From the NCBI GenBank assembly GCA_964510435.1, contig CAZEBU010000001.1, forward strand, positions 144,791 to 208,790: DNA of 64,000 nt. The letters run 5' to 3'. The DNA comes from an uncultured Candidatus Saccharibacteria bacterium (GTDB lineage Bacteria; Patescibacteriota; WWE3; UBA101185; UBA10185). The translations under genes were made by a program, and so were the position numbers. The notes beneath the pieces were generated by a model that was not told the DNA's origin, ran no database searches, and saw only the letters and a program-made list of their open reading frames with translations. How positions within the stretch are numbered: position 1 is the stretch's first letter; each line of letters begins with the position of its first letter. Below are positions 1 through 64,000 of this stretch, piece after piece.

Positions 1-35
1 ATATTACTTGTACACACTTCCTGCCCTTACAATAT

Positions 36-683
36 ATGAAGAGCAGGATACTTTTATTTATATTAATATTTGCAGCCTTTGGTCTTTTTTATTCCCAAAT
101 TTCTTATGTCTATGCTCAGGAAGTCCAGGGGAAGGAAACTCTTGCTACTCCCACATTCCCCAATTGTAATAACCCTCAAGGGGCATTAAAAGTCTCCTAT
201 GCTACCGGTATTCACGGAATCCCGGGAAGTGCCAGCACCAACACAGGAAGCGATGCTGTCTACAACCTCTCGGAAATCACTCTAACCCAATGTTTCTGCT
301 CATTAAACGGGGATGGTACACAAACAAATTGGTGGAAAGTCTCCAGTTTGACCATCGAACAAATAGAGTTCTTACTCGCTCAGGGATGGGTTTATATTCC
401 TGATGGCTCTGCATGGGGTTTAGATGAGGATCCATATGTAGCTTTTAATAGTAGATATGCGTGCGAAGAAGATGATGACGGTGATGACAACGACGAAAAC
501 GAAAATGATGATAGCGATCACGACAAAAAAGACAAGAAAAAAATGGGCTCCGTGCTAGGCATAGGAGGGCAGGTACTTGGTTTAGCTACTACAGGAAATA
601 TCTCTAGTCTTTATCTTTTTCTTGGGACAGGCGTGACATCTGCTGTGCTTTTATCCATCCTGCTAATTAAAAAGGAAAAGTGA
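36..683 (+). CDS. Secreted acidic protein with C-terminal sortase sorting signal (LATTG + hydrophobic stretch + KKEK tail); probable sortase substrate
   Basis: N-terminal signal peptide (MKSRILLFILIFAAFGLF). D/E/N-rich run (EEDDDGDDNDENENDDSDHD). C-terminus is GLATTGNISSLYLFLGTGVTSAVLLSILLIKKEK, i.e. an LAXTG-type motif, a hydrophobic segment and a basic tail. A sortase gene follows directly with a 4-nt overlap. Confidence 0.6.
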   Translation: MKSRILLFILIFAAFGLFYSQISYVYAQEVQGKETLATPTFPNCNNPQGALKVSYATGIHGIPGSASTNTGSDAVYNLSEITLTQCFCSLNGDGTQTNWWKVSSLTIEQIEFLLAQGWVYIPDGSAWGLDEDPYVAFNSRYACEEDDDGDDNDENENDDSDHDKKDKKKMGSVLGIGGQVLGLATTGNISSLYLFLGTGVTSAVLLSILLIKKEK

Positions 684-1219
684 AATTAAAACTCATCACT
701 ATACTACTGATAGTCATTACTCTGGTTTCTTTCTATGAAGTTGTAGTTATTTATCATAAGCGCCATCGGGATCTAAGCAGTAATTATGTGCAGGTGGAAG
801 CCGGCACCCTCACGCCCGTGCGTTTTGTCATCAAAGATCTAAACATTAACTTATCTGTTTACGAGTCTGAGATCTTCGAAGGAGAATGGCAAGATTCTGA
901 GGAGGGAATTTCCTACTTAAAAACCTCACCTCTACCCGGTGATGAAGGAAACAGCATTATGTACGGACACAATTGGGAAAATATATTGGGAAATCTGAAA
1001 GACATTCAGCAAGATGCTGAAATAGAAATCACCTTCAGCGACGGGGAATCCAGGATATTTAAACTACAAGACAAGTTTGAGGTCACTGCTGACCAAACAC
1101 ATATACTTTCTAACAGCGACTATCCTAAACTCACTATTTACACTTGCGATGACTTCCTGGATTCTAAAAGGCTTGTGGTGACAGCTGTTCCCAAGGATGC
1201 ATTACTGGGTAACCTGTAG
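680..1219 (+). CDS. Sortase (transpeptidase), possibly class E-like given the LAXTG substrate
   Basis: N-terminal TM anchor. His motif MYGHNW, catalytic TLxTC-like LTIYTCDDF, and a downstream conserved Arg (KRLVVTAV). Translationally coupled to the upstream LATTG protein. Confidence 0.75.
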   Translation: MKLKLITILLIVITLVSFYEVVVIYHKRHRDLSSNYVQVEAGTLTPVRFVIKDLNINLSVYESEIFEGEWQDSEEGISYLKTSPLPGDEGNSIMYGHNWENILGNLKDIQQDAEIEITFSDGESRIFKLQDKFEVTADQTHILSNSDYPKLTIYTCDDFLDSKRLVVTAVPKDALLGNL

Positions 1220-1306
1220 TAGTGGTGGTTAACTAGCCTGTAGTAATGGGGTTTTGGCTTAAAGATGGGTAAATACCACATTTTCCGATAAACGAAGGTG
1301 CGCTTA

Positions 1307-1335
1307 TTGACAAAGAGGAGGAGGTACTATAGTAT
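1307..1335 (+). promoter_or_regulatory. Putative sigma70-like promoter upstream of the TasA-like gene array
   Basis: TTGACA at 1307-1312, followed by TATAGT/TAGTAT-like -10 candidates at 1328-1335 with a 15-17 nt spacer, in an AT-rich intergenic region. Downstream gene has a strong SD (AAGGAGGTG at 1515-1523) 7 nt before a TTG start at 1531. Confidence 0.3.
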
Positions 1336-1530
1336 TTTTTTATTGCTTAGATTTCATATCTTTGTAATATAAATTCCGAGACTATATGAATAGAATGAAT
1401 AGAAAGTTTTCCTGCCGAGGCAAGAAAAACTAAATAGCCTTAGCAAGTATATGTCGGCAAATTGCTGGCATTTTTTGTCTCTGAAGATTGTAATTTGGAA
1501 AATTAAAATATTTTAAGGAGGTGAAGTTTC

Positions 1531-2826
1531 TTGAAAGTTAATAGAAAAATCTTGAGAAGTGCACTGATCATTACTGTGGCGTCCTTGGCAATAGTAGCTG
1601 GAGGTTCTACAGCATTTTTTAGTGATACTGAAACTTCCACTGATAACGTATTGCAAGCGGGTGCGATTGATCTAAGGATTGATAACAACAGCTACTATAA
1701 CGGCGAACGTTCCACAGAAACTTCTTGGAGACTTGCTGACCTTACAGATCAACTATTCTTCAATTTTTATGACCTAAAACCAGGCGACTGGGGTGAAGAC
1801 ACCATTAGCGCACACATTACCAACAATGATGCTTGGTTGTGCATGGATATAACCGTCACAGATACGCCTGACAATGGTCTAACCGAACCGGAATCAGAAG
1901 TTGATGACACCCCGGAAGTAGGCGAGCTACAAAATTACCTCAAGTTTGTCTTCTGGGCTGACGATGGCGACAACGTCCTGGAAGAAGATGAGGTAGAGGG
2001 AATAATTGCCAACAATGTTCCTCTAAGTGAGATAGGAACAGTAGCGTTAGCTGACTCCGAATACAATATTTGGTCTCAGGAACCTAACGATCCCCTAGAG
2101 GGAGGCGAAAGAAACGAGCCTGTGTACTACGTTGGTAAGGCATGGTGTTTTGGTGATTTGACGTTAAATCCCGTTGCACCAGGCGATAATAGTCCGTTAG
2201 ACGACCCTGGTATCTTATGCGACGGAAGAACCGCCGGCAACGAATCTCAGACGGATGCTGTCTGGGCTGATGTTTCTTTCACAGCTGTACAGGCCAGGCA
2301 CAACGGCTCCTATAAATGTGTTGGCTGCGAAGTATCCGGAGACGGGTGGGCTAGCAGTGTCTATGACTCAACACAGGGTCTAAGGAAAAACGGCACAGCA
2401 GTGCCGGTAGGCAGATCTGATCCTACTGAGGCATTAGGTGCTCCGGATGGAGTATTCTACAGCCTGGGATACGGTGGTGAACTAGTGGTTACTTTCCCCG
2501 GCTATATCACCGGGAACGTAACTGCAGTTGAGGTTACCTTCGGACGAGCAGGCTATCCCGAAGAATTGGCTGACGTATCGGTCAGCGAAGACGGATCAAA
2601 CTGGTGCGACGTGGGTACCGCTTCGAACAAGGACACTAATGGAATATCAACCTTTGACGTATCCGGCTGCGGTCTTTCGGACATTGGATATGTCAGGTTA
2701 GTAGATGCTTCAGATCCGGATCTGCATAATACTACATCCGACGGATATGATTTGGATGCTGTTGGTGCAGTAATTTGTTTAGATGAACTAGAAAATAATG
2801 TTCGTTTCCAAACAGATATCGACTAG
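1531..2826 (+). CDS. TasA/camelysin-like (peptidase M73-like fold) secreted fibre protein with a SipW-cognate-type signal peptide
   Basis: N-terminus ...GGSTAFFSDTETSTDNVLQAGAIDLRIDN... and LKPGDWGED resemble the B. subtilis TasA mature N-terminus (AFNDIKSKDATFASGTLDLSAKEN...LKPGDKLTKDF). TTG start preceded by a strong SD. Tandem paralog of the next gene. Confidence 0.7.
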   Translation: MKVNRKILRSALIITVASLAIVAGGSTAFFSDTETSTDNVLQAGAIDLRIDNNSYYNGERSTETSWRLADLTDQLFFNFYDLKPGDWGEDTISAHITNNDAWLCMDITVTDTPDNGLTEPESEVDDTPEVGELQNYLKFVFWADDGDNVLEEDEVEGIIANNVPLSEIGTVALADSEYNIWSQEPNDPLEGGERNEPVYYVGKAWCFGDLTLNPVAPGDNSPLDDPGILCDGRTAGNESQTDAVWADVSFTAVQARHNGSYKCVGCEVSGDGWASSVYDSTQGLRKNGTAVPVGRSDPTEALGAPDGVFYSLGYGGELVVTFPGYITGNVTAVEVTFGRAGYPEELADVSVSEDGSNWCDVGTASNKDTNGISTFDVSGCGLSDIGYVRLVDASDPDLHNTTSDGYDLDAVGAVICLDELENNVRFQTDID

Positions 2827-2873
2827 AAAAAATTAGCAAATAAATTTAAGTAATTTTTAAGGGGGTGAACTAA

Positions 2874-4247
2874 ATGAATAGAACTAAAAGAATACTACTT
2901 AGCTTAGTACTGGTAGGTGCAGTGGCTGCGTTAGTTGGTCTAGGTTCTGCCGCTTTCTTTAGCGATACAGAAACCTCAACTGATAACGTTTTTCAAGCCG
3001 GTGAGATAGACTTGAAGATAGATAATGAAAGTTACTACAACGGAAGGTTCTCTGAACGAACAAGCTGGAAGTTAACAGATCTTACTGTCGAAAAGTTCTT
3101 CGACTTCTTTGATCTCAAACCTGGTGACTGGGGTGAAGATACTATTTCACTTCACGTAACTTCCAATCCCGCATGGGTTTGTGCCAATGTTGAACTTACT
3201 TCTAATCCTGAAAACGGAATCCTAGACCCAGAGGCTGAGGCAGGTGATACTTCCTCAGGCCCATGGAGAGGTGAGCTAGCCCAAGAATTGAAGTTTATCT
3301 TCTGGGCTGACGATGGAGACAACGTTTGGGAATGTTTAGAAAGAGACCAAACACCTAAAAGAGGGAACAGGGCACTTTGGGCTCAAGTTGGGGATAGACT
3401 CTGTGAACGACCTCTCTTAAGAGGTGTCCCGGCACAATTATTCCCGCAAGGGCAAGGTGGAACCACCTTCCCGATAGCAGATGCTTCAAGAGAAGCGCCA
3501 TTCAATAATCCTATGCAACCGGATCACACTTACTTCATTGGTAAGTATTGGTGTTTCGGTGAAATGGGTCTGGATCCGGTACTGTGGGATCAGGGGGAAA
3601 ATCCAACAGTACGTACAGGCTTTACTTGCGACGGCGAACCTGTAGGCAATCTCTCTCAAGGTGATGGTCTTACTGCAGACATTTCTTTCAAAGCTGTACA
3701 GGCCAGACATAACGAGGAGTTTGTTTGCGATTCAGGAATGACTATGGACCTGGAAAACAAAGATGGGAATTGGTCCGTTATAGACGACGATACCTGGGGA
3801 ACATTCTCCTACTACAGTGGAGAGGATACCTTCCACGGCTCAGTTTACGGACAAGGTTTAGAATCTGATGCTCTGTATCAGATCACACTAAACGGTCCCG
3901 GGCCTTGTACAACAACAGATGGTTATTTAGCCGGGTTTGGCAGTAACCTGTTCGAAAGTGGCTATTGGAATAATTGGGCTCCAGGTTTGGCTCCCACTTG
4001 TACTGGTAGTCCAGGCGAAGGTATATATAACATGAACTTAATCGACGATCATTACACCGTCATAACTGATGGCAGTGGAAAGTTCACTTACCCATTTGAT
4101 TTGTCACTTCCTTCTGGAACCTATACGGGTGTGAAGGTATTGGTAAAGAAAATGTTGGATACGCACGTATCGCCTTGGGTAGACAACTCAACCGAGCATA
4201 CAACTAACTTGTTTGAGACAGCCCCTGTCTCGTTTACTGTTAATTAG
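2874..4247 (+). CDS. TasA/camelysin-like paralog with SipW-cognate-type signal peptide and a divergent C-terminal half
   Basis: N-terminal 200 aa are nearly collinear with the previous gene: AAFFSDTETSTDNVFQAGEIDLKIDNESYYNG, FFDLKPGDWGEDTISLHVTSN, LKFIFWADDGDNV, FKAVQARHN. SD AAGGGGGTG lies before the ATG. The C-terminal ~200 aa are unrelated to the paralog. Confidence 0.7.
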   Translation: MNRTKRILLSLVLVGAVAALVGLGSAAFFSDTETSTDNVFQAGEIDLKIDNESYYNGRFSERTSWKLTDLTVEKFFDFFDLKPGDWGEDTISLHVTSNPAWVCANVELTSNPENGILDPEAEAGDTSSGPWRGELAQELKFIFWADDGDNVWECLERDQTPKRGNRALWAQVGDRLCERPLLRGVPAQLFPQGQGGTTFPIADASREAPFNNPMQPDHTYFIGKYWCFGEMGLDPVLWDQGENPTVRTGFTCDGEPVGNLSQGDGLTADISFKAVQARHNEEFVCDSGMTMDLENKDGNWSVIDDDTWGTFSYYSGEDTFHGSVYGQGLESDALYQITLNGPGPCTTTDGYLAGFGSNLFESGYWNNWAPGLAPTCTGSPGEGIYNMNLIDDHYTVITDGSGKFTYPFDLSLPSGTYTGVKVLVKKMLDTHVSPWVDNSTEHTTNLFETAPVSFTVN

Positions 4248-4350
4248 TAAATGAGAAACAAAGTGGTGCTCAACACCTTTTAGGCAGGCTCAGCCACCTA
4301 CCGCCAACCGGGTAAACCTGTTGGCAAACTGGCTGAGCAGGCCTATAAAG

Positions 4351-5046
4351 ATGGTTAAGAAGAAAAGTAAAAAGAAAAAAGAGCAAAGTAGACTTGCCAT
4401 ATCTGCTGATTTGTTTCAGTGGGTAGTTGTATTCCTGCTGGTATTTACATCAGCCTCCTTAGTACTTTCAAATTTTGATACACCTTTAAGGTTTAGGGTT
4501 TTTAGCATCAATTCGGGGTCTATGAAACCAGCCGTCAAATTGGGCGACCTGGTCTTTGTTTTTCCTAGGGACCGCTATTATGAAAATGAGATCATCTCTT
4601 TTTCCGGTCGAGCAAATTTACGGCAGGTCACCACCCATAGGATTTTTTCCGTGAGCGATGACAGGGATCTTGACCGAATATCTTATGTTACTAAGGGGGA
4701 TGCCAATGAAGACCCGGACAGCGGGTTTATCTTGCATGATCGGGTGATAGGCAAAGTGGTTTTCAAGCTGCCGTTGTTAGGTTTTTTAGTAGCTTTTGCC
4801 AAGACGCGTGCCGGTTTTACCTTGTTAGTGGTCATTCCGGCAACCATTCTCGTTTACAGCGAGCTGAGTAGTTTGAGAAAGGAAGTTTCGGGTTTGCTGA
4901 AGAGTCGGAAGAAAGCTAAAGAAAAGGCCGAAAAAGTTAAGATAGCTTCCAAAAAGAAGGAAGAAAAATCATCGACAAAGAAAAGGGCTCTAAAAAATAT
5001 TAAAAAAACTAAGATTAAACGAAAACAATATGAGGACACTAAATAA
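4351..5046 (+). CDS. sipW: Signal peptidase I of the SipW/archaeal-eukaryal type (S26B) with a Lys-rich C-terminal tail
   Basis: SGSMKP (catalytic Ser box), GDLVFV, conserved His in TTHRIF, TKGDANEDP (GDNN-like Asp box), N- and C-terminal TM segments, then a ~50-aa K/E-rich tail. The ORF track starts at a TTG at 4321; the ATG at 4351 (MVKKKSKKKK) is preferred. Confidence 0.75.
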   Translation: MVKKKSKKKKEQSRLAISADLFQWVVVFLLVFTSASLVLSNFDTPLRFRVFSINSGSMKPAVKLGDLVFVFPRDRYYENEIISFSGRANLRQVTTHRIFSVSDDRDLDRISYVTKGDANEDPDSGFILHDRVIGKVVFKLPLLGFLVAFAKTRAGFTLLVVIPATILVYSELSSLRKEVSGLLKSRKKAKEKAEKVKIASKKKEEKSSTKKRALKNIKKTKIKRKQYEDTK

Positions 5047-6952
5047 AAAACAAATTAATAGCGTTTTTTTAAAGATTGTCGCTGCTGCAGTGGTGGGAGC
5101 TCTATTATCCTCAACCACAGCGCACGCTTTCTTTTACGAGGATTCGGAAAGCTCAACTGCCAATGTCTTTTCTTCTACAAGCTTAGATTTAGGCTTGGCT
5201 TCAGACGAGGACAACTTCGAACCTAATGATGGTTGGATACCCGGCAGTTCCGCGGAAAGAATCTTTTTTGTCACCAACGAAGGCGATCTTCCCTTTGTCT
5301 ACGGTCTCAAGTACACCAATGGTGACTCCAACGATCTTTGTGAAAACACTGAACTGCAGGTCATGTATGACGGCGACGAACTCTACAACGACAAGCTGGA
5401 GGACTTTGACATCTTTTACGACTCCGGCGATCCCTTTTTAGATCATATGATGCTGCCGGCGGGACCGGATGAGCACGAATATTACTTTAAAATTTGGCTG
5501 CCTATTGATACGAATGGTGATGCCGCAGATGAAACTTGTAATTTTGATATTGCCGCCTACGCCTGGCAAGAACCATTAGAGCCTTATACCGGATTTTGGG
5601 ATGAAGACTCCTTAAGCAACGAAATAGAATCCGCCGACTGGGAAGGAGACCTAACTTGCAACATCGGTGAAACTGTCTTCATGATCGGCGACGAAGATGA
5701 TCCAATGGAAAATCCGGTTGATGAACTCAACTGGCCAGGTGAATTTGGCGTCTTTCCTGACTTTGCAGATCCGTTTGTAGTGGGTACTAACAATGATAAC
5801 GAATTCCCCTGGAATTCCAATTACGTAAAAGATGAGGCTACAGATTTTGACATTGACTTTTTCTACGCCGGTAAAGACGGGCTGGCCAAATTAACCATTT
5901 CCTGGTCGCCGGGGAGATCAGCCGCCGAACAAAAAGAGGTCTTCTTGGACGGTGACAGCGTGGGCACTACACCCAACAGAACAGGGGTATCTACAGCCGG
6001 TTGGTGGGAAAACATGCCTAGATTTGAAGATGAATTTATCTTCCCGTTATCACAAGGGACGCACACTCTAAACCTAAAGCATCTCAAGGGCGACGGTACT
6101 TTATGGGATTGGGTCGAGCTGGAAATTATTGGCTGCAGTGCAGGGGAAGGTGACGTGATCATTAACGAAATTATGTGGATGGGCTCTGACAGCTCATTCG
6201 AAGATGAATGGGTCGAACTTTACAACGACACAGACCATGATATTAATTTAGACTACTGGACCATTGACAACGCCGGAGACGGTAGCAAGCTTACACTTCC
6301 GGTCGGATCAGTAATTCCTGCCCACAGTTATTATTTAATTTCTAATTTCGCTGCCGACGACGGAGATTCTGCCCTCTCCGACACCAACATCAGCCCTGAC
6401 TATATCACCGGGGATCTTGACTTGGATAATGACGGAGAAACACTTACGCTTAAAGACGCTTTCGAAAATACCGTCGATGAAGCTGACGGTGGTAGTGGCT
6501 GGCCTGCCGGAGAGAACGGGGATGATAAAAAATCCATGGAACGAAACGATGTCCCTTCTACAGGCTGGCACACTTGTACGGATTCCGAATGCAACGACAC
6601 TGATTTCTGGGACAGTGAGGGTGACAATTACGGTACGCCAAAAGCCGAAAATAAATCCGAAAATGATCCTTCGCAGGAGCTTTTGCAGGAAATTTTAGAG
6701 GACATCGGTGAACCGGTACTCGACGTAGTGCCAAATCTGGAAGTTGACCTTTCTGCTGAAGAGGCCGTGGAAGAAACCGTGGAAGATATACCTACACAAG
6801 ATGCCGTTATAAAGGAGGAGGAAACTGTCGAGGGCACAAGCGAAGAGGAAGGCTCACCGGACGGCACACCGCCAACAACCGAACCGGATGAGGAAACCAC
6901 TGTAGAAGAACCTGCTGAAGAGGAAATTACCGAGGAAATAGTCAATGAATAA
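5030..6952 (+). CDS. Secreted protein with SipW-cognate-like signal, a lamin-tail domain (LTD) and an acidic C-terminal tail
   Basis: N-terminus TAHAFFYEDSESSTANVFSSTSLDL resembles the TasA-type signal. GDVIINEIMWMGSDSSFEDEWVELYNDTDHDINLDYWTIDNAGDG matches the LTD pattern (INE...EWIELYN...L.GW). The C-terminus is E/T/P-rich. Overlaps sipW by 17 nt. Confidence 0.6.
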   Translation: MRTLNKKQINSVFLKIVAAAVVGALLSSTTAHAFFYEDSESSTANVFSSTSLDLGLASDEDNFEPNDGWIPGSSAERIFFVTNEGDLPFVYGLKYTNGDSNDLCENTELQVMYDGDELYNDKLEDFDIFYDSGDPFLDHMMLPAGPDEHEYYFKIWLPIDTNGDAADETCNFDIAAYAWQEPLEPYTGFWDEDSLSNEIESADWEGDLTCNIGETVFMIGDEDDPMENPVDELNWPGEFGVFPDFADPFVVGTNNDNEFPWNSNYVKDEATDFDIDFFYAGKDGLAKLTISWSPGRSAAEQKEVFLDGDSVGTTPNRTGVSTAGWWENMPRFEDEFIFPLSQGTHTLNLKHLKGDGTLWDWVELEIIGCSAGEGDVIINEIMWMGSDSSFEDEWVELYNDTDHDINLDYWTIDNAGDGSKLTLPVGSVIPAHSYYLISNFAADDGDSALSDTNISPDYITGDLDLDNDGETLTLKDAFENTVDEADGGSGWPAGENGDDKKSMERNDVPSTGWHTCTDSECNDTDFWDSEGDNYGTPKAENKSENDPSQELLQEILEDIGEPVLDVVPNLEVDLSAEEAVEETVEDIPTQDAVIKEEETVEGTSEEEGSPDGTPPTTEPDEETTVEEPAEEEITEEIVNE

Positions 6953-9125
6953 ATATAACGTCAGCAAAATATTAATAGTGTTTCTCACAGGTCTTTTTTT
7001 TGCACTGGCCGGAAGCAAAGCTTTAGCGATAACGGAAGAAATAACCATTACCTGCAACCCCGGAGACGAAGGCCCCAATAATTGCGCGGTACTGCCTTCC
7101 AACACAGCGCCCCTCTTTGACGAAAACGACTATCCTCTCTTTGATCTAAAACCGGGGGATGAAATTCACCGGGAAATCACTGTGACCAACAATCGAGAAG
7201 AAACTTGCTACTTTACCCTAACGGACGCCACTAAAACCCACGACACGGAAACACCTCCCACCTCGGGAAACTACTTTTCGGATAGATTGGAAACGGAAAT
7301 AACCGACGGTGTTGACACCACTGGTCTGATCTCTTTTGCTACTCTTTTTGGCTTAACGGATATTTACTTGGCCGAACTTGCCCCTTTTGAAACAAAAACA
7401 CTGGATTGGGACGTTTTCTTTGACAAAAACGCCGGCAACGAATACCAGAACGCCCGCTTGGTGTTTGATTTCACCTGGAATTTCAACTGTGGTGAGGAAC
7501 CTCCACAGACTGAGCTTTTCATCGAAAAAACCAATAACAAAATAGGTATAACCCAGTTGCCAGGAGCAGATGTAACTTACACCATTTTTGTAACCGCTTC
7601 CCAATTTTATCCGGTTTTCAACGTTATTGTTCTTGACCTACCGCCAGGAGGATTCACCTATACACCCGGCAGCTGGACAGCGAATTCCAGTGTGAGAGGA
7701 AACATAAAAGGCTTGGGAACTACCACGGAGCCAAGCTACACCTCACCGGGACTCTGGAACCTGGGTGATATGGAAGCTGGAGAGGTAGTTACTCTAACCT
7801 ATGTCACAAACATTAGCTCCTCTCAACAGCCCGGCTTATATAAAGACATTGCCTGGACAGAGGGTACCGCTACTTCAGACCCTACGTCAACTCGAGTCTT
7901 AGGAAATGCAGGTACAGGATTTTTTGTAGGCACTTCAGCCGCAGTTGATATAGAGGATCCCAAGGAAGTACAGGTAGAACCCGAAATAGAAATTATAAAA
8001 ATAGAAGAAGGAGAAGTTTTGGGAGCGGAAATATTGCCAGCCACCGGAGCCAATAACATCTGGGTTTTTATCATTTCCAACCTTTTTGGGATCGGTGTGA
8101 TCCTCACTATCATCGGCTTATATTTAAAGAGACACCGCAAGGGTGCGAGAACAGCCTTGCAGATCTTTGTCTTCCTTGCTGCTGCAGCACTTACCTTCTC
8201 AGCAAACGCTTTTGCCACCGATCTTCTCATTAGGCTTGCGGAGCCGGCAAGTCCCAACAACCTTAATGAGCTGGACCTAAATTTTGTCGCTATGGATGTT
8301 GAAAATAGGGCAGTCACCGTAAAGTGTTTTAAAAAGGGACCAAGCGAAGCAGCATTCTCACAGTTTGGGTCATCTACCATCACTATACCGGGTGGAGATA
8401 CAGGATATTGTGATGTAACCTCATCCGTTCTCTCCGGCATGGGAACTTACAAATTTTACGCTACAGCAGACGCAGGCGGTGATAATAGCACCAGCCAAAC
8501 GGTAACTATTGAACATGACGACGAACGCCCGGGAAAACCTCACAACTTAGACAAAGACAAAAACGGTTCCTGCAAATACGACATCAGCTTTACCACAGAC
8601 TCCGATGGAGGAGACACAGTTAGGGTTGAGGTTTATCGTTCGGATGATAAGGAATTTTACGTCAACGACTCTACAAAAATTAAGGACATCGTAGTTGGCT
8701 CAGACACAGACGTTAGCTTCACAGATGATAGACCAACCTGCGGTAAAACCTACTACTATGCTGTGGCGGCTTTTGACGCGGCGGGAAATCGTTCGAAAAT
8801 ACTCGTCGAAGAATTAGAAAAAGAAAAAATAATTATCAAGACCACTAAGGAAACAGAAATAACATCAGTTTTTGGAGAGATCACGGAGGCTATCGCCCTA
8901 GGAGAAGGTGCCATAACGACTCCAGAGGAAGAAGATACGGAAGAAGTCATCGAGGAGGAGGAGCTAAGTGTGGAAAAAGAGAAGGAAGAGAAGGTTTTAG
9001 GTCTGCAGGAAGTGTCGGAAGAAGAAGGGGCTTTCTCGGAACTACTAAAAATCTTAAAGTGGCCTGTTCTAGTTCTGCTAGTTTTGATAATCTTGCTTTA
9101 TGTTAGAAAGAAACTTAAAAGGTAG
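6945..9125 (+). CDS. Mosaic surface protein: TasA-like N-domain, an internal LPATG sorting signal with a TM segment and basic patch, then a second module with a fibronectin-III-like segment, an acidic tail and a C-terminal TM anchor
   Basis: Signal peptide. LFDLKPGDEIHREITVTNN (TasA-like). EILPATGANNIWVFIISNLFGIGVILTIIGLYLKRHRKG at about aa 360. A second hydrophobic segment follows (ALQIFVFLAAAALTFSANAFA). TCGKTYYYAVAAFDAAGNRS is Fn3-like. The C-terminus is ...WPVLVLLVLIILLYVRKKLKR. Confidence 0.55.
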   Translation: MNKYNVSKILIVFLTGLFFALAGSKALAITEEITITCNPGDEGPNNCAVLPSNTAPLFDENDYPLFDLKPGDEIHREITVTNNREETCYFTLTDATKTHDTETPPTSGNYFSDRLETEITDGVDTTGLISFATLFGLTDIYLAELAPFETKTLDWDVFFDKNAGNEYQNARLVFDFTWNFNCGEEPPQTELFIEKTNNKIGITQLPGADVTYTIFVTASQFYPVFNVIVLDLPPGGFTYTPGSWTANSSVRGNIKGLGTTTEPSYTSPGLWNLGDMEAGEVVTLTYVTNISSSQQPGLYKDIAWTEGTATSDPTSTRVLGNAGTGFFVGTSAAVDIEDPKEVQVEPEIEIIKIEEGEVLGAEILPATGANNIWVFIISNLFGIGVILTIIGLYLKRHRKGARTALQIFVFLAAAALTFSANAFATDLLIRLAEPASPNNLNELDLNFVAMDVENRAVTVKCFKKGPSEAAFSQFGSSTITIPGGDTGYCDVTSSVLSGMGTYKFYATADAGGDNSTSQTVTIEHDDERPGKPHNLDKDKNGSCKYDISFTTDSDGGDTVRVEVYRSDDKEFYVNDSTKIKDIVVGSDTDVSFTDDRPTCGKTYYYAVAAFDAAGNRSKILVEELEKEKIIIKTTKETEITSVFGEITEAIALGEGAITTPEEEDTEEVIEEEELSVEKEKEEKVLGLQEVSEEEGAFSELLKILKWPVLVLLVLIILLYVRKKLKR

Positions 9126-9762
9126 ACTCCCCGATCTTCTTATCAAAGCCGGTTCTGCGCTCATCCTGGCTGCCGGGGTTTTTTTTGTGGTAGCTTTTTA
9201 TCCCAGCATCGTTTCGGAGACAAAATATCTTTTCCTCAAGCCAAATGAAGATGCTAAGATCATCGTCGATCCAAACCCTAATTTAGATAATAAAACAAGA
9301 GAAAAGTACTACATCAAGCCGGCCGATCCCGAATTTGGACTGGTTATACCTAAGATAGGTGCTAATTCTAAGGTTGTACCCAATGTAAATGCCTACGATC
9401 CTAAAATATATCAACAAGCGTTAACCAAGGGTGTAGCTCATGCGGAAGGTACTGTTTTCCCCGGGCAAATTGGTAACATTTTTGTTTTTTCCCACTCCTC
9501 CAGCAATTTCTACGAGGCAAACAAGTATAATTCTGTTTTTTATCTTCTTAGAAAACTAAACGCTGACGACTTTTTCTATTTTACTTATCAAGGGAAAGTG
9601 TATAAGTACAAGGTAAGAGAGACGAAAATAGTTGAACCAGAAGAAGTTGAGTACTTAACACAGACAACAAGCAAAAAACAAGCCACTCTTATGACCTGCT
9701 GGCCTCCGGGAACTACTCTAAAAAGACTCTTGGTCGTTGGGGAGCTAGTGGAACAGAATTAG
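9100..9762 (+). CDS. Sortase (second copy)
   Basis: N-terminal TM. His motif VFSHSS, catalytic TLMTCWPPG, and Arg in KRLLVVGE. Overlaps the end of the previous gene by 26 nt. Confidence 0.75.
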   Translation: MLERNLKGRLPDLLIKAGSALILAAGVFFVVAFYPSIVSETKYLFLKPNEDAKIIVDPNPNLDNKTREKYYIKPADPEFGLVIPKIGANSKVVPNVNAYDPKIYQQALTKGVAHAEGTVFPGQIGNIFVFSHSSSNFYEANKYNSVFYLLRKLNADDFFYFTYQGKVYKYKVRETKIVEPEEVEYLTQTTSKKQATLMTCWPPGTTLKRLLVVGELVEQN

Positions 9763-9928
9763 CTCAATCCAGCGACGGCAAAAACAAACACCAGCAAGGA
9801 AGCCACTAGTATGAGGTATATGAACATGGATAATCCCTTTTGATTATGCATATTTGTATTATACGCGAAAAAAAGAGCCGATACTCATAGTTTTATGAGC
9901 CGGCTCTGGCTCGTTGGAAACGCAGCGG

Positions 9929-10330
9929 TCATGATACGATCTGGGGTAGCAGAGAAGGAACAGGTTCTCCTATTTCAACGAAGATCTCACCACTCTCTTC
10001 CGTTCTCGCTATCATGATTTCACTGAGCAACTGCCTGATGATGATCTCTAGGTCAAAAGGTGCCTGCTCATTGTCCGGTCCGTTCTTAGATTCCTCAAGA
10101 AGGTTCGAGAATATCCTACACAACCTGGAAGCAGAATCTCCTCCTACAAATAACAAAGGAGCAACAACCGAACAAACAGCCGCCAAAATATCTTTTTCAC
10201 TCACAAATCCTGGTGGTCTACCCTCCTCATACGCCACAATGGTCCTCAAATCTTTGATCAGATCTCCCCAGGCGTACTGCCATTTTGCGTATAACCATAT
10301 ATGCCTATAAGGAGCGGAGTTCCCTCCCAT
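9929..10330 (-). CDS. Hypothetical protein (GC-elevated singleton)
   Basis: 133-aa ORF with protein-like composition. Local GC is visibly higher than the flanks. No recognisable motif. Confidence 0.3.
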   Translation of the reverse strand: MGGNSAPYRHIWLYAKWQYAWGDLIKDLRTIVAYEEGRPPGFVSEKDILAAVCSVVAPLLFVGGDSASRLCRIFSNLLEESKNGPDNEQAPFDLEIIIRQLLSEIMIARTEESGEIFVEIGEPVPSLLPQIVS

Positions 10331-10433
10331 GGGTTTTCCCCTTTCTTTGATTTTCTTTGATGGCTTTTCGTCTCATTATACAACGCACAGGGAAACAGTC
10401 AAGCTATAGGTTTATTTATCTGATCTAATTGTA

Positions 10434-10462
10434 TTGACGCCCAAGAACTAATAGTTTAATAT
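10434..10462 (+). promoter_or_regulatory. Putative sigma70-like promoter of the rpmH-rnpA-yidD-yidC-jag-dnaN operon
   Basis: TTGACG at 10434-10439, a 17-nt spacer, then TAATAT at 10457-10462. The rpmH ATG at 10473 implies a near-leaderless transcript. Confidence 0.4.
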
Positions 10463-10472
10463 ACTGGCTGTC

Positions 10473-10625
10473 ATGCCTAAAAGAAGTTGGCAACCAAAAA
10501 AGAAAAAACGATTAAGAAAACATGGTTTTTTAAAAAGAATGCACACTCCTGGTGGTAAAAGAATTATCAAAAGAAGAAGAGATAAAAAAAGAAAAAGGTT
10601 AGCTGCCGTTATTAGTAGTAAATAA
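10473..10625 (+). CDS. rpmH: 50S ribosomal protein L34
   Basis: A 50-aa ORF found by eye (not in the ORF track): [50 protein letters not shown]. It has the typical L34 K/R-rich composition and HGF motif, and the canonical position upstream of rnpA. Confidence 0.9.
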
Positions 10626-10632
10626 AACATCA

Positions 10633-10977
10633 ATGCTAAAAAAACAAAACCGCCTCTCCACTAAATTTGAATTTAATGTCACGAGAAAACACGGTATAAA
10701 AAAGACCTATGACTATTTTCATTTATTTTACCTAAAACCTAACAATTACGAAGGTTCGGTTAAGATCGGTATTGTCATCCCCAATAAGTTCCATAAAAAT
10801 GCCGTAACGAGAAATAGAATTAAAAGGGTATTTAGAGAATTAATTAGAGGAAATATCAAAAAGCTACCCGATAACACCTGGCTGGTATTCCATCCAAAAG
10901 TAGAAAGTATTAAAGCAAGCCATGAAAAAATTAGCACTGATATTAATAAGGCTCTATCAGAAATTTCTCTCTCCTGA
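10633..10977 (+). CDS. rnpA: Ribonuclease P protein component
   Basis: RNRIKR (RNR motif), basic composition, 114 aa, directly downstream of rpmH. Confidence 0.85.
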   Translation: MLKKQNRLSTKFEFNVTRKHGIKKTYDYFHLFYLKPNNYEGSVKIGIVIPNKFHKNAVTRNRIKRVFRELIRGNIKKLPDNTWLVFHPKVESIKASHEKISTDINKALSEISLS

Positions 10978-11137
10978 AAACTTTGGTTTTCAAGTATGTA
11001 GATTCGAACCGAGTTGTTCAAGATACACCTATAAGGCTGTTGAGAAATATGGTTTATTAAAAGGAGGACTGATGGGACTATACAGAGTTGTAAGATGCAA
11101 CCCCTTTAACAAAGGTGGATCAGACCCCTTGCTTTAA
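10922..11137 (+). CDS. yidD: Membrane protein insertion efficiency factor YidD
   Basis: CRFEPSCSRY (Cys-x-F-x-P-S-C-S-x-Y hallmark), 71 aa. Overlaps the rnpA 3' end, as is common. Confidence 0.85.
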   Translation: MKKLALILIRLYQKFLSPENFGFQVCRFEPSCSRYTYKAVEKYGLLKGGLMGLYRVVRCNPFNKGGSDPLL

Positions 11138-11173
11138 CCAACACACTCTGGCAAAATAACACCTGTTGTCATT

Positions 11174-11947
11174 ATGCTATTAGAACTATACCAAACAATA
11201 TTAGTCAACCCCATATTCAATACCCTAGCCTTGGTATTTCTGTTAACAAATAGTTTGGGTTTTTCCATTATTGGCCTCACCATTGTAGTTAAGACCATAT
11301 CCATTCCGGCTATGCTGCCTTCACTAAGATCGATAAAAAAGCAAAGAAATTTACAACCTCAATTAGACAAGCTCAAAAAAAAATATAAGTACGATAAAAA
11401 GAAACAAGCCGAGCTGCAGATGCAGCTTTTCAAGGAACACGGCATTAATCCTGCCTCCGGTTGTTACAGCATGATCATTACCATACTGATCTTTACTGCT
11501 CTGTATTCCGTGATCAGACAAATAACTCAAGTGGCCGACATTTCCGAAATTAACGCACACCTATACTTTGATTTCCTCAAGTTCACCTCACTAGAGCAGC
11601 TCTCCACAAAGTTTTTCTATCTGGATCTGGCCACACCCGACCCCTACTTTATTATGGCTATACTGGCCGGTGTAACACAATTCATATTGGCAAAAATGAC
11701 CATGCCCTACGTGGAACAAGGTGTTAAAGCCGCTAAAAAAACTCCTGACAAGAAAGATGATTTTGCGTATAATATGCAGAAGCAGTCCATGTACATCATG
11801 CCTGGTATGATGGCTCTGTTGGGATTGAGTCTGCCCTCCGGTGTGATCATGTACATAATCACATCAACCATCTTTTCAGTTGTGCAAAATTATTTTATAA
11901 ATGGATGGGGAGGATTACAGCCCTTAATTAATAAGATAAAAAAGTAA
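11174..11947 (+). CDS. yidC: Membrane protein insertase YidC (short, Gram-positive/Oxa1-like form)
   Basis: Multi-TM with conserved YidC core segments (GLTIVVKTISIP, KEHGINPASGC, MYIMP). Canonical rnpA-yidD-yidC context. Confidence 0.8.
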   Translation: MLLELYQTILVNPIFNTLALVFLLTNSLGFSIIGLTIVVKTISIPAMLPSLRSIKKQRNLQPQLDKLKKKYKYDKKKQAELQMQLFKEHGINPASGCYSMIITILIFTALYSVIRQITQVADISEINAHLYFDFLKFTSLEQLSTKFFYLDLATPDPYFIMAILAGVTQFILAKMTMPYVEQGVKAAKKTPDKKDDFAYNMQKQSMYIMPGMMALLGLSLPSGVIMYIITSTIFSVVQNYFINGWGGLQPLINKIKK

Positions 11948-11948
11948 G

Positions 11949-12392
11949 ATGTCCAAAGAAGCAATAGATAAACATTTGAAAACACTCTTGGGCTATATTG
12001 ACATTGCGCCCGAAGTAACCATTGAGGAAGATGGGGAAGCCTTCAGGATCGATATCCATGGGGACGACCTGAATTTCCTGATCGGCTACAGAGGTGAGTC
12101 TCTGGATGCTTTGCAGTATATTCTCAGCCACGCCGTTTACAAGGACACCAGCAATTGGATACCTCTCACTCTGGATATCAATGGCTATAGAAAACAAAAA
12201 TTAGAAAAGCTGGAGGAAATGGTCATGGCGATCGTCGATAGAGTAAGATTCCATCAAAAAGAGATCAAACTGCCGCCGCTTTCTCCTTTCGAAAGAAGAC
12301 ATATTCACTTGTTTATTGAGGAGTACGTTGATGTAAATAGCGAAAGCAGAGGAGAAGGAAGACAACGAAGATTGTTTCTCATACCTAAATAA
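11949..12392 (+). CDS. jag: Jag/KhpB-like RNA-binding protein (KH + R3H)
   Basis: LIGYRGESLDALQYIL (KH-like GxxG region) and C-terminal R3H-like FERRHIHL. Conserved position after yidC. Confidence 0.75.
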   Translation: MSKEAIDKHLKTLLGYIDIAPEVTIEEDGEAFRIDIHGDDLNFLIGYRGESLDALQYILSHAVYKDTSNWIPLTLDINGYRKQKLEKLEEMVMAIVDRVRFHQKEIKLPPLSPFERRHIHLFIEEYVDVNSESRGEGRQRRLFLIPK

Positions 12393-13507
12393 TGAAGTTT
12401 ACATGCCTGCAAGAAAACCTAACCGACGCATTAACAAAAGTGTATCGCGCCGTACCTACAAAAAGTGAGCTGCCTATTCTCTCCAATATCTTGATCTCTG
12501 CTGAAGACAACCGGCTAAAGATCTCGGCCACTAATTTGTCAACCACTATTGTCACTCACGTAGGCGCCTCTATCGAAGAGGAAGGTGCTATAACCATCCC
12601 GGCTAAAATGCTCAGAGACTACATCGCTAACTTAAGTTCATCTTCCCTAGAAGCTTTTTTAAAAGAAGATATCCTACATGTCAATTCAGAGGCCACCAAA
12701 TCAAGATTTAACGGTGTATCAGCAGAAGATTATCCTGATCTTCCCGAAGAAAACAGCGAGCTAAAAACATTGGAAATTAATGCACAGAAATTTTATGAGG
12801 CCATATCTTCTGTGTCTTTTTGCGCTTCCATTGATGATAGTAGACCGATCTTCACAGGAGTGTATTTTGACTGTGACGGCAAACAGATCACTATTGCCGC
12901 TTCCGACGGGTTTAGATTGTCAGAAGCAAAAATCACTCCGGAAAATAAACCGGGTAAGTTTAGGGTTATTATCCCGGCAAAAACTTTAACCGACTTGGCG
13001 AGAGTTTTTTCGGATCGGGAAGAAAGTATTAAACTCACCTTGGATACAAGAGACAACTTAGCAATTTTTAAACAAGGAGACACCTTAATAGCCACCAGGA
13101 TACTTGACGGTGAATACCCGGATTATACAAAAATCATTCCGGAAGAGACCTCAACGATAGTAGAATTATCCACCAACGAGTTTTTAGAAGCCGTAAAGCT
13201 AACCGATATATTTGCCAAAGAAGCAGATAGCGCTTTGGTCATGAAAATTGACCCCAAAGGTTTTGTTGAGTTGGTAGCTACCGCCCAAGAATCCGGAGAG
13301 CATAAACACAAAATAAAAACGGGTGTAGAAGCAAAAGAAAAACTGGAAATAGGTTTTAACTCAAAATTTTTACTTGATTTCCTAAACAATGTTAAGTCGG
13401 AAAGGATATCCATAAGCACTAACGGAAATTCGGCTCCTTGCATTTTTAAGGCCGTAGATAAGGAAAACTACTTACATATCATTATGCCTATGCAGATCAA
13501 TGGCTAA
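12392..13507 (+). CDS. dnaN: DNA polymerase III beta sliding clamp
   Basis: 371 aa with three-domain clamp architecture. N-terminus MKFTCLQENLTDAL...LSNILISAEDNRLKISATNL is typical of DnaN. Confidence 0.9.
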   Translation: MKFTCLQENLTDALTKVYRAVPTKSELPILSNILISAEDNRLKISATNLSTTIVTHVGASIEEEGAITIPAKMLRDYIANLSSSSLEAFLKEDILHVNSEATKSRFNGVSAEDYPDLPEENSELKTLEINAQKFYEAISSVSFCASIDDSRPIFTGVYFDCDGKQITIAASDGFRLSEAKITPENKPGKFRVIIPAKTLTDLARVFSDREESIKLTLDTRDNLAIFKQGDTLIATRILDGEYPDYTKIIPEETSTIVELSTNEFLEAVKLTDIFAKEADSALVMKIDPKGFVELVATAQESGEHKHKIKTGVEAKEKLEIGFNSKFLLDFLNNVKSERISISTNGNSAPCIFKAVDKENYLHIIMPMQING

Positions 13508-13508
13508 T

Positions 13509-16181
13509 TCAGCTGATATCTCCTGAGCTTTTTTCGTCACCACTAATAGTGAACGTGCCTCCCTCTACACTTGGTTTTTCAGATCTGGGAGGAAGCGGCA
13601 TGGTAGGAACGTTATCATGCTTATTCACTACCTGGGAACCTTGATCTCCCTGCTCCTCTTTTTGAGGAGGAGATGGAGGAGGAGAAGGAGGAGGAGGAAC
13701 ATCCTCTATAATATTATTAGTAGGTTCATGCTTATCTTTGCTCCGTCCGAATAAACTTCCTATGCTTGCTCCGATCTTTTTCACGGCACTCCCTGCCATT
13801 TTAGGAGCATCTTTTGCGTCGCCTTGATTGATAGCACCCGGTTTTTTGATCTCCGTGGTTGCCTCCTCGCTCTGCTTTTTTTGATCGTCAAGTACAGCCT
13901 GCATACCACCACTTGCTTCTTCTTTACCTTTATCCTTTTCTTCTACACCGTCTCCTAAGACTTGAACTTTTACATCCGGTTCGTCCGCCGGCTTAGACTC
14001 AAGCACCTTTTCACCAACTGGCCCTTTCTTTTCTTCCTCTTCCTGCGGGGGAGGGGGCGAAGGTGGTGCTGGCGGTGCAGGCGGCGCCACAGGCTCCGGA
14101 GGAGGAGGTGGAGGCGTCGGTGGTGCCGCGGCGGGCTCCGGCGGCGAAGATACCTCCGGTGACGGCTGTTGTGGGGGAAGTGTTACTGGCGAGCCATCTT
14201 TCTTGTCATCCTTCCATCCGGGAATGGTTACCCCGGAATCCGACTGTGGTTGCGGTACCGGTTCTTTAATTGGAACCTCAGGTTTAGGCTTGTCCGAATC
14301 AAAACTGGTGATAGGTTTGTAAACAGGTCTTTTTTCTGGCGGCTTTATTAATCCTTCTTCCCTAAGCCTCAGCAATTCCTCAGGATCGGTGGTAATCAGT
14401 TTATGCTCTGACTGAGAAGCTTTGATTTTCATGGCAACGTGGTTTGTACCGGCAAAAAAGAGTCCTTCACCAATATCGGCGGCCAGTAATAACCTTCTTT
14501 CTCCTTCTGAGAGGTAAAATATTTCTGATACACGATCAATGGCGGCGGGGTGTTGTTTTAAAAGTATCTGAATCGAGGAATTTGTCACAATAGCCTTTCC
14601 ATAGTCAGAACTTAAAAAGTCGTCAACATCCTGAGAGATGGTAGTCAATCCTAAATAATACTTGCGCGCTCTCTTGGCTATCCCGTAAATAAATCTGGCA
14701 CTATCTTCGTTTTGCATCAAAACCCAAGCCTCCTCTACGATGAGGATCCTTTTCTTTAGATCGCGGCGGATCTTCGTCCAAATGTAATCAAGAATAATGT
14801 AGAAAGCTACCGGTCTTAATACCTCATCTTCAATATTCTTGGTGGAAAAGACGGTCATCTTATTGTCGATATCAACTGTCGACTGAGAATCAAAAATACC
14901 TGCCATAGATCCTCGAATATATTTTTCCAGCCTGTCCGACATACCCTTTGCTTCACTTTCCTGAGCGCCTAACAGAACCTTGTACAGATCCTCCATTATG
15001 GGGGGTTCCCTTTGCATCTGCGTCTCAGGATCAGTGGTAATACCTTTAATTCTGTAGGTCTCTATCAAAGCTCTGTCCAAAATGGCCTCTTCGGTAGGAT
15101 TTAGCTCTCCTAGCATTAACTTAAGCAGAGTATGTAGGGACAACAACTTTTGCCCAAGCTCGTTTTCACCTTCAACAACTACGCCGGACAAGTCAAAGGG
15201 GTTTATCTTATGATCCGAGCTGGGTGAAAAGTCAATATAATTGCCACCTACTGCTTCACACAAAAGCCGGTATTCCTCCTCGGGGTCAATGATCATCACT
15301 TCAGCTCCGAAGATCATTAAACGCAGAGCCTCTAATTTTACATAATAAGATTTACCTGCTCCGGATTTAGCAAAAATAACGGAATTAGCATTTTCCATTG
15401 AAAACCTATCAAAGATGACCAATGAGCCGTTATGCATATTTATGCCGTACATCACTCCTTCATCAGAGGTTAGATCAGAAGAAGTAAAGGGAAAGGTAGT
15501 CGCCAAACTTGTCGTATCCATATTTCTGGTAATGAGTAACTTATCCGAGGCCATAGGCAAGGTTGATTGAAATGCTTCTTCCATTTGCAGGGTGGCAGGT
15601 TTAGAAATTAATAGCAGTGAGCCTAAGGTAGATTCCAATCTACTAGTGACCGTTTCCAGTTCTTCGAGTGAGTCTGTCGTAATGGTAATATAAAAAGAAA
15701 ATTGGAAATACTTCTCTACACCTTTAACTAACTGCTCTTGTAGGGCTTGTGCGTCTTCCAAAGCGGCGCGTACAACAGGGTCCGTCACCCTCCCCTTTTC
15801 TCTATCAGATAGTTCGGTGGCCTCCAACTCGGTGATCTTCCTTCGCAAATCATCCAAGATCATTTTTGCTTTCACGGGATAGTAGAACATGGATAGATCC
15901 AAGGAGTGGTCAAAATTAATGATGGGAGAAAGCCAGTTAGCACCTACGAACCTGGGATATCCCGAGATAAATATTGTTCGATAATAATTATTACCGATCT
16001 TTAAATGATTAAAATCCACCTCTATGGCAGAGGGGGCAATAATATCTCTAACATTAAGCATACCCTCCGCGAGGATACTAGCTGCCGTTTTGCCCGTTTC
16101 TTTGCCCGTTTCTTGAGGCTGTGCAGAAGTAGAAGGAGATTCCTGCTTTTTCTTTTTTCCAAACATTTTAAATAAGTTCAT
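13509..16181 (-). CDS. VirB4/TrbE/TraC-family type IV secretion ATPase with a long C-terminal proline-rich disordered extension
   Basis: Walker A FAKSGAGKSYY. Walker B ILIVEEAWVLM. VirB4 signature RKYYLGLTTISQ (R-K...TQ). N-terminal VirB4-type region DIIAPSAIEVDFNHLKIGNNYYRTIFISGYPRFVGANWL. The C-terminal ~250 aa are P/E/K-rich (PPTPPPPPPEPVAPPAPPAPPSPPPP). Confidence 0.8.
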   Translation of the reverse strand: MNLFKMFGKKKKQESPSTSAQPQETGKETGKTAASILAEGMLNVRDIIAPSAIEVDFNHLKIGNNYYRTIFISGYPRFVGANWLSPIINFDHSLDLSMFYYPVKAKMILDDLRRKITELEATELSDREKGRVTDPVVRAALEDAQALQEQLVKGVEKYFQFSFYITITTDSLEELETVTSRLESTLGSLLLISKPATLQMEEAFQSTLPMASDKLLITRNMDTTSLATTFPFTSSDLTSDEGVMYGINMHNGSLVIFDRFSMENANSVIFAKSGAGKSYYVKLEALRLMIFGAEVMIIDPEEEYRLLCEAVGGNYIDFSPSSDHKINPFDLSGVVVEGENELGQKLLSLHTLLKLMLGELNPTEEAILDRALIETYRIKGITTDPETQMQREPPIMEDLYKVLLGAQESEAKGMSDRLEKYIRGSMAGIFDSQSTVDIDNKMTVFSTKNIEDEVLRPVAFYIILDYIWTKIRRDLKKRILIVEEAWVLMQNEDSARFIYGIAKRARKYYLGLTTISQDVDDFLSSDYGKAIVTNSSIQILLKQHPAAIDRVSEIFYLSEGERRLLLAADIGEGLFFAGTNHVAMKIKASQSEHKLITTDPEELLRLREEGLIKPPEKRPVYKPITSFDSDKPKPEVPIKEPVPQPQSDSGVTIPGWKDDKKDGSPVTLPPQQPSPEVSSPPEPAAAPPTPPPPPPEPVAPPAPPAPPSPPPPQEEEEKKGPVGEKVLESKPADEPDVKVQVLGDGVEEKDKGKEEASGGMQAVLDDQKKQSEEATTEIKKPGAINQGDAKDAPKMAGSAVKKIGASIGSLFGRSKDKHEPTNNIIEDVPPPPSPPPSPPQKEEQGDQGSQVVNKHDNVPTMPLPPRSEKPSVEGGTFTISGDEKSSGDIS

Positions 16182-16182
16182 A

Positions 16183-16884
16183 TTATTCTTCCACTATAGC
16201 CGGGTTGACCACAGCCGTTTTATAATCTTCTATGTTTGTACGAATTCTCTGTCCATGCACTGAGCTGGGATTATAAATATCAAAATATAACTCAACTAAT
16301 TCCTGGGTGGTCATCTGCCTGGCTCGGACACCTATACGGTTGAATTCCTTTATCATGTGATCGAGTTTGGGGTAGAGTTTAATTTCAGCCTCTTTTAAAG
16401 CTTTGTCAACATTAACTGCGACTCTCTTGTGATGTTTACCAAAGAGTTTAATAAAAAAATCAAAAGGACCGGATCCCGGTTCTCGTTCTGACGTTGCCCC
16501 AGAAGGTACAACAACATAAAAGTTTTTGTCCAATACTTCGTTGTTCTTAATGGTATCCTGCACAAACTTCCTGTAGGACTCAGCCTGCATTTTCAACAAC
16601 GGGTCTTCGATCCTCTGTTCCACCCTGTGTACCTTCTCAATATACTTTGTTATATCCAGTCTCTTGGATCTTATGACCACCTGAACAGGGAAGGTTATAG
16701 AGTTTAACAACATAGAAAAAGCCGCAATAGTGGCATCTTGTTCAATTTCGGATAAAAGATCAAAATTTACCGCGGTGGTTTGCAAAACTCCACATACTGT
16801 ACCGCTTTTTAGGATAACGAGATCGTTTTTAATTTCTTGAACGTCTAAATGTTCTTGTGTACTGGCAGTTATATTTGTAGCCAT
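16183..16884 (-). CDS. Hypothetical soluble protein co-transcribed with the VirB4-like ATPase
   Basis: 233 aa, no TM. Sits 1 nt upstream of the VirB4-like gene and 3 nt downstream of the membrane protein gene, so operon context only. Confidence 0.4.
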   Translation of the reverse strand: MATNITASTQEHLDVQEIKNDLVILKSGTVCGVLQTTAVNFDLLSEIEQDATIAAFSMLLNSITFPVQVVIRSKRLDITKYIEKVHRVEQRIEDPLLKMQAESYRKFVQDTIKNNEVLDKNFYVVVPSGATSEREPGSGPFDFFIKLFGKHHKRVAVNVDKALKEAEIKLYPKLDHMIKEFNRIGVRARQMTTQELVELYFDIYNPSSVHGQRIRTNIEDYKTAVVNPAIVEE

Positions 16885-16887
16885 GAC

Positions 16888-18468
16888 TTAAACCAACCTT
16901 CCAATAATTTCTATTGGGGGCAGGACTTCCCCCTTAACCTCTACAGTGATTATATCAAAGGTTAAACCTTCTACGCTTGAGCCAACCTCTAGAGTGTACA
17001 TACCTTTCACTAAAGAGGTGCTAATAGCAAACTGCCCGATGGTGTTGGTTTTTAGCGCCCTTACGGATTCGCCTTTGTGGTTTTTAATGAGCAAAACAAC
17101 TCCGGTGATGGCTTCTCCATCTTGGTTCTTCACCACCCCGGAAACTATATTAGGCTCTTCGGTAATAGGTTGCATTTTTGCGTAGGTGGGTTTTTTAGGT
17201 TGTGTGTCTTCGGGAAGCGGTTCTTCTTTTTCCTTAAGACGATTCTGCAACTCGTGGACCTGTTTTTGCAAAGTTGTATAGTCGGTGTTAGCTCGTTTCT
17301 GCTCTTCCTCAAGTTTTCTAATTAATTCAATTTTCTTTTGTTTCTCCTCATCCGAAGCCTGCGATTCATCAAGTTCCCTCTTGAGTTTTTCGATCTCGTT
17401 GGTCATCTTCTCGTTTTCTTCTTTTACCTTCCTAACTACATCTTGTGCTTCGGAGATGTCTTTCTTCTCATCCGGAACCGACAGCGGAACAACTCCAAAT
17501 TCATTATCTCCCCTTATCTGGTCCAGCAGTTTTCTCAGCTGGTCAGTTTTCTCATCAATATCCTTTTGAATATCCATTTCTTCGCTCGTTTGTAAAACTT
17601 TCTCGCCTCTTACAGGCAAAATAAGCTGTCCTTCAGAGGGAAGCATACTGGTAAACTTTCGGCCAATATGCATATCCGGGGTAATCGGAGATACAGTGAA
17701 TGTGTCCGGAAACGGCATGGCAGGTAGTGGTTTGGGTTTTGGCTTTCTCCTCTTTTTCTTTTCTTTAGGTTTTGCCGGCACTTCCAAGGTGGGCTTTGCC
17801 AGAGGAGGTATCTCCTCCTGAGGTTTTTCAACTTCCTTAACCGGCTCCTCAGGTTTTGTCTCTTCCATTGGTGCTTCCTCCTCCGCTTTTTCTTTTTCGG
17901 GCAACTCATACTCAACGTATTCTTCGGCATATTCCTCTTCCTCTGCGACTTCAACAGCGGTGGCAACAGGAGCAAAGGCTTGTCTCACTTTAAGAATGTA
18001 CTCCTTTTCGGGTATATCAAGCTTATCCTCAACTTGCGTCTGCTGTTGCAGTTCCAAATACTCTTCTAATTTCCTTCTGCTAGAAGTAGGTGCTAAAGTG
18101 ATAAGTTCTTGCTTGACCATAGCAATATTCTGATAAGTGAAGGCGGCCGGTAAAACGGGATCTTTTTTCCAAACTCTTTGCGTAGGTGAGTAGACACTTC
18201 TGAAAAAGTTGACGAACCATTCGTCCATACCTCTTTCCTGTATAGGGACAAATGCCAAGGCCAACCCTGCTAAAACAAAGGATATAGATACAGGATACCT
18301 AAAAACACCCACCAGGGAGATGTAAGCAAGATAAGAAATGATCCCTGCGACCAACAAATAAGTAAACTGGCGCATGGTTAGGTCACCGATCAACTTAAAT
18401 TCAACATCCATTATATTTTGCGGGACTGCGTGTTGTTTATGAGTTTTTTGTGCTTCTCTTATGGGCAT
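16888..18468 (-). CDS. T4SS-associated membrane protein: N-terminal two-TM module (VirB3-like by position), coiled-coil/E-K-P-rich linker, C-terminal carboxypeptidase-regulatory-like beta domain
   Basis: TM hairpin (FTYLLVAGIISYLAYISLVGVF / VSISFVLAGLALAFVPI). Long E/K-rich coiled coil and a KKKRRKPKPKP patch. C-terminal VVKNQDGEAITGVVLLIKNHKGESVRALKTNTIGQFAI is CarbopepD_reg-like. Lies upstream of the VirB4-like gene. Confidence 0.45.
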   Translation of the reverse strand: MPIREAQKTHKQHAVPQNIMDVEFKLIGDLTMRQFTYLLVAGIISYLAYISLVGVFRYPVSISFVLAGLALAFVPIQERGMDEWFVNFFRSVYSPTQRVWKKDPVLPAAFTYQNIAMVKQELITLAPTSSRRKLEEYLELQQQTQVEDKLDIPEKEYILKVRQAFAPVATAVEVAEEEEYAEEYVEYELPEKEKAEEEAPMEETKPEEPVKEVEKPQEEIPPLAKPTLEVPAKPKEKKKRRKPKPKPLPAMPFPDTFTVSPITPDMHIGRKFTSMLPSEGQLILPVRGEKVLQTSEEMDIQKDIDEKTDQLRKLLDQIRGDNEFGVVPLSVPDEKKDISEAQDVVRKVKEENEKMTNEIEKLKRELDESQASDEEKQKKIELIRKLEEEQKRANTDYTTLQKQVHELQNRLKEKEEPLPEDTQPKKPTYAKMQPITEEPNIVSGVVKNQDGEAITGVVLLIKNHKGESVRALKTNTIGQFAISTSLVKGMYTLEVGSSVEGLTFDIITVEVKGEVLPPIEIIGRLV

Positions 18469-18539
18469 GTGTCTTTTTATATTATACCTATTCCCGTGAA
18501 TAAAGTGAGCGGGATCAAGGTTCTAGCGAAGCTAGGTTC

Positions 18540-21500
18540 TTATTCTAACTCAACAAATAATATTAGATCCTGGTTTAGCTTGCCACCAATAGTTATAATT
18601 CCATCTTGGTAATTAAAATTATTGCTGCCTTTAACCATCTGCATGCCAAAAGGCAAACTAAAACTGTAGTCAAAATCGTCATTGTTCGTACCAGCCTGTT
18701 TCTGCCAGGCCAAAGAGTAATTACCCTGATCTTTAGTTACGGACAGCTCAACCGGTAAATCATAGTAAAATATAAGTTTAACATTGCTAGAAGGCTTTAG
18801 CACAAAACTGGTCTCAAAAGAAATGTACGGCTCAACCTCGGAAATAATGATCTCGTCAAAAATATCATCCTCAATGGTCAAGTCATAAATTACCTTTCCC
18901 CCCGTCAGTTTGGCACCCTTTTGTGCCAACACACGCACATAGTTAGTGTAAGGACCCCCCGGCCAGGATTCGTCAACACCCGTATGAACATAATCTAATG
19001 TCAGCTCCGCTCTCAAAAGGCCGTCTCTGGTCTTGCTGGTTATCTTATATTCCATAGCATTTTCTACATAATAATTTGCCTTAGTTCCCCCAAGATTTGC
19101 ATTAACCACTTGCAGATAATCCCCGTCGGTACGAACAAGACTGCCTGCCCATTCCCTTTCCAGCAGGGAGGCGTTGAGGGGACTGGCAAAAAGATAGATT
19201 TGTAAATGTCTTTGGTTGAGAGCATTCCCCAATACTCCCACAAACTGAGGAGTTTCCCCGCTGTCAAGTGTAAAAAGGGTTTCGATCAATTTACTGCCCA
19301 AAACCGTTAAAAACTGCCTTTTTTGATCTGAACCTTCTTGATAATCATAAGAAGCATGAAACTGAGTTCTTTCGTATAAGTTTTGAGCGGTAACTTCCTC
19401 GTTGTAAGAGGTTAAAAACAAAGGACCTGTAACTCCCAGAAGATTTTGTACTAAATGCAGATCTGCAGCTACCACACCGTCTATATTCTCACCGCTTAGC
19501 ATAAAAAAGAGATTTTTTATAGCATCCGCACTACGTGTAAAGTCGGGATCCCAGTTGGCATTTCTTATATACAACCTATCCTCAACTAACATGTCTCCTA
19601 TAGGCTTGGGCGGTGTAACTCTGATATTTCTCACATCTATTTGGCCATCAGGATTATATATGTCATCGATGGTTATCTCTTCAATTTTTCCCTGGTTTAA
19701 ATACAAAAACGCGTAAGACCCTATAAAACCTCCTGTGGGTCTTATTTCGTTGTTGTTTTGGAAGAGGATCAAGTATTTCTTGGGGCCATCAAACCCTAAA
19801 AGATCAGGGAGGTCAGAAGACACCGCCCAAGCTAAATCCAATCCTTCTTGTGTCGCAGATAGCACTTCCTCATAAATTCCAATATCTTTTCTTGCTATTT
19901 CCGGTAGCCTGTCCTTATTTACTTCGTTAAAATCAGCCAAAGCTCTCTGCAAATTATTCTTAGCATTTGAGATGTGCAGTTTTGTTTCGTCAAGAGCGGC
20001 TGGATCAAAAGAATTTTCTGACTCGGGTTTTAAAGAATCCCAGATAATTTTAAGGGGGGCCGCTGAACTAGAAACATCGTAGGCCACATTTGAGAAAGAC
20101 GCCACTGAACTTAAAAGCTTGGAGGTAGCTTCGTGGTTTTCCTCCTTACCAAATACTTTGAAAAGCCAATCCAGGCTTGAAAAATACCTGTTTGCTTTTA
20201 AAAAACCCTCCTGGGCAAGCTCTGCATTATCCGAAGCTTGCTGCAGGTCAAAGCGCGCAATAAGTTCCGGTATGCCAACCAAAGTATCCATGGCTTTTTT
20301 CGAGGAAGAATAGGTATTAAACAGGGGCATAAAAATAAATACCAAAAGGAAGGAAAGGAAAATAACAAAAAACAGGGATATTTTGCTGGCCAAACTTATG
20401 CGGGGAAAGCTGATCCCTAAGTTTAGTTTAAATCTATTTTTGATCTTGATCTTCGGTAAGTCTTTTGTATCTGCAATTTGCCGGCTATCATAATTTTGTT
20501 GAACTTCAGTAGCCTCAGCAATTTTTTCTACAGGCAACTCTTTTACCTGGACATCATATAAGGTGGTAAGTTGTTCCTGAGTTTTATCTCTTTTTTTCTC
20601 AATTAGTTTTGCCTGCTTAAAACTCTGCTCATTTACTTCATATCCCAACCAGGTAAGGGTCTTTATCACACCTTGCTTAAAAGTGGTTCTCGGCTGCCAT
20701 TTTAGATCTCCTAAGTTAGATGTATCCGGTACAAATGACGCGGGGGAAAGCAGGGGCTCTTCCCCTTCGAACTTTACCTCTATTTGCCTGTCGGCTAGGC
20801 TTTTCACTAAAAAAGCCGTCTCTAAAGCCGATGTAGGTTCTTTATGAACAAGCGTGTAAATTTTCCCTTCTGTATTATCGTTTAACAAGCCTTTGATCAT
20901 TCCTGCCACGGCATCGTCGATATAAAGGTAGTACTCCTTAACGGAACCGTCCCCTTTAACCTTAAGTCCTTTATTTTGCGTGAGGTCGCTGAGAAACTTC
21001 CCTAGATACCCACTGGAAAACAAGTTCATCCTCGGACCGTACACCTCCGGGAGTCTTACAATTCTCACATTGGTGCTATTTCGTTTATAGTATTCCCAAA
21101 CCAAGGCCTCTGCGTATCTTTTTGCTTCGGCTAGGCTATATCTTCGTTCCTGCATCTTTGATTTGCCAAAGTAGGCATCCAAATTTAACTGGGAGATCAT
21201 GCCCCCGTAAACGTCAATGGTTGAGACCAATAAGAATTTTGCCTCTGAACTTTTTGCTAAATCCAATAAGTTTTTTGTCCCTACGGCATTTGTTAACAGA
21301 GAATCAAGATCCAGATCATCCTTGCTATAAAGGTATTCCTCTAAGCCTGCCAGGTGAAATATATAGTCAACACTTTCTATTTCAGGCGGTAGCCCCTGAT
21401 TAATATCCACATCATATAGAGCAAATTTGGGGTTTTTCAGTAAATGGTTTATATGAACATCCTTGCCTGTACTGAAATTGTCAAGAATAATCACCCGCGC

Positions 21501-21611
21501 CTCTTTCTGAAGCAACACTTCTGCCAAATGAGAGCCAATAAAACCGGCGCCTCCTGCTATTAAAATAGTTGGAGCCAAAGGTGATTTTTTTATAGTTTTT
21601 TTACTTTGCAT
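18540..21611 (-). CDS. Fusion protein: N-terminal NAD(P)-binding SDR-extended epimerase/dehydratase-like domain, single TM, and a ~650-aa extracytoplasmic domain of unknown function
   Basis: Rossmann motif ILIAGGAGFIGSHLAEVLL and an epimerase-like ~330 aa. TM ISLFFVIFLSFLLVFIFMPLF at about aa 400. A large C-terminal domain with no recognised motif. Confidence 0.6.
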   Translation of the reverse strand: MQSKKTIKKSPLAPTILIAGGAGFIGSHLAEVLLQKEARVIILDNFSTGKDVHINHLLKNPKFALYDVDINQGLPPEIESVDYIFHLAGLEEYLYSKDDLDLDSLLTNAVGTKNLLDLAKSSEAKFLLVSTIDVYGGMISQLNLDAYFGKSKMQERRYSLAEAKRYAEALVWEYYKRNSTNVRIVRLPEVYGPRMNLFSSGYLGKFLSDLTQNKGLKVKGDGSVKEYYLYIDDAVAGMIKGLLNDNTEGKIYTLVHKEPTSALETAFLVKSLADRQIEVKFEGEEPLLSPASFVPDTSNLGDLKWQPRTTFKQGVIKTLTWLGYEVNEQSFKQAKLIEKKRDKTQEQLTTLYDVQVKELPVEKIAEATEVQQNYDSRQIADTKDLPKIKIKNRFKLNLGISFPRISLASKISLFFVIFLSFLLVFIFMPLFNTYSSSKKAMDTLVGIPELIARFDLQQASDNAELAQEGFLKANRYFSSLDWLFKVFGKEENHEATSKLLSSVASFSNVAYDVSSSAAPLKIIWDSLKPESENSFDPAALDETKLHISNAKNNLQRALADFNEVNKDRLPEIARKDIGIYEEVLSATQEGLDLAWAVSSDLPDLLGFDGPKKYLILFQNNNEIRPTGGFIGSYAFLYLNQGKIEEITIDDIYNPDGQIDVRNIRVTPPKPIGDMLVEDRLYIRNANWDPDFTRSADAIKNLFFMLSGENIDGVVAADLHLVQNLLGVTGPLFLTSYNEEVTAQNLYERTQFHASYDYQEGSDQKRQFLTVLGSKLIETLFTLDSGETPQFVGVLGNALNQRHLQIYLFASPLNASLLEREWAGSLVRTDGDYLQVVNANLGGTKANYYVENAMEYKITSKTRDGLLRAELTLDYVHTGVDESWPGGPYTNYVRVLAQKGAKLTGGKVIYDLTIEDDIFDEIIISEVEPYISFETSFVLKPSSNVKLIFYYDLPVELSVTKDQGNYSLAWQKQAGTNNDDFDYSFSLPFGMQMVKGSNNFNYQDGIITIGGKLNQDLILFVELE

Positions 21612-21709
21612 AACGGGCAGAATACCTCTTTTTTCCTTTACTTTCCTGAATTTAAGTATATTTTCAATTAAGCCATTTTACAAGATGGCAAAGTACGTAG
21701 CTATTAGCT

Positions 21710-22348
21710 GTGGTAAAATCGCTTTGTATGGAACTAAAAGAGATGGTCAAATTTTTTAAAGCAAATATAAAAATGTTACTGGTTTTTAGCTTATTGTCCG
21801 GAGGTCTAGGTGCTGCTGCTTACTTTTTCCTACCCACTAAATACTACGCTAGCGGTTCTATTTTCGTAAAGAGAGTTATTTATCCCTATTCTGAAACACA
21901 CTTTACCTACGAAGGTTACTATGGCCAACAAGCAGCCGTTTCTTACACCAATTCGGTTATTGGTTTAATTGAAAGTGAGGATATACACGCCCAAGCACTG
22001 CAAAAAATTGGCATCTCCGTAACTGAAAAGTCACTAAGAGTGGTGGACAGAAAGATCAAAACCATTAAATCAGGGCCGCAAATAATTAATCTGGTGACTA
22101 AAGAAAAATCACCGGAAAAAACTGAAGAGTTGTGGTCGGCAGTAGCAGATTCCACCCTAGAAACAGCAGAGGCACTCAAAACAGGAGGTGATCCTTATAT
22201 CAATGTTGCTAAAGTGTCAGACCGTCCTATAGTTAAAGAGGGCTATAGAAACTTGCCCTTGTTTTCTTTTTTAGGAATAGGTTTGGGATTATTATTTTCT
22301 ACTTCTGTATTGTCAGTAAAAAATTATTTTCATAAGAAGAAAAAATGA
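21710..22348 (+). CDS. Wzz-like polysaccharide chain-length determinant / co-polymerase family protein
   Basis: N-terminal TM (LLVFSLLSGGLGAAAYFFL), a soluble ~150-aa middle region, and a C-terminal TM (LPLFSFLGIGLGLLFSTSVL) plus basic tail, which is the PCP-1 topology. Confidence 0.45.
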   Translation: MVKSLCMELKEMVKFFKANIKMLLVFSLLSGGLGAAAYFFLPTKYYASGSIFVKRVIYPYSETHFTYEGYYGQQAAVSYTNSVIGLIESEDIHAQALQKIGISVTEKSLRVVDRKIKTIKSGPQIINLVTKEKSPEKTEELWSAVADSTLETAEALKTGGDPYINVAKVSDRPIVKEGYRNLPLFSFLGIGLGLLFSTSVLSVKNYFHKKKK

Positions 22349-22749
22349 AGTATTCAATCTACACTGACGGGGGTTCCAGAGGAAATCCCGGCCCCGGAGC
22401 TATTGGTGTAGTAGTCATGAACCAAAAGAATAAGGTTATTTATGAACTCTCAAAATATCTTGGTAGGTGCACCAACAATGAAGCCGAATATCTAGCTGTT
22501 CTCCACGGCTTGAAGATCGCCTCAAGTAGAAAGTACACTGATGTACAAATACATATAGATAGTCTACTGGTTGCAAGTCAACTAAGTGGCAAGTATAAAG
22601 TTAAAAATGAACGCCTTAAAAAAATATTTAGAAAGATCAAATATCTGGAAAAAGATCTTCACACAGTCGAGTACATTCATATAAAAAGAGACAAAAATAA
22701 AAACGCAGATAATCTAGTTAACGAGGCTTTGGATGAAAATGGCTTCTAA
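22345..22749 (+). CDS. rnhA: Ribonuclease HI (RNase H type 1)
   Basis: YTDGGSRGNPGPGAIG (catalytic Asp), TNNEAEYLAVLHGL (catalytic Glu), IDSLLVASQ (Asp), KNADNLVNEA (Asp). 134 aa. Confidence 0.8.
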   Translation: MKYSIYTDGGSRGNPGPGAIGVVVMNQKNKVIYELSKYLGRCTNNEAEYLAVLHGLKIASSRKYTDVQIHIDSLLVASQLSGKYKVKNERLKKIFRKIKYLEKDLHTVEYIHIKRDKNKNADNLVNEALDENGF

Positions 22750-23623
22750 AAATCCCAGACCAAGGGCAAAGGAAAAAGCCTGTGATAGAGCTGTAAAAAG
22801 AACGCTTTGCTACAGTGCGATATTTAATTATCCAAGAAGCTGTTTCCAACTTTATACATTTCTCATTACGAAAAAGGACTTCGAAGAAAAATTTTTTCTT
22901 AAATCCTTAAGAAGACTGGTTAAGAAAAAGCATATAAAAGCGAGGGGTGGAAAATATTATCTCCCCTACATCAGACCTTTAAGCTGGAACCTAAGAAACA
23001 AGTATTCTCAGGAACTTCTTAAAGAATCCTCCTTAGGAGTAAACATGCTAAAAACTATTCCTTGGATCAAAATGTTGTCCGTTACAGGAGCCGTGGCTGC
23101 AAATAATGCCGAGAAGGACGATGATGTGGACATTTTTATCATCACGCAAAAAAATCGTATGTGGTTAAGTAGGTTTTTTGTGTATCTGATTTTAAAAATT
23201 ATAAATAAATATTCTCAGGGAGAAAAAGAAAAAAGAAAGTTCTGCTGTAACTTATTTGTGGACGAAACAAACATCAAGTGGGATAAAAACAAGCAAAATA
23301 TTTATGTAGCCCACGAAATACTGAGCATGCACCCTCTTATAAACAGAGACGAAATGTACTTTAGATTTGTAGATGCCAATTCCTGGACTCTAAAATTTTT
23401 TAAAAACTACCATGTGGAAATTCCCACTAAATTCAGTAAAAAAGACGTTTCTCAAAGCAAATTTATTGACGCAGTGGAAAACTTTTTCAGAAAAGTACAG
23501 CTAGCTTACATGAAAAATAAAAAAACTACTGAGATAACTAAAAAAGATTTTATTCACTTCAATAAATTCGATCACTCAAAAGAAATTTTAAATACCTACA
23601 AAGAAAATCTGGGGAAAATTTGA
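22733..23623 (+). CDS. Hypothetical protein with a possible nucleotidyltransferase-fold core
   Basis: SVTGAVAANNAEKDDDVDIFII fits the [GS]x9-13 Dh[DE]h NTase pattern only loosely. Overlaps the rnhA end by 17 nt. Confidence 0.3.
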   Translation: MKMASKNPRPRAKEKACDRAVKRTLCYSAIFNYPRSCFQLYTFLITKKDFEEKFFLKSLRRLVKKKHIKARGGKYYLPYIRPLSWNLRNKYSQELLKESSLGVNMLKTIPWIKMLSVTGAVAANNAEKDDDVDIFIITQKNRMWLSRFFVYLILKIINKYSQGEKEKRKFCCNLFVDETNIKWDKNKQNIYVAHEILSMHPLINRDEMYFRFVDANSWTLKFFKNYHVEIPTKFSKKDVSQSKFIDAVENFFRKVQLAYMKNKKTTEITKKDFIHFNKFDHSKEILNTYKENLGKI

Positions 23624-23625
23624 AT

Positions 23626-24405
23626 TTAACAGCAGGCAAGACTTTTCATTTTTAGAAGTTCTGTTCTCATGGTTTCCGGTATCCTATCCTCTTCTACAAA
23701 GCTCCATAAACTCACCGCCACTTGCAGTTGCCTGCCTATCAAATAGTGAATGTTGTCTCTTATTTCCTTGTTTACTTTCGGTTTTTCTATTGCTTTTATG
23801 GTATTTTCCCTTATGTCGAGGATGTATTCCAAGGCTTTCCCGCTGGGAATTTTTCCGTCATACTCGTGATTCTTGAGCCATTTAGTTAGGTAATAACTAC
23901 CCACCAAATTTCCATCAATATAATCTATGACATTAGCCACTAGGGCTTGTTGGTTTTTTGGGATATTGGAACCCATTCTCCTAAGAAAATCTTCCGCCAA
24001 GACAAAATCTTCAAACAGAACGTAGTCGCTTTTACTTAAAACAGTTTTTGCCACGGTTTTTTCTTTATTTTCCGATTTTCTGGCAATTTCGGGGTTATTG
24101 TATCTTTCTACGGCGCTGGTATCCGTATCCGCCACATGCTCAGGTATATCGTGTATCCATAGTGTTCTGATAAGGTCCTTTTGAGTGGGATAGAGAGATG
24201 CGGCTCGAAAAGCACACCTAATAGTATGCATTTTAGAGTTGTCAACAATCATCTCGGGGTATTGCTTTGCGGTATGAGAAAATCTCCTCACATTTTCGAT
24301 CTTATCGATATAGTCTTTTATATCTTCCGGAATTTTAACCTCATTAATAGTAAAGCCTTTTGAGTCAGGATAGATTTCGGAAACAAGTTCTGGTCTTTGA
24401 GACAT
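23626..24405 (-). CDS. HD-domain metal-dependent phosphohydrolase
   Basis: H...HD signature (HTIRCAF ... LWIHDIPEHV ... D). 259 aa. Confidence 0.55.
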   Translation of the reverse strand: MSQRPELVSEIYPDSKGFTINEVKIPEDIKDYIDKIENVRRFSHTAKQYPEMIVDNSKMHTIRCAFRAASLYPTQKDLIRTLWIHDIPEHVADTDTSAVERYNNPEIARKSENKEKTVAKTVLSKSDYVLFEDFVLAEDFLRRMGSNIPKNQQALVANVIDYIDGNLVGSYYLTKWLKNHEYDGKIPSGKALEYILDIRENTIKAIEKPKVNKEIRDNIHYLIGRQLQVAVSLWSFVEEDRIPETMRTELLKMKSLACC

Positions 24406-24497
24406 AGGGGTATTTTAACAGAAAGATAAAAGGCCTGGACATTACGTGAGTAAATCCAGGCCTATTTGGCCAATCTGTTTTCGTTCTGCTTCTTCGT

Positions 24498-24785
24498 CTA
24501 CCTGAAGAGTGCACCAAGCATGCCTGCGACAAAGGTTCCAGCGACGGATGCGATGATGTACAACCGCACCAGAACTTGCAGCAGAACATAGAGGTAAGCC
24601 ACCAGGAGCACCAGCAGGACTACTCCCCACAAGACACTGCCATGAACAAATGCGGCAATGGCTCCAGCCGGCAAACCGAACAGAACGAGATACGCGGTAA
24701 AGCTAGGCAAAGGCCAAACCTTCGTTAAACCAAAGACAAATTCTCTTGCAGTAATACTGCGCACCGTACTCCTCCTATTTCTCAT
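24498..24785 (-). CDS. Small multi-TM membrane protein (GC-elevated singleton)
   Basis: 95 aa, three hydrophobic helices, local GC about 50% versus about 38% flanks. Nested alternative ORFs exist on the same strand. Confidence 0.3.
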   Translation of the reverse strand: MRNRRSTVRSITAREFVFGLTKVWPLPSFTAYLVLFGLPAGAIAAFVHGSVLWGVVLLVLLVAYLYVLLQVLVRLYIIASVAGTFVAGMLGALFR

Positions 24786-25030
24786 TTTGATAGGTTAGCT
24801 ACTATTATACTGTACTATAAGTCTACTTACAAATGCTTTGAAGACACACATGTTATTATTTTATTCATTAAAAATGGTACGGGTATTTTTATAGGTTTAT
24901 TACTTACGATAAGGCGGTACTTACAACCACAACAGCAAATGTGATTATCAAAAAAATCACCCACCAACACCCTCTTAGATCCATGTCTTATTGTATTATT
25001 GTTATAGGTTAGTTGTCAAATTAAAGCAGC

Positions 25031-25489
25031 TTATTCTTCTGCTAACACCTCGAGTACTTCCAGCAATCTCTTTCCTTTATGCTGATCTTTGTAGTTTGAA
25101 ATCTTTAGGTTCATTTTTTCGAAGGCATCTTCATGAAATTCAAACCCCGATCCATGTTTTTCTCGAAATCTCTGCAATAGCATCTCTTGAACTGTTCCAT
25201 CGTTGACCATTTCCACCGCTCTGTTTAGCACTCTCCCTGATACAACATAATCTTCTGGCGCATCTTGAGCATTTCCCGAAATTATATCTAGTGTTCTGTC
25301 CACAAGTTCCGCATGACGCGTTGCGATAGCAGTTTCTACATCTACATTGTTTTGATCTGCAAATTCCTTATCCTCCCTTAGCGTCCTTTTTGAGATAGCG
25401 AGCCGATTTAGTTCTGAGTCCAACTTGTCTTCGGTTTTGGAAATCTCTGACTCCGGTACCGCATCCTCGGGAGTGTGTACTTCTAACAT
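25031..25489 (-). CDS. Hypothetical acidic cytoplasmic protein
   Basis: 152-aa ORF upstream of groES/groEL, same strand. No motif recognised. Confidence 0.4.
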   Translation of the reverse strand: MLEVHTPEDAVPESEISKTEDKLDSELNRLAISKRTLREDKEFADQNNVDVETAIATRHAELVDRTLDIISGNAQDAPEDYVVSGRVLNRAVEMVNDGTVQEMLLQRFREKHGSGFEFHEDAFEKMNLKISNYKDQHKGKRLLEVLEVLAEE

Positions 25490-25544
25490 ATTTTAATTGT
25501 ACTATTTATTAAGGGTTTCGTTTTTAAACTCGGTCCTTAAGCGT

Positions 25545-27218
25545 CTACATCATCCCGGGCATGCCGCCCATACCACCCATGCCGCCCATACCTCCACCAG
25601 CACCTCCAGCGCCTGGTGAATGGTCGTGTTCTTCGGGTAGATCAGCCACTAAACATTCGGTGATAATAACCATAGTAGCCACGGAAACTGCGTTCTGTAG
25701 AGCACTACGAGTAACTTTGGCCGGATCAATAATACCTGCGCTAATCATGTCTACATATTCCATGACCAAAACGTCTAAGCCTATGTTGGGGTTGTTCTTT
25801 TCAGAAGTCTGTGCTTCCAATTCAGCTAATACCTTTCCTGCATCCGCTCCGGCATTACCGACAATAATACGGGTTGGCTGTTCCAAAGCCTCGTATAATA
25901 TTCTCGCGCCGGTTTCTTCGTCACCATCAAGTTTAAGATTATTGATGGCATCACGCGCTCTCAGATAGACAACACCGCCTCCTGGAACAACACCTTCCTC
26001 TACAGCAGCTTTTGTAGCGTTTACCGCATCTTCTACGCGTAGTTTCTTCTCTTTCATTTCGGACTCAGTGGCTGCACCTACGCTGATTTCCGCTACTCCA
26101 CCGGTCAATTTGGCCAGCCTTTCCACAAGTTTCTCTTTATCATACTCAGAGGTAGTGTTTTCAATCTGATTTTCTATCTGAGTCACTCGTGCCTTAATAT
26201 CCTTTGTGGCGCCTTTTCCTCCTACAATGGTTGTGCTTTCTTTGTCCGAAATCACCCGATCGGCCCTTCCCAAATCTTCTACCGCTACTGAATCCAATTT
26301 TCGTCCCATATCCTCGCTGATCAAGGTGGCTTTAGTGAGAACAGCAATATCTTCCAGCATAGACTTCCTACGATCGCCAAATCCCGGAGCCTTTACTGCC
26401 AAAACATTGAAGGTTCCTCTTAGTTTATTGAGCACTAACGTAGCTAAGGCCTCACCATCAATATCTTCAGCTATAATGACCAAGTTTTTGGAAACCTGCA
26501 CAAAGTTTTCTAGCATGGGGAGCATTTCCTGCAAATTGGAAATTTTAAAATCGGTCACTAAAATGTAGGGTTCCTCAATTTCCGCTTCCATCTTGTCCGC
26601 ATTGGTCACAAAATAAGGAGAGGCGTAACCTTTCTCAAACTGCATACCCTCTTTATATTCGAGGTCTATGCCAAAACCCTTACCCTCATTAACGGTAATT
26701 ACACCATTGTCGCCAACTTTTTCCATAGTTTCCGCGACCAAATCACCAATTTCCTTATCCTGTGCTGAATTTGCCGCTATCTGTGCTTTTTCCTCTTTGG
26801 AAGAAATGTCTTTGGCAATTTTTTTAATTTCTCCTATCACAGCTGCAGAAGCCTTTTCCAGACCTCTCCTGATTATCATAGGGTTTGCTCCGGCACTGAC
26901 ATTCTTTAGCCCTCCGGTAACTAATGCCTGCGCGAGTACAACAGCAGTGGTTGTCCCATCACCCGCTACCTCATTAGTTTTACTGGCTGCTTCTTTTACT
27001 ACCTGCGCACCCATATTTTCAAATTTATCCTCAAGCTCTATCTCTTTAGCCACGGTTACTCCATCATTAACTACATGAGGAGCTCCCCAGCTTTTGTCAA
27101 TGGCCACGTTCCTGCCTTTGGCACCAAGTGTAATGGCTAAGGCTTTGCTTAGTGCGTCAACGCCAATTTTTAATTTGCTCCTGGCTTCTTCTCCATAAAT
27201 AATTTGCTTTACTGACAT
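25545..27218 (-). CDS. groL: Chaperonin GroEL
   Basis: 557 aa with canonical GroEL sequence ([24 protein letters not shown]-terminal GGM repeats [20 protein letters not shown]). Confidence 0.95.
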
Positions 27219-27231
27219 AATTTTCTCCTAC

Positions 27232-27525
27232 TTAATCTTCCACTGTGGCCAAAACATCTTCTTGTTTTACAAGAAGCATATCCTTGCCGTCAGCTTTAAC
27301 TTCTGTACCAACCCATTTTTTATACATAACTATGTCTCCGGCCTTGACCACCATGGACACTTTTTTTCCATCAGCGTTGGTGGTTCCGGAACCAACAGCG
27401 ACGATTTTTCCTTTTTGGGGCTTCTCTTTTGCAGAATCAGGAATAACAATTCCCGAAGGTAAAGTTGTTTCCTTTTCTAAAGGTTCTATCAATAAATAAT
27501 CGAATAGCGGTTTTATTTTAGACAT
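27232..27525 (-). CDS. groS: Co-chaperonin GroES
   Basis: 97 aa. PLxDRVL-like PLFDYLLIEP, mobile loop, position directly upstream of groL. Confidence 0.95.
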   Translation of the reverse strand: MSKIKPLFDYLLIEPLEKETTLPSGIVIPDSAKEKPQKGKIVAVGSGTTNADGKKVSMVVKAGDIVMYKKWVGTEVKADGKDMLLVKQEDVLATVED

Positions 27526-27600
27526 AAATTTTTCCTCTAACTAATTTTTGCGCGTGCATAAAATAGCACCCTTAAGCTTAAGGTGTCAAGGGGAGATTTT

Positions 27601-29460
27601 CTAAGACCTTGATTTAGCGTAAACTCTAAACATGTTTTCCCCGATTTTCTCTTGTTTGTAGATACTAATGGGGTCGATCTCCGAAGTATTGCTTACGTGG
27701 GGACCCCCGCAAAACTCTTTACTGACGGCATTCTCCAACGTCTCCCCAATATAATAAACCTTTACCTGATCACTGTATTTTTCGTGAAAGGCGTGTATGG
27801 CTCCCGTTTCCAAGGCTCTTTCTTTAGGCATGATGGCAAATTTCACCGGTAGTGCTTTTTTGATATCTTCGTTGATAATTTCCTCGATTTGTTGTATCTG
27901 CTCTTTGGTAAGTTTCTCCGCATAATTGAAATCAAACCTTAGTCTTTCACCGGTGATGTTGCTACCGTGCTGCACCACTTGTTCACCTAAAACTTTTCTC
28001 AGCGCCAAGTGTAGTAGGTGAGTGGCCGTGTGGTATTTGACCACCTGTTCAGAATGATCCGCCAGACCTCCGGCAAATTTTTTGCCTGCACCTTCCCGGG
28101 ATTTTTCTTGGTGCTTTAAGTTCTCTTCTACACCATACTTTAGGTACAATTTCTCATCTATTGGAAGTCCTCTTTCTTTATCATCCTCTAAAGACATCTC
28201 AATCGGATATCCATCGGATTGATAACTCACAGTGGCCAAACTAGACAACGCTTTGGTAATTTCGGTAATATTAAACGGTCTATCTCCATAGCTACTGAGA
28301 TATTTTTCAATTTTCCTTTCTCTCTTAGGTTTTGCAACACGTAAGGTTTTCCTAAACTTATCCTCCTCCTGAGAAAACACCTCCTGGATCTCACTACCTT
28401 TTTCCCGCAAATCCGGGTACAACCATGAAAACATTTCTACAACTACCGGCACCAAACTCACCGAAATATCTTTTTCCAATCCCAAAACCCTTCCGTTACG
28501 TACGATCCTTCTTAACAACCTGCGCAATATATAACCCTGGTCTTTATTACTAGGAAAAACCCCATCCATAGACAAGAGAGTAGCTGCTCTCATATGGTCG
28601 GCCACGATTCTCATAGCTTTGGTATCGCTTTTCTCGTTAAGGTAATCTTTGCCGCTCATCTTTTCCAAACCTTGAATAATGGGGTAAAAGTTATCGGTCA
28701 AATAAATGTCGTTTTTGCCTTGTACAACCATAGCCATTCTTTCCAAACCACCACCAAAATCAACATTTTTCTGCGCAAGCTCTTCCCAACCGCCGGTGAC
28801 TTTTCTATACTGCATAAAAACCGAGTTTCCTATTTCTATGAAATCTTGTTGGTCCTCCGCAGGATTTTTACCAAAGCCATCTCCCTCTTCGCCAATGTAA
28901 TAAAACACTTCGCTATCGGGACCTCCCAGCTCGCCAACCGCCTCACCTCGTTGCCACCAATTTTCCTCTTTTCCATAGGCAAAAATCCTTTCATCTTCTT
29001 TAGCTTCAACACCATACTTAGCAAAAACCTCTTTAATAATTTCCACAGAAACGTTATCCCTAGGCGCATCCTCATTTCCCTCAAACACTGAGGCATACAT
29101 TTTCTTTGGTTCTAATCCCAGCTCGTCCACTAAAAACTCGTAGAACCACTCCAGCTGCTCCTGTTTAAAATAATCCCCTAAGCTCCAATTTCCCAACATA
29201 TGAAATGCGGTAGTATGCCTATTAGTCTCTCCCACGTTGTCCAGATCTTCGAAAAATCTTAGGCACCTTTGCACATTCATGATCCTTTTACCTAAAGGGT
29301 GAGGCTCGCCGGAAAGATAAGGTACCAAAGGAAACATACCCGAATTGACATATAAAAGGGTGGGGTCATTTTCAGGCACTAGGGAAACATTGGGCACTTG
29401 CTTGTGCCCTCTCTTTTCGAAAAAAGATAAATAGTTTTCCAAGATCTCACTAGATTTCAT
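27601..29460 (-). CDS. alaS: Alanine--tRNA ligase, short form (catalytic + tRNA-recognition + editing domains; no C-Ala domain)
   Basis: FFEKRGHKQVPNVSLVPENDPTLLYVNSGMFPLVPY (class II AlaRS N-terminus) and the editing-domain HTATHLLHLALRKVLG (HxxxH). The ORF track start at 29511 is rejected because it overlaps tRNA-Cys; the start is taken at Met18 (ATG complement at 29458-29460). Confidence 0.9.
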   Translation of the reverse strand: MKSSEILENYLSFFEKRGHKQVPNVSLVPENDPTLLYVNSGMFPLVPYLSGEPHPLGKRIMNVQRCLRFFEDLDNVGETNRHTTAFHMLGNWSLGDYFKQEQLEWFYEFLVDELGLEPKKMYASVFEGNEDAPRDNVSVEIIKEVFAKYGVEAKEDERIFAYGKEENWWQRGEAVGELGGPDSEVFYYIGEEGDGFGKNPAEDQQDFIEIGNSVFMQYRKVTGGWEELAQKNVDFGGGLERMAMVVQGKNDIYLTDNFYPIIQGLEKMSGKDYLNEKSDTKAMRIVADHMRAATLLSMDGVFPSNKDQGYILRRLLRRIVRNGRVLGLEKDISVSLVPVVVEMFSWLYPDLREKGSEIQEVFSQEEDKFRKTLRVAKPKRERKIEKYLSSYGDRPFNITEITKALSSLATVSYQSDGYPIEMSLEDDKERGLPIDEKLYLKYGVEENLKHQEKSREGAGKKFAGGLADHSEQVVKYHTATHLLHLALRKVLGEQVVQHGSNITGERLRFDFNYAEKLTKEQIQQIEEIINEDIKKALPVKFAIMPKERALETGAIHAFHEKYSDQVKVYYIGETLENAVSKEFCGGPHVSNTSEIDPISIYKQEKIGENMFRVYAKSRS

Positions 29461-29479
29461 TCGGTACCCTTTAAAAGAA

Positions 29480-29554
29480 TGGAGGCGCAGAGGGGAATCG
29501 AACCCCCGCATCGAGGTTTTGCAGACCCCAGCGTTTCCACTTCGCCACTGCGCC
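29480..29554 (-). tRNA. tRNA-Cys (anticodon GCA)
   Basis: Reverse complement reads GGCGCAGTGGCGAAGTGGAAACGCTGGGGTCTGCAAAACCTCGATGCGGGGGTTCGATTCCCCTCTGCGCCTCCA. Acceptor stem GGCGCAG/CTGCGCC, anticodon loop CTGCAAA (T33, GCA, A37), T-arm GGGGG-TTCGATT-CCCCC, encoded CCA end. Confidence 0.75.
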
Positions 29555-29655
29555 CTATAAAAATCATAAAAAACACTTTTATACCGTGATTACAATTGAT
29601 ATTTTATCATTAACATGATAATTTACACATGTATCTTCCTGTCTAACATAAATAT

Positions 29656-30909
29656 ATGGCCATCTCAACATTACAACCTGTCCAAGTAAAATCTCATAAG
29701 TTTAGGTATTCGAATATAATAATTTATATTTCCGCTGTACTATTGGCTGCGGTGTTAATTTTTTTTGGGAAAAGCATCTTTAGCGGTATAAAAAATTTGC
29801 GAAGTAAGTCTGCCATATCTGTGGGTGTCTTCAATGGTCGTGCGGAACTATTTTTAAATGACGAGATGCTGGGTGTAACCCCATTTGAATCAGAAGAGAT
29901 AAAACCGGGAAATAACAAGATCACCTTAAGGTCTTCGAATATGCAGTACGAGACAACCATCAACTTCTTGTCCAATTCAGACAAATATATTCACAAAGTG
30001 GGTATTTTTAGGGATTTGGGTATCTCTGATCTCTTCTCGTCCGGACAGGATCTGTGGTTCGAAGAAAACACTTCCGGAGTAGTCTTAAGAGTAATTTCCG
30101 AACCTACCGGCTCTTCTGTATTTGTTGACGGTACGGAAATAGGCAAAACACCTTTTACCTCCACTAAGCTTTCTGAGGGAGATTATGATCTTAGAGTTGA
30201 GCACGTAGGTTACGAGCCTCAAAAAGCCAGAATAAGGATCCAAGAAGGTTACACTTCAAATGTTTCCATAAAGCTTTTTCCTATGCCTGTACCCTCCAGG
30301 ATCAGCTCATTTGAAGGATCGGATAATCTTTACGACGCCGCCTCAGATAACAACCAGATTATCTCGGACACGGAAACTTGGGTAAAAGCTATAGTCTATT
30401 GGAATCAAACAAGAGGAATTAACCTTGAAGGAGTGGGTATAAATAAAGATCTGGTTTTCGATTATTTTGTAGACTATAAAGGAAATATATTTGATCTCAG
30501 GGGTGATTTAATTACAGACATAGAAAATAATGAGGATATCAAAGACGCAGACCGAGGAGCTTATTTAGGTAGGATCTCCGATGGGCTGGGATTAACCGAA
30601 CCTGCTACAGAGGCTTTAAAAAAATTCAAGAATATTAGGCTTACCACAACAACCACAAAAGCAAAGATTCTCCCTACGGGAACCGGTTGGTTGAGAGTAC
30701 GAAACGATCCGAGCATTAACGGGTCTGAAGTAACAAAAGTGGACGTTGGAAAAGAATACCCATTACTAGAGGAGGGAACTGATTGGGTAAAGATCCTTGT
30801 TTCAGAGGAAATAGAGGGTTGGGTATCAAAAACTTATGTGGAAATTACCAACGTAGCAGAGGAGGTTGTCGAGGAACTTAGCACAGAGTCGGCGGATTTA
30901 GTTGAATGA
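29656..30909 (+). CDS. Membrane-anchored protein with two PEGA-like beta domains and a C-terminal SH3b-like domain
   Basis: N-terminal TM (IIIYISAVLLAAVLIFF). PEGA-like segments (RAELFLNDEMLGVTPFESEEIKPGNNKITL; VLRVISEPTGSSVFVDGTEIGKTPFTSTKLSEGDYDLRV). C-terminal GWLRVRNDPSINGSEVTKVDVGKEYPLLEEGTDWVKI is SH3b-like. Confidence 0.5.
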   Translation: MAISTLQPVQVKSHKFRYSNIIIYISAVLLAAVLIFFGKSIFSGIKNLRSKSAISVGVFNGRAELFLNDEMLGVTPFESEEIKPGNNKITLRSSNMQYETTINFLSNSDKYIHKVGIFRDLGISDLFSSGQDLWFEENTSGVVLRVISEPTGSSVFVDGTEIGKTPFTSTKLSEGDYDLRVEHVGYEPQKARIRIQEGYTSNVSIKLFPMPVPSRISSFEGSDNLYDAASDNNQIISDTETWVKAIVYWNQTRGINLEGVGINKDLVFDYFVDYKGNIFDLRGDLITDIENNEDIKDADRGAYLGRISDGLGLTEPATEALKKFKNIRLTTTTTKAKILPTGTGWLRVRNDPSINGSEVTKVDVGKEYPLLEEGTDWVKILVSEEIEGWVSKTYVEITNVAEEVVEELSTESADLVE

Positions 30910-31491
30910 TTCGTGCCACTCCAAGATTTCCGGACGCAGCTGTCTAACCTTTTCCAGACTAATCTCAAAGTCCTCTGTTAAGAATAGTTTCCTCTCATAT
31001 TCTGCCACATCTGCGAAAATCCCTAAATCATTGTCATAAGTATCTTTAAGACCTCTATAGTAATTTGCTGTCACGGGAATGTACATTTGATCTATATTAT
31101 TATCTGTAATGGGGAGTTTAATATTTTCAATTGTTAAAAAGTAATATAAGGGTATTACATTTCTCAAAGTGGCGAGATTATTGACATTTAGTTTTTCTGC
31201 TTTTTTCAGATCAGAGATGATCTCCTCTTTCAAATTACTCCTATTTTCTGCATTATCCTCCAAAACTAAGGTAGCTAATAATACTTTGGCCTTATTTCTA
31301 TGATAAGCAGGTTCCTGGTAATTACTTTCCAAAGCTCTATTAGAATAAGAAATTGCTTTTTCAAACTCTCCGCTGGCCAGGTAATTTTTTGAATATGTAT
31401 TATAAACATCAGCCATGTATAGGCTTACAAATTTTCCAAGGGCAAAAAAATAAACCACCAAAATAGTTGCTGATAATAATACCTTCCTCAT
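30898..31491 (-). CDS. Membrane-anchored hypothetical protein (TPR-like helical)
   Basis: The start is moved to Met47 (MRKVLLSATILVVYFFALG signal/TM) to avoid a 114-nt overlap with the Atl gene. Helical repeat character (AISYSNRALESNYQEPAYHRNKAKVLL). Confidence 0.4.
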   Translation of the reverse strand: MRKVLLSATILVVYFFALGKFVSLYMADVYNTYSKNYLASGEFEKAISYSNRALESNYQEPAYHRNKAKVLLATLVLEDNAENRSNLKEEIISDLKKAEKLNVNNLATLRNVIPLYYFLTIENIKLPITDNNIDQMYIPVTANYYRGLKDTYDNDLGIFADVAEYERKLFLTEDFEISLEKVRQLRPEILEWHESFN

Positions 31492-31515
31492 CGAATCAAT
31501 TATATAATACACCTC

Positions 31516-31890
31516 ATGAGTAATTTTAGAGAAAGTGTTCTCGGAATCGTTAATCAAGTTCCCAAAGGAAAAGTTGTTAGTTACGGACAAGTTGCCCTCA
31601 TGGCAGGGATTCCCCGAGCGGCTAGGCAAGTTGGTAATGTTTTATGCCGCTTTGGTGAAAATGTCACCTGGTGGAGAGTGATCAACAATGCGGGAAGGAT
31701 CAGTACTTCAGACCATGAACACGGCCCTCTTAATCAGGGAGATTACTTAAGGAAAGAGGGGGTTAAGGTTGACGATAAATTAAATATAGACATTGAAAAA
31801 TACCGCTGGAGACCAAACCTGGAAACTTTAGAAAAATTTGCATTAAAAGACGCCGAGATCCAGGAATTTATGGAGAAATTTTTCTCCTAG
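31516..31890 (+). CDS. atl: Alkyltransferase-like protein (MGMT DNA-binding domain with active-site Cys replaced by Trp)
   Basis: VVSYGQVALMAGIPRAARQVG (helix-turn-helix of the MGMT fold) and TWWRVIN in place of PCHRV. 124 aa. Confidence 0.7.
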   Translation: MSNFRESVLGIVNQVPKGKVVSYGQVALMAGIPRAARQVGNVLCRFGENVTWWRVINNAGRISTSDHEHGPLNQGDYLRKEGVKVDDKLNIDIEKYRWRPNLETLEKFALKDAEIQEFMEKFFS

Positions 31891-33073
31891 AGAGTAAAGC
31901 CAACCAAATCCAAAACATCAAGCTTGTGCTGACTGTAGGCCAGCTAAAAACGTTAGAGGTATAAAAAGCTACTAAACCTGCCACCAGATAATGTTGTTTG
32001 CTTTTCAGAGTATAGCCAATGAGTAATAAGTAAGCGACGAGAGTTAACACTCCAGATTCAACCAGAATCTCCAAATAATAATTGTGTGGCTTGTTTAAGA
32101 TAAAATTCCACTCTGAAGAGTAATTTAAAAAATCTTCCCTGAAAAAAGGGAATTCGTAAGCAAAAGTCTCAGGTCCCCTTCCTACCACAAGAGATCTTAG
32201 ATCAGAGCTTGCCATGCCCAGACTACCCTTCCATAATCCCAACCTGATCAGACCGGGATCAGACACCTTATAGCTTTGGGGGTCGGTGCTAAGAACCAAC
32301 GCGTCGCCAAGCCTATTTTTTAGATATGAAAAATTGACGGAAATCATCACTACAAAAATAAGTAAAATTCCCAAAAAAAACTTACTTAACAATTTATTCC
32401 TCAGCACAAACAGTAAATACAAAAAGCTAACCAGCAAACCGGCAATTCCGGACAATGATCCTGTAAACCAGAGAGCTATAAAGGAAATCAAAAAAGTAAA
32501 CAGCCAAAAAAATCTCTTAAAAAGATCTTGGGCATTTACTATTCTGTCAAGCACCAAAGGTAGAAGAAAAACTATATAAGCTGCAAGCCAGTTTGGCTGC
32601 CCTAGAGTAGAAAAAATTCTCGTACTATCTTGGGAAATTTGAAACATACCGTAAAGAGAAACTGGAATCAAGGCTAAGCAAAAACTGTCTTTAAGGATTT
32701 CCTCTTCCTTATCGTTAATAAAGTTTAAGATCACAAAATAAAGCCCAATAAAGATCAGGAAAGATACGGCACCTCCATTAAACCTTGAGTAATAGCCCCA
32801 CAGAGAGGTATGCAAATGGGTGGAGAAAACCACAGAAAGCATGGTACCTAAAAAATATGCAGTGACAAGTTTATTTGGCCAAACGAATTTAAGTTTGTTG
32901 TAAAACACCCTACTGACAAGAAAAAGAGCAATAATTGTCGTTCCTGCTATGTAGACAAAGAGCATTTTCGGAAACTCGTACAACTCATTTGTCATATTGC
33001 TAAAAATAAGCGGTGTCAAGAAGGCAAGCATTAAAAATAGGTAAAATATAACCCTTTTGGCTGTTAGTTTCAT
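31868..33073 (-). CDS. O-antigen ligase/polymerase-like (Wzy/WaaL-type) polytopic membrane protein
   Basis: About 11 predicted TM helices with a large loop near the C-terminal third, which is the O-antigen ligase topology. Confidence 0.45.
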   Translation of the reverse strand: MKLTAKRVIFYLFLMLAFLTPLIFSNMTNELYEFPKMLFVYIAGTTIIALFLVSRVFYNKLKFVWPNKLVTAYFLGTMLSVVFSTHLHTSLWGYYSRFNGGAVSFLIFIGLYFVILNFINDKEEEILKDSFCLALIPVSLYGMFQISQDSTRIFSTLGQPNWLAAYIVFLLPLVLDRIVNAQDLFKRFFWLFTFLISFIALWFTGSLSGIAGLLVSFLYLLFVLRNKLLSKFFLGILLIFVVMISVNFSYLKNRLGDALVLSTDPQSYKVSDPGLIRLGLWKGSLGMASSDLRSLVVGRGPETFAYEFPFFREDFLNYSSEWNFILNKPHNYYLEILVESGVLTLVAYLLLIGYTLKSKQHYLVAGLVAFYTSNVFSWPTVSTSLMFWIWLALLSRRKISP

Positions 33074-33096
33074 GCTATTATTATTATATCCTGCCT

Positions 33097-33648
33097 ATGA
33101 TATCAAGAACCCTAGTAAGATTAATAGACCAAGCTATAGCCCCCGCTATACTTCTTTTGAGCACCCGCTTGGCTTCTGTTATTCTCCTTAGCTATTTAAG
33201 CGAAATAAAGTTTACGGTTACCACTTCGGGTTTTGTTTTTGAAAACATAGAAGATTATCTTTATATCAACTCGTACTCGACTCTGGCCATGATAGTAGTT
33301 TTGGCTGTGGGTCTTTTATATATTTTACTTAAAGCCTTTATCTTTCACGACACGCATATTACGCCGCGCCTAACTGCTAAGCTTTTTCATTACAGACTTA
33401 CCACTTTGATCCAGAATTCCTTCGAACTATACTCACAGGGAGTTATTTGGCTGGTTTACCTTTACCTTATTACTATTGTCGCCATTATTCTCTCGGGATT
33501 TTCCTTAATTTATTCCTGGATCTTTTATGTGGCTGTGATCATAAGCGCCTTATCTACGGTTGTGCTGATTTTTGACGTAGAGAATGAAACAGAAATTATT
33601 CGAAACGAAAACGAACTTATTGAAGATGATACCCCAACAGGTATATAG
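33097..33648 (+). CDS. Hypothetical polytopic membrane protein
   Basis: 183 aa, 4-5 hydrophobic helices. Confidence 0.4.
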   Translation: MISRTLVRLIDQAIAPAILLLSTRLASVILLSYLSEIKFTVTTSGFVFENIEDYLYINSYSTLAMIVVLAVGLLYILLKAFIFHDTHITPRLTAKLFHYRLTTLIQNSFELYSQGVIWLVYLYLITIVAIILSGFSLIYSWIFYVAVIISALSTVVLIFDVENETEIIRNENELIEDDTPTGI

Positions 33649-34035
33649 TTTAGATAGATTATGGGTTTAGATCATAGAAAAATAGATAAAATAGGTAGAT
33701 TGGTGGTAGACTCTTTACTGTTTCTGCTCTTGTGGACCATTTTAGCCTTGCCTGCCAGTACTTTTTCCCTGCTTAAGTATGCTCCAAACAACGAGAACGT
33801 CCTTTCTCAGCAGGATATCCGCATTGGACCGCCTACTGATCCTAACGATCCTACTAAAACCTACAGAGAAGATTATTTGCTCGTTGAGGAGACTTCTCCT
33901 AGCAGTGATCTGACTCCCATTCATAACTAGACTTGTATCCATGACTTAGTTTCAATCGAAATATCCTTGTCCGGAAAAAACGGTTAAAAAAAGAAGGCAT
34001 TCAATTGCGTGTGCAAAAGAATGCCTTGTGGGCTG

Positions 34036-34548
34036 TCAGTCGGATTTCCTTTCCAAACCTCTTAGCACAAGCTTATGGAACTCGGCAACCGTTTCCTGTT
34101 CTTCAGCGGACAGGGGAGTTAGGGCGACGCTGGGGATACGTATGTGAGTTCTTGGGAAATCCACATTCTCTCCTAAGCGGCCTTTGATCAATCCTTCTGT
34201 CGAAATGACGTCCTGCATACCGTTCTTGTGCTCATAGCCTAGACCCTCAGGTAGCCAACCGCAGAAGTAGGCTATTTTGAGCGTGCCTTTGCCAAAGAGC
34301 CTTTCGATATGGTCATAGGTACTGCTTGGGGAGTTTGCTTTCACAATCTCCACATCCACCTTTTGTGGATTTCCAACATTCACATATATTGGAACATGAT
34401 CTCGATTGATCACCTCCACCTTATTGAGAGCCCTTAGTTCCGCCCTTCTCTTGATTTCGCCGTAAAAGAGCCAGGTCAACCAAAACCCTACAAATATGGC
34501 CGCAAAAACAAGGCACCTGAACCCTGGCACATCAGTTATATCAAACAT
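34036..34548 (-). CDS. Hypothetical membrane-anchored protein (GC-elevated singleton)
   Basis: 170 aa, N-terminal TM (FRCLVFAAIFVGFWLTWLFY). Local GC clearly above the flanks. Confidence 0.35.
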   Translation of the reverse strand: MFDITDVPGFRCLVFAAIFVGFWLTWLFYGEIKRRAELRALNKVEVINRDHVPIYVNVGNPQKVDVEIVKANSPSSTYDHIERLFGKGTLKIAYFCGWLPEGLGYEHKNGMQDVISTEGLIKGRLGENVDFPRTHIRIPSVALTPLSAEEQETVAEFHKLVLRGLERKSD

Positions 34549-34721
34549 CGTACTCCTCTCCTTTTCTATTCCTCTTCATATTTGAGGTTTCCACGATTTT
34601 ACAATAATAACAGTTACAAGTAAAGTGCTATAGGGCTATATTGCGGGTACACACTTTTAAAAGTTGACCTGCGCGAAGCGTAGATTCGACACGAGAAAAG
34701 TGGTGCGTCTGCAAAAACAAA

Positions 34722-35714
34722 CTACAAAATCACGGGAAATAGATAGATCACCGTAATAGTAAAAAGTCCCCAAACCACAACCGAGGCCAGCAAAGGCCAG
34801 TCTGAAAGCAAAACTCGGTCAGGAGACTCGCCTTCGTGCTTTTCGTAAATAACATACAAATACCGGGCCACCCCATAAATAACAATGGGTATGGAGAGCA
34901 TCATCCATTTGGGACTGCTCAGTATCGAAGGTAAAAACGGGGACAGCGCCAAGCTGGATGTCTCCGGAGAAATCTGAAAAACAAACAAAGAGTAGGTAAT
35001 GATGGAATAAGTCGCTGACATAGAGATCATACTATCCAGCAAATTATCCGGGTAGTGCCGTAGCGTCGCCCTAGTTTCCCCAGGATCTTCATTAGCTAAA
35101 TACTTTGCTACAATGGTTTTTTCGGACCTTCTCTTGCCAAAAGCCAGCAACAACGATAAACCAATAGTTGCCAGGGTAAGCCAAGAAGAAACAGAGGTAT
35201 CAGAAGCAAAGCCTCCGGCAAAAACCCTGATAACAAATAAGGTGGCGATGGTCAAAGAATCAAGAATAATAATGTTTTTCAAATAAAGTGTGTAAACAAT
35301 TTGAATGAGAATATAAAAAATGAGAGAAAAGGCAAAAAATGTACCTACAAAATACACAGCAAAAAGAATCGACCCAAAGACCAAGCTAAAGGCAATTAAC
35401 CAGGCGGATCTTTCGGACAATTTGCCGGAAGCTATGGGGCGGTTTTTCTTTACCGGGTGCAGCCTATCTTTGGGGGCGTCAATAATATCGTTAATGATGT
35501 AAGCGGCACTGGAAATAGCACTAAAAGCCAGAAATGCCAGGGTTGTTTTGGTAATAACAGAAACTTTAAACAAATTACCAAAAAACAACGGCGCAGCATA
35601 TACGCTGAGGTTCTTTATCCACTGCCTGGGCCTGGCTGCCCGGATTATTTGATAGATAGTTCCAATCATTGAGTTAAGTATATTCTGCCTACTAACTCGT
35701 GGCAAATATACCAA
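34722..35714 (-). CDS. UbiA-family prenyltransferase, decaprenyl-phosphate phosphoribosyltransferase (DPPR synthase)-like
   Basis: First Asp-rich motif YIINDIIDAPKDRLHPVKKNRPIASG (NDxxDxxxDR..HP.K..RP.ASG as in Rv3806c-type enzymes). About 8 TM helices. Confidence 0.7.
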   Translation of the reverse strand: MVYLPRVSRQNILNSMIGTIYQIIRAARPRQWIKNLSVYAAPLFFGNLFKVSVITKTTLAFLAFSAISSAAYIINDIIDAPKDRLHPVKKNRPIASGKLSERSAWLIAFSLVFGSILFAVYFVGTFFAFSLIFYILIQIVYTLYLKNIIILDSLTIATLFVIRVFAGGFASDTSVSSWLTLATIGLSLLLAFGKRRSEKTIVAKYLANEDPGETRATLRHYPDNLLDSMISMSATYSIITYSLFVFQISPETSSLALSPFLPSILSSPKWMMLSIPIVIYGVARYLYVIYEKHEGESPDRVLLSDWPLLASVVVWGLFTITVIYLFPVIL

Positions 35715-36383
35715 CTACCCACACAATTTATATCCAAACCCATAAACCGTCTTGATCAAAGGTTTATCAAAGGGCCTATCGATCTTGTCCCTTAAAGTTT
35801 TCATGTGTACCGGCAAAGTGTTTGACCTTATATCTAAACCCCACTCCCAGACGTTTTCCAGAATTTGCTCCTGGCTGAGGATTCTTCCTTTATTAAGCAG
35901 TAAATATTCCAGGATCTCGTACTCTTTTCTTCGCAAAACAATCTCCTTGCCTGCTCTCACAACCTTTTTAGAATTAGACTGCAGGCTCAGATCAGCCGCT
36001 TTCAAGACGCCTCTTTTCGCATCGCCATTAGCCCTTTTGATTAGAATTCGCAGATAGGTCATAAGTTCCCGAGGATGGACCGGTTTGGTTAAAACCGCGT
36101 CGGCTCCGCAATCTAATGAGGCAATTTTCTCATCCAAACCCAAATTATCCAGAAGAACCAAAATAGGGGTTTTATCGTCATATTCTCTGGTCTTCCTGCA
36201 CAGTTCAGTGTTGTTTATATCCGGCAACTGGGACTCAATAACTATGGCAGCGTAGTCATTAGTTTGCGCCAAATAGTCTCCTTCTACACCATTAAAAGCC
36301 ACATCCACGATGTAGTGTTCCTGAATTTCATTTTTAATATTTTCTAAAGACTGCTTTTCACTGTTAATGAGCAGGATACGCAT
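35715..36383 (-). CDS. OmpR/PhoB-family winged-helix regulator with an atypical (likely phosphorylation-independent) receiver domain
   Basis: C-terminal wHTH (LSQEQILENVWEWGLDIRSNTLPVHMKTLRDKI...YGFGYKL). Receiver domain: acidic pocket DD replaced by NS (ILLINSEKQ), phosphoacceptor Asp replaced by Glu (AAIVIESQLPD), Thr replaced by Asp (LVLLDN), Lys conserved (LTKPV). Confidence 0.7.
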   Translation of the reverse strand: MRILLINSEKQSLENIKNEIQEHYIVDVAFNGVEGDYLAQTNDYAAIVIESQLPDINNTELCRKTREYDDKTPILVLLDNLGLDEKIASLDCGADAVLTKPVHPRELMTYLRILIKRANGDAKRGVLKAADLSLQSNSKKVVRAGKEIVLRRKEYEILEYLLLNKGRILSQEQILENVWEWGLDIRSNTLPVHMKTLRDKIDRPFDKPLIKTVYGFGYKLCG

Positions 36384-36434
36384 AATATTATTATACAGGT
36401 TATTATAACTACCGTTTATTAAAAAATTGTTAAA

Positions 36435-37970
36435 TTATTTCCGGGAATGATTAAGGGAGTCCTCCGGGGCGATTATTTCTTTCCTCAATTTTACATTTAG
36501 CAAGACTATAAAGAAGGCGGCTATTCCTACTAAGATCAACCCCGTCTGCAAGGTAAAACTATCTACCGAAAAATACCCCAGCCCGCCAAAAATAATTGCG
36601 GTTCCCCAATAAAAAAGGGCTATCCTGCGTACACTCCACCCTCTTTTTAAGAGTATATGGTGTAGGTGGCCACTATCCCCACGCAGGGGATTTTTTCCTT
36701 GCATAATTCTGCGCACAACAGTCACAAAGGCATCCAAAAAAGGTATTAGAATAATTATGATCGAAGTTAAAATCTTGCTGCTAATCATGATCGATAAAAC
36801 CGAGAGCACCAACCCTGCAGAAACTGCCCCAAACCCCCATAAAATTTTGGAGGGGTGCCAAGTAAACTTAACAAAACCAAAAGCCAGTCCTGCAGAAATA
36901 GCTGCCATCAAAGCCACTCTTTTATGCTCCAGCTCCAAAGGATCAAACCTCAGCGCTAAAAGGACAATTAGGATGCTGGCGACACCTACTATCCCGGCGT
37001 ATTGCCCGTCTATACCATTAGACCAAGATAAAACATTTAGTACCCAAACAATCCAAAAAGTGGTGATGACAGCCGACACTAACGTGGAATTAAAAAAGAA
37101 CAAACCGCCAAAAGGGCTGGAAATATAGAAAATCCGTTCTCCTAAAACGGAGATGATGGAAACAATCAAAAACAGCAGAATTAGCCTAACATAAGGATTT
37201 TCCAAAAATCTCAGTTTTGATTCCGGGTGCGTGTTTTGTATATCATCTAAGATCCCTAAAATAGAAATAATCAATAAAGCCAAATAAAAGGGCCACAATT
37301 TAGGAGACAAACCTACAAATACTATAGCCATGACTAAAAACGATATTCCATAAATAAAACCTCCTCCTCTAGCAGAAGGTTCATCTAAAAGCATACCGGG
37401 ATGCTTATGGAGGGTGGGGTTGGTAACAATGTCCTTTTCCTGCGCGTAGGAAATAAACCTTGGCAAAACAAAGTGCATGGCTAGCATGGCAATGATACCG
37501 GGAACGATCAAATCCAGATAGAGAGGATTGATCAGCGGTTCAAAGGGTGTAGAAGCTTTAAACATTATCCTTAACAATGAACCTGTTAACAAAGAATTTG
37601 CACCAACGGTAAAAATGCCTATTAGGCTAATACCATACCTAATGTAGTACCTACGCACGGGAATGGCAAAAGCCAACCCTACGGTCATGATCACAAATGA
37701 GAGTAGCGGAATTAAATAAAGCATACTTTTATCCGCCAGCTGGTAGTCCCCCCACATTTTTGTGTACCACAAAGGGACTTCCAAATTAATAAACGCGTAC
37801 CTCATCCTCAAATATATAAGCTGAAAAACTATTAATAACAGGTTCGCCACAATTATAAAGTAGATCTTGTCCGAAAATCGTTTGTTTAGATCCTTGATAG
37901 TACGTTCCAATTTAATTTGAATTTTATTTAGGGTAGGATGGCTTTTAATAAACTTTTGTATGCTGTTCAT
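36435..37970 (-). CDS. Polyprenyl-phosphate HexNAc-1-phosphate transferase family (GT4; MraY/WecA-like) with an N-terminal ~180-aa membrane extension
   Basis: WSNGIDGQYAGI (N..N..DGIDGL-like motif) and C-terminal PLRGDSGHLHHILLKRGWS (HLHH motif). More than 10 TM helices. Confidence 0.7.
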   Translation of the reverse strand: MNSIQKFIKSHPTLNKIQIKLERTIKDLNKRFSDKIYFIIVANLLLIVFQLIYLRMRYAFINLEVPLWYTKMWGDYQLADKSMLYLIPLLSFVIMTVGLAFAIPVRRYYIRYGISLIGIFTVGANSLLTGSLLRIMFKASTPFEPLINPLYLDLIVPGIIAMLAMHFVLPRFISYAQEKDIVTNPTLHKHPGMLLDEPSARGGGFIYGISFLVMAIVFVGLSPKLWPFYLALLIISILGILDDIQNTHPESKLRFLENPYVRLILLFLIVSIISVLGERIFYISSPFGGLFFFNSTLVSAVITTFWIVWVLNVLSWSNGIDGQYAGIVGVASILIVLLALRFDPLELEHKRVALMAAISAGLAFGFVKFTWHPSKILWGFGAVSAGLVLSVLSIMISSKILTSIIIILIPFLDAFVTVVRRIMQGKNPLRGDSGHLHHILLKRGWSVRRIALFYWGTAIIFGGLGYFSVDSFTLQTGLILVGIAAFFIVLLNVKLRKEIIAPEDSLNHSRK

Positions 37971-37991
37971 ATATTTTTATGTAAGGCAATA

Positions 37992-39545
37992 TTAACGAAC
38001 CTTGGGCGTATGATACAAATCCTTCATCCTTTTACCAAACATCATCCTTGTCTGTGCGTCAATAAAAGGGAAGAAAGAAAAAGTCAACAAATTAAGCATG
38101 ACAACAAATCCCTCAAGATTGATGGAGATCTTTTTAAGCAGTGACCAATCCTTGGGCATAGGAGGAGTTAGTTTTGCCCGGTAATAGGTGGGCGGAATTA
38201 AAAATATCAAAGTAAAGGTTAATATCCAACTCATAGCATCGGGCAGACTGTAGGCAAAGCTGCTCTGTTTGACCGCCGGATTGACTAAAGTCAAAATACC
38301 AAAACCAAAAGTTAGTAAAAAGACAATATTGAACCTAATTACCCTAGTTTTTATGTGATCGTATATCCAGAGAATTTTTTTGGAGGAAGAAATATTCTTA
38401 TTTTTCATAAAAACTTTCATGGATAGAGGTACTTCCAAAACTCCCCATCCCCACCTCAAAAGCTGCTTATATAAACTCTTGTGTGCCTCCCAGAAATTTT
38501 TTCCCTCCACAGCATCTGCAGAATAAGGAATATAGTGACTGGCCAGTTTAAATTCGCCATCTCTTACCAAATAGGCACGCCAAAAAAATAAGGTGTCATC
38601 TACCCCCAACTGTACATCCCAGTAATCAGCGTCGATCAGTGTCTGCACCGAACAGGAATAGGCTGCAAAAGTATCCTTAGCCAAAGTACTCAAACCCCAA
38701 GGCACACTTCTGCTGGATAGAGTCCCTAGGGTAACAAAATTTGCTTCTATCCTAGGCATGGAAGGAACACGCCAGTGATTATTGTTGAACAAATGGACAG
38801 AGGTAGAATAAAAATAGTTGTCTCTTTGGTCTGTAGTTAAATATAGATGAGTCAACCTGGCCATATATTGAGGGTTCGGTATATGATCGGCGTCAAAGGA
38901 AGAAAAAACATAGTTCCTCATATCTCGCCCTTTACTTTCCAGGTATTTGACAGCCTTGCCGGCACCCCACGTTCTGTTGGCACCTCCCACACCCTTAGCT
39001 TCCCCAGGGATACCTGCGGGATGAACAAAGATCAGTATCTCGTCAAACTTATTTTTATACGGCAAAACTATTTTCTTAATATTTTCCTTTGTCTTCTTAG
39101 ACGGCTTTTCTTCGATGGTATAAACCAAGGTAAAACTCTTAGTTGGGTAGGTCTGCGCCAAAAGAGCATCGAATGAATCTTTTAACACTTGGTAGGGTTC
39201 GTTCACACAGGGAATAAGTATGAAATGTTTAAAAGCTTCCAGTTTAGCAGGCAATGTTTTTTTGTCCGGGAGTTGGGAAAAATCCAGTCCCAAGCATTTC
39301 TTATTCCAGTCCTCTTCCATTTCCTTTTTATATTTAGGATATCCCACCGCCAAGCCAACCGTATTCATCACTGCCAAATATGACCAATACATAGTCAGAA
39401 AGGTTAAAAAATAAACCATAGCCCTAGGATAGATCAATCCTAGCCAAATGGGACTTAGGATAACTGTCCAGGTTAAAACCCCCGGGACAATTTCGAATAC
39501 CCTTTGTACTAACTTGTCATATTTTTCTAAGGTAATTGAGCTCAT
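37992..39545 (-). CDS. Processive family-2 glycosyltransferase (cellulose/chitin/hyaluronan-synthase-like) with N- and C-terminal TM clusters
   Basis: Motifs D...D (FILIPCVNEPYQ; SFDADHIP) and Q-x-x-R-W (KQLLRWGWG). Membrane-embedded N- and C-termini. Confidence 0.7.
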   Translation of the reverse strand: MSSITLEKYDKLVQRVFEIVPGVLTWTVILSPIWLGLIYPRAMVYFLTFLTMYWSYLAVMNTVGLAVGYPKYKKEMEEDWNKKCLGLDFSQLPDKKTLPAKLEAFKHFILIPCVNEPYQVLKDSFDALLAQTYPTKSFTLVYTIEEKPSKKTKENIKKIVLPYKNKFDEILIFVHPAGIPGEAKGVGGANRTWGAGKAVKYLESKGRDMRNYVFSSFDADHIPNPQYMARLTHLYLTTDQRDNYFYSTSVHLFNNNHWRVPSMPRIEANFVTLGTLSSRSVPWGLSTLAKDTFAAYSCSVQTLIDADYWDVQLGVDDTLFFWRAYLVRDGEFKLASHYIPYSADAVEGKNFWEAHKSLYKQLLRWGWGVLEVPLSMKVFMKNKNISSSKKILWIYDHIKTRVIRFNIVFLLTFGFGILTLVNPAVKQSSFAYSLPDAMSWILTFTLIFLIPPTYYRAKLTPPMPKDWSLLKKISINLEGFVVMLNLLTFSFFPFIDAQTRMMFGKRMKDLYHTPKVR

Positions 39546-40333
39546 AAATTAAAGAGATTGCGGGTATTTTCGCTGGAAATCTTTTCTATATTCCCATAAG
39601 AGGAATTTCTTATCTCCGCAATCTTTTCGGCTGTTATTCTAACATATTTCGGATAATTAACTTCTCCTCTGTGTCCTTGAGGTGATAAATATGGTGCATC
39701 AGTTTCGATCAGCAAATTACTTTCAGGTACTTTCTTAACCGCATCCAACAAACTTTTGTCCGCAGATGGGTAAGTTATTATCCCGGAAAAAGATATACAG
39801 ATATTTAGGTGCAGTAACTCTTTGGCAAATTCCCAGTCAGATGTATAACAGTGTGCAACACCTCTTAAATTTGTATGCTTGTAAAATTTTAAGGTCTCTA
39901 TAACCTGCCGGTTAGCGTTTCGGTTGTGGATCACGACTGGGAGGCCTTTTTTCACTGCCAAACCAACTTGCAGCTTAAACAACTCCTCTTGTTCTGCAAG
40001 GTCTCTCGTTTTATAAGAAACCTCACCTTCAGGAATATCCAAACCGCACTCTCCTATACCAACAATTTTTTTCCTGGAAGAATTCAAAATTGCGGTTAGC
40101 TCTTGGTAGATTTCCTCCATGCTCTTACCAATATCTTCGTGGGGGTAAACTCCAACCGTGCAGGACACTTCGTCATATTCCCTAGCCGTTTTCAACACCC
40201 TATTGCTCTCCTTTATAGAGGTACCAATAGAAATGAGCTTCTCCACCCCAGCCTGCTTGGCTTCTTCTACGATTTCGGCGACACTTTTTTTGTATCTTTT
40301 ATGTGGGAGGTGGCAATGCGAATCAATCAGCAT
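39542..40333 (-). CDS. tatD: TatD-family metal-dependent deoxyribonuclease
   Basis: MLIDSHCHL (HxH), GECGLD, HCYTSD, ETDAPYL. 263 aa. Confidence 0.85.
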   Translation of the reverse strand: MLIDSHCHLPHKRYKKSVAEIVEEAKQAGVEKLISIGTSIKESNRVLKTAREYDEVSCTVGVYPHEDIGKSMEEIYQELTAILNSSRKKIVGIGECGLDIPEGEVSYKTRDLAEQEELFKLQVGLAVKKGLPVVIHNRNANRQVIETLKFYKHTNLRGVAHCYTSDWEFAKELLHLNICISFSGIITYPSADKSLLDAVKKVPESNLLIETDAPYLSPQGHRGEVNYPKYVRITAEKIAEIRNSSYGNIEKISSENTRNLFNL

Positions 40334-40345
40334 AATACAAACTTT

Positions 40346-41770
40346 CTAATCTAACCTTGGAAACAACATTTCGCCGGCAGTGATTTTTACTTTGCCAAAT
40401 TGTTGCTCTATCTTTTGAGCAGTATCGGGTATAAATGGCTTTATGTACTTGGCTACTTTTCGGAGCTCGCTTACCTCGTGGGTCAAAACCTCCCTTAGCT
40501 TTTCTTCCGTTTTTATTGCCCATGGCTCGTTTTTATTTATGTGCTTGTCCAGATCAGCCAATAATATCCAGATGCTCTGCAGTACTTTATCAACTCTATA
40601 CTCCTTCAGAGGTTCGAACAGGGCACCCTGCCAATCTACATTCTCATCGCCAACAGGGAAGTCAAACCCGGATTTTTGCGCAAGTGCCGCCACTCGTGAA
40701 ATGGTATTACCCAAACCGTTAGCCAACTCACCGTTGTAAACCTCTTTTATCTGTTTTAAAGAAAAGACTGAGTCCTCGGTAATGGGCCCATACTTAAGTA
40801 GAAAATAGCGTACCGAATCTACTCCAAACTGCGCTACTAGATCAGTGGGCCGAATAACATTTCCCAATGATTTACTAATTTTTTGACCTTCTAAATTAAT
40901 AAAACCGTGCACATAAACCTCATCCGGCAGTCGATAGCCGGCACTTTCCAGCATAGCAGGCCACAAAAGAGTGTGCCAACGTGCAATATCCTTACCTACA
41001 AAATGGACTATCTTAGTATCTTCGTCCCAAAAGCCTTTTTGACTACCTTCGGTAAGATAGTTGATCAAGGCATCAAACCACACATAGATCACTTGCTCCT
41101 CATCATTGGGAGCTGTTATGCCCCAAGATACTTTATACTTGGGCCTTGTAACCGTGATATCTCTTAAGCCGTGCTCTAAAAAAGCCAGCATTTCCGCTTT
41201 TTTACCTTGGGGACGCACTCTTAGTTCATCTGAGCTAATTTTTTCTTTGAGAAAGTCTTCATACTCAGACCATTTAAAAAAATAGTTTTCCTCATCAAGT
41301 CTTTGGATTTTTCTGGTGGGGTGGACAAAACACTGCCCATACTCGTTTAATTCCGTCAAGGTCTTGTGCGCCTCACACCCTTCGCAATAAAAACCTGCAT
41401 ATTTATCCTTGTAAATATCCCCATTTTTTAACGATTTTTCGAAAAACTCGGCCGAAAATTTCTTGTGATCTGCATCCGTGGTACGAATAAATCTATCATA
41501 GGAAATATTTAAAGCGTCGATCTGTTTTCTATTCTCCTGAGAAATATCCGTCACATGGTCCATAGGCGATAATCCCCTTTCTTCCGCTGCCTTTTGGTTG
41601 GTTGTACCATGCTCATCGGTTCCGGTTGTATAATAAACTGCTTCCTTGCCAAGCCTTAATCTTTCGTAGCGGGCTATGCAGTCGGCTAATATTTTTTCAT
41701 AGGCGTGGCCGACGTGAATAACGTCGTTGGTATAGTCTATAGCTGTTGTAATTAATATTTTCTTCTTCAT
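40346..41770 (-). CDS. metG: Methionine--tRNA ligase (core form without C-terminal tRNA-binding extension)
   Basis: HIGH-type VIHVGHAYEKILAD and KMSKS-type KISKSLGNV. 474 aa. Confidence 0.9.
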   Translation of the reverse strand: MKKKILITTAIDYTNDVIHVGHAYEKILADCIARYERLRLGKEAVYYTTGTDEHGTTNQKAAEERGLSPMDHVTDISQENRKQIDALNISYDRFIRTTDADHKKFSAEFFEKSLKNGDIYKDKYAGFYCEGCEAHKTLTELNEYGQCFVHPTRKIQRLDEENYFFKWSEYEDFLKEKISSDELRVRPQGKKAEMLAFLEHGLRDITVTRPKYKVSWGITAPNDEEQVIYVWFDALINYLTEGSQKGFWDEDTKIVHFVGKDIARWHTLLWPAMLESAGYRLPDEVYVHGFINLEGQKISKSLGNVIRPTDLVAQFGVDSVRYFLLKYGPITEDSVFSLKQIKEVYNGELANGLGNTISRVAALAQKSGFDFPVGDENVDWQGALFEPLKEYRVDKVLQSIWILLADLDKHINKNEPWAIKTEEKLREVLTHEVSELRKVAKYIKPFIPDTAQKIEQQFGKVKITAGEMLFPRLD

Positions 41771-41779
41771 GAAATAATT

Positions 41780-42142
41780 CTACCTTTTGCTTCTAACTTG
41801 TGAGAAAAGCAAAAAATATAATACCAAAAATAAAATAATATTAAGAGTATTGTCTAATGCAAAAGCCTTCAACCCAAGGAAAAAAACAATACCGAAAGAG
41901 GTAAAAAGCGCCCATTTAAAACTTTTTCGATACAAAAATCTCAGATTACTAAAAGTAGGCACTTTGGCGTGAAAATAGAAGTAAACAGGCAGGGACAGGG
42001 TTAGCGTGACGGCAATAAACATCACTCCCAAAAAAATTATTATTTTATCAATGCTGGCAGGTGGTGTTGTATCCACATAACGGTATAAACCAAACCAAGA
42101 AAGAATACTCAAGAAAATTATCGTGTAGATAAACTTGGGCAT
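41780..42142 (-). CDS. Hypothetical membrane protein
   Basis: 120 aa, 4 hydrophobic helices. Confidence 0.4.
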   Translation of the reverse strand: MPKFIYTIIFLSILSWFGLYRYVDTTPPASIDKIIIFLGVMFIAVTLTLSLPVYFYFHAKVPTFSNLRFLYRKSFKWALFTSFGIVFFLGLKAFALDNTLNIILFLVLYFLLFSQVRSKR

Positions 42143-42197
42143 ACTAAGATAATATCATTATTTAAAATAAATCTTCCTTGGTCTTATCTGTTAAAAT

Positions 42198-43274
42198 ATG
42201 CTCATGATCGACTTGCAATCCTTACTCATTTTGATACTTTTAGTGGCCGGAACCGCAGGTATAATTATTTTTGCTTTCACACAAAAAATGAATAAGCTGC
42301 AAAATGAGCTGAAAGACGATGAGGATGATAAAGTGCTTATGGAGTGGCTTAAAGACATGAAAGGTTCTGTGGAAAAAGGTTCAGAGGTATTAGACCGTAA
42401 GCTTAAAGATCAGAATCAAACTTTGCAGGAACAACTTCACGGCCAACGAAAAGCCATGGCAGAACAAACAAAGCTTATTTGGGAAAGGCTGGAAAACTCT
42501 TCTAAAGTTATTAGCCAGGTGCACAAGGAATTAGGCGGCATATCAGAGTTCGGCAAAGACATGAAGGATCTAAGTAACATCTTAAAATCCCCCAAATTGA
42601 GAGGGGGTTTAGGTGAGCAATTCTTGTACGAAATATTGGAGAACTCTCTTCCCAAGGAATTATTTAAAAAGCAATACAAGTTCAAAGACGGTGGTGTCTG
42701 CGATGCGGTTGTCAAAACAGAAAAAGGATTGATCCCCATAGATTCAAAATTCCCTATGGAAAATTTCAAGGAGATGCTGACGCAAGAGTCTCAGGAAGCA
42801 CGAAACAAGTATAAAAAGGTTTTCATAAAGGATGTCAAAAAAAGAATTGAGGAAATTTCCTCTAAATACATCCTCCCGGAAGAAGGTACCTCCGACTTTG
42901 CCGTGATGTACGTTCCTTCGGAAAATGTTTATTACGAACTGGTGGTGAACACACCGGAAATAGAAGAATACTCCAGGAAGAAAAAGGTTTTCATTACCTC
43001 TCCCAATACCTTAAATTACCAAATGCGCGCTATTCTTGTAGCCTATCAGCAAAGCGAGCTGCAGAAACATGCCGGAGATATTTTGCAATCCCTAAGCGGA
43101 ATAAAATCTGAGGCGGAAAAGTTTGACGAGGAGCTGGGTGTATTAGGAGGGCATATCACCAGAACATATAAGGCGATGGATGGTGTTAAGATAAAATTCA
43201 CTAAGTTATTTGGAAAAATCGAAAGTACTCAGGCTTTAGGAGATCCTCAAGAAAAACAAAAAAAGCTTATCTAA
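42198..43274 (+). CDS. rmuC: DNA recombination protein RmuC
   Basis: N-terminal TM, long coiled coil, and conserved RmuC core (FAVMYVPSENVYYEL, ITSPNTL). 358 aa. Confidence 0.8.
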   Translation: MLMIDLQSLLILILLVAGTAGIIIFAFTQKMNKLQNELKDDEDDKVLMEWLKDMKGSVEKGSEVLDRKLKDQNQTLQEQLHGQRKAMAEQTKLIWERLENSSKVISQVHKELGGISEFGKDMKDLSNILKSPKLRGGLGEQFLYEILENSLPKELFKKQYKFKDGGVCDAVVKTEKGLIPIDSKFPMENFKEMLTQESQEARNKYKKVFIKDVKKRIEEISSKYILPEEGTSDFAVMYVPSENVYYELVVNTPEIEEYSRKKKVFITSPNTLNYQMRAILVAYQQSELQKHAGDILQSLSGIKSEAEKFDEELGVLGGHITRTYKAMDGVKIKFTKLFGKIESTQALGDPQEKQKKLI

Positions 43275-43352
43275 GATGTAGGTGCACAAAAAAGAAAGCC
43301 CCAAAAGGTTACTGAATATATTCACCTTTTGAGGCTCGTTTTGGCCATGCTT

Positions 43353-43577
43353 TCAAGTTCGCCTGATAACGAACGACCCATACAACCACAGCGACAAGAA
43401 AAACACTCCCATGAACATGAAGAGAATGACAGTTACAGCAGGCCAGTATTTTGAAAATAGCACACCCGAGAGTAGTGCTAGTCCACCTACGATCGAACTG
43501 CCAGCACCTACCAAGAAACAGTAATCAAGCACATACGGATCTTGGATCTTAGGCAACCTCGCAATAAACTTGTCCAT
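43353..43577 (-). CDS. Small membrane protein
   Basis: 74 aa, two TM helices. Confidence 0.3.
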   Translation of the reverse strand: MDKFIARLPKIQDPYVLDYCFLVGAGSSIVGGLALLSGVLFSKYWPAVTVILFMFMGVFFLSLWLYGSFVIRRT

Positions 43578-43658
43578 AACTCCTCTCCTTTTTTAGTGTT
43601 TCTGATAATTGTTAGTCATTTACCAACCCAACAATTATACTATAGGCCTCACCACCGG

Positions 43659-43925
43659 TCAACTCGTTTCTTGGGAATCAGGTAATCCTCTCGCATCCAT
43701 TAGATGCAACAAAGAGATGAGTAACCCAACCAAAAGAATTCCCACAAACCAAGCTGCGGGAACATACCACTCATTGACACCGTACCAGGCTCTCCTCAGG
43801 GTAATGAGGAACGCTGCACCAAAAACGATCTGGAGAACACAGACACCGAAAGTAAATGCGAAGAGCAAAACAGTCACCCCTCCATTTCCTAGTGCACCGT
43901 GGCTACCCCTTGCCACATTAGACAC
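43659..43925 (-). CDS. Small membrane protein
   Basis: 88 aa, two or three TM helices. It overlaps what I take to be a spurious N-terminal extension of the helicase ORF on the opposite strand. Confidence 0.3.
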   Translation of the reverse strand: MSNVARGSHGALGNGGVTVLLFAFTFGVCVLQIVFGAAFLITLRRAWYGVNEWYVPAAWFVGILLVGLLISLLHLMDARGLPDSQETS

Positions 43926-43977
43926 AACAGACTCCTTTCCTTATTCGTTTATATTAGGCATACGATATAATCCTTAT

Positions 43978-46833
43978 ATGCCAAAAGCTAGTAAATTGCA
44001 ACTCAACAAAGAGCAAAAGAGGGCTGTACTGCATAAAAACGGTCCTATTTTAGTCATCGCCGGGGCCGGTACCGGAAAAACCAGGGTCATCACAGAACGT
44101 ATTAGGCGCCTGCTTAAAGATAATAAACATAATTCTCAAGAAATTCTTGCTCTTACCTTCACAGATAAAGCCGCACGGGAAATGAGTGAGCGGGTTGGGG
44201 ACATCATGCCTCTGGGATACGAGGAGCCCTGGATCAACACGTTTCATGCTTTTTGTGACAAAATATTAAGGATGGAGGGAATAGAAATAGGCCTAGACCC
44301 ATCCTACAAAATTCTTTCCGGACCGGATCAGTGGCTACTTTTTAGAAAAAACATCTTTGATTTTAATCTCAAGTATTTTCTCCCTATGGGAAATCCTACC
44401 AAGTTTATTTCCGCTATTTTAAAATTTATTTCCCGGATGCAAGATGAAAACATTTCTGCAGCAGACTTCTCAAAATTCGCGGCAAACTTCCAGGGAGACG
44501 AAAAAGACAAGGAAAGATGGTATGAACTCACCAATATTTATAAAAACTATCAAGATCTTAAAATACAAAATTCTAAACTGGATTTTGGCGACCTCATTAG
44601 CTGGACCATACAACTCTTTGAAAAAAGATCCAATATCCTAAAAAAGTACCAACAGCAATTTAAACATGTTTTGGTAGATGAATTTCAGGATACCAATTAC
44701 GCACAGTTTGAACTTATAAAAAAACTGTGTCCATCAGATCTGGGAGAAAGAAGCCTCTTAGTTGTAGGGGATGATTCACAGTCAATTTATAAATTCAGAG
44801 GAGCTGCCGTCTCTAATATCCTTAAGTTTATGAACGATTACCCTGAAGCAGAAATGATCACCCTTACAAAAAATTACCGCTCGACACAAAATATCCTTGA
44901 TCCGGCATACAAACTTATTCAAAATAACAATCCTGATACACTTGAATCCAAATTGAAAATATCCAAAAAACTTGTCTCGGAAAATCCGGCAAAAGAGATA
45001 CCTGTGGAAATACTCCAAACCGAAACAGTCGAGGACGAGGTAGAGATGGTGATGGCCAAAATATACAAGATTTTGGCCAAGGAGCCTTCGTACACCTATA
45101 GAGATATTGCCATTTTAGCCCGCGCGCACAGTCACCTTGATATGTTTGTTTTAGCGCTAAGAAAACACGGCATGCCGTATCAGCTGGTAGGCAACCGCGG
45201 TTTGTATGACCAGGATGAAGTACGAAACCTCCTGGCATTATTAAAAATTATTATTAATCCCAAAGACTCCATCAATTTGTACCGGGCTCTAAATATAGAC
45301 TCCTTGGATATTCCTCAAGAACAAATCACTAACTTACTTTCACAATCAAAATATAAAAAACAGGGAATTTGGGAATTAATGCAGGAAGCTCAATCAGGTC
45401 AGCTAAGGGAGATGGTAAAATTAATTAGAAAATACCAAAACAACATCACCAAGCTCTTACCCGTACAGTTTGTTTACAATTTGGTCAACGAATCCGGTTA
45501 TTTAAGTCTTTTTCTAGAAGAAGAAACTATCGAAAACAAACTGGGTATAAAAAATCTGGATCTATTTTTAAACAAAGTAAAAAGGTTTGAAATTGACTAC
45601 CGTAGCGAAAACAAAGAATTACCAACCATAATAGATTTTGTAGATCACATTGACCTACTCATAGAAGCGGGCGATAATCCAGCACAAGCCGAGATCGAAG
45701 ACGTTGATACTATTAATCTTCTCACCGTGCACTCAGCAAAAGGCTTGGAATTCCCGGTGGTTTTTTTGGTCAACCTAGTAGCCGGGAGATTCCCCACCAG
45801 AAACCGCTCCGATGTCATAGAAGTGCCTGATGCTCTAGTTAAAGAAACACTGCCTTCCGGTGATGCCCACTTACAGGAGGAACGTAGACTGCTCTATGTG
45901 GGAATGACTAGAGCAGAAAAATACCTTTACATGACACTTTCTAAAAACTATGGCGGAGTACGGGAAAGAAAACCCAGTGGCTACTTACTAGAAACCGGAC
46001 TTAAAATAAAAGAGGTTAAACAAGAGGGAATTGCGGACAAAACGAAAGGCCAAAAAGCTCTCTTTGGCGTGAATTCAAAATTCCGAGATCCTATTTACAG
46101 CCAAACTGATTTTATTCCCAAATTTTTAAGTTACTCACAAATAGATACTTACAAGATCTGCCCCTTAAAATACAAATACAGCTATGTTCTTAGAGTTCCC
46201 TCCATGCCTAGCTATGCCCTAAGTTTTGGTATCACCATTCACGACACCCTCAGAGATTTTCATTCGAAAAAGATGTTTGAAGATGTTTCCCTAGACGAGC
46301 TTTTAAAAATATACGAAAACAACTGGCATCCTTTAGGTTACCTTGACGAAAAGCACCGTAATATAAGATTTGAAAACGGAAAGCAGTTGTTGGAAACATA
46401 TTATAAAAAACAACAAAAAGAAAATGTAAAACCTTTGGCTCTGGAAAAGTCATTCAATATAAGGGTCGGTGGGATAAAATTTTATGGGAGGATAGATCGT
46501 ATCGACCCTTTAAATGGAGGTGTAGAAATTATTGATTACAAAACTGGACGCGCTAAGACACAAAAGGAAGTGGACAAAGACGCTCAGGTAGCCTTTTATG
46601 CCATAGCTGCTAAAGAAGCCTTCAACATGGAACCAAAAAAGCTAACCTACCACTTTTTGGAAAGCGACGAAAAAGTATCTACTACCAGAAATAACGCGGA
46701 ATTAGAAAACATCAAAGAGGAAGTCGGAAAAGTAGTGGAGAAGATCAAAGAAGGAGATTTCACACCCCGTTCGGGCATGCATTGCAATTGGTGCGACTAC
46801 CAAGACATCTGTCCTTTTGCTTATAAAGGGTAG
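43978..46833 (+). CDS. UvrD/PcrA-family SF1 helicase fused to a C-terminal PD-(D/E)XK Cas4/AddB-type nuclease with an Fe-S cysteine cluster
   Basis: Helicase motifs VIAGAGTGKT, VDEFQDTN, VGDDSQSIY, TVHSAKGLEF, YVGMTRA. The nuclease domain has YKICPLKYKY (first Cys), IDYKTGRAKT (hDYK motif) and a CNWCDYQDICPF triad. Start taken at the ATG at 43978 (MPKASKLQL...) rather than the ORF-track start at 43609. Confidence 0.8.
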   Translation: MPKASKLQLNKEQKRAVLHKNGPILVIAGAGTGKTRVITERIRRLLKDNKHNSQEILALTFTDKAAREMSERVGDIMPLGYEEPWINTFHAFCDKILRMEGIEIGLDPSYKILSGPDQWLLFRKNIFDFNLKYFLPMGNPTKFISAILKFISRMQDENISAADFSKFAANFQGDEKDKERWYELTNIYKNYQDLKIQNSKLDFGDLISWTIQLFEKRSNILKKYQQQFKHVLVDEFQDTNYAQFELIKKLCPSDLGERSLLVVGDDSQSIYKFRGAAVSNILKFMNDYPEAEMITLTKNYRSTQNILDPAYKLIQNNNPDTLESKLKISKKLVSENPAKEIPVEILQTETVEDEVEMVMAKIYKILAKEPSYTYRDIAILARAHSHLDMFVLALRKHGMPYQLVGNRGLYDQDEVRNLLALLKIIINPKDSINLYRALNIDSLDIPQEQITNLLSQSKYKKQGIWELMQEAQSGQLREMVKLIRKYQNNITKLLPVQFVYNLVNESGYLSLFLEEETIENKLGIKNLDLFLNKVKRFEIDYRSENKELPTIIDFVDHIDLLIEAGDNPAQAEIEDVDTINLLTVHSAKGLEFPVVFLVNLVAGRFPTRNRSDVIEVPDALVKETLPSGDAHLQEERRLLYVGMTRAEKYLYMTLSKNYGGVRERKPSGYLLETGLKIKEVKQEGIADKTKGQKALFGVNSKFRDPIYSQTDFIPKFLSYSQIDTYKICPLKYKYSYVLRVPSMPSYALSFGITIHDTLRDFHSKKMFEDVSLDELLKIYENNWHPLGYLDEKHRNIRFENGKQLLETYYKKQQKENVKPLALEKSFNIRVGGIKFYGRIDRIDPLNGGVEIIDYKTGRAKTQKEVDKDAQVAFYAIAAKEAFNMEPKKLTYHFLESDEKVSTTRNNAELENIKEEVGKVVEKIKEGDFTPRSGMHCNWCDYQDICPFAYKG

Positions 46834-46836
46834 CCG

Positions 46837-47382
46837 CTATTGGGCCTCGTCAAGAGGTGAGTAGGATATTTGTATCATGGTACCTATTTCATCATCCAGC
46901 ACAACGGCCACACCCACATTTAACGAACTGTTCTTGGCAGAAATAATAGATGTGCCCTCGGATTCAAAGAAAGAGGTTATATCATATCCATTATTTTCCA
47001 GTTCTTTCCTGTAGTAGCTGGTCACATCCATAGGATCTTTATCTGAGGTTAGGGAAACCGATCCGCCCCTGAGTTCGTCTATAATCACCGTACCCACAAC
47101 CTTGGCTCCGGGGTAAACGGGAATACTGTTAGGAAAGTCTTTGGGGAGCTCTCCTTTGCTGCTAATTTTCAGGCTGCCTTCTTCTGTTTCGTAGGTAACC
47201 TCATATTCGTCACCGGATCTGTCAATGTCCACATCGGCAACACCCCCTCCGGAACTTTTGATAGCCTTCTCAATACTTTTCTCTATTACTCTTTCTGCAG
47301 CTCTCTTTTGCCAAGAGGAAAAAAACACAGCCCCGACAAGTACCAATCCGCCAATGATAACTATAGGAAGATACTTTTTCAT
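46837..47382 (-). CDS. Hypothetical membrane-anchored or secreted protein
   Basis: 181 aa, N-terminal signal/TM (LPIVIIGGLVLVGAVFF). Confidence 0.4.
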   Translation of the reverse strand: MKKYLPIVIIGGLVLVGAVFFSSWQKRAAERVIEKSIEKAIKSSGGGVADVDIDRSGDEYEVTYETEEGSLKISSKGELPKDFPNSIPVYPGAKVVGTVIIDELRGGSVSLTSDKDPMDVTSYYRKELENNGYDITSFFESEGTSIISAKNSSLNVGVAVVLDDEIGTMIQISYSPLDEAQ

Positions 47383-47396
47383 AAACTAAGTATACC

Positions 47397-48296
47397 TTAT
47401 AGCGGCAGTTCTTGAAATCTTGATAAGAACTTTAATATAGGGCTAAAGTATTTAATATAAGGAGGAGGAAACCTAAATATTTTTCCCCCAAATTTTTCTT
47501 TAAAATGGCTAAAACCACCCCATTTTTTAGTAAATGAAGGAAATCTATCGTCGTCAACGCCGTCAAGATCCAAGTACTCATAACCTAGCTTTTTAAAGTA
47601 TTTTATAGATTCCCACATCAGTAAATAACCCCCCTTTCCTTTTCTTCCTATGCTGGTTGTGCCTCCTTGCAAATAGGTCACGGTGTTTTTACTGGCTATA
47701 TAAAACTTGACGCTAACCAAGTCTTCATCTTTATCGTAAACCTCTATCACAAAAAACTCATCTTTGAAGGCCTTTCTTTTGGCTATTAGTTCCTTGTAAG
47801 GCGGAACGTAAAACTTCCCTCTTTTACCTGTTTCTTTGCACACCTTTTGTAGTCTCTGTACTACTTCTTCATCCGGATCTTTAAAATACTTGACGTAATT
47901 GCCTTCCCTTTCAGCTCTTCTAGTCGAATATTTAGCGCTTTTGGATAAATCCTGCCAAAGATCTTTTTCACTTTTGGTAAGGTCGATAACCAGTGAGGAT
48001 GGTGGACTTAGAGGAAAGTTGCTCCTTATATATCCGTGTTTTTGTAGCAGCTTTTCATTTTGTTCATACCCCGGCTCTATCTTAATAAACATGGCTTTCT
48101 TCTTTGTGCAGATATCTTCTATCTCTTTAAGCTGAGCTTCGGTAAATTTTTTTGGCCTCTGAATTTTGGAAACTGTACCTAAGAGGGTTTTTAATACAGC
48201 TATTCTAATGCCTCCCCTGGTATCAAGCATTTCCCACTTAAGGGCTTTGAGATACTTTGCCCAGCCATCTGATTGTCTGAGACTGGTTGTCTTCAC
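47397..48296 (-). CDS. FemAB-family (aminoacyl-tRNA-dependent peptidoglycan cross-bridge peptidyltransferase, GNAT fold)
   Basis: Paralog of the next gene. Conserved C-terminal FKEKFGGKI and family-like spacing. 299 aa. Confidence 0.65.
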   Translation of the reverse strand: MKTTSLRQSDGWAKYLKALKWEMLDTRGGIRIAVLKTLLGTVSKIQRPKKFTEAQLKEIEDICTKKKAMFIKIEPGYEQNEKLLQKHGYIRSNFPLSPPSSLVIDLTKSEKDLWQDLSKSAKYSTRRAEREGNYVKYFKDPDEEVVQRLQKVCKETGKRGKFYVPPYKELIAKRKAFKDEFFVIEVYDKDEDLVSVKFYIASKNTVTYLQGGTTSIGRKGKGGYLLMWESIKYFKKLGYEYLDLDGVDDDRFPSFTKKWGGFSHFKEKFGGKIFRFPPPYIKYFSPILKFLSRFQELPL

Positions 48297-49234
48297 TTTA
48301 TTAATCCTAAATCAAGCAACTTCCAGCGCAAGGCATTTAGGTTAGAAAATAAAAAGTACGGTATTTTTTTTATTACCAAGTCGTATGAGTTTACGTACTT
48401 TACATGCTCTCCACCAAATTTAAGTTTAAAATTGGTAAAACCGTGGTATTCATCTTTAGCATTTTCCGGATCGTCGGCAGCTCCCCACATATCAAAAATT
48501 TCGCAGCCCTTTTCTTTTCCAAATCTAATTAGCTCCCAACCTAAGGCGTTGCTGGCAAAAATGTTTTTTTTACTTTCTGCGGATCCGCCGTAAGGATAGT
48601 ACAAAACATTGTCGTAGATAAAAATCATCCAGGAAGCCAGGGTCTCTCCTTCGTACTCTGCAGATAGGATGTGGCAGATACCTTTGGGGTGTAACTTCTC
48701 CCAAATGATCTCGTAGTATCTTTTAGGCCTTATGAAATAGTGCTGCCTCACGGCTGTCTTTTTAAATAGTTTGAAAAATTCTTGGAAGTCTTCTTTGTTT
48801 TTGGCTAGTTTCGCGGTGACCCCTTTCCTGGCTGCATACCTGGTATTGTATCTGTGTTTTTTATGCATTTCGGAAAATATTTCTTTTTCTGATTTTTTTA
48901 GGTCTAAAATAATGTTAGCCTGCGCGAACTCTGATCTTTTTGATTTCTTGCAGTGTTTTTTAAAAATTTCCAAAGCCTTTTGCTCTTCAGGGGAGCCTTT
49001 GATAACATTGGGTACATCAAAGGTCAGGCCAATACAGTCGTTTTCCTTGAGGGAGTTTTTAAGTTTTTCGAAGTCTATCACGGCAGGATTCACACGCGGA
49101 CAATAGGCATAATAATATTTAGACTTAGGAATTTTATGCTTGGTGTAATATACTTCGCCTATTCTCACAGATGGTGTACCATATTCATCTTTCACTTCTG
49201 CCCACTCTTTTGACTGCACAATGTGTCTGTACAT
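48293..49234 (-). CDS. FemAB-family peptidoglycan bridge-formation protein (FemX-like)
   Basis: MYRHIVQSKEWAEVK...YYAYCPRVNP...FKLKFGG, typical FemX/FemA N- and C-terminal blocks. Tandem with a paralog, 4-nt overlap. Confidence 0.7.
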   Translation of the reverse strand: MYRHIVQSKEWAEVKDEYGTPSVRIGEVYYTKHKIPKSKYYYAYCPRVNPAVIDFEKLKNSLKENDCIGLTFDVPNVIKGSPEEQKALEIFKKHCKKSKRSEFAQANIILDLKKSEKEIFSEMHKKHRYNTRYAARKGVTAKLAKNKEDFQEFFKLFKKTAVRQHYFIRPKRYYEIIWEKLHPKGICHILSAEYEGETLASWMIFIYDNVLYYPYGGSAESKKNIFASNALGWELIRFGKEKGCEIFDMWGAADDPENAKDEYHGFTNFKLKFGGEHVKYVNSYDLVIKKIPYFLFSNLNALRWKLLDLGLIK

Positions 49235-49321
49235 GCTTGTAGTATAAGTTTTTTAGGTTAAGGTCACAAGTTAAAAGAGGAAAGTTGCTTAAAATGTGAT
49301 CTTGCTTTAATCTTTATAAAT

Positions 49322-50053
49322 ATGGATAAAAGAGAAATTATTATCAGCGCCATTGTACTAATTTTGCTTTTGGTGGGTTTCTATTTCTTGTTAAATCTGG
49401 GTGCAAGTTCTGCTGGCAAGGCACAAGACGAGCAAATCACCGGTAGGATACCTACCACACAGGATGTGGACTCCCAAGAAAGTTTAACGGGCGAGATCAT
49501 AGAAATCCAAGAGCGTGAAGAGGAAACTAATGTGTCTACACAACAACTAACCAAAACAACCCCTCCGGCCATGCAGCTAAAAGAGGGTGTCAATTATAAA
49601 GCTATCATGAAAACCTCCATGGGAGATATTTCCTTGGATCTGTACGAAGATCTAGCCCCCGTGACCGTTAATAATTTTTTGCATCTTGCTCGTACAGGTT
49701 TTTATGATGGGCTGATCTTTCACAGGGTTATAGATGATTTCATGATCCAGGGGGGAGATCCTCAGGAAAACGGTTCTGGAGGCCCAGGGTATTCTTTTGA
49801 AGATGAGATCAATAAGGCCAAACTGGTAAAGGGGTCCTTAGCTATGGCTAATTCCGGACCTAACACCAACGGCAGCCAGTTCTTTATTGTTACTAAGGAA
49901 GCTGTGCCTTGGCTTGATGGAGCTCACACTAATTTTGGCGAGGTCACCTCCGGACTAGAGGTGGTTAATACTATTTCTAAAGTGGCCAAAGGAGCAAACG
50001 ATAAGCCTTTGGAAGACGTGGTTATAAACAGCATTGAGATCATTGAGGAGTAA
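49322..50053 (+). CDS. ppiB: Peptidyl-prolyl cis-trans isomerase (cyclophilin type) with N-terminal membrane anchor
   Basis: FHRVIDDFMIQGGDP, SLAMANSGPNTNGSQFFI. N-terminal TM plus a linker. Confidence 0.85.
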   Translation: MDKREIIISAIVLILLLVGFYFLLNLGASSAGKAQDEQITGRIPTTQDVDSQESLTGEIIEIQEREEETNVSTQQLTKTTPPAMQLKEGVNYKAIMKTSMGDISLDLYEDLAPVTVNNFLHLARTGFYDGLIFHRVIDDFMIQGGDPQENGSGGPGYSFEDEINKAKLVKGSLAMANSGPNTNGSQFFIVTKEAVPWLDGAHTNFGEVTSGLEVVNTISKVAKGANDKPLEDVVINSIEIIEE

Positions 50054-50094
50054 CCAGGATAATCCAGAAGGGAGGATCTAGGTTAGACCCTCAT

Positions 50095-50859
50095 TTACCC
50101 TCGGGCCGCATAGATTTCCAGCCACTGATCTAGAGTAAGATGTTGCGGTCGCAGCGTTTCATCTATACCCAGGGTGTCTAAAAACTCTTTAGGAAAAACC
50201 TTGTTCAGCATTTTGCGAGGCTTGGAAAATCCCCAATGCAGGAATTTCTCAAAATCATTTATATCACCCAAAGGCACTTTTAATTCGGGTGATTTAGACA
50301 TTTTGATGACGGCACCATCAACCTCGGGCTGCGGATCAAAATAAATTCTAGGAACTTCCTTAATTATTTCCACTTCAAAAAATGTCTGTACGAAAGTTGA
50401 AAGGTAAGAAGCTTTGGGAACTTTACCAGCCACTTTTTTGGCCACTTCTTTTTGCATTAAAAACACACATTTCAAAATATTCCCTGTGTGTCTCACAATA
50501 GTATGTAGTATGGGGGAAGTAATATAGTAGGGTAGGGAACCGAAAACTTTGAATTCCTCCTTGGGAGTAAACTTTGGCAACCAAGATAAGATATCAGCTT
50601 CTATGATTTCTAAATTAGCTTCCTCAGGAAACTTTTTCCGCAACTCTTCCACTAAATTTTCGTCTATTTCTACCGCCTTTATATTTACTTTGGTTCCTTT
50701 AACTCTTTCCAAAAGAACTCTTGTCACAGCACCCGGTCCAGGGCCAATCTCTACTACCAAATCGTCATCCTGCAAATCAAGCTGATCTACCATTTCATAA
50801 GCCACACCTTTGTTTAGAAGAAAATTTTGACCGAGTTGTTTTTTAGTTTTATGCCTCAT
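50095..50859 (-). CDS. rsmA: 16S rRNA (adenine1518/1519-N6)-dimethyltransferase
   Basis: LGQNFLLNKGVAYEMVD, VVEIGPGPGAVT (SAM-binding). 254 aa. Confidence 0.9.
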   Translation of the reverse strand: MRHKTKKQLGQNFLLNKGVAYEMVDQLDLQDDDLVVEIGPGPGAVTRVLLERVKGTKVNIKAVEIDENLVEELRKKFPEEANLEIIEADILSWLPKFTPKEEFKVFGSLPYYITSPILHTIVRHTGNILKCVFLMQKEVAKKVAGKVPKASYLSTFVQTFFEVEIIKEVPRIYFDPQPEVDGAVIKMSKSPELKVPLGDINDFEKFLHWGFSKPRKMLNKVFPKEFLDTLGIDETLRPQHLTLDQWLEIYAARG

Positions 50860-51002
50860 TACCTTCAGTATACCTTCTTATCCATTTGCCAAGCTACAGA
50901 ACCTATAGTATACCATGTTGGTTCTAAATAAAAGGAGAAATATGTAGGTAAGAAAGTGTACTGTAAAACGCTGTAAAAACCGGAAACATCACAAAGAAAG
51001 GA

Positions 51003-51644
51003 TTGACTGTCATGGACGACACTCAATTAACGCTCCACGAAGTACGTGGACCGTTCGAAGACCTATTCAGAAAGTTATCCGGAGAAGATGGACGAGAGTG
51101 GTTAATGGCTTTAAACAAATTCCTTCGCAAGGAGAACCCTTGGTTAAAGCCTGGTTTTCAGATCTGGAAAACCATCGAGGTTGGAACTCACGGCAGTCCT
51201 GAGTCTCTCAGTAATGCCATATCTTCTGCTGGTATGGGGTGTACGGGGGATGGCTACCACAACCTATGGAGAATACCTCTCAGCAACTTACCGCTAACCT
51301 TGAGTCTCGTAAGACCTTCGGTTGAGGAATTAGGCTTTCCTGAAGGCGCAACTCTTGAGGAAATCTACAAGTCTGCACAGAACCAAGGATTAGAGCTGTG
51401 TCCTGCGGAGGTTGGCCCATATCTGCGAATGCAGTATAAAAAGCAACCTAGGAAGGAATACCTGAATATGGCTATGGAACCTCTTCCTGGTTACGAAGGG
51501 GATGCTCAAGGACCTAGGGTGTTCACTATTGTGCACAACCACCCGTCTTTCGACAAAGGTAAGCTGTTGCACGCTGAGCACGGCTTTCGCCCAGAATATA
51601 CGCGCGAAAGTAACGAGCGATTTGTGTTCATTCGTCGAGAGTAG
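51003..51644 (+). CDS. Hypothetical protein (GC-elevated singleton, possibly acquired)
   Basis: 213 aa. GC about 47% by eye versus a ~38% background. Its own Rho-independent terminator is downstream. No motif recognised. Confidence 0.4.
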   Translation: MTVMDDTQLTLHEVRGPFEDLFRKLSGEDGREWLMALNKFLRKENPWLKPGFQIWKTIEVGTHGSPESLSNAISSAGMGCTGDGYHNLWRIPLSNLPLTLSLVRPSVEELGFPEGATLEEIYKSAQNQGLELCPAEVGPYLRMQYKKQPRKEYLNMAMEPLPGYEGDAQGPRVFTIVHNHPSFDKGKLLHAEHGFRPEYTRESNERFVFIRRE

Positions 51645-51674
51645 GCCAAAGGTTCTCCTTTGAGTTTGCTCACA

Positions 51675-51722
51675 AGAGCTCCGTGTTTTGAATTCATTCT
51701 CTACACGGAGCTTTCTTTTTTA
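51675..51722 (+). terminator. Rho-independent terminator
   Basis: AGAGCTCCGTGT - 16-nt loop - ACACGGAGCT, a perfect 10-bp stem, followed by TTCTTTTTT. Lies between convergent genes. Confidence 0.55.
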
Positions 51723-52502
51723 CTCAGGCTCATTATCCATAAGATAAATATCTGTATAGCCGGTTCGCCAAGAGCCTTCCCACGCATCCTCATAAGCTAG
51801 GTCGATCTTGTTACCCTTTATAGCACCGCCCACATCCAGGGCTTGGCATTTACCATACCCGGGAACATAAAAATGGGTGTACATACTAATAACCGAAGGA
51901 TCCACAGCGCACACCCCTTGCTGTACGGGCGCACCTAAAGCAGTGGTATTATTACACCCCTCGCAGGTAGAATCATACTTAGTGGCCCAAACCGTCATCT
52001 TACGCCAGTACTTAATCTTGCCATACTCTGGAGTATCCAACCTATGCCAAACTATCTTTTTGCCTAGGGCAATTATTTCCGTGATGGAGTTTTCCACTTC
52101 CGTAGATAATAATAAACGATCCAGTTCCTCATCAACCCAAAAAGTTACCAAATAAGTCGTGGTTTCCACTCCATTTACACCTACCTGCTCCACGCGCTCC
52201 AGACCGTATTCAAAATCTTCGTCGTCAATATACTCCGTTTCGAAAAGTATGGGTTCGTGTTCAGTGACTTCTTTTTGGTCAAAAGCTGTCTGCGTGGAAA
52301 TATCTAACCGGTATGCCACCTTGGGGAAGGAAATTTCTTTCTCTATATCCTCCTCATTATCCTGAGTGCTCTCATAAACACTCGCACCTAAAACCTGCCT
52401 ATCCGTAAAAAAACTTATTCTCGAAAAATACAAGGCCAAAAACAATATCTGAATGCCAATAAAAATTCGGTGCAGCATATTATGCCAAGGGATCATTCCC
52501 AA
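51720..52502 (-). CDS. 3D-domain cell-wall-associated protein (MltA/YabE-like C-terminal 3D domain) with N-terminal TM
   Basis: C-terminal ...QGVCAVDPSVISMYTHFYVPGYGKCQALDVGGAIKGNKIDLAYEDAW has the 3D-domain conserved Asp pattern. N-terminal TM. The middle region is G5-like. Confidence 0.55.
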   Translation of the reverse strand: MGMIPWHNMLHRIFIGIQILFLALYFSRISFFTDRQVLGASVYESTQDNEEDIEKEISFPKVAYRLDISTQTAFDQKEVTEHEPILFETEYIDDEDFEYGLERVEQVGVNGVETTTYLVTFWVDEELDRLLLSTEVENSITEIIALGKKIVWHRLDTPEYGKIKYWRKMTVWATKYDSTCEGCNNTTALGAPVQQGVCAVDPSVISMYTHFYVPGYGKCQALDVGGAIKGNKIDLAYEDAWEGSWRTGYTDIYLMDNEPE

Positions 52503-54433
52503 CTAAAATTAGTACGGTTAACCTCCAGATCATCCATATAGTCATCAATATCTTTATTAGATAAAGACTGGTTGTAGTAACCCACATTTAGCAGCAATTC
52601 CTGAGGTATTTCCAGCAAAAACCTGCTGGGCATATTACTCTGACGGGTACCAAAATACAATCTGTTATAGGCGCGCGTCAAAAAAACATGCTTCTTTGCC
52701 CTTGTAACCGCCACATAGCAAAGCCTTCTTTCTTCCTCCAACTCCTCTTTTTCCATTAAGGAATTTATGTGCGGAAACAATCCTTCTTCCATACCAATGA
52801 TAAAAACCACAGGAAATTCCAAGCCTTTGGAGGCGTGTATGGTCATCAAGGTAACGGCTTCGTAAGCATCGGGGTTTGCCTTATTAGAACTTTCGATCAA
52901 GGCCACATTTTCCAAAAAATCCTCCAGATTGATAAACTGCTGAGCCACTGATCTAAGCTCCTTAATATTTTCGACACGCATCTTACCTTCCTCTGAACCA
53001 TCATCCAGCCACTTGAGGTACCGGATGTCCTCCAAGATCATGTCCATAAGCTCTAGAGTAGAGAGCGCTTCTTTTTGTTCGAGCCATTTTAAGATGGGTA
53101 TTTTGCTGCGCTCTTCTATAAAACCTAGGCCCCAGTTAGCCTTTTTAAATTGTTCTACGCTTTTTTGGCCCATTTTTCGAGGAGGTACGTTAATAATTCT
53201 CTCCCAGGAGACGCTATCTTGCGGATTGTGTACAACCCTTAAATAAGCGGTGGTGTCCTTAATTTCCTTGCGAGAGTAGAATCTGATACCGCCCACTATT
53301 TTGTAAGGAATATTACTTTTAATAAAATGTTCTTCCAAATTTCTAGACTGAGCGTTGGTGCGGTACAAAACAGCTATTTCACTGTACGAATATCCTTGCT
53401 TGGACTTTTCCAAAATGTTGGAAACCACAAACTGAGCCTCTTCCACTTCGGACGGACCTGTGTAGTTAATGATTTTTTCGCCTTCACCGTTATCTGTCCA
53501 TAGATCCAAGGGTATATGAGAAGAATTATTTTTTATAACGTTTTTTGCTGCCTCCAAAATAGTTTGGGTCGAACGGTAATTTCGCTCCAGATTATAGATA
53601 GCCGCTTGCGGATAATCGGTCTGAAATTTTAGTATATTACGGTAATCAGCCCCCCTAAAGCCGTATATGGCCTGCGACATATCTCCCACCACGTATAAAT
53701 TATCGTTTTTCTGCGCTAGCATTTTGGTGAGCATATATTGAGCCTTATTAGTGTCTTGATATTCATCAACTAAGATATATAAAAACTGCTGCTGATATTT
53801 TTCTAAAGCTTTTTCTTCTTGTCTAAAGAGATTTACCGCTTCAAAAAGCAAATCGTCAAAATCCAAAGCTTGGCTTAGTTTTAATCTTTTTTGATACTCG
53901 CGGTAGATCTTAGCGGTACTCCTTTGAAAAAATCCTTTTGCAAAACTTTCGTACATCCCCGCGTCAATAAGTTCTGATTTAGCACTGGAAATCATACTAT
54001 GTACAGCTCGGGGCTTTATTTTTTTAATATCCATGCCAAAATCTTTAATGATACTCCTAACCACCGAAACCGAGTCATCACGATCATAAATGACATACGA
54101 AAAGGGTATCCCCAGACGAAAACCTTCCTTTCTCAATATCCTGGCGCAAATGGCATGAAAAGTACCGCTCCAAGAAAGTTTCTGCTTCTTCCCCAGCAGA
54201 TCTACTATCCTGGCCTTAATTTCCCCGGCCGCCTTATTGGTGAAAGTGACGCATAGAACATTAGCTTGATCTATTTTGTGATGTTTGATGAGATAGGCAA
54301 TTCTATGCGTTAGTGCTCTGGTTTTACCGCTTCCCGGACCCGCCACTACCAAGGCCGGACCGCGCAAATGCTTTACAGCCTTCTCTTGCTGGGAATTTAA
54401 TTCTTGGAGTATGTTTGGGTTTTGTTCTGGCAC
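52493..54433 (-). CDS. pcrA: ATP-dependent DNA helicase PcrA/UvrD
   Basis: QEKAVKHLRGPALVVAGPGSGKTRALT, ILVDEYQDTN, VVGDMSQAIYGFRGA, TIHASKGLEFPVVF, YVAVTRA. 646 aa. Confidence 0.9.
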   Translation of the reverse strand: MPEQNPNILQELNSQQEKAVKHLRGPALVVAGPGSGKTRALTHRIAYLIKHHKIDQANVLCVTFTNKAAGEIKARIVDLLGKKQKLSWSGTFHAICARILRKEGFRLGIPFSYVIYDRDDSVSVVRSIIKDFGMDIKKIKPRAVHSMISSAKSELIDAGMYESFAKGFFQRSTAKIYREYQKRLKLSQALDFDDLLFEAVNLFRQEEKALEKYQQQFLYILVDEYQDTNKAQYMLTKMLAQKNDNLYVVGDMSQAIYGFRGADYRNILKFQTDYPQAAIYNLERNYRSTQTILEAAKNVIKNNSSHIPLDLWTDNGEGEKIINYTGPSEVEEAQFVVSNILEKSKQGYSYSEIAVLYRTNAQSRNLEEHFIKSNIPYKIVGGIRFYSRKEIKDTTAYLRVVHNPQDSVSWERIINVPPRKMGQKSVEQFKKANWGLGFIEERSKIPILKWLEQKEALSTLELMDMILEDIRYLKWLDDGSEEGKMRVENIKELRSVAQQFINLEDFLENVALIESSNKANPDAYEAVTLMTIHASKGLEFPVVFIIGMEEGLFPHINSLMEKEELEEERRLCYVAVTRAKKHVFLTRAYNRLYFGTRQSNMPSRFLLEIPQELLLNVGYYNQSLSNKDIDDYMDDLEVNRTNFSWE

Positions 54434-54463
54434 TTAAGAATTGTAGCACGAACGAAATACGCG

Positions 54464-55276
54464 TTATTCAGCGCCCGCTTTTTGTCTCAGACAAGCTTTT
54501 AGTTCCGGGGTTACCGTCCAGCCACACTCATCGTTCTTTTGTCTTTCGCAGACTGCTGTTTTATAACATCCATAGATTTCCAGGTATTCGCAGGTGGTAT
54601 TAACCTCCGTGTCTGCACAAAGCTGCCCACTACAGCCTGTTGGTCTGCATTCAGTCTTCTTCACCGGCATACTTATAGTGGTGAAGCTGCCTAGCATTTC
54701 ACCAAAAATTTCATAATAGACTTGTTCTATTTCTAATGTAAGGTCCTCCTCATATTCGGTAATTAGTTTAAACTGTATGACTTTATTAGGTTTAATGGTA
54801 TAAATGTTCGTCTCCGACAATGTGTCCGTCCTCATCGCCCTCAATCCTTCTTCCAACGGATGTACAGTAATTTCTACTTTGTAGAGAGAAGGCTCGTCTT
54901 CCGTCTTTTCGAAAAAGCTAATGGTGGTGGTATCCATGTCGTCTACATCCTTAAGCCAGTAATCCCAGTCAACCGGGTAGTTTATTTTAAAATTATCGTC
55001 GAAATTTTCATAGACGTTCCAGTCCGCTGCAGTTTTCTCCGTCACTATCTTTTCCTGCCCGGCATCAATGATGGGAACCTCACTTAAAGTAACTTGATTA
55101 CTGATCCAAAAATTATAGAGAATACTAAACACCAAGGCACCCCCACCCACAATCATAAAGATACCAATTGTCCTCGAATTAATAAGTTTTGGGAGAAAAG
55201 AACCTACCCCAATCTCGTCTACATTCTCTTGAGGTGGCTCTATATTAGGCACTTGGGCTTCGCTTTCCATACACAT
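54464..55276 (-). CDS. Membrane-anchored hypothetical protein with C-terminal 8-Cys module
   Basis: N-terminal TM (IGIFMIVGGGALVFSILY). C-terminus ECRPTGCSGQLCADTEVNTTCEYLEIYGCYKTAVCERQKNDECGWTVTPELKAC. Confidence 0.4.
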   Translation of the reverse strand: MCMESEAQVPNIEPPQENVDEIGVGSFLPKLINSRTIGIFMIVGGGALVFSILYNFWISNQVTLSEVPIIDAGQEKIVTEKTAADWNVYENFDDNFKINYPVDWDYWLKDVDDMDTTTISFFEKTEDEPSLYKVEITVHPLEEGLRAMRTDTLSETNIYTIKPNKVIQFKLITEYEEDLTLEIEQVYYEIFGEMLGSFTTISMPVKKTECRPTGCSGQLCADTEVNTTCEYLEIYGCYKTAVCERQKNDECGWTVTPELKACLRQKAGAE

Positions 55277-55349
55277 TCAGTATAACAAACAGCCTAACTC
55301 ATTGTGCGGATATTGACATAGTCCACAAGGAAAATTATTATCTAAGCGT

Positions 55350-55685
55350 ATGAAGTTTTTTTTACGGCTTATTATCAGCACAGTATCCGTTTTTGTGGCA
55401 GCGTATCTTGTACCGGGGGTTGCAGTTGATGGTGTAACCACTGCCTTTATAGTGGCCATCGTGCTGGGGGTTTTAAATGTTTTCGTAAAGCCCCTATTAG
55501 TTTTTCTCACCTTACCCATCACGCTGCTCACTCTTGGGTTGTTTACCTTTGTCATTAATTTGGGTCTGATCTATCTTGCAGAGTACCTTGTGACGGGATT
55601 CAGTATCGGATCAATACTTGCCGCAATACTTTTTGGGCTTATTTTGTCCCTTGTTAACTCATTCCTAAGCATGTTGGCAAAATAG
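55350..55685 (+). CDS. DUF360 / phage-holin-4_2-family small membrane protein (YvlD-like)
   Basis: 111 aa, four TM helices, GVAVDGVTTAFIVAIVLGVLN pattern typical of this family. Confidence 0.55.
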   Translation: MKFFLRLIISTVSVFVAAYLVPGVAVDGVTTAFIVAIVLGVLNVFVKPLLVFLTLPITLLTLGLFTFVINLGLIYLAEYLVTGFSIGSILAAILFGLILSLVNSFLSMLAK

Positions 55686-55748
55686 GGGAAGAAAAACTGC
55701 AAAAATACAGGGGTAGCCAAATTCAAAACCTGTGGTAATATATCACAC

Positions 55749-56015
55749 ATGATTACTTTTATTGACTTCTACGCTGACTGGTGTGGCCCTTGTAAGATCA
55801 TGGCTCCCGTTTTCGATGAGGTTAAAAAAGAATATAAAGATAAGGTAGACTTCAAAAAAGTAGACGTGGAAGTCGATTCTGCCATGGCTACAAAATTTGG
55901 GGTTATGAGCATTCCCACCTTCGTTATTCTGGATGGCGATAAAGAGTTAGACAGAAAACTTGGTGCAATGCCAAAAGAGACCTTAACAAATTGGCTCGAT
56001 TCACATCTTAATTAA
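55749..56015 (+). CDS. trxA: Thioredoxin (short, 88 aa)
   Basis: FYADWCGPCKIMAPVFDEV. No in-frame alternative start upstream, because the frame hits a TAG at 55683. Confidence 0.85.
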   Translation: MITFIDFYADWCGPCKIMAPVFDEVKKEYKDKVDFKKVDVEVDSAMATKFGVMSIPTFVILDGDKELDRKLGAMPKETLTNWLDSHLN

Positions 56016-56042
56016 TTTCCAAAAACAGGATAAAATAGATCT

Positions 56043-57044
56043 ATGCCTGTCCGAATTGCAATCAACGGTTTTGGCAGAATAGGCCGAGCCGCTTTTAAAA
56101 TTCTACTCGACAAAGAAGACGCGGAGGTTGTAGCTTTCAACGATCTAACCAATCCCAATACCCTGGTACATCTATTAAAATACGACACCACCTATGGTAG
56201 GTATGAGAAGAGTGTCAGCCTCGAGGGAAATCACCTGGTGGTAGATGGAAAAAATATAGAAATCCTCAGCGAAAAAGACCCTGCAAAACTCCCTTGGGAA
56301 AAAATGAGCATTGATGCGGTACTGGAATGTACAGGGATCTTTATCAAAGACGGGGCTGCCAAAGCACACTTGGAAGCTGGGGCTAAAAAAGTGGTTGTCT
56401 CGGCGCCTACAAAAGGCTCCGGGGAAATTCAAACATTCTTAAAAGGCGTAAACGACGATCAATACCTTGGACAAAACGTTATTTCCAATGCATCGTGTAC
56501 CACTAATTGTCTTGCGCCCTCTATTGCAGTTATTCACAAGGCGATCGGTGTTAAAAAAGCAGCTCTAACTACAGTGCATGCGGTAACTTCTACCCAAAAT
56601 CTGGTCGACGGCCCACACAAAGATCTTAGACGCGCACGGGCTGCCGACTACAACATCATCCCTACCACCACCGGAGCAGCTATTGCTACCACTAAAGCCA
56701 TACCTGATCTAGAAGGTAAGTTTGACGGGTTAGCTTTAAGAGTCCCTATTTTAACCGGCTCTCTTTCCGACATCACCATGTTGGTAGAAAAACCCACCAC
56801 AGTCGAAGAAATAAACAACTTATATATAAAGGCTAAAGACATGCCCCTCTACAAAGGTGTGCTGACAACTACCGACGAACCCATCGTCTCCAGTGATATC
56901 ATCAAAAGCCCTTACTCCGCTATCATAGACCTCTCCATGACCAAGGTTGTCGACGGCGATCTAGTTAAAGTGCTATCTTGGTACGACAATGAATGGGGAT
57001 ACAGCAACAGATTAGTTGAAATGGCCTTGTTGATCTCCTCTTAA
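56043..57044 (+). CDS. gap: Glyceraldehyde-3-phosphate dehydrogenase
   Basis: MPVRIAINGFGRIGR, SNASCTTNCLAP (catalytic Cys), WYDNEWGYSNR. 333 aa. Confidence 0.95.
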   Translation: MPVRIAINGFGRIGRAAFKILLDKEDAEVVAFNDLTNPNTLVHLLKYDTTYGRYEKSVSLEGNHLVVDGKNIEILSEKDPAKLPWEKMSIDAVLECTGIFIKDGAAKAHLEAGAKKVVVSAPTKGSGEIQTFLKGVNDDQYLGQNVISNASCTTNCLAPSIAVIHKAIGVKKAALTTVHAVTSTQNLVDGPHKDLRRARAADYNIIPTTTGAAIATTKAIPDLEGKFDGLALRVPILTGSLSDITMLVEKPTTVEEINNLYIKAKDMPLYKGVLTTTDEPIVSSDIIKSPYSAIIDLSMTKVVDGDLVKVLSWYDNEWGYSNRLVEMALLISS

Positions 57045-57086
57045 ATACTAAAAAGCACAAATCTACATGATAAAATACTTCCATAC

Positions 57087-57356
57087 ATGTCCAAGAACTT
57101 GAGGGTATCTTTCCCAAAAAAATGTGTTGGCTGCGAACTCTGCGTCTTGCAAATCCAACGCCAAATGAAAAAGGTGGGTCTGGAGGGTTCGCTAATTAGA
57201 ATATTGAAAAAGAAAAAGGAAAACAGTGATTTCTTAGAGTATTCTATTGATATAGACCCAAGAGTTAACGAGTTTGATATACAAAAAATAAAGGATATTT
57301 GCCCCACAGAGGTTTTTGAAATTTTAGAGGAAGAAAATAATGGGCTCATCGAGTAA
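57087..57356 (+). CDS. Putative single-cluster [4Fe-4S] ferredoxin-like protein
   Basis: CVGCELC (CxxCxxC) plus a distal ICPTEVF (C-P), which is the four-ligand pattern of monocluster ferredoxins. 89 aa. Translationally coupled to the downstream AOR-N-like gene. Confidence 0.4.
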   Translation: MSKNLRVSFPKKCVGCELCVLQIQRQMKKVGLEGSLIRILKKKKENSDFLEYSIDIDPRVNEFDIQKIKDICPTEVFEILEEENNGLIE

Positions 57357-58182
57357 AAAGGTTTTGTTCCTAAATTTAAAAAAACAAGAGAGCGAAGTAA
57401 AAACTTTTCCCGATCTAAAGATGTATATAGGCGGTGTTGCACTAGGCTTAAAGTTATACGAACTTTTCTCGGAAAAAGATCCGGTAATATTTTCTGTAGG
57501 TCCCTTAAACGGTTTTTTTCCCTATGCCTCAAAAACTTCTGTTGTTTTTAATGCTAGCGGTGTAGTTGAGGATTTATGCTTGGGGGGTTACCTTTCCACT
57601 CGTATAAAATTTTCCGATCTCGACAGCATAGTTCTCTTAGGAAAATCTCCGGATGACATCGTTGTGGAATTAAATAACGAAGATGCATCTTATAAAAATT
57701 CGGACACTGATCCCGATAGCTTAGGTCTCCCAGGTAAGAGAAGTGTTATAAATGTCTACCAAAAGAAACTAGTTCTAGACGAATATTTCTCCGAACCGGA
57801 AGAAATGCTAGCACATAAACTGGGTAAGAAAAACTTTAGGGGATTAACCATTAGTGGTACAAAAACCTACCCACCTAAAAATTTGGCTAAATACCAGGAA
57901 GTCTACAATTCTCTTCTGGAAAAGACCTCTTTGTTAAGCGTGGAGAAAGGATTTTTCCCATCCTGCTCGGGTTGTCCTATGGGGTGTGAAAATTCAAAAG
58001 ATGGGGAATTAGGCGGAAATGTGCTCCTACACAGTTTGGTGGCCTGTGGGTTTGCAGAAAATATATATACCGATGTTGGTACAATATTTTCCTGCTTGAA
58101 CGTTTTAGGATATGATTACACTCACGAAGATATTGAAAACCTACCGCATCTTATCCAAAATACTTTAAGAAGTTTATCTTGA
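57340..58182 (+). CDS. Mini aldehyde:ferredoxin oxidoreductase-like protein: AFOR N-terminal domain plus the CxxCxxxC Fe-S motif, lacking the C-terminal tungstopterin domains
   Basis: VLFLNLKKQESEVKTF...IGGVALGLKLYE...DPVIFSVGPLNG...LDSIVLLGKSPDDIVVELNNED parallels the P. furiosus AOR N-domain (IRVNLSTGDIKVEEY...LGSRGLAIYLL...NKLIIAAGPLTG...YDAIVVEGKAEKPVYIYINDEH). CSGCPMGCEN matches AOR CYACPIGCGR. Only 280 aa. Confidence 0.5.
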   Translation: MGSSSKKVLFLNLKKQESEVKTFPDLKMYIGGVALGLKLYELFSEKDPVIFSVGPLNGFFPYASKTSVVFNASGVVEDLCLGGYLSTRIKFSDLDSIVLLGKSPDDIVVELNNEDASYKNSDTDPDSLGLPGKRSVINVYQKKLVLDEYFSEPEEMLAHKLGKKNFRGLTISGTKTYPPKNLAKYQEVYNSLLEKTSLLSVEKGFFPSCSGCPMGCENSKDGELGGNVLLHSLVACGFAENIYTDVGTIFSCLNVLGYDYTHEDIENLPHLIQNTLRSLS

Positions 58183-58183
58183 G

Positions 58184-58840
58184 ATGAAATATATAGTAGC
58201 AAACTGGAAAATGAATATGAACTTAAAAAGCACTAACGACTGGCTTTCCGAGTTCGAAAATTTATATAGGAAAAATGAGGTGAAAAACAAGATCATACTT
58301 GCTGCCTCTTCTATATACACACCGGCTGTGTCTGCCTTTTCCAAAAAAACGAGTGTTGCTTGTGCCTTGCAAGATATTTCCCAATATGAAAAGGGTGCGC
58401 ATACCGGAGATCTCGGTGCTTTCCAAGCGGCAGACTATTGTAAATATTGCATCGTTGGTCATAGTGAAAAAAACGAACCCAAAGATCTAGTATTGGCTAA
58501 GAGAGATGCGTGCCTGCGAGCCGGCATAATTCCCATAGTATGTTTTGTTAATCCCAAGGAAATAAACGAATATTATAAAGAGGAGTGCCTACTGGCCTGG
58601 GAGGATCCGGAAAATATTTCTAAAAATGGTGTTTATCGCGAAAAAGATCCTCAAGAAATGGCGGGCACATTTGATGAATTAAAAAATAAAATCCCTAACT
58701 CGATCATCCTTTACGGCGGTTCTGTCTATAGAGGTAATGTCGAAAACATCGCGCGGATAGCACAAGTTGACGGGATTTTAGTAGGCAATGCCAGCCTGGA
58801 TCCCGGTCATTTCATGGAACTAATTTTAGCTTTTGAATAA
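58184..58840 (+). CDS. tpiA: Triosephosphate isomerase (short, 218 aa)
   Basis: VANWKMN, IVGHSE (catalytic His), AWEDPENI (catalytic Glu region), YGGSV. Confidence 0.85.
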   Translation: MKYIVANWKMNMNLKSTNDWLSEFENLYRKNEVKNKIILAASSIYTPAVSAFSKKTSVACALQDISQYEKGAHTGDLGAFQAADYCKYCIVGHSEKNEPKDLVLAKRDACLRAGIIPIVCFVNPKEINEYYKEECLLAWEDPENISKNGVYREKDPQEMAGTFDELKNKIPNSIILYGGSVYRGNVENIARIAQVDGILVGNASLDPGHFMELILAFE

Positions 58841-59917
58841 ATGACTTATATAGACGTGAAAGTTAAAAGAGAAAAACCCAAGAAGAAAAAGTCTATCTTT
58901 ACCAAAATTCTGGTGACCATAATAGTTCCGGGATTACTCATTGGAGGAGGAGTAGTGGTTGCAAAAAAGGGTGTGCACTGGTTTGATCCTATTTCTATTG
59001 TTGCCACTGTTTCAGCGTCGGATCTGAGGGAGACTGACGGCAGGACAAATTTATTACTTTTGGGGTCGGATAAAAGAATGGCGGGAACTATCGAGTCTGA
59101 ACTCACAGACACTCTTCTTGTAGTCTCTATAGGAAGGGTTGAGCATGATGTTGTTCTGATATCCCTACCTAGAGATCTCTGGGTCAAGGATTCGCGAGGC
59201 GCAAAGTCAAAGATTAACGCTGTTTATACTTTGAATAAAGAAGATCAATCAGATATTGTCACAGGAGGAGAAGCCATCATGCAGGTGGCCAGCGATGTCC
59301 TGGGGGTACCTGTGCATTATTATTCAGTAATAAATTTTGAGTTATTTAAAGATGTGGTTGATATTTTAGGTGGTGTAGAAGTTGAAGTAGAAAGAAGTTT
59401 TACCGATTACAGCTACCCTGTGGAGGGTAAGGAAAACGCCCCGCTCTCAGAAAGATACGAAACTATAGAATTTAAGGAAGGCCTGCAAAACATGGACGGA
59501 GATGCGGCCCTTAAATTCGTGCGCTCTAGAAAAGGTACAAACGGAGAAAGTACCGATTTTGCCAGGTCGGAAAGACAACAAAAAGTGATCTCGGCTATAA
59601 AAAACAAGGCTCTTTCCATAGAAACTCTTATTAATCCCATAAAAATAAAAGAACTATACGATATTTACAGCAATGAAATTGATACAAACATTATGTTTAA
59701 TGACGTACAGAGTTTTTACTTACTATCCCAACAAGTTGATTTTAATCGCATAACCTCAATTGTCTTGGACGATAGAAGTGCTGCAGACGAAGGTGGTTTA
59801 TTATATTCCCCTGTTGATGATGAACTTTACGGTGGCGCGTATGTGCTCATCCCCAAAGTTGGGGATTTCTCCCAACTGCACGCATATGTACAAAGATATC
59901 TATTTAGCCAAAAGTAA
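58841..59917 (+). CDS. LytR-CpsA-Psr (LCP) family cell-envelope polymer transferase
   Basis: N-terminal TM. LLLLGSDKRMAGT...DTLLVVSI...VVLISLPRDLWV core. 358 aa. Confidence 0.8.
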   Translation: MTYIDVKVKREKPKKKKSIFTKILVTIIVPGLLIGGGVVVAKKGVHWFDPISIVATVSASDLRETDGRTNLLLLGSDKRMAGTIESELTDTLLVVSIGRVEHDVVLISLPRDLWVKDSRGAKSKINAVYTLNKEDQSDIVTGGEAIMQVASDVLGVPVHYYSVINFELFKDVVDILGGVEVEVERSFTDYSYPVEGKENAPLSERYETIEFKEGLQNMDGDAALKFVRSRKGTNGESTDFARSERQQKVISAIKNKALSIETLINPIKIKELYDIYSNEIDTNIMFNDVQSFYLLSQQVDFNRITSIVLDDRSAADEGGLLYSPVDDELYGGAYVLIPKVGDFSQLHAYVQRYLFSQK

Positions 59918-59931
59918 TTAGGTAAAACGTT

Positions 59932-60633
59932 ATGATCTACATTGTTCACGGAGATGATTATCCAAAATCAAGAAGGCTGATAATTAACCAGCAAAAAAAG
60001 ATTTCTTCAAACATAAAAATCGAGAGAGATCTCTCCAACTTAACACCGAAAGAACTTTACGAAGCAGCATGTTCATTTGACCTTTTTGGGAATCCACCCC
60101 TTTTAGTAGTAACTCTCCCTCCGGGAAAAGTTGCTGAAATAAAAGATTATTTAAAAATATTGAAAAAAATACCCAAGAAGACAACCGTAATACTCTTAAG
60201 TGAAAAAAAACTAGGAAAAACTAACCGCTTTATTAGATCTGCGCCTGAATTAAAGGCTAAGGTAATTTTTAATCAGAAACCCTCAATTTCCAATGTCTTT
60301 AAATTTTTGGATAATCTTTACATACAGAACCGAAAAGGCACTTATAAAGAGCTTGAATCTCTTATCGAAGAAAACGCTGAAGCGTTTTTCATTTTGTCTA
60401 TGATCTTGTACGGATTAAGAAATTTGGTGCATGCAAAGTTTCTCACCGGGGAATTTTTGGCTAAAAGCGATTTCGTGAAAAGCAAAATCTTAAAACAGGC
60501 CGAAAATTTTACCCGAGAAGAAGTCATTGGCTTATTTGATTTTATCTACAACACAGATAAAAAAATAAAAACCGGCCAAATTCAACCTGACATAGCGCTT
60601 ACCCACACCATAGAAAAAATTCTCAGTTTATAA
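59932..60633 (+). CDS. holA: DNA polymerase III delta subunit-like (short HolA-like)
   Basis: N-terminal MIYIVHGDDYPKS...LFGNPPLLVV resembles the HolA N-domain (hYLLYGeD...). Only 233 aa, so tentative. Confidence 0.35.
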   Translation: MIYIVHGDDYPKSRRLIINQQKKISSNIKIERDLSNLTPKELYEAACSFDLFGNPPLLVVTLPPGKVAEIKDYLKILKKIPKKTTVILLSEKKLGKTNRFIRSAPELKAKVIFNQKPSISNVFKFLDNLYIQNRKGTYKELESLIEENAEAFFILSMILYGLRNLVHAKFLTGEFLAKSDFVKSKILKQAENFTREEVIGLFDFIYNTDKKIKTGQIQPDIALTHTIEKILSL

Positions 60634-60637
60634 TCTT

Positions 60638-61390
60638 ATGACTAAAAAAATTTACATTAAAGACGACAGCTTTGACCCCATATATAAAGAAGTGAGCAGA
60701 GGTTTTTATACAAAAACAAGAATCATGCCCACATTATTGGTGTTTGCAGGACTTTTTACTTTTGCCACACAAGTTCTGCTACCGGTGCTGGTCTTCAAAA
60801 CTCATGATGAATCTATTGCTTTAGTGGACAACGCTACCGTTCTAGGAAGAGCCGCAGGTTTTCAAAAGTTTGAATTTGAAGAATTAGAAACAAAACAAGA
60901 TGAATACCAATATAACCCTAGAAGTGATTTTCAAGTGCGGGGTGCACAAGCAACTAACGTACCAGATTACTTTCTCATAACAATCCCCAAGCTCGGCATT
61001 AAAGAGGCTCTCGTTGAAACAAACGCCAAAGATCTTAATCCTGATACTGCCTTGGGTCACTATGCGGGTACGGTTTTACCGGGAGAGGTTGGAAACTCCT
61101 TTATTTTTGGGCATTCAGTTCTACCGTGGTTTTTCAACCCAAAAAATTATAAAACTATTTTTTCCACCCTTGGTAAACTTTCTTCCGGAGATGAATTCCA
61201 AGTCACATATAACAATACTATCTACAATTATGTTGTAGAAAGTGTTGAAGAACTTTCTCCTAAAGAGGTAAGACCTCTGGCAGAGCTCAAACCAAAATAT
61301 CTAAATAAGTCCACCATGGTTTTAATGACTTGCTCACCTCCGGGAACAAAGCTAAAGAGACTCTTGGTAAATGCTGTTATGGTAAGTTAA
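60638..61390 (+). CDS. Sortase (third copy)
   Basis: N-terminal TM. His motif FIFGHSV, catalytic VLMTCSPPG, and Arg in KRLLVNAV. Confidence 0.75.
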   Translation: MTKKIYIKDDSFDPIYKEVSRGFYTKTRIMPTLLVFAGLFTFATQVLLPVLVFKTHDESIALVDNATVLGRAAGFQKFEFEELETKQDEYQYNPRSDFQVRGAQATNVPDYFLITIPKLGIKEALVETNAKDLNPDTALGHYAGTVLPGEVGNSFIFGHSVLPWFFNPKNYKTIFSTLGKLSSGDEFQVTYNNTIYNYVVESVEELSPKEVRPLAELKPKYLNKSTMVLMTCSPPGTKLKRLLVNAVMVS

Positions 61391-61911
61391 TCAAACTCGT
61401 CTAGGACGTCTTTTTCAAACGAGGATAAAGCTATTTTCCTAGGACCTACAAAGTAAATGTAGATAACAAGACTTAGAATGATCAGGGTTAAAAAAATACC
61501 TATAGTCGGCCCTGAAACTCCCGTATCAGGAACTGTAGACTCGGTGGTTTCCGGTGCCAAGTCCGGCGTGGTGGTTGTTACTGCTTCGCCTGTCTCTGCG
61601 CCTGCAAGAACGGCACCTTCTCCAGGTTGAGGACCCCCTATTCTCCTATTTGCCAGATCTCCAAAAACGCTAACTTCCGGCTCTTCTGGTCTTTCGGAGG
61701 TCTCTCCAAGCGTTTCCGATCCAGTGTTCGTCGTTTTTGCTTCCGGGGAGCTTAAAATTTCCTGCGCAAGAGGAACTTGCCTCGTAGTATCTGTTTCAGA
61801 ATTGATAACATAGTAAATAGCGCTAAAAACAGCCAGAGAAATTGCCAGAGTAAGTATGAATGTTTTAAAACCTTTCTGTGCTTGTGTATTAGAATTCATA
61901 GGCAGGCTCAA
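61387..61911 (-). CDS. Hypothetical bitopic protein with Thr/Pro/Glu-rich extracellular linker
   Basis: N-terminal TM (FILTLAISLAVFSAIYYVI), a T/E/P-rich low-complexity middle, and a C-terminal TM (IGIFLTLIILSLVIYIYFV). Confidence 0.35.
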   Translation of the reverse strand: MSLPMNSNTQAQKGFKTFILTLAISLAVFSAIYYVINSETDTTRQVPLAQEILSSPEAKTTNTGSETLGETSERPEEPEVSVFGDLANRRIGGPQPGEGAVLAGAETGEAVTTTTPDLAPETTESTVPDTGVSGPTIGIFLTLIILSLVIYIYFVGPRKIALSSFEKDVLDEFD

Positions 61912-62078
61912 ATTCCTTCTTCAAAAACTCCAGGTCTAATCCTTCGCTTACCAACACTGATTTCTCCACAACCGCCGGGTTTATAAACTTATCTTCAGAA
62001 AACTCCCAAAATTTTGACCCTACCCATAATATACCAATTATAAATAAAATTAACAACAAAGTTAGTAAGTTTTTCATA

Positions 62079-62636
62079 TCATCTTTCTAGAAAATATATC
62101 ATTAAATTTACTTCTACAGACGCTGTATCCTCTCTTAAACTATACCTAAAACTATTAATCTTTGTTAGTCTATCCATCGTTTCTATATCAGCTATCAGAA
62201 AGGTAAACTGCCCTGCGGAACCCCGTAATTTAGCTCTTAATGTCACTTCTCCGTCTAGAACATCTTGGATATAAAAATTTCTTTGCCTATAGCCATCGCT
62301 ACCCGCCTCCCCTACAAGACTCACCATAAAATCCTCTACCTCGGGCCTCAAAGGAATAGCGCTTTCTAATTCATTCGTATAAAACCTTGCTTTTTCAAGA
62401 GCCTCTTTAGTGTCATTTATGTTAGCTTTTTTCTTTAAAAGTCGTCGATTTAGATCAGTCAGTTCATTTAGGGTGTTAAATTTTCTCTCGGTCACCCTGA
62501 TCAAAGGGTAAACTCCAAAAAATCCGTAAATTACTAGGGTAAACAACAGGACTATAGTGTACAAACTAGCGTACACTTTTTTATTTTCTAAACTCCTTTT
62601 ATATGTGTGCAGCTGTTTCTTTAAACGATCGTTCAT
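62079..62636 (-). CDS. Single-pass membrane protein with coiled coil (PilO-like topology; weak)
   Basis: TM at aa 22-45, then a coiled coil and a periplasmic domain. No pilM or ATPase in the window, so this is topology-only. Confidence 0.3.
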   Translation of the reverse strand: MNDRLKKQLHTYKRSLENKKVYASLYTIVLLFTLVIYGFFGVYPLIRVTERKFNTLNELTDLNRRLLKKKANINDTKEALEKARFYTNELESAIPLRPEVEDFMVSLVGEAGSDGYRQRNFYIQDVLDGEVTLRAKLRGSAGQFTFLIADIETMDRLTKINSFRYSLREDTASVEVNLMIYFLER

Positions 62637-63256
62637 TTCATTTTTACCTCAAAATGAGCAAGATACTCTCTTTCTCCCCTGACCAGCTGTACTGTCTTAA
62701 TAACTATGCTATCTACATAGTCCTCACTAAGTAAACCGTTGATCATAAAAGCGAAAGAGGTTGGTGTATTGGCTCTTGCATCTACTGTGTAATGATTATC
62801 TTCCCTGGCATAAGCTAAATTCTCCAGCTTCACGTAATTAATAATGTGAAAAATCACAAACTCTAATCCTTCCGATATAGTAAAGTTTTCCATCTTCTTT
62901 GCTTTATAAAGATCTATCTGACTGGAAATTTCTCTTGCCCGGTCCTCTATGTGAGAATTCATTTCTATTTGAATTATTAAGTTATCTCTTCCTTTAGAAA
63001 GCGTTCTCAGCTGCCTGTCAACAATAAAATTTAAAAACAGGAGGATTAAAAATACTGCAGAGACAAAAATGACCACATAGTTGGTTGTTTTAACAATAGC
63101 CGGAGCTGCTTTAACAAATAAGTTCTTGGTTTCAATAGGTAATAAAAGATTAGGACTTAGATTTCCCTTTTGCAGGTCCGCTTGTTCCTGCTGAGCTTTT
63201 GTTGGAAACTTTTTTAGAAATTTTTCCTTTAGTTTGGGCAGATATTCTTTTAGCAT
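62633..63256 (-). CDS. Single-pass membrane protein (PilN-like topology; weak)
   Basis: TM at about aa 58-80. 4-nt overlap with the downstream PilO-like gene. Its 5' end overlaps the rpsT 3' tail by ~107 nt out of frame, so the true start is uncertain. Confidence 0.3.
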   Translation of the reverse strand: MLKEYLPKLKEKFLKKFPTKAQQEQADLQKGNLSPNLLLPIETKNLFVKAAPAIVKTTNYVVIFVSAVFLILLFLNFIVDRQLRTLSKGRDNLIIQIEMNSHIEDRAREISSQIDLYKAKKMENFTISEGLEFVIFHIINYVKLENLAYAREDNHYTVDARANTPTSFAFMINGLLSEDYVDSIVIKTVQLVRGEREYLAHFEVKMK

Positions 63257-63497
63257 ATCTTGATTTTAATCTATTTGCTTTGTTCTTATGGATAACCTTA
63301 TTCTTGGCAGCCTTATCCAAAACCTTTTGCAACACCATAAGATCACTATTAAGTATATCAACATCAACCTTTTTAGTCTGCAAATTACTTTTTAGCGTCT
63401 TAATAGAGTTTTTTATTCTGTATTTCCAAAAACTATTAAATTGTCGCTTGCGCAAAGAGGATCTGCGTGCTTTCTTTGCGGATTTAGTGTTTGGCAT
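63150..63497 (-). CDS. rpsT: 30S ribosomal protein S20 with a Lys/Ser-rich C-terminal extension
   Basis: MPNTKSAKKARRSSLRKRQFNSFWKYRIKNSIKTL matches the S20 N-terminus (ANIKSAKKRA...). Start taken at Met8 of the track ORF. 115 aa including a ~28-aa K/S-rich tail. Confidence 0.8.
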   Translation of the reverse strand: MPNTKSAKKARRSSLRKRQFNSFWKYRIKNSIKTLKSNLQTKKVDVDILNSDLMVLQKVLDKAAKNKVIHKNKANRLKSRYAKRISAQTKGKISKKVSNKSSAGTSGPAKGKSKS

Positions 63498-63554
63498 AGA
63501 CGTTGCGTATAATAACATAAGTTGAACACTAAGGTAAAATAGAAAAATTTATTT

Positions 63555-64000
63555 ATGTTGCGAAAATACAGGAACTTGATCAACAAGACCCAAAAAACCA
63601 TCCTTTCTGCAGCTTCGATTATTGCCGTAGCTAGTGGGGTTAATGCAATTTTAGGTTTTGCGAAAGGGAGGCTTTTAGCCACCTTTTTTGGTGACTCTAT
63701 TGAACTAGCCATTTTTTATACTGCCGACAGAATACCCGACCTACTTTACTCTGTTTTGGTCGTTGGTGCTTTATCAACAGTTTTTATCCCTGTTTTTACC
63801 AGCCTTTACAAAAGAGACAAAAACAGGGCGTGGGAAACTGCTTCCTCCTTAATTAATATAGCCGTTGTATTCTTTCTTGGTTTCTCCACATTGATCTTCA
63901 TTTTTGCACCATCTGTCCTGCGTTTGCTGTCTGTTGGAAAATTTTCCGCTGAGGAGGTTGATCTTGGGGTAAAACTTATGCGCATCATGCTTGGCGCACA
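63555..64000 (+). CDS. murJ: Lipid II flippase MurJ (5' portion; runs off the window end)
   Basis: Hand translation from the ATG at 63555: MLRKYRNLINKTQKTILSAASIIAVASGVNAILGFAKGRLLATFFGDSIELAIFYTADRIPDLLYSVLVVGALSTVFIPVF..., the typical MurJ/MviN N-terminus. Not in the ORF track because there is no stop within the window. Confidence 0.75.
   Translation, partial: MLRKYRNLINKTQKTILSAASIIAVASGVNAILGFAKGRLLATFFGDSIELAIFYTADRIPDLLYSVLVVGALSTVFIPVFTSLYKRDKNRAWETASSLINIAVVFFLGFSTLIFIFAPSVLRLLSVGKFSAEEVDLGVKLMRIMLGA

Follow-up and report, generated by a model that had tools for sequence, protein, structure and literature searches.

Does a run of same-strand genes that brings together TasA-like proteins, a SipW-type signal peptidase and two sortases encode one surface-assembly system, or systems that lie side by side? 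The question is raised by positions 36–9762 of the window, the whole 64,000-nucleotide stretch of DNA that was analysed. A first-pass annotation had counted nine consecutive genes in this region. Eight are found, all on the + strand; the lamin-tail and LPATG proteins are themselves two of its 'four paralogues', and the 311-nt gap between srt1 and tasA1 (1220–1530) holds no extra ORF. Every component of its parts list is present on the + strand, as follows.

36–683, + strand: g1, a small secreted Cys-containing protein of 215 aa with an acidic linker, a VLG...VLG motif and LATTG
680–1219, + strand: srt1, a small sortase of 179 aa (Pfam Sortase 65.9 bits, cut-off 26.6)
1307–1335, + strand: promoter-like site TTGACA-17-TAGTAT in the srt1–tasA1 gap, a consensus match only
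1531–2826, + strand: tasA1, a TasA-like major subunit of 431 aa (TIGR04088 25.7 bits, PF12389 26.3 bits)
2874–4247, + strand: tasA2, a TasA-like major subunit of 457 aa (TIGR04088 30.8 bits, PF12389 24.9 bits)
4321–5046, + strand: sipW, an ER/archaeal-type (S26B) signal peptidase I (TIGR02228 77.9 bits, cut-off 51.85)
5030–6952, + strand: g6, a minor TasA-like subunit of 640 aa with a lamin-tail domain (LTD 57.3 bits, cut-off 34.3)
6945–8150, + strand: g7, N-terminal half, with an AxA signal, a TasA-superfamily domain, a CLIPPER/DUF11 domain, LPATG and a membrane segment
8151–9125, + strand: g7, C-terminal half, in the same reading frame, with a second signal-peptide-like segment and an Fn3-like ectodomain
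9100–9762, + strand: srt2, a sortase of 220 aa (Pfam Sortase 84.4 bits)

The region falls into two units, 36–1219 (g1 and srt1, overlapping by 4 nt) and 1531–9762 (tasA1, tasA2, sipW, g6, g7 and srt2), with overlaps in the latter of 17 nt between sipW and g6, 8 nt between g6 and g7 and 26 nt between g7 and srt2. The promoter-like site at 1307–1335 suggests that a separate transcription unit may begin in the gap, although such sites are no more numerous in the region than expected from shuffling. Within the second unit, strong Shine-Dalgarno sites precede tasA1 (AAGGAGGTG) and tasA2 (AAGGGGGTG) only, which is the pattern expected for major subunits. We read 1531–9762, with moderate confidence that extends to the whole mechanism proposed below, as a single operon that encodes a non-covalent surface fibre of the TasA type, of a kind conserved across the candidate phyla radiation (CPR).

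The upstream pair appears to stand apart from this operon. The LATTG sorting signal of g1 (nt 582–596) is followed by a hydrophobic segment and a KKEK tail, and the protein, to which neither Pfam nor NCBIfam assigns a family, is the predicted substrate of srt1. The latter carries GH (residue 96), TIYTC (residue 152) and an Arg further downstream, and fits no sortase class (class D 36 bits and class F 30 bits versus cut-offs of ~165). A sortase lies directly downstream of the g1 homologue in 63 of 80 metagenome loci, and TasA or SipW genes occur within 10 kb in only ~8 of the 80. Judged from these neighbourhoods, g1 and srt1 look like an autonomous sortase-substrate cassette that adjoins the TasA operon by chance. 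The suggestion that two systems are wired together here is on that account doubtful for srt1; for srt2 it is upheld by gene overlaps and a recurring gene order. That the g1–srt1 pair mostly occurs without TasA genes also favours a reading in which g7 and srt2 form an ordinary sortase-adhesin cassette, as g1 and srt1 do, next to a TasA/SipW matrix operon that works without sortase, g7 being a wall-anchored fibrillar adhesin with no contact with the TasA-like polymer. We consider this unlikely, for the reasons given below.

Consistent with the first-pass assignment of the AFFSD/LKPGD proteins to TasA/SipW-cognate families, tasA1 and tasA2 score above the cut-offs of both TIGR04088 (SipW-cognate signal, 19 bits) and PF12389 (22.5 bits). 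The PF12389 matches span only about the first 50 residues, and the TasA-like nature of the mature domains is based instead on the fold search and profile comparisons. TasA1 combines a SipW-type signal with the donor-strand motif AFFSDTE (nt 1612–1632) and an LKPGD motif; its C-terminal domain gives a weak match to a galactose-binding-like (F5/8 type C) family (PF22633, E = 0.0028), which does not reach the cut-off. TasA2, which has a C-terminal domain of its own, has a predicted SipW cleavage site at A26|A27, ahead of AFFSDTETS (nt 2952–2972). More than 2,300 homologues of tasA2 were found, and all names or titles that indicate a lineage (a minority of the matches, evident mislabels aside) point to CPR/Patescibacteria.

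An AlphaFold2 model of tasA2 residues 27–290 (pLDDT 88.9) has a sole significant Foldseek match in the PDB, the TasA fibre 8AUR (E = 8.4e-5), with the archaeal bundling pilin AbpA (7UEG) at rank 4; the TM-score to 8AUR is only ~0.4. Residues 1–15 of the model, the mature N terminus, are disordered in the monomer (pLDDT <50). Despite this disorder, they form the most conserved stretch of the TasA-like family, positions A1, F3, S4, D5, E7, S9, N12, A16, G17, D20 and L21 being near-invariant in 121 sequences. An N terminus that is highly conserved yet disordered fits an exchanged strand. The B. subtilis TasA fibre, which assembles by donor-strand exchange, is the model for the assembly proposed here for TasA1, TasA2 and g6.

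It could be argued that the TasA-like proteins form no filaments and are secreted monomers or oligomers (lectin-like adhesins, an S-layer-like coat or camelysin-type M73 peptidases), for which SipW is merely the export peptidase. Some homologues are indeed named 'M73 family metallopeptidase' by NCBI, the large variable C-terminal domains, including the weak galactose-binding-like match, would suit adhesins, and the proteins have never been imaged as a filament. However, the HExxH motif is absent from all four TasA-like proteins (tasA1, tasA2, g6 and g7), the structures matched best are the TasA fibre subunit and, after it, an archaeal donor-strand pilin, and the conserved disordered N-terminal strand, the several paralogues per operon and a partner without donor strand all fit filament assembly, which makes this alternative quite improbable.

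The peptidase belongs to the S26B, SipW-type group, as had been proposed, and not to the LepB clade: its TIGR02228 score compares with only 20.7 bits for the bacterial LepB-type model TIGR02227, and NF046067 (SipW) gives 87.5 bits, under the equivalog cut-off of 190. Its SGSM (Ser), THR (His) and GDAN boxes are accompanied by two membrane segments and a tail rich in Lys. The exact 241-aa ORF was not found in the protein collection, which suggests that another start was called; translation probably begins at the ATG at 4351. Downstream, g6 comprises a SipW-type N terminus (AFFYEDSESS, nt 5126–5149), a TasA-like domain (hhalign probability 99.2%, E = 3e-19 for the N-domain against the TasA-like profile), a middle domain, the lamin-tail domain (residues 371–484) and an acidic tail. 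A g6-type gene also follows sipW in L030, L160, L161 and L162. Four TasA-like proteins are therefore present, as the first-pass annotation held, but the SipW-cognate signal that it attributed to all four, with the AFFSD-type N terminus, is found in three only.

The fourth, g7, has an ordinary AxA signal peptide (up to nt 7028). Its TasA-superfamily domain (nt 7029 to ~7520; LKPGD of the LKPGDE motif at 7146–7160, AGNEYQ at 7431–7448) has no AFFSD donor strand and is followed by the CLIPPER/DUF11 domain, a stalk domain (PMC12617251), and an EGEVLG motif. An internal LPATG (residue 364, nt 8034–8048) precedes a membrane segment (nt 8049–8126) and KRHRKGAR (nt 8127–8150). The reading frame then continues through the second signal-peptide-like segment (nt 8151–8216, ending in ANAFA) and the Fn3-like ectodomain to an EKVLG motif, a membrane helix (nt 9060–9104) and an RKKLKR tail. 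This fused form is kept in 16 of 18 aligned homologues (33–70% identity to g7); in L068 and L160 the C-terminal half has a gene of its own. The N-terminal half is the predicted wall-anchored base subunit.

Reciprocal HMM matches join the g7 N-domain (g7_N) to that of g6; compared directly with the TasA-like domain, it gives only a weak match (hhalign 18.6%). The top 60 matches in fold searches with the g7 model include no TasA; pilin- and adhesin-type Ig folds came up instead, probably driven by the CLIPPER domain of the model. This resemblance to Gram-positive adhesins and pilins, together with the CLIPPER stalk (PMC12617251), is what would be expected were g7 an adhesin uncoupled from the fibre. 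That reading has to contend, however, with the TasA-superfamily head of g7 and with the translational overlap of the genes. The g7_N family comprises 4,119 cluster representatives at E ≤ 1e-3; among the best 150, none has an AFFSD-type N terminus, 120 end in a plain membrane helix and ~8–12 in an LPXTG-like signal. As a rule, then, family members appear from their sequences to be cell-anchored subunits without donor strand, a combination hard to explain for a stand-alone adhesin.

Srt2 carries SH (residue 131), TLMTC (residue 196) and an Arg, and is the predicted anchoring enzyme for g7. Its best class-level match, class C, and the similarity of the g7 model to the major and minor pilins BcpA, RrgB and EbpB could indicate a classical covalent pilus, in which srt2 builds a shaft of g7 units linked at a pilin-motif lysine and the TasA-like proteins are accessory. 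But the class C score of srt2, 71.7 bits, falls short of the cut-off of 160, g7 has neither a YPK pilin motif nor an E-box and is the single LPXTG protein of the operon, in most members of its family the membrane anchor is plain and no sortase is present, and strong translation is a feature of the TasA-like genes, whose products lack LPXTG. Such a pilus is highly improbable.

A survey of 78 CPR TasA loci places the SipW gene next to TasA-like genes in 72; a sortase is present in 11 loci and absent from 67, which favours the uncoupled adhesin. A g7-type gene is present in 25 of the 78, in all 25 on the same strand and 0–2.7 kb downstream of sipW, which argues against such an adhesin. So do three independently sought g7 homologues, all with an LPXTG-type signal and all in the order TasA-like, SipW, lamin-tail protein, g7-type, sortase. 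The sortase lies immediately or within ~0.3 kb past the g7-type gene in L030, L043, L066, L161 and L162, and after a separate gene for the g7 C-terminal half in L160; the gene order seen here, with a sortase after a g7 homologue of LPXTG type, is found again in L030, L043, L160, L161 and L162. Across CPR lineages the order is TasA-like, SipW, lamin-tail protein and anchored subunit, the last usually with a plain membrane helix; LPXTG with an adjacent sortase is the minority version, and it is the one that this CPR bacterium carries. The gene arrangement is not due to chance, as it recurs in many independent CPR genomes. TasA-like major subunits with a sortase-anchored component, as first envisaged, fit these comparative data for g7 and srt2.

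The best reading, which we favour slightly on the whole, is a fibre built by donor-strand exchange, with a base that sortase fixes to peptidoglycan. Gene content, family membership, fold similarity and conserved synteny are computed results; where the precursors are cut, that they polymerize, that g7 is an acceptor only, its attachment to the wall and what the fibre does are inferred. TasA1, TasA2 and g6 would be exported via the Sec pathway and cut by the dedicated ER-type SipW just ahead of AFFSDTE, freeing the conserved N-terminal strand. This strand would enter the next subunit, giving a filament decorated with the variable C-terminal domains, in which g6, with its lamin-tail domain, may be a minor or tip subunit. 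The cell-proximal end would be g7, a TasA-superfamily head on an isopeptide-type CLIPPER stalk; without a donor strand, the head could presumably accept a strand but not donate one. Srt2 would cleave g7 at LPAT|G and join it to peptidoglycan, and a second signal-peptidase cut would free the rest of the precursor as a membrane-anchored Fn3-like protein.

Several observations run against this explanation: the TM-score to 8AUR, the weak match of g7_N to the TasA profile and the rarity of the sortase, as well as LPXTG-type g7 homologues with no sortase nearby (L005, L040 and L067) and sortases past g7-type proteins whose ends consist of RTX-like repeats and which lack LPXTG (L066, L069 and L071). 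In C. perfringens strain 13, BsaA polymers are unaffected by deletion of the adjacent srtB (PMC7395162), which also favours the uncoupled adhesin, and in Bacillus the TasA systems examined to date do without sortase (PMC13082335).

The first-pass description of the system as previously undescribed is too strong, the gene order being in part already on record. Wang et al. 2022 (PMC9245690) reported that Patescibacteria have PF12389 homologues, and a 2024/25 preprint on C. perfringens BsaA notes that BsaA/TasA genes often share operons with LPxTG proteins, a signal peptidase and a sortase, and speculates that LPXTG-BsaB and SrtB anchor the fibre (PMC11580942). The literature thus already covers the TasA homologues of Patescibacteria as well as TasA/BsaA operons that include LPXTG proteins and sortases. 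The gene content of the Bacillus testis locus indicates that the g7–sortase logic extends outside CPR: SipW and two TasA-like genes occur there together with a g7_N homologue anchored through LPDTSTN, next to a class D sortase and sinI/sinR. Similar gene combinations were previously noted in Clostridia. It is plausible that the fibre locus described here serves as an attachment device.

The locus at window 36–9762 consists of eight open reading frames (ORFs), each of them co-directional with the other seven.

Genes of the locus
36–683, co-directional; g1, LATTG sorting-signal protein, 215 aa
680–1219, co-directional; srt1, sortase, 179 aa
1531–2826, co-directional; tasA1, TasA-like protein, 431 aa
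2874–4247, co-directional; tasA2, TasA-like protein, 457 aa
4321–5046, co-directional; sipW, SipW-like signal peptidase, 241 aa
5030–6952, co-directional; g6, lamin-tail protein, 640 aa
6945–9125, co-directional; g7, LPATG protein, 726 aa
9100–9762, co-directional; srt2, sortase, 220 aa

Pfam and NCBIfam profile matches show that the parts list of the first-pass annotation was essentially right. Its nine genes come down to eight, as the ORFs in the 311-nt gap at 1220–1530 are only 21–47 aa long and none is convincing, and its four TasA-like paralogues correspond to tasA1, tasA2, the lamin-tail protein g6 and the LPATG protein g7. The locus is made up of two units, g1 + srt1 and tasA1-to-srt2. 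The former two genes overlap by 4 nt and are followed by the gap, which contains a promoter-like site; in the latter unit sipW starts 73 nt downstream of tasA2, overlaps of 17, 8 and 26 nt join sipW/g6, g6/g7 and g7/srt2, respectively, and strong Shine–Dalgarno sequences are present at tasA1 and tasA2 only. A terminator-like hairpin (4214–4232; a consensus match only) lies at the extreme end of tasA2, ahead of sipW; by attenuating read-through it could hold the amounts of peptidase, minor subunits and sortase below that of the major subunits. In a metagenome contig identical to the window (L080), envelope glycosylation genes and no further fibre genes are found upstream of g1. Directly downstream of the locus (10633–13507) lie rnpA, yidD, yidC, a jag-like gene and dnaN, the usual origin-region set, yet dnaA is absent between them; the whole 64-kb window holds one tRNA (29483–29554) and no rRNA.

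The products of tasA1 and tasA2 both score above the cut-offs of PF12389 (Peptidase_M73; 26.3 and 24.9 bits, gathering cut-off 22.5) and of TIGR04088, the SipW-dependent-type signal model (25.7 and 30.8 bits, cut-off 19). A metalloprotease role is rejected, HExxH being absent from all TasA-like proteins. The PF12389 match spans residues ~8–54 only (signal peptide plus first strand), and a search of PDB sequences with a profile of the TasA-like domain did not find TasA, its sole match being a spurious ribosomal protein (E = 0.24); the mature N-domain was therefore modelled. The AlphaFold2 model of tasA2 residues 27–290 (121 sequences; pLDDT 88.9, pTM 0.87) matches, in a Foldseek search of the PDB at E <= 0.001, the TasA fibre 8AUR_A only (E = 8.4e-5, probability 1.00), with a TM-score of just 0.38–0.42; the fourth-ranked fold match is the archaeal bundling pilin AbpA (7UEG; E = 0.01, probability 0.69). 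The N-terminal peptide of TasA2 is AFFSDTETSTDNVFQAGE. In the monomer model, mature residues 1–15 (AFFSDTETSTDNVFQ) have no ordered structure, yet they form the best-conserved stretch of the family, as expected if SipW recognises this strand before it is donated to the neighbouring subunit.

More than 2,300 homologues of tasA2 were retrieved, most of them without a source name. All names or titles that indicate a lineage point to the candidate phyla radiation (CPR)/Patescibacteria, evident mislabels aside, and part of these proteins are already called 'TasA family protein' by NCBI. Conservation covers the ~260 N-terminal residues, and the C-terminal domains are variable. Three tasA2 residues vary little or not at all among CPR family members (alignments A1 and A4): N38, in the putative donor strand, and K82 and E88, within the LKPGDWGED core (window ~2985, 3117 and 3135). 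In BsaA of Clostridium perfringens, subunits are locked through an intermolecular N35–E56–K74 isopeptide bond.

The sipW product passes TIGR02228 (ER/archaeal-type signal peptidase I, S26B; 77.9 bits, cut-off 51.85), falls below the bacterial LepB-type model TIGR02227 (20.7 bits, cut-off 47) and carries SGSM, THR and GDAN boxes. S26B peptidases use a Ser/His catalytic pair and LepB a Ser/Lys pair. The S26B part of the SipW-type assignment made in the first-pass annotation is thereby upheld. Against the Bacillus SipW equivalog model NF046067 it scores 87.5 bits (cut-off 190) and is not an orthologue by the NCBI criterion; it nevertheless acts like SipW, as a dedicated peptidase adjoining SipW-cognate substrates in 72 of 78 loci. 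An iterated SipW HMM drifted to 288 matches through membrane and Lys-rich segments and was dropped in favour of single-sequence phmmer counts. Much longer SipW peptidases, of 360–613 aa, are encoded in other CPR loci (L023, 12987–14828; L028, 11814–13496; L069, 12581–13666; L071, 13864–15480). The long ORFs of L069 and L071 also match the lamin-tail domain; the two modules can thus occur as a fusion, a hint that their functions are directly linked.

The g6 protein contains a lamin-tail domain at residues 371–484 (LTD, PF00932; 57.3 bits, cut-off 34.3). Its N-terminal domain (g6_N) aligns with the TasA-like domain (hhalign 99.2%), the AFFYEDSESS N-terminus of g6 being aligned to the AFFSD motif, and on this alignment g6_N is clearly a homologue of that domain; neither TIGR04088 (at E <= 0.1) nor PF12389 gives a match in g6. 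The SipW-type signal ascribed to all four paralogues is consequently confined to tasA1 and tasA2 by TIGR04088, with a similar N-terminus in g6, and g7 has an ordinary AxA signal instead.

Mature g7 starts four residues ahead of the first beta-strand and lacks the AFFSD segment, the putative donor strand that SipW cleavage would free for insertion into the next subunit. The LKPGD and GNEYQ...FDF core motifs are retained in its head. Direct comparison of the g7 N-terminal domain (g7_N) with the TasA-like domain is weak (hhalign, 18.6% probability), and homology was therefore drawn transitively through g6_N: the g7_N HMM matches g6-type proteins over nearly the entire domain (E = 3e-9 to 5e-6), and the g6_N HMM in turn matches g7-type proteins (1e-7 to 8e-11). 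PF12389 gives E = 0.25 against g7 alone and weak matches in 10/26 members of the g7_N family (best 2e-4). On these reciprocal HMM matches and weak PF12389 matches, we assign the g7 head to the TasA superfamily. Scanned against NCBIfam for BsaA, TasA and alternate-signal families, the g7_N relatives gave traces of TIGR04090 only (E = 0.002–0.08). The g7 protein also passes the HMM of DUF11 (PF01345), now named CLIPPER, a CnaA-like isopeptide stalk domain (PMC12617251). Fold searches with the g7 model (pLDDT 90.7) recover Gram-positive pilins and adhesins together with the CLIPPER structure, TasA not being among the top 60 matches; the stalk probably drives these matches, which bear on the model as a whole rather than on the head by itself.

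Beyond the stalk, g7 shows EGEVLG, LPATG, 26 hydrophobic residues and KRHRK. The frame continues into a second segment that resembles a signal peptide and ends in AFA, then into an Fn3-like ectodomain and, at the C-terminus, a membrane helix. The three-part sorting signal, as read from the sequence, is thus internal and not C-terminal; the LPXTG HMM TIGR01167 gives no match at E <= 0.1 in g7 or g1. In 18 g7 homologues (33–70% identity to g7) LPATG varies little or not at all; 16 of them keep the fused two-half layout, and in L068 and L160 two neighbouring genes encode the halves. The fusion is accordingly genuine, with the two halves acting as a functional pair, and the same conservation leads us to reject a joining of two genes by an assembly error or frameshift. 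At window 8007–8216 (g7 residues 355–424; alignment A2) the sorting signal runs straight into the second signal peptide with its AxA site. The precursor looks like a product built for two cuts, in which the basic patch would act both as the tail of the sortase signal and as the n-region of the following signal peptide.

An (E/Q/S)VLG motif, often duplicated, regularly precedes CPR sorting signals (for example 'SVLGIGGQVLGLATTG' and 'EGEVLGAEILPATG'; window 555–596 in g1 and 8007–8048 in g7) and likewise occurs in L023, L028, L043, L068, L162, P0165 and P0246. GAPNTG or GAPHTG stands in place of LPXTG in some of these signals, and EKVLG, without LPXTG, is found at the C-terminal membrane anchor of g7. 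Sortases may use the motif as a recognition element particular to this lineage.

Both sortases match PF04203 (cut-off 26.6; srt1 65.9 bits, srt2 84.4 bits). GH96, TIYTC152–156 and a downstream Arg in srt1, and SH131, TLMTC196–200 and a downstream Arg in srt2, indicate that their catalytic motifs, like those of the sipW peptidase, are intact. Neither passes the NCBIfam models of classes C, D, E and F (cut-offs ~160–166 bits), the best class being D for srt1 (35.9 bits) and C for srt2 (71.7 bits); by these scores both are unclassified CPR sortases. A third sortase in the window (60638–61390, 250 aa), whose C-terminal TMVLMTCSPPGTKLKRLL resembles srt2, sits within 58841–61390 downstream of a LytR/CpsA/Psr-like and a holA-like gene, and is probably a housekeeping sortase, paralogous to srt2.

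The signal of g1, with LATTG, ~26 hydrophobic residues and a KKEK tail, is that of a sortase substrate. Its family, a small Cys-containing domain (FPxCxNPQG ... QCFC ... IQTNWW) with an LA[TS]TG signal, has no Pfam or NCBIfam match. A g1-seeded metagenome scan yielded 80 loci (L080–L159), in 63 of which a sortase lies immediately downstream of g1, most others being truncated, and only ~8 of which have TasA-like or SipW genes within 10 kb. Because of these counts, g1 + srt1 is read as an autonomous cassette of a substrate with its own sortase; such a pair of g1 and a small sortase is a widespread two-gene cassette in CPR metagenomes. On this survey, g1 + srt1 cannot count, as a general rule, as integral to the TasA system, which the pair adjoins above chance frequency, yet not regularly. 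The first-pass annotation put forward one locus in which the SipW/TasA-like and sortase systems are wired together. The feature is real and conserved and this model is partly right; of the two sortase pairs, g1 + srt1 is probably unrelated.

Conservation of the TasA-like locus was assessed in one genome per GTDB species, giving 77 loci, to which the window was added (n = 78). All 77 are from CPR MAGs, part of them with evidently wrong 'Gammaproteobacteria' labels. SipW adjoins TasA-like genes in 72 of the 78 loci. A g7-type gene is present in 25, every time on the same strand and 0–2.7 kb downstream of sipW, and a sortase lies within 10 kb in 11. The C-termini of 26 g7-type ORFs carry a membrane helix (13), RTX-like Ca-binding repeats (6), an LPXTG-type signal (at least 4) or none of these (3). 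An exhaustive HMM search extends the g7_N family to 4,119 cluster representatives; among the best 150 of the 4,119, an AFFSD-type N-terminus occurs in 0/150, a terminal membrane helix in 120 and an LPXTG-like signal in ~8–12. Three LPXTG-type g7 homologues looked up without a TasA seed (L160, L161 and L162) all lie in loci with the gene order TasA-like (1–3 copies), SipW, lamin-tail g6-type, g7-type, sortase; L162 also shares with the window an upstream substrate-plus-sortase pair. The general rule is that TasA-like subunits and SipW are accompanied by a cell-anchored partner without a donor strand, and sortase anchoring appears, from gene content, to be a recurrent minority solution, present in the window. 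Typical CPR TasA/SipW loci are also carried by TPA MAGs titled 'uncultured Gammaproteobacteria' or 'Pseudomonadales' (L003, L030, L032, L043, L047, L059 and L069), records that appear to be taxonomically mislabelled.

The main rival reading, that g7 + srt2 is an independent adhesin cassette, is weakened by the overlaps that run from sipW through g6 and g7 to srt2, by the invariant position of g7 downstream of sipW, by the assignment of its head to the TasA superfamily and by the family-wide pairing of a missing donor strand with a cell anchor.

Relatives are also found outside the CPR. The g7_N profile matches a Bacillus testis LPXTG protein (E = 8e-14), and in this species a sipW/TasA-like locus (L078; LN851186.1, 5190–11960) encodes SipW, two TasA/CalY-like proteins with SipW-type N-termini, a coiled-coil protein, a short protein made of a donor-strand-like N-terminus and a Pro/Glu-rich tail alone, and that LPXTG protein, a g7_N homologue of the TasA superfamily without a donor strand, whose LPDTSTN signal matches the NCBI LPxTATN model. 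It shares with the present locus SipW, the TasA-like genes, the sorted donor-strand-less homologue of the g7 head and an adjoining sortase. However, that sortase is divergently oriented and passes the class D LPxTATN-specific model (222 bits), whereas srt2 is below every class model; sinI/sinR flank the Bacillus locus, and the lamin-tail subunit and CLIPPER stalk are absent. No description of it was found in the literature searched. Actinobacterial relatives (Curtobacterium) lie next to an S26 peptidase, with no sortase found nearby.

Among described systems, the C. perfringens sipW-bsaA-bsaB-bsaC operon (PMC7395162, PMC11580942) shares a SipW-type peptidase, TasA-family subunits in several paralogues per operon, predicted donor-strand exchange and an adjoining sortase gene, srtB, which is dispensable in strain 13 (PMC7395162). 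Most strains have a BsaB paralogue with LPXTG (PMC11580942, a 2024/25 preprint), and its tying of the polymer to peptidoglycan is a speculation of those authors, who also report that BsaA/TasA operons commonly hold LPxTG proteins, Fn domains, a signal peptidase and a sortase (PMC11580942). In contrast to the CPR locus, this Firmicute operon has a divergently oriented srtB, no lamin-tail subunit such as g6 and no g7-like architecture of donor-strand-less head, CLIPPER stalk, LPATG and fused second protein. The B. subtilis tapA-sipW-tasA operon (8AUR) has in common a dedicated SipW-type peptidase, an N-terminal strand exposed by cleavage (predicted for the CPR locus), an LKPGD-type core, a jelly-roll subunit, which is the best fold match of the tasA2 model, and an accessory protein linking fibre to cell, a role that g7 would have here. 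Its fibres form by donor-strand exchange with use of TapA and, as with CapP in B. cereus, independently of sortase (PMC9674648, PMC10151520, PMC13082335), whereas the present locus encodes sortases; TapA gives a strand and is not covalently anchored, whereas g7 lacks the strand and carries LPATG; and, compared with TasA, the CPR subunits carry sizeable additional domains at the C-terminus. Archaeal AbpA pili (7UEG, PMC9245690) and related matrix filaments also combine a TasA-like jelly roll with donor-strand complementation, but the similarity to the tasA2 model is weak, the Abp operon has no dedicated peptidase, and the archaeal system is without sortase and peptidoglycan.

Sortase pili are marked by a class C polymerising sortase and by a major subunit that combines LPXTG with an E-box and the Lys of a pilin motif (YPK). 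SpaA/RrgB/BcpA-type pili resemble the locus in that a dedicated sortase closes the fibre operon. However, LPXTG is absent from tasA1, tasA2 and g6, srt2 is below class C, and no YPK motif or E-box is present in any locus protein examined; moreover, sortase pili polymerise by transpeptidation, whereas strand exchange here would be non-covalent.

Since TasA/BsaA operons with LPxTG proteins and a sortase have been reported, the combination is not categorically new, and the first-pass description of the system as previously undescribed was overstated; PF12389 homologues in Patescibacteria had likewise been noted (Wang et al. 2022, PMC9245690). The CPR loci themselves are not described in the literature searched. 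As far as can be told, what is new is the CPR-wide cassette, the anchored subunit family without a donor strand and the sortase variant with its split-by-design precursor.

From the observed gene content, family and fold assignments and synteny we infer every biochemical step of the following mechanism, the best-supported reading. The subunits would be exported through Sec and cleaved by SipW ahead of AFFSDTE; TasA1 and TasA2 would then build the filament through donor-strand exchange, g6 serving as minor or tip subunit, and g7 would hold the filament at the cell through a head able to accept a strand and unable to donate one. Cleavage of g7 within LPATG, between T and G, would allow srt2 to transfer it to peptidoglycan, and a second cut, by signal peptidase at the internal signal, would free a C-terminal half retained in the membrane, so that one wall-linked and one membrane-anchored protein would arise in a fixed 1:1 stoichiometry. 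The joint reading, a TasA-type fibre with an acceptor-only cap, sortase-linked in some lineages, a doubly cut g7 and a function as attachment organelle, is tentative, and we hold it somewhat more apt to fail than to stand as a whole. It would unite the non-covalent and sortase fibre paradigms of Gram-positives in one CPR machine.

CPR/Patescibacteria live attached to other microbes and, to our knowledge, only type IV pili have so far been tied experimentally to this attachment; next to these pili, the fibre would represent a second kind of organelle for attachment in the CPR. A TasA/SipW operon with a dedicated anchored subunit devoid of a donor strand is widespread in the CPR, the anchor family alone counting thousands of representatives, and its proposed architecture comprises a polymerising subunit, a terminating and anchoring subunit and an anchor mode (membrane helix, sortase or Ca-binding repeats). 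The locus takes the idea of a sortase-tethered TasA fibre, so far speculated for Clostridia only, to a deep-branching group, and adds an unusual g7 precursor, seemingly designed for splitting by sortase and signal peptidase. Should the fibre mediate contact with the host, it would offer a target through which episymbiosis could be studied or blocked.

Follow-up and report, generated by a model that had tools for sequence, protein, structure and literature searches.

The closest precedent for the arrangement described below is the N-terminal anchor region of the streptococcal Zmp proteins (IgA1 protease/ZmpA, ZmpB, ZmpC, ZmpD), which carry an N-terminal LPXTG motif, two transmembrane (TM) segments and a second signal peptidase site (PMC3518915). 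Only a short stretch precedes LPXTG in these proteins; their functional domain, an M26 protease, is C-terminal, and they have no TM anchor at the C-terminus. Among CPR bacteria, PamR of the Pam pilus is described as an RbmA-like protein with a signal peptide, two tandem FnIII domains and a C-terminal TM helix, which was proposed to be a membrane tether in Saccharimonadia and Microgenomatia (bioRxiv 10.64898/2026.03.03.709456). In Actinobacteria, the conserved membrane protein SafA is genetically linked to sortase and works at the sortase/signal peptidase interface; it is described as a small TM protein acting via an FPW motif, with no ectodomains mentioned (PMC9282373).

The window, i.e., the whole stretch of 64,000 nucleotides that was analysed, contains at positions 6945..9125 (+) a 726-aa frame that, according to both the ORF list and the sequence, is uninterrupted by a stop; its first 8 nt also belong to the upstream gene. 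A preliminary description had noticed LPATG, a hydrophobic segment and a KRHRKG patch in the middle of this protein with no stop following, a possible TTG at about 8158, a second signal-peptide-like segment, an acidic tail and a terminal TM/KKLKR anchor. All of these are present (aa 364-368, 372-394 and 395-402; TTG at 8157-8159, codon 405; aa 403-424, 623-699 and 700-720), and the Fn3-like module that it reported as one unit consists of two FnIII domains (aa 425-524 and 529-622). The frame and the sortase gene behind it comprise:

6945..7028, + strand: N-terminal Sec signal peptide, aa 1-28, ending ...GSKALA before ITEE (hydropathy peak at aa 9-27; helix 3-21 in the AF2 model)
7029..7499, + strand: N-terminal beta-sandwich with 4 conserved Cys, aa 29-185, tentatively TasA/camelysin-like (AF2 strands 27-182)
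7521..7946, + strand: CLIPPER/DUF11 (CnaA-like) domain, aa 193-334, conserved, the last before the sorting signal (PF01345)
8007..8024, + strand: [VI]LG-type motif EGEVLG, aa 355-360, just 5' of LPATG (V358, L359 and G360 invariant in the 15-homologue alignment)
8034..8048, + strand: internal sortase motif LPATG, aa 364-368 (invariant in the alignment)
8058..8126, + strand: TM1, the sorting-signal hydrophobic segment IWVFIISNLFGIGVILTIIGLYL, aa 372-394, 23 residues (Kyte-Doolittle peak 2.44; AF2 helix 372-396)
8127..8150, + strand: cytoplasmic basic loop KRHRKGAR, aa 395-402, as predicted from sequence and hydropathy
8151..8216, + strand: internal signal-peptide-like segment TALQIFVFLAAAALTF-SANAFA, aa 403-424 (hydropathy; AF2 helix 401-423; aligns with the N-terminal signal peptides of stand-alone orthologues)
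8217..8516, + strand: FnIII-like domain 1, aa 425-524 (AF2 pLDDT 89; Foldseek; conservation)
8529..8810, + strand: FnIII-like domain 2, aa 529-622, with C543/C599, K537 and a YYYAxxAFDxAGNxS motif (AF2; Foldseek; conservation)
8811..9041, + strand: acidic disordered linker, aa 623-699 (pLDDT <50 for aa 625-701)
8991-9002, + strand: KVLG motif within this linker, aa 683-686 (conservation)
9042..9125, + strand: C-terminal TM anchor, aa 700-720, with the basic tail RKKLKR and the stop (Kyte-Doolittle peak 2.63; AF2 helix 696-725)
9100..9762, + strand: sortase gene, sharing 26 nt with the 3' end of the ORF (PF04203, 84.4 bits)

The motif, the hydrophobic segment, the basic residues and the neighbouring sortase are those of a canonical sorting signal, the difference being that here the signal is internal (aa 364-402 of 726) and 324 residues lie beyond it. 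The KRHRKGAR loop would double as the sorting signal's charged tail and the n-region of the signal peptide that comes next. A signal peptidase I site is predicted between A424 and T425 (ANAFA followed by T); the signal-peptide reading of this segment relies on the comparison with split orthologues given below. In the AF2 model, beta-sandwich domains flank the helix pair on both sides and the stretch around LPATG is disordered.

Of the 33 homologues that a search with the ORF returned, about 12 are full-length (718-766 aa, 45-69% identity); these come from independent assemblies (JGI, NCBI, ENA, Logan), have the same layout and align colinearly through the junction. Across 15 aligned homologues L364, P365, T367 and G368 are invariant, and PF00746 matches the LPATG region in 4 of the 15. 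When the C-module served as the query, 1307 representatives of 50%-identity clusters were retrieved at E<=1e-3, of which 320 reach E<=1e-30. The fused layout, with the module as the very last part of a longer protein (up to 3090 aa), was observed in 102 of the best 150 representatives, and in 93 of these 102 a strict LPx[TSA]G stands shortly before the module; a second pass on the fused proteins detected an LPXTG-like motif in 97%. LPxTG is present in 102 of 115 fused proteins, and a [VI]LG lies no more than 14 aa upstream of the sortase motif in 105/115 fused proteins and in 20/20 split loci. The family medians are 23 aa for the uncharged run equivalent to TM1 and 8 aa, with 4 K/R and 0 D/E, for the hairpin loop. 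Since the LPATG residues are invariant in 15 homologues and the layout recurs in more than 100 cluster representatives, the internal sorting-signal arrangement far exceeds chance. The ORF is a genuine, conserved and evolutionarily recurrent fusion that is selectively maintained.

At this locus, other genomes of CPR bacteria, those of WWE3 among them, have two genes. The LPXTG protein stops after its sorting signal, which is perfectly canonical at this C-terminus, and the gene that follows, overlapping or abutting the first, encodes 315-340 aa beginning with a true signal peptide; a frameshift or a stop separates the two at the equivalent point. The upstream protein ends in LPXTG, a TM segment and a basic tail in all 20 split genome loci tested. 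In one of them (L001), with the same synteny as the window, a 417-aa LPATG protein is followed by an overlapping 328-aa gene, whose product starts with MKRFKNLLIIVGFAVATVLTVNVAFA and continues QSLLIRIEEP, and then by the sortase. The internal segments of fused proteins were compared with the true signal peptides of split orthologues. The median length of the uncharged run is 16 residues in the former and 15 in the latter, AxA is present in 46% and 50%, respectively, and the -3/-1 residues are small in all 118 fused proteins (100%) and in 98% of the split ones; by these measures, the segment at the junction resembles a signal peptide that can still be cleaved. In five of nine fused genome loci, no ATG, GTG or TTG codon lies between TM1 and the h-region, which means that the module can be produced there solely as part of the fusion. 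On a neighbour-joining tree of 167 modules, built without branch support, at least 18 fusion/fission switches are needed, compared with about 39 when the states are shuffled. Such repeated fusion and fission may be explained by the position of the two proposed cuts, which would flank the hairpin and make the fused and split states nearly equivalent.

The second half of the protein has the architecture of PamR, as far as can be judged from the description of the latter. Foldseek matched the C-module to tandem FnIII pairs (E 1e-7), with RbmA 4be5 at rank 26, and NCBIfam gave only weak Fn3-region matches to domain 2; the module family is without a Pfam or NCBIfam model. Domain 1 opens, right after the predicted A424/T425 site, with a strand and loop that rank with the best-conserved parts of the module (L-S-V-R-L-E-x-P-K-S-P-T-N; DLLIRLAEPASPNN in this ORF). 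The model places this strand as strand A of that same FnIII domain and does not leave it free as a donor strand. The Pam operon, unlike the present locus, is described with no sortase and no LPXTG. The Cys pairs of both domains, including C461 and C489 in domain 1, are conserved at 98-99% and are putative disulfides, which fits an extracytoplasmic location of the domains. In the KVLG motif, G686 is Gly in 161/167 sequences and L685 is Leu in 139/167.

We think it likely that the ORF is a fused pair of neighbouring genes from a CPR surface-display cassette, processed as follows. Gene 1 encodes the sortase substrate (signal peptide, variable cargo, CLIPPER/DUF11, (E/Q)VLG, LPXTG, TM segment, basic tail). 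Gene 2, the obligate partner of gene 1 on its downstream side, encodes a predicted type I membrane protein with a cleavable signal peptide, two FnIII-like domains, a low-complexity VLG linker, a TM segment and a basic tail; gene 3, always next, is that of the dedicated sortase. In the fused form, the sorting-signal TM would run out-to-in and the former signal peptide in-to-out, forming a helical hairpin: Sec would export the N-part, TM1 would act as stop-transfer, the second segment would restart translocation, now of the FnIII domains, and TM3 would anchor the C-part. Sortase would cut LPATG between T367 and G368 and transfer the N-part, most simply to peptidoglycan, and signal peptidase I would cut after ANAFA, so that a hairpin remnant of about 57 aa would be discarded and the two mature products would be those of the split genes. 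Excision of the hairpin by the two enzymes is the most likely course; it assumes, by analogy, that sortase can act on an LPXTG standing before a hairpin instead of a free C-terminal tail. The 9100..9762 product is the sortase dedicated to the cassette; a homologous sortase lies directly downstream of the C-module in 32/32 genome loci. A TM hairpin joining two extracellular modules, with release of the N-domain by sortase and a C-fragment that stays anchored in the membrane, had been one of two readings in the preliminary description, and conservation supports it, since LPXTG, the positive-inside loop, the second signal peptide, the Cys pairs and the adjacent sortase are kept family-wide. The cleavable-looking signal peptide at the junction and the family-wide cassette go beyond that description. 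Such a three-part surface-display cassette is undescribed so far and common in ultra-small (CPR) bacteria.

Compared with Zmp, both halves of the ORF are full modules and the C-half has its own TM anchor; the halves are separate genes in relatives, and a dedicated sortase adjoins. No sequence relation to Zmp was found in the Pfam and NCBIfam searches, which gave the ORF no protease family. As a best guess, the FnIII partner would assist in the sortase step as a stoichiometric accessory anchored in the membrane, either an adaptor or a pseudo-substrate. Its tail looks like a sorting signal in which VLG, the TM segment and the basic tail are kept and LPXTG is missing, and the only part common to this tail and the substrate sorting signal in an hhalign comparison is a 9-column GEVLGxxT motif (72% probability). 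The analogy with SafA, with which the partner has no sequence or architectural similarity, is conceptual only.

The other reading in the preliminary description, a fusion of two genes through a lost stop or an assembly error, holds in the evolutionary sense that relatives have two genes. That this organism itself really has two, the single frame being due to an assembly or sequencing error or a recent stop loss, is barely credible. Split versions do exist in related WWE3 and Microgenomates genomes, and a single indel, or in the case of L026 and L030 a single stop-to-sense change, would be enough to fuse the genes at the junction. However, the nearest relatives (P0002-P0012), assembled from four independent sources, are all fused, which largely refutes this explanation; a stop or frameshift between the genes occurs in distant relatives, but the fusion here stands. 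The prevalence of the fused state among the best 150 representatives argues in the same direction, as does the junction itself, which retains a positive-inside loop and signal-peptide features that a random fusion of frames would not be expected to have. It is also very improbable that the C-module is made chiefly by internal initiation at the TTG at 8157, the locus acting as two overlapping genes with the read-through fusion as a by-product. An SD-like AAGG/GGGTG (AAGGGTG) is located 11-13 nt upstream of this codon and a Met near the n/h boundary is kept in several fused homologues, but a product starting at L405 would be deprived of its basic n-region, since KRHRKGAR lies upstream, the loci mentioned above have no start codon in the loop/n-region at all, and with no stop the fusion protein would be made anyway.

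More serious, though unlikely, is the possibility that processing is incomplete, with sortase cutting LPATG and the internal helix left uncut to give a three-TM C-product G368...R726, or with no cut at all and a three-TM protein bearing two ectodomains. Internal signal-like helices behind another TM are often uncleaved signal anchors, strict AxA is found in less than half of fused proteins, and AF2 gives 401-423 as a continuous helix. Against this, the h-region is short, the -3/-1 residues are small throughout and the segment is indistinguishable from the signal peptides of split orthologues, while the mature N-terminal strand and loop are highly conserved; the version without any cut is at odds with the retention of LPXTG and the sortase that always adjoins. 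A further possibility, which we regard as rather improbable, is that sortase (also) ligates LPAT to the FnIII partner, at Lys537 or at the new N-terminus, producing a covalent membrane-tethered adhesin on a stalk, the partner being a basal-pilin analogue with a TM anchor in place of LPXTG. The gene order of substrate, small two-Ig-domain protein and sortase resembles that of sortase pilus clusters (pilin, class C sortase, small basal pilin), and the isopeptide-type CnaA-like domain of the substrate and the presence of a second sortase in the window are further points of likeness to such clusters; K537 is the sole highly conserved Lys of the module (152/167), fusion enforces a 1:1 stoichiometry, and the partner tail resembles a sorting signal without LPXTG. 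Yet some of the 167 sequences have another residue at position 537 (10 Arg, 4 Val, 1 His), and none of these residues offers the required lysine side-chain amine; conservation is also lacking at the residue that follows the predicted signal peptidase site, and there is no obvious benefit in joining a membrane-anchored protein to another membrane anchor. The best NCBIfam class of the sortase is C, but its score of 71.7 bits is far below the cut-off of 160. In contrast to pilus clusters, the small protein here lacks LPXTG and has retained a TM anchor, the analysis identified no pilin motif, and a 1:1 fusion argues against long polymers.

In the N-part, PF01345 scores 27.6 bits on the ORF (cut-off 24.6) and matches 13/15 homologues, with K195, N197, D231 and F327-T330 invariant in the alignment; the name CLIPPER is from PMC12617251. 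The N-domain is possibly TasA-like, as its best PDB sequence matches are TasA 5of1 and 8aur, weak and sub-threshold (E 0.06-0.08), and it shows a weak, colinear similarity to the Peptidase_M73 proteins encoded in the window itself. The genes upstream of the ORF are:

1531-2826 and 2874-4247, + strand: two camelysin/TasA-like (Peptidase_M73) genes
4321-5046, + strand: SipW/archaeal-type signal peptidase gene
5030-6952, + strand: gene whose product combines a TasA-like N-terminus with a lamin-tail domain

The two Peptidase_M73/TasA-like genes and the SipW-type peptidase recall TapA-SipW-TasA fibre operons. This context (1531..6952), shared syntenically by five loci (L001, L002, L006, L007 and L010), is confined to the window's subfamily, and the likeness is limited accordingly: in most cassette members the cargo domains are different ones, often giant, and neither TasA nor SipW genes lie close by. 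In two loci (L020, L037) the module and sortase are present and the adjoining LPXTG gene is absent. A second, different sortase is encoded elsewhere in the window, at 680-1219.

The gene at 6945-9125 of the forward strand (hereafter the ORF) is an uninterrupted reading frame of 726 aa, and all the elements that the preliminary description had listed for it were recovered by translation, a hydropathy scan and AlphaFold2 modelling, down to a suspected TTG near 8158, which lies at 8157-8159 and is codon 405. The parts of the ORF and the genes that adjoin it are as follows.

1531-2826 and 2874-4247, forward: two camelysin/TasA-like genes (PF12389 above cut-off)
4321-5046, forward: SipW/archaeal-type signal peptidase (TIGR02228, 77.9 bits)
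5030-6952, forward: protein of 640 aa, TasA-like at the N-terminus, with a lamin-tail domain and a tail that is very acidic
ORF aa 1-28, forward: N-terminal signal peptide, ...KALA/ITEE
ORF aa 364-368 (nt 8034-8048), forward: LPATG; with the upstream VLG the sequence reads EVLGAEILPATGAN
ORF aa 372-394, forward: 23-residue hydrophobic segment (TM1; Kyte-Doolittle 2.44)
ORF aa 395-402, forward: basic patch KRHRKGAR, directly after TM1
ORF aa 403-424, forward: second, shorter hydrophobic segment (TM2) ending SANAFA/TD; after this predicted signal peptidase site the C-part would begin TDLLIRLAEPASPNNLNELDLNFVAMDVENR
ORF to about aa 622, forward: beta-rich sequence, then an acidic stretch
ORF aa 700-720, forward: last hydrophobic helix (TM3), then RKKLKR
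8016-8024 and 8994-9002, forward: sites of a family-wide VLG-type motif
9100-9762, forward: sortase (PF04203, 84.4 bits against a cut-off of 26.6), overlapping the end of the ORF by 26 nt

In the AlphaFold2 model, built from a 15-sequence alignment (mean pLDDT 71), the N-part consists of beta-sandwich domains at 27-182 and 191-334, the LPATG lies within a disordered stretch (339-371), helices 372-396 and 401-423 lead into sandwiches at 427-524 and 533-621, and the C-terminal end is disordered at 625-695 and helical at 696-725. Compared with the PDB by Foldseek, the full-length model retrieved only generic multi-Ig chains. The LPATG is invariant in the 15 homologues and, as in a sorting signal, a hydrophobic segment and positive residues follow it directly; such a signal stands at the extreme C-terminus in split orthologues, whereas in the ORF 324 residues come after it.

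The preliminary description had offered two readings of this arrangement, a transmembrane hairpin joining two extracellular modules or two genes fused through a lost stop or an assembly error. Among 5.8 billion proteins searched, 33 homologues were found; about a dozen of these have lengths of 718-766 aa, align over 86-100% of the query with 45-69% identity and come from JGI, NCBI, ENA and Logan assemblies. The alignments are colinear across the junction, with L364, P365, T367 and G368 invariant, and the more distant P0017, P0021 and P0022 (34-39% identity) keep the layout of the ORF. Since independent homologues run colinearly through the junction, the ORF is the product of neither an assembly error nor a recently lost stop, and the single ORF as an artefact is rejected. 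As an evolutionary statement, however, the two-gene reading stands. Two homologues, P0013 (417 aa, read on nine contigs) and P0015 (413 aa), terminate right after the sorting signal, and at the P0013 locus (L001) the synteny is that of the window (signal peptidase, lamin-tail-domain protein, LPATG protein, sortase), except that a 328-aa gene is set apart in another frame, its start overlapping the stop codon of the LPATG gene. The product of this gene begins MKRFKNLLIIVGFAVATVLTVNVAFA/QSLLIRIEEPETP, in which a textbook Sec signal peptide leads into the strand that is conserved after ANAFA in the ORF. Split loci of this type mean that the ORF is an evolutionary fusion of two genes and that both states are natural, and the question whether orthologues have one gene or two has both answers: two at the P0013 locus, one in the dozen or so full-length homologues. 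At two Collierbacteria/Microgenomates loci (L026 and L030, both at 6991-6997) the two genes stand in the same frame with one stop codon between them, a candidate either for a one-mutation path to fusion or for read-through.

The C-terminal part of the ORF (two FnIII-like domains, a linker and a TM segment; hereafter the module), which is a stand-alone gene in split relatives, belongs to a large family. A search with aa 404-726 against 1.84 billion cluster representatives gave 1307 proteins at E<=1e-3 and 320 at E<=1e-30. Among the best 150 of the 1307, 48 stand alone, with lengths of about 315-335 aa and a match that begins near residue 10, and 102 carry the module at the extreme C-terminus of a protein of 410-3090 aa. 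A strict LPx[TSA]G stands just upstream of the module in 93 of these 102 longer proteins, and after it come two hydrophobic runs, separated by basic residues, and then an AxA-like site; the remaining nine have motif variants, e.g., MPSTG and FPATG. A second pass over 115 fused proteins found LPxTG in 102, with median lengths of 23 aa for the first uncharged run, 8 aa for the loop (median four K/R and no D/E), 19 aa for the second uncharged run and 57 aa from LPXTG to the conserved strand.

A scan of one genome per GTDB species, with loci annotated by six-frame ORF extraction and phmmer with the proteins of the window, yielded 33 loci from Levy-, Gottesman-, Pace-, Roizman-, Shapiro- and Collierbacteria, WWE3, 'Patescibacteria group' and Saccharibacteria-labelled MAGs. 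In all 32 loci having downstream DNA, the gene directly 3' of the module is homologous to the window's sortase, and the LPXTG protein upstream is fused to the module in nine loci and separate in 21. All 20 separate LPXTG proteins examined, and that of L034, end with LPXTG, a TM segment and a basic tail, and in split loci the module gene starts 8-32 nt before the stop of the LPXTG gene or at most 2 nt after it. The unit conserved throughout is a CLIPPER-like domain, (E/Q)VLG, LPXTG, the hairpin or a gene boundary, the module and the sortase. TasA-like and SipW genes are found only beside the ORF's own subfamily (L001, L002, L006, L007 and L010); outside it the cargo is a giant adhesin. Fitch parsimony on a neighbour-joining tree of 167 modules requires at least 18 switches between the fused and split states, against about 39 for shuffled states, a rough count as the tree carries no support values. 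What emerges is an unannotated CPR cassette of an LPXTG protein, an FnIII membrane partner and a dedicated sortase.

Several loci deserve separate mention. Eight cassette-bearing MAGs (L005, L009, L011, L012, L019, L021, L034 and L037) are titled Gammaproteobacteria, Pseudomonadales or Thermodesulfobacteriota; they are 'binchicken' and co-assembly bins, the cassette is otherwise restricted to CPR, and the titles are probably taxonomic mislabels. No LPXTG gene adjoins the module in L020 and L037, and in L037 (4225-5488) the module upstream of the sortase is present as two overlapping ORFs (238 and 231 aa), perhaps because a frameshift has made it a pseudogene or because of an error in sequencing. 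One genome, Candidatus Shapirobacteria STF1_270, has two or more complete fused cassettes of adhesin, module and sortase, which lie on different contigs (L024 and L025), and from these it seems that each adhesin is accompanied by its own module and its own sortase.

At the junction, the internal segment of 118 fused proteins was compared with the true N-terminal signal peptide of the 48 stand-alone modules. The longest uncharged run has a median of 16 residues in the former and 15 in the latter, a strict AxA is present in 46% and 50%, and small residues occupy positions -3 and -1 in 100% and 98%, respectively; an LPXTG-like motif is retained in 97% of the fused proteins. Directly after the site follows the most conserved stretch of the module, L-S-V-R-L-E-x-P-K-S-P-T-N, in which P434 is conserved at 94%. 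Each FnIII domain has one cysteine pair (C461/C489 and C543/C599), conserved at 98-99%, as one would expect of domains outside the cytoplasm. Five of the nine fused genome loci lack any ATG, GTG or TTG from TM1 to the h-region and can therefore produce the module only within the fusion; in the window the TTG at codon 405 is the only start candidate in this interval, and its product would have no basic n-region. Conservation supports the hairpin with sortase release that had been proposed from the sequence, in which the N-part would lie outside, followed by TM1, a basic loop inside, TM2, the FnIII domains outside, TM3 and a basic tail inside. Both cleavage sites appear to be retained at the junction, where both cuts would be made; that between T and G of the LPATG, with the ensuing transfer, would be carried out by the adjoining sortase, judging from the genetic linkage. 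As to the cysteines, the split locus L001 has 3' of its cassette (10479-13254) genes for a thioredoxin, a DsbD-like TM protein with redoxin domains, MsrB and MsrA, and this extracytoplasmic thiol-redox set could act on the cysteines that are conserved in cassette proteins.

The domain part of the module (aa 424-630) is modelled by AlphaFold2 as two seven-strand sandwiches (pLDDT 89), and its Foldseek matches in the PDB are tandem FnIII pairs (integrin beta4, 1qg3 and 3f7p, at E 1e-7, contactins and gp130), with V. cholerae RbmA (4be5) at rank 26 and a PapD-like chaperone fold absent; it is thus a tandem of seven-strand FnIII folds. None of 41 module members has a Pfam or NCBIfam match above cut-off, the module profile found no related sequence in the PDB, and the source entries from Daviesbacteria, Collierbacteria, Levybacteria and WWE3 are all named 'hypothetical protein'. 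The N-terminal strand of the module was considered as a free donor strand of the kind proposed for PamR, but this is not supported, as AlphaFold2 places it as strand A of the first FnIII domain. The low-complexity stretch that links the second domain to the TM segment contains a highly conserved VLG (position 686 is Gly in 161 of 167, 96%), and (E/Q)VLG also precedes the LPXTG, 3-6 residues upstream, in 105 of 115 fused and 20 of 20 split substrates. In an hhalign comparison the profiles of the module tail and the substrate tail align only over the nine columns of GEVLGxxT (72% probability). From this alignment and the shared VLG the module tail looks like a sorting signal minus the LPXTG; that it is a complete sorting-signal homologue is rejected by the same short alignment. 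A second conserved linker motif is G-A-I-P (equivalent to aa 648-651), and either this or the VLG could be a docking or processing site.

In the N-part, CLIPPER/DUF11 (PF01345) at aa 193-315 (27.6 bits, cut-off 24.6) is the sole sequence-model match of the ORF in Pfam and NCBIfam scans and is matched by 13 of 15 homologues. K195, N197 and D231 of this domain are invariant in the 15-sequence alignment and may take part in an intramolecular Lys-Asn/Asp isopeptide bond, although some DUF11 domains are known to be missing it (PMC12617251). The preceding domain (aa 29-185) has no Pfam match, PF12389 included; its profile gave TasA (5of1 and 8aur) as top PDB matches at sub-threshold E values of 0.06-0.08, and hhalign against the M73 proteins of the window gave E 0.0014 yet just 18% probability. 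A TasA-like sandwich is therefore possible at a sub-threshold level, and the N-part, with this putative sandwich and CLIPPER, may be the wall anchor or a terminal subunit of the TasA-like fibre encoded upstream.

We propose that the fusion protein is a natural polyprotein. The sortase would cut LPAT/G and transfer the N-part, by default to peptidoglycan, the established acceptor of LPXTG systems; signal peptidase I would cut behind ANAFA, and the hairpin between the two cuts, about 57 aa, would be discarded. Fused products would then be the same as those of split loci, which would account for the recurrence of fusion and fission and for the retention of both motifs. Invariant synteny and frequent fusion point to an FnIII partner that acts together with the sortase-processed protein in a ratio of about 1:1, and we favour its being a membrane-anchored adaptor or pseudo-substrate of the dedicated sortase. 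Less likely, if more novel, is that the FnIII partner is itself the acceptor, like a basal pilin. The hairpin would then be the excised part of a sortase-driven ligation ('splicing'), in which signal peptidase exposes the partner, the sortase moves the LPAT end onto Lys537 or the new N-terminus instead of peptidoglycan, and the VLG-bearing, LPXTG-less tail of the partner docks the sortase. K537 is indeed the only strongly conserved lysine of the module (152 of 167), but Arg (10), Val (4) or His (1) in the other 15 weakens it as an obligatory nucleophile, and we regard ligation as improbable. Were it true, it would give a covalent membrane-tethered adhesin on an FnIII stalk, a wall-independent, self-contained and CPR-specific sortase display with substrate and acceptor often in one polypeptide.

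The topological trick itself has precedent, and the cassette is a widespread variant of a known but rare device. In streptococcal Zmp/IgA1 proteases (PMC3518915) a signal peptide is followed by an LPXTG away from the C-terminus, then by two hydrophobic segments and another signal peptidase site, and the ORF has the same order of elements, its second site being signal-peptidase-like. Unlike them, it has no protease family (M26) in Pfam and NCBIfam scans and a C-part of two FnIII domains; both halves of the cassette fusion are complete modules, found as separate genes in relatives, the C-half carries its own TM anchor, a dedicated sortase always adjoins, and the family has no sequence relationship to Zmps. 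PamR (WP_260763282.1) of the CPR Pam pilus, RbmA-like with two FnIII domains and a C-terminal TM helix, is an analogue of the module in its architecture, and the Pam system, unlike the cassette, has no sortase; SafA (PMC9282373), a membrane factor linked to a sortase, is a precedent in concept. In an incomplete paper library we found no description of the cassette, a negative that counts as weak evidence.

Annotators and sortase biologists treat sorting signals as a C-terminal feature, yet throughout the fused members of this family they are internal, with a second signal peptide after them, so that many of the largest Microgenomates and WWE3 adhesins would be overlooked or wrongly annotated by standard LPXTG predictors that accept only C-terminal signals. 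A device of LPXTG, TM hairpin and second signal peptidase site, so far described only in streptococcal Zmp proteases, extends to a second, unrelated and much larger family, and it provides a compact natural model for exporting two ectodomains together from a single gene. As a Rosetta-stone experiment made by nature, the recurrence of fusion and fission links an uncharacterised FnIII membrane protein 1:1 to the sortase pathway and offers a testable handle on the mounting of surface adhesins in uncultivated, host-dependent bacteria.

The sortase at 9100-9762 passes the generic models (TIGR01076 at 65 against 39.35, besides PF04203) and falls short of the class C, pilus-specific NF033745 (71.7 bits, cut-off 160); the genes after it read, from their translations, as rpmH, rnpA, yidD and yidC. 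The forward-strand genes at 1531-6952 form a TasA-type fibre locus, in which both Peptidase_M73/camelysin-like proteins have AFFSDTETSTDNV N-termini, the SipW-type peptidase has a long Lys-rich C-terminal tail and neighbouring genes overlap by a few nt, e.g., ATGAATAA at 6945. Further upstream (36-683, forward) a 215-aa secreted protein ends with GSVLGIGGQVLGLATTG (...QVLGLATTG), a TM segment and KKEK; this sorting signal is of the LATTG type and contains two VLG motifs. Directly 3' of the gene lies a second, shorter sortase (680-1219, forward; PF04203, 65.9 bits). Homologues of the latter elsewhere in several cassette-bearing genomes (L013, L015, L019 and L028) suggest that such genomes may have two sortase types. 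A tRNA-Cys (GCA) at 29480-29554 of the reverse strand is the sole RNA gene detected in the 64 kb, with no further Rfam match at gathering thresholds. Finally, in a 177-aa ORF on the reverse strand (61387-61920) the sequence VPDTG, with a hydrophobic segment and R/K, lies about 45 residues from the C-terminus and may be another non-terminal sorting-signal-like element.

Follow-up and report, generated by a model that had tools for sequence, protein, structure and literature searches.

A probable membrane motor module of a Patescibacteria-type type IV secretion system beside dnaN in candidate division WWE3

In a 64-kb stretch of DNA (the window) from an organism of candidate division WWE3 (Patescibacteria), three adjacent genes, here called the triad, very probably encode the cytoplasmic-membrane motor module of a Patescibacteria-type type IV secretion system (T4SS), a kind of system that is carried on the chromosome, passes down vertically and descends from the MPF-FATA conjugation machinery of monoderms. 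The first gene encodes a VirB3/PrgI-family protein with two transmembrane (TM) helices. The second and third polypeptides (233 and 890 aa) together form one VirB4, the former contributing the first half of the N-terminal domain and the latter the remainder of it along with the ATPase domain. The original prediction of a T4SS is correct, and the system is an already known one, not a new one.

Composition of the triad

The claimed three-gene minus-strand operon was found in full, with gaps of 3 nt (526-aa/233-aa genes) and 1 nt (233-aa/890-aa genes). It abuts dnaN as described, the two being convergent with 1 nt between the stop codons of dnaN and the ATPase gene. The features are listed by position in the window.

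12392-13507, plus strand: dnaN, context, outside the machine (TIGR00663, 296.4 bits, cut-off 137.65)
13509-16181, minus strand: VirB4-family ATPase, 890 aa, with the second half of the N-terminal domain, a RecA-like ATPase domain and a disordered tail
13512-14381, minus strand: disordered C-terminal tail of the ATPase, aa 601-890, 20% Pro (composition; low-complexity match only)
14391-15482, minus strand: ATPase (C-terminal) domain, aa 234-597 (match to 4AG5)
14724-14747, minus strand: Walker B ILIVEEAW, residues 479-486
15348-15365, minus strand: Walker A SGAGKS, residues 273-278
16183-16884, minus strand: TrsD/TraC-like protein, 233 aa, first half of the N-terminal domain of VirB4, encoded separately (NCBIfam, Foldseek, fusion)
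16888-18468, minus strand: VirB3/PrgI-like membrane anchor, 526 aa including a long C-terminal extension (Pfam PrgI)
16891-17151, minus strand: C-terminal CnaB/transthyretin-like beta-sandwich of the anchor, aa 440-526 (pLDDT 88-94)
17224-17586, minus strand: coiled-coil or long-helix region, aa 295-415 (AlphaFold helices 295-322, 334-368 and 373-415)
17593-17970, minus strand: disordered acidic, Lys- and Pro-rich linker, aa 167-292 (pLDDT <50)
17971-18171, minus strand: conserved WWE3-specific helical region after the hairpin, aa 100-166 (invariant columns, region HMM)
18250-18375, minus strand: two-TM hairpin of the PrgI domain, aa 32-73 (AlphaFold helices 32-51 and 57-73, pLDDT 85-96)

The 526-aa protein matched Pfam PrgI over residues 15-99 (42.7 bits, cut-off 27), and NCBI gives its homologs the name ‘PrgI family protein’. 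Wherever a locus extends far enough, a PrgI-like gene opens the triad. Together with the AlphaFold helices, this match bears out the VirB3-like hairpin and the coiled coil that had been described from the sequence; the coiled-coil region also gave weak matches to SMC and coiled-coil profiles. None of the 64 VirB3/PrgI-like orthologs has a further hydrophobic segment beyond residue 110. The region that follows the hairpin contains many invariant columns (including W100, E121, P127, T128, S130, R131, R132 and D151), and its HMM recognised all 35 WWE3 orthologs and no ortholog from Shapirobacteria or Dojkabacteria. The linker ends in a conserved motif, PITPDxHxGRKF...LPxRGE (aa 261-289), with G269, R270, F272, L284, P285, R287 and G288 invariant. 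For the proposed CarbopepD_reg-like domain, the CarboxypepD_reg profile match (residues 442-497) stayed below its cut-off (28.8 against 32.3 bits), but the confidently modelled sandwich matched CnaB/transthyretin-like folds in Foldseek (8bdw CnaB2, E = 3e-5; also BcpA pilin, UafA and the carboxypeptidase D TTL domain). An HMM of this domain found it in 34 of 35 WWE3, 7 of 7 Shapirobacteria and 7 of 22 Dojkabacteria-group orthologs. CnaB-type folds are typically extracellular, a habit that fits poorly with the cytoplasmic location we infer for the VirB3 extension.

A VirB4 profile search, suggested with the original prediction as a check, placed the 890-aa protein in the NCBIfam ‘VirB4-like ATPase, CD1110 family’ (363.6 bits, cut-off 325), and residues 234-597 matched the solved VirB4 C-terminal domain 4AG5 (E = 1e-51). 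The signature motifs are all there, as stated, with one variant: Walker B carries Glu-Glu in place of the usual Asp-Glu (EEAW in 38 and DEAW in 31 of 69 orthologs). The Pro-rich tail is also real, at about 290 aa instead of the ~250 aa given earlier. It contains the motifs VTIPG (651-655), the Pro run quoted earlier (687-712), KKIGASIGSLFGR (801-813), NNIIEDV (822-828) and GGTFTISGD (874-882), and one low-complexity match was its sole profile or structure match. Tails occur in 69 of 69 complete orthologs (one of 10 aa, the others of 76-324 aa) with a Pro content of 0 to 25%, and short tail motifs are common to loci L001-L004 and other WWE3 loci. Such a tail is indeed not classical for VirB4, but neither is it unique; disordered appendages with short conserved motifs are common in the clade and vary between lineages, and the Pro-rich tail is one of their forms.

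The 233-aa ORF had been read as a soluble partner. Its product matched profile positions 104-279 of NCBIfam VirB4_plasma (E = 3e-10) and TrsD (E = 9e-7). When it was fused in silico to the ATPase, single collinear alignments resulted with both VirB4_plasma (profile 104-893, 300 bits, against 257.5 bits for the ATPase alone) and TIGR00929 (profile 18-724, 134 against 122.7 bits). A natural fusion exists in the related protein P0241, residues 6-203 of which match the 233-aa protein with 43% identity. Its AlphaFold model, of moderate confidence (pLDDT 66), had R388 TrwK/VirB4 as all of its best 13 Foldseek matches (N-terminal region of TrwK, E = 3e-5 to 3e-3, probability 0.97-1.0, sequence identity 11-14%). 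Pfam PF26593 ‘TraC-like’ is found on a 100%-identical protein (P0121) and on the gene beside an identical PrgI protein. On sequence and model, the 233-aa protein (TrsD/TraC-like) corresponds to the first half of the N-terminal domain of VirB4, split off as a polypeptide of its own. We rejected an independent soluble partner on account of the collinear fusion alignments, the natural fusion and the fold matches to TrwK/VirB4 only.

Conservation and chromosomal setting

Synteny of the triad holds across the 80 related loci without exception, and every one of these comes from Patescibacteria (WWE3, Shapirobacteria and Dojkabacteria). In about 30 WWE3 species-level genomes it lies in the same housekeeping surroundings, with the conserved order alaS-groEL-...-epimerase/DUF4012, triad, dnaN-jag-yidC-rnpA; the adjacency to dnaN is kept in most WWE3 loci, and Shapirobacteria and Dojkabacteria retain the triad as a unit. 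ATPase core identity within WWE3 is 75-89% and tracks taxonomy. Over 19 loci, the median identity to the window was highest for the ATPase core (78%), followed by GroEL (69%) and DnaN (50%), and the core was above GroEL in each of the 19. Judged by these identities, the ATPase core is under stronger constraint than GroEL or DnaN.

Conservation of this kind bears on whether the triad belongs to an integrative conjugative element, either active or left as a remnant. In favour of this, the family of the top curated profile (CD1110) is one of conjugal-transfer ATPases, some homologs carry the NCBI name ‘PrgI family mobile element protein’, and distant homologs occur on thousands of plasmids. The closest plasmid or phage relatives, however, are at most 40% identical, and both the identical position among housekeeping genes and an ATPase identity that follows taxonomy and exceeds that of GroEL and DnaN speak against such an element. 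Pfam or NCBIfam scans of every non-nested ORF of at least 100 aa (positions 36 to 63256) detected no relaxase, T4CP or integrase in the window, in agreement with the absence noted originally. No adjacent tRNA-flanked boundary was detected; the single tRNA found lies 11 kb from the triad, between housekeeping genes. GC content of the locus (0.42-0.45) falls in the upper part of the window range (0.36-0.47) without a sharp boundary. A conjugative element is thus largely refuted and, in our estimate, extremely improbable, and the claim of a chromosomal, non-conjugative T4SS-like module is supported by the housekeeping synteny, the conservation above GroEL and DnaN and the absence of mobile genes.

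The same scans gave no VirB6 or VirB2 in the window, where VirB8 and VirB1 also went unrecognised. In the sister loci examined, the DNA up to 10 kb from the triad likewise showed no recognisable VirB6, VirB8, VirB1 or VirB2-like pilin, the exception being a VirB1-like NlpC/P60 hydrolase encoded directly after virB4 in Shapirobacteria. Because these components were unrecognised in the window and around the sister loci, a complete secretion apparatus in WWE3 is not demonstrated. The triad of WWE3 and its relatives could instead be a stand-alone membrane motor that is no longer part of a T4SS channel and was exapted for another envelope process, such as the assembly of sortase-dependent surface fibres or polysaccharide. 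Neighbouring polytopic proteins of the sister loci gave no VirB6, VirB8 or VirB2 by Pfam/NCBIfam either, VirB6 is scarce in Microgenomatia (PMC12102498), and the CnaB-like fold of the lineage-specific VirB3 extension is one that pilins assembled by sortase typically have. Sortases are repeatedly encoded close to the triad: one WWE3 subgroup has them immediately downstream, and the window and two Dojkabacteria loci have sortase/DUF11 clusters no more than about 10 kb away; this proximity may only mirror a conserved gene order of the origin region. Sequence profiles easily miss divergent VirB6, VirB8 and pilins, whose genes may lie in other parts of the genome, the NlpC/P60 hydrolase is kept in Shapirobacteria, and a VirB4 acting outside a T4SS or Ced-type system is without known precedent. 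We consider exaptation distinctly unlikely.

Comparison with known systems

The T4SS motor matches a Patescibacteria VirB4 clade described by Quiñonero-Coronel et al. 2025, with TrsD and VirB3 as neighbours, few relaxases, and loci close to dnaN, dnaA, rnpA, rpmH and ksgA (PMC12102498). As in that clade, the VirB4 here adjoins a TrsD-like protein and a VirB3/PrgI homolog, is chromosomal near dnaN, rnpA and rpmH, lacks a relaxase and coupling protein, and is inherited vertically within classes. The system type reported for Saccharibacteria was therefore rightly named, by literature match and position near dnaN, but the organism belongs to WWE3 and not to Saccharibacteria. Unlike the cluster of Saccharimonadia, which adds VirB6, a VirB2-like pilin array and peptidoglycan hydrolases, the locus consists of the triad alone. 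PMC12102498 says nothing of the VirB3 extension (coiled coil and CnaB-like domain), the disordered VirB4 tail with its motifs or the EEAW Walker B, and a text search of it gave no mention of WWE3.

Monoderm MPF-FATA systems with a separate TrsD (TrsC-TrsD-TrsE of pGO1/pSK41, CD1110-family VirB4, PrgI-PrgJ of pCF10) share the order of small two-TM protein, TrsD-like protein and VirB4, and include the best-scoring curated profile family. Unlike the triad, they belong to mobile elements, and their loci have additional genes for a pilin-like protein, large membrane proteins and a peptidoglycan hydrolase. A plasmid of Pontibacillus sp. (NZ_CP062975) has the same order beside a pilin-like gene and a peptidoglycan hydrolase; its ATPase core is 39% and its TrsD-like protein 26% identical (E = 1e-24). 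Both the extension and the tail are absent from its VirB3-like (116 aa) and VirB4 (621 aa) proteins, unlike in the triad.

The TrwM(VirB3)-TrwK(VirB4) inner-membrane complex of R388 (PDB 7O41, 7O42, 8RTB, 8RTD), to whose TrwK N-terminal region the predicted 233-aa fold corresponds, offers a structural model for how VirB3 would anchor a hexamer of VirB4. R388 is diderm with VirB4 as a single polypeptide, whereas VirB4 is split in the triad, and the R388 partners VirB6, VirB8 and VirB10 were not found here. Archaeal CedB is likewise a VirB4/HerA-type ATPase of a non-conjugative chromosomal system; the profile match is weak (score 45 against a family cut-off of 700 bits), and CedA-type partners were unrecognised. 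We found no description in the literature of the lineage-variable, motif-bearing VirB4 tail, the coiled-coil and CnaB-like VirB3 extension, the EEAW Walker B, or a triad with no VirB6 or pilin recognised nearby.

Proposed role

Going by the R388 structures and VirB4 biochemistry, the VirB3 hairpin would bind the VirB4 N-terminal domain and tether the VirB4 hexamer to the membrane, and ATP hydrolysis would drive assembly of, and transport through, an envelope-spanning apparatus. Wang et al. 2023 found T4SS genes (SEML1_0006-0019) essential for epibiotic growth in Ca. Southlakia epibionticum ML1, a member of another class (Saccharimonadia) than WWE3 (PMC10633639). By extension from the work on Saccharimonadia, the machine may serve an episymbiotic lifestyle instead of conjugation, building a pilus or conduit or moving macromolecules between cell and host.

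Alternatively, the triad could drive a DNA or nucleic-acid uptake machine, as in archaeal Ced or Helicobacter ComB, and so supply a cell unable to make nucleotides with nucleic acids scavenged from its host; this concerns substrate and direction and leaves the family assignment unchanged. There is weak similarity to CedB (NF041017, E = 5e-12, fusion 1e-13) and to CedD, and no relaxase or T4CP lies nearby. Since Southlakia can do without comEC but needs its T4SS, uptake through the T4SS has been raised in reviews (PMC11665869, PMC12857230), and a 2026 preprint ties a Patescibacteria VirB4 clade to the transfer of macromolecules in a parasite that feeds on RNA. The CD1110 model of a conjugative-type VirB4 fits far better, however, than CedB (45-50 bits against the cut-off of 700), the window has no recognisable CedA-like or ComB-like partner, and experimental evidence for import is known from no Patescibacteria. 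We therefore rate uptake as unlikely. For the motor of a Patescibacteria-type T4SS, we speculate that the coiled-coil/CnaB-like VirB3 extension and the motif-bearing VirB4 tail could act as cytoplasmic scaffolds that recruit partners or substrates, and might thereby replace the missing locally encoded coupling protein.

A VirB3/split-VirB4 motor module encoded by three adjacent genes

The original prediction described a minus-strand module of a VirB4 ATPase and two partner genes abutting dnaN. Every element of the three-gene module could be located, including the ORFs, the PrgI and VirB4 matches and the C-terminal tail. The genes are organized as a tightly packed operon with intergenic gaps of 3 nt and 1 nt.

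Genes of the triad
16888-18468, minus strand: VirB3/PrgI-like protein, 526 aa, above the gathering score of Pfam PrgI
16183-16884, minus strand: TrsD/TraC-like protein, 233 aa, with matches to the VirB4_plasma and TrsD profiles
13509-16181, minus strand: VirB4-family ATPase, 890 aa, above the cut-off of the NCBIfam CD1110 family

The ATPase gene is convergent with dnaN (TIGR00663, 296 bits), and 1 nt separates the two stop codons, which confirms the proposed adjacency. Consensus scans for promoters and terminators between 13 and 22 kb provided no usable operon boundary, as neither the promoter-like matches (21 versus 15.2 ± 4.1 in shuffled sequence) nor the terminator-like matches (18 versus 10.5 ± 3.4) were convincingly above the shuffles.

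The 890-aa protein is a VirB4-family ATPase of a type IV secretion system (T4SS), based on the family profile, the RecA-like domain and an N-terminal domain carried by two ORFs. A VirB4 profile search had been named as a check, and the protein scored 363.6 bits against NCBIfam NF045971 (conju_CD1110, 'VirB4-like conjugal transfer ATPase, CD1110 family'; curated cut-off 325). Residues 234-597 align to the solved C-terminal domain of Thermoanaerobacter VirB4 (4AG5, E 1e-51). The claim that all signature motifs are present held for Walker A, which is the canonical SGAGKS, and in part for Walker B (14724-14747, minus strand), which is present but reads ILIVEEAW where 4AG5 reads VDEAW. Among 69 complete orthologs, 38 carry EEAW (mostly WWE3) and 31 carry DEAW; the Asp-to-Glu exchange is a conserved change within an otherwise highly constrained motor.

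Taken alone, the ATPase aligns with full-length VirB4 profiles no earlier than profile position ~180-277. The segment before that is matched by the 233-aa protein (VirB4_plasma positions 104-279, E 3e-10), which also gave a sub-threshold match to NCBIfam TrsD (28.9 bits, cut-off 200). When the two were fused in silico, the alignment to VirB4_plasma ran uninterrupted over positions 104-893 with 300 bits (257.5 for the ATPase alone), and that to TIGR00929 VirB4_CagE covered positions 18-724 with 134 bits (122.7 for the ATPase alone), the two TIGR00929 scores lying below the equivalog-style cut-off of 643.1. A sequence search of PDB chains with the 233-aa protein gave no match, and its assignment therefore relies on profiles, the in-silico fusion and the predicted fold. 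For its AlphaFold model (pLDDT 66, pTM 0.60), the 13 best PDB matches were all TrwK/VirB4 of the R388 system (E 3e-5 to 3e-3), with the next at E ~0.7. Additionally, the related protein P0241 (787 aa; core 64% identical) is a natural fusion in which residues 6-203 correspond to the 233-aa protein at 43% identity. Pfam PF26593 (TraC-like) is assigned to P0121, which is 100% identical to the 233-aa protein, as well as to a gene called adjacent to an identical PrgI protein. In all related loci that extend far enough, the 233-aa gene adjoins virB4.

We conclude from the fusion alignment, P0241 and the structural match to TrwK that VirB4 has its N-terminal domain, split across two ORFs. On the same evidence we reject an independent adaptor, and the protein predicted to be a soluble partner is instead part of VirB4. 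Three genes stand in this same order on a Pontibacillus plasmid (NZ_CP062975), for a two-TM protein of 116 aa, a homolog of the 233-aa protein (274 aa; E 1e-24) and a CD1110-type VirB4 of 621 aa, with genes for a pilin-like protein and a peptidoglycan hydrolase next to them. The shared three-gene order indicates that the VirB4 split is older than the lineage studied here.

Extensions of the VirB4 and VirB3-like proteins

The predicted proline-rich tail of the ATPase is real and contains the proline run quoted for it, but it comprises ~290 aa (residues 601-890) rather than ~250. It is 20% proline, has no family match and includes the motifs GGTFTISGD, NNIIEDV and KKIGASIGSLFGR. Its only PDB matches, low-complexity and proline-rich ones to MAPKAP kinase 2, were dismissed. 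A tail follows the ATPase core in all 69 complete orthologs (10 aa in one, 76-324 aa in the others), and high proline contents (20-27%) occur only in the window and a small number of further WWE3 loci, chiefly those most closely related to it. Motifs are conserved within each lineage: G-[TS]-[FI]-x-[LI] near the C-terminus and PSxE[DE]IL[RK]SVE in WWE3, a terminal KMDYDKLFGDGIV in Shapirobacteria, and REEIQKGRxHITPQG in Dojkabacteria. Other Patescibacteria VirB4 representatives have a low-complexity N-terminal extension of 220-290 aa, rich in Pro/Ala/Gln in P0250 and P0252, in place of the tail. The tail is thus not unique but one form of a variable disordered appendage, which has shifted between the termini in evolution.

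PrgI is the VirB3 equivalent in monoderm T4SSs, and the 526-aa protein scored 42.7 bits against PrgI (PF12666, gathering score 27). Both the VirB3-like two-TM hairpin (residues 32-73) and the coiled coil ascribed to it are present; the proposed CarboxypepD_reg-like domain gave only a sub-threshold match at the C-terminus, and the fold there is CnaB/transthyretin-like. The only PDB sequence match of this protein was discarded as a chance coiled-coil match. The protein exceeds the usual VirB3/PrgI size of ~100-120 aa (the Pontibacillus counterpart has 116 aa), with ~430 aa made up of a linker, a coiled coil and the CnaB-like domain. A conserved, WWE3-specific helical region (residues 100-166) follows the hairpin, and the disordered linker ends in the invariant motif PITPDxHxGRKF...LPxRGE. 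AlphaFold places a helical coiled-coil region at residues 295-415 and a confident beta-sandwich at 440-526, which resembles CnaB2 and transthyretin-like domains in structure searches. An HMM detected the CnaB-like domain in 34/35 WWE3, 7/7 Shapirobacteria and 7/22 proteins of the Dojkabacteria group, and its presence showed no clean pattern with tail motif type across lineages.

No third hydrophobic segment was found in any VirB3-like ortholog examined, which puts the extension on the same membrane side as the N-terminus. If VirB3 topology is kept, the extension would be cytoplasmic. Such a placement fits uneasily with the CnaB-type fold, which is usually extracellular.

Conservation of the locus and its possible function

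With one genome scanned per species, 80 related loci were recovered, all from Patescibacteria, with ATPase core identities to the window of 75-89% in WWE3, ~60% in Shapirobacteria and 57-62% in Dojkabacteria/WS6 (55-89% overall). Since the closest loci are all WWE3, the window belongs to a WWE3 genome and not to Saccharibacteria. Plasmid and phage homologs of the ATPase are at best 40% identical. Wherever a locus is long enough to tell, the triad is complete and its gene order unchanged, and most WWE3 loci share the arrangement alaS-groEL-NTase-like-rnhA-wzz-epimerase/DUF4012, triad, dnaN-jag-yidC-rnpA. In the 19 loci with full coverage, each compared to the window, median identity was 78% for the ATPase core, 69% for both the 233-aa protein and GroEL, 58% for the PrgI domain and 50% for DnaN, YidC and RnpA; the ATPase was more conserved than GroEL in 19/19. 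The triad is therefore vertically inherited and under strong constraint.

All non-nested ORFs of 100 aa or more between 36 and 63256 were scanned with Pfam or NCBIfam, which detected housekeeping and envelope genes and none for a relaxase, coupling protein, integrase, VirB6 or VirB2, in agreement with the predicted lack of mobility genes nearby. The single tRNA gene of the window lies 11 kb from the triad. Fixed synteny, very high conservation and the lack of mobility genes in 64 kb argue for a core chromosomal gene set, as originally proposed, and make descent from an ICE or other conjugative element, of which the triad would be a remnant, extremely improbable.

Saccharimonadia loci carry VirB6, a VirB2-like pilin array and a VirB1-like hydrolase near virB4, whereas none of these was detected by Pfam/NCBIfam within the window. 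Small two-TM ORFs (24498-24785, 43353-43577 and 41780-42142) were considered as VirB2-like pilins and had no family match, and the candidates for VirB6, polytopic membrane proteins that sister loci encode close to the triad, were instead Wzy-like, ABC, MurJ and FtsX proteins. Shapirobacteria keep an NlpC/P60 membrane protein after virB4, which WWE3 lack; neither this protein nor the small downstream proteins have a homolog in the window.

The system is already in the literature, and the locus adds no new one. The survey of 3,035 Patescibacteria genomes by Quiñonero-Coronel et al. 2025 (PMC12102498) describes a monophyletic Patescibacteria VirB4 clade nested in MPF-FATA, TrsD as the most frequent virB4 neighbor with remote homology to the VirB4 N-terminus, adjoining VirB3/PrgI homologs, very few relaxases, T4CP homologs mostly distant from virB4, scarce VirB6 in Microgenomatia, and virB4 near dnaN, dnaA, rnpA, rpmH and ksgA. 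The scarcity of VirB6 implies that the accessory-gene set near virB4 is not strictly defining. A search of part of its supplement found no WWE3 entries. The window shares TrsD and VirB3 next to virB4, the lack of a relaxase and the dnaN/rnpA/rpmH context, in line with the suggested kinship with the T4SS of Saccharibacteria. Its VirB4 may also belong to the Patescibacteria clade, as all 80 related loci are from Patescibacteria and plasmid or phage homologs reach no more than 40% identity. The T4SS cluster of Southlakia epibionticum likewise lacks a coupling protein and relaxase; Tn-seq identified it as essential for epibiotic growth in this one species (Wang et al. 2023, PMC10633639). Patescibacteria T4SSs are the first found to be essential for their carrier bacterium, and their substrate is central to how ultrasmall episymbionts live off hosts. 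McLean et al. 2020 and two reviews (PMC11665869, PMC12857230) consider roles in exporting effectors or taking up host molecules and state that the function is unknown. We did not find described in these sources the coiled-coil and CnaB-like VirB3 extension, the motif-bearing disordered VirB4 appendages or a motor-only locus.

By analogy with R388 structures and VirB4 biochemistry, VirB3 would anchor a VirB4 hexamer to the membrane via the N-terminal domain, here presumably assembled from two polypeptides, and ATP hydrolysis would power both the assembly of an envelope apparatus and transport through it. As in Saccharimonadia, the role may lie in the episymbiotic lifestyle rather than in conjugation. 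More speculatively, the VirB3 extension and the VirB4 tail could recruit partners or cargo. A Ced/ComB-like machine running in the uptake direction is unlikely, the CedB profile NF041017 giving only 45-50 bits versus a cut-off of 700. That the motor stands alone and was exapted to another envelope process seems very unlikely to us. Another very unlikely reading is that the systems of WWE3, Shapirobacteria and Dojkabacteria were pared down to a self-contained VirB3/split-VirB4 engine in which two lineage-specific appendages, the coiled-coil and CnaB-like region of VirB3 and the disordered VirB4 tail with short conserved motifs at its end, replace the coupling protein or possibly the classical channel partners. 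The terminal beta-strand-like motif of the tail might then dock on the CnaB-like domain, gating or recruiting cargo. If so, the triad would represent a new architecture among VirB4-driven machines, with proteins among the most constrained in these genomes. What the locus does show is that WWE3, an uncultivated class, has retained only the motor module, which keeps a fixed origin-proximal position and changes more slowly than GroEL. The conserved VirB4 split, the VirB3 extension and the motif-bearing VirB4 appendages are three features for work on cultivable relatives.

Neighboring genes and other observations

In a WWE3 subgroup (L006, L009, L013, L018, L025, L028, L042), holA (DNA polymerase III delta) and a sortase gene lie directly downstream of virB4 and replace dnaN, suggesting that a rearrangement broke the gene order at the virB4 3' end.

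Positions of the holA and sortase pair
Window, 59932-61390, plus strand (at ~60 kb)
L009, 12023-13428, downstream of virB4
L025, 12427-13914, downstream of virB4

In most WWE3 loci, the gene immediately upstream of the triad encodes a fusion of an NAD-dependent sugar epimerase/dehydratase, a TM segment and DUF4012 (1023 aa; 18540-21611, minus strand). A 296-aa protein (22733-23623, plus strand) without family match in the window is a conserved neighbor across classes: its gene is four genes from the VirB3 gene in WWE3, and in Dojkabacteria (L052-L077) it lies next to it in divergent orientation, upstream of the PrgI gene, the homologs there showing a weak nucleotidyltransferase (NTP_transf_2) match.

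A cluster at 36-9762 (plus strand), 4 kb from the triad, contains two sortases (680-1219 and 9100-9762), two proteins with camelysin/TasA-like N-termini (1531-2826 and 2874-4247), a lamin-tail-domain protein and a DUF11 protein, and is probably a sortase-assembled surface fiber or adhesin locus. The DUF11-domain surface protein (726 aa; 6945-9125, plus strand) has an internal sortase-type signal (LPATG-TM-RHRKG) at ~aa 370-410, followed by ~320 aa more that end in a second TM segment and a basic tail; the ORF seems either to combine two surface-protein modules or to encode a protein that sortase cleaves in its middle. Sortase/DUF11 homologs also occur within ~10 kb of the triad in L003, L066 and L070.

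The genes rpmH-rnpA-yidC-jag-dnaN occupy 10474-13507 (plus strand), with rpmH at 10474-10625. In Shapirobacteria loci, a ~450-aa gene follows dnaN on the same strand. No dnaA lies beside dnaN, and a DnaA family match was absent among all ORFs of the window with 100 aa or more. DnaA-box-like 9-mers (TTATCCACA, at most 1 mismatch) occur 29 times versus 16.8 expected (0/100 shuffles reach 29), 11 of them in the last 4 kb (59958-63890), which may lie near oriC. Finally, tRNA-Cys (29480-29554, minus strand) overlaps the 5' end of the listed alaS ORF (27601-29511, minus strand), whose true start is probably further downstream.
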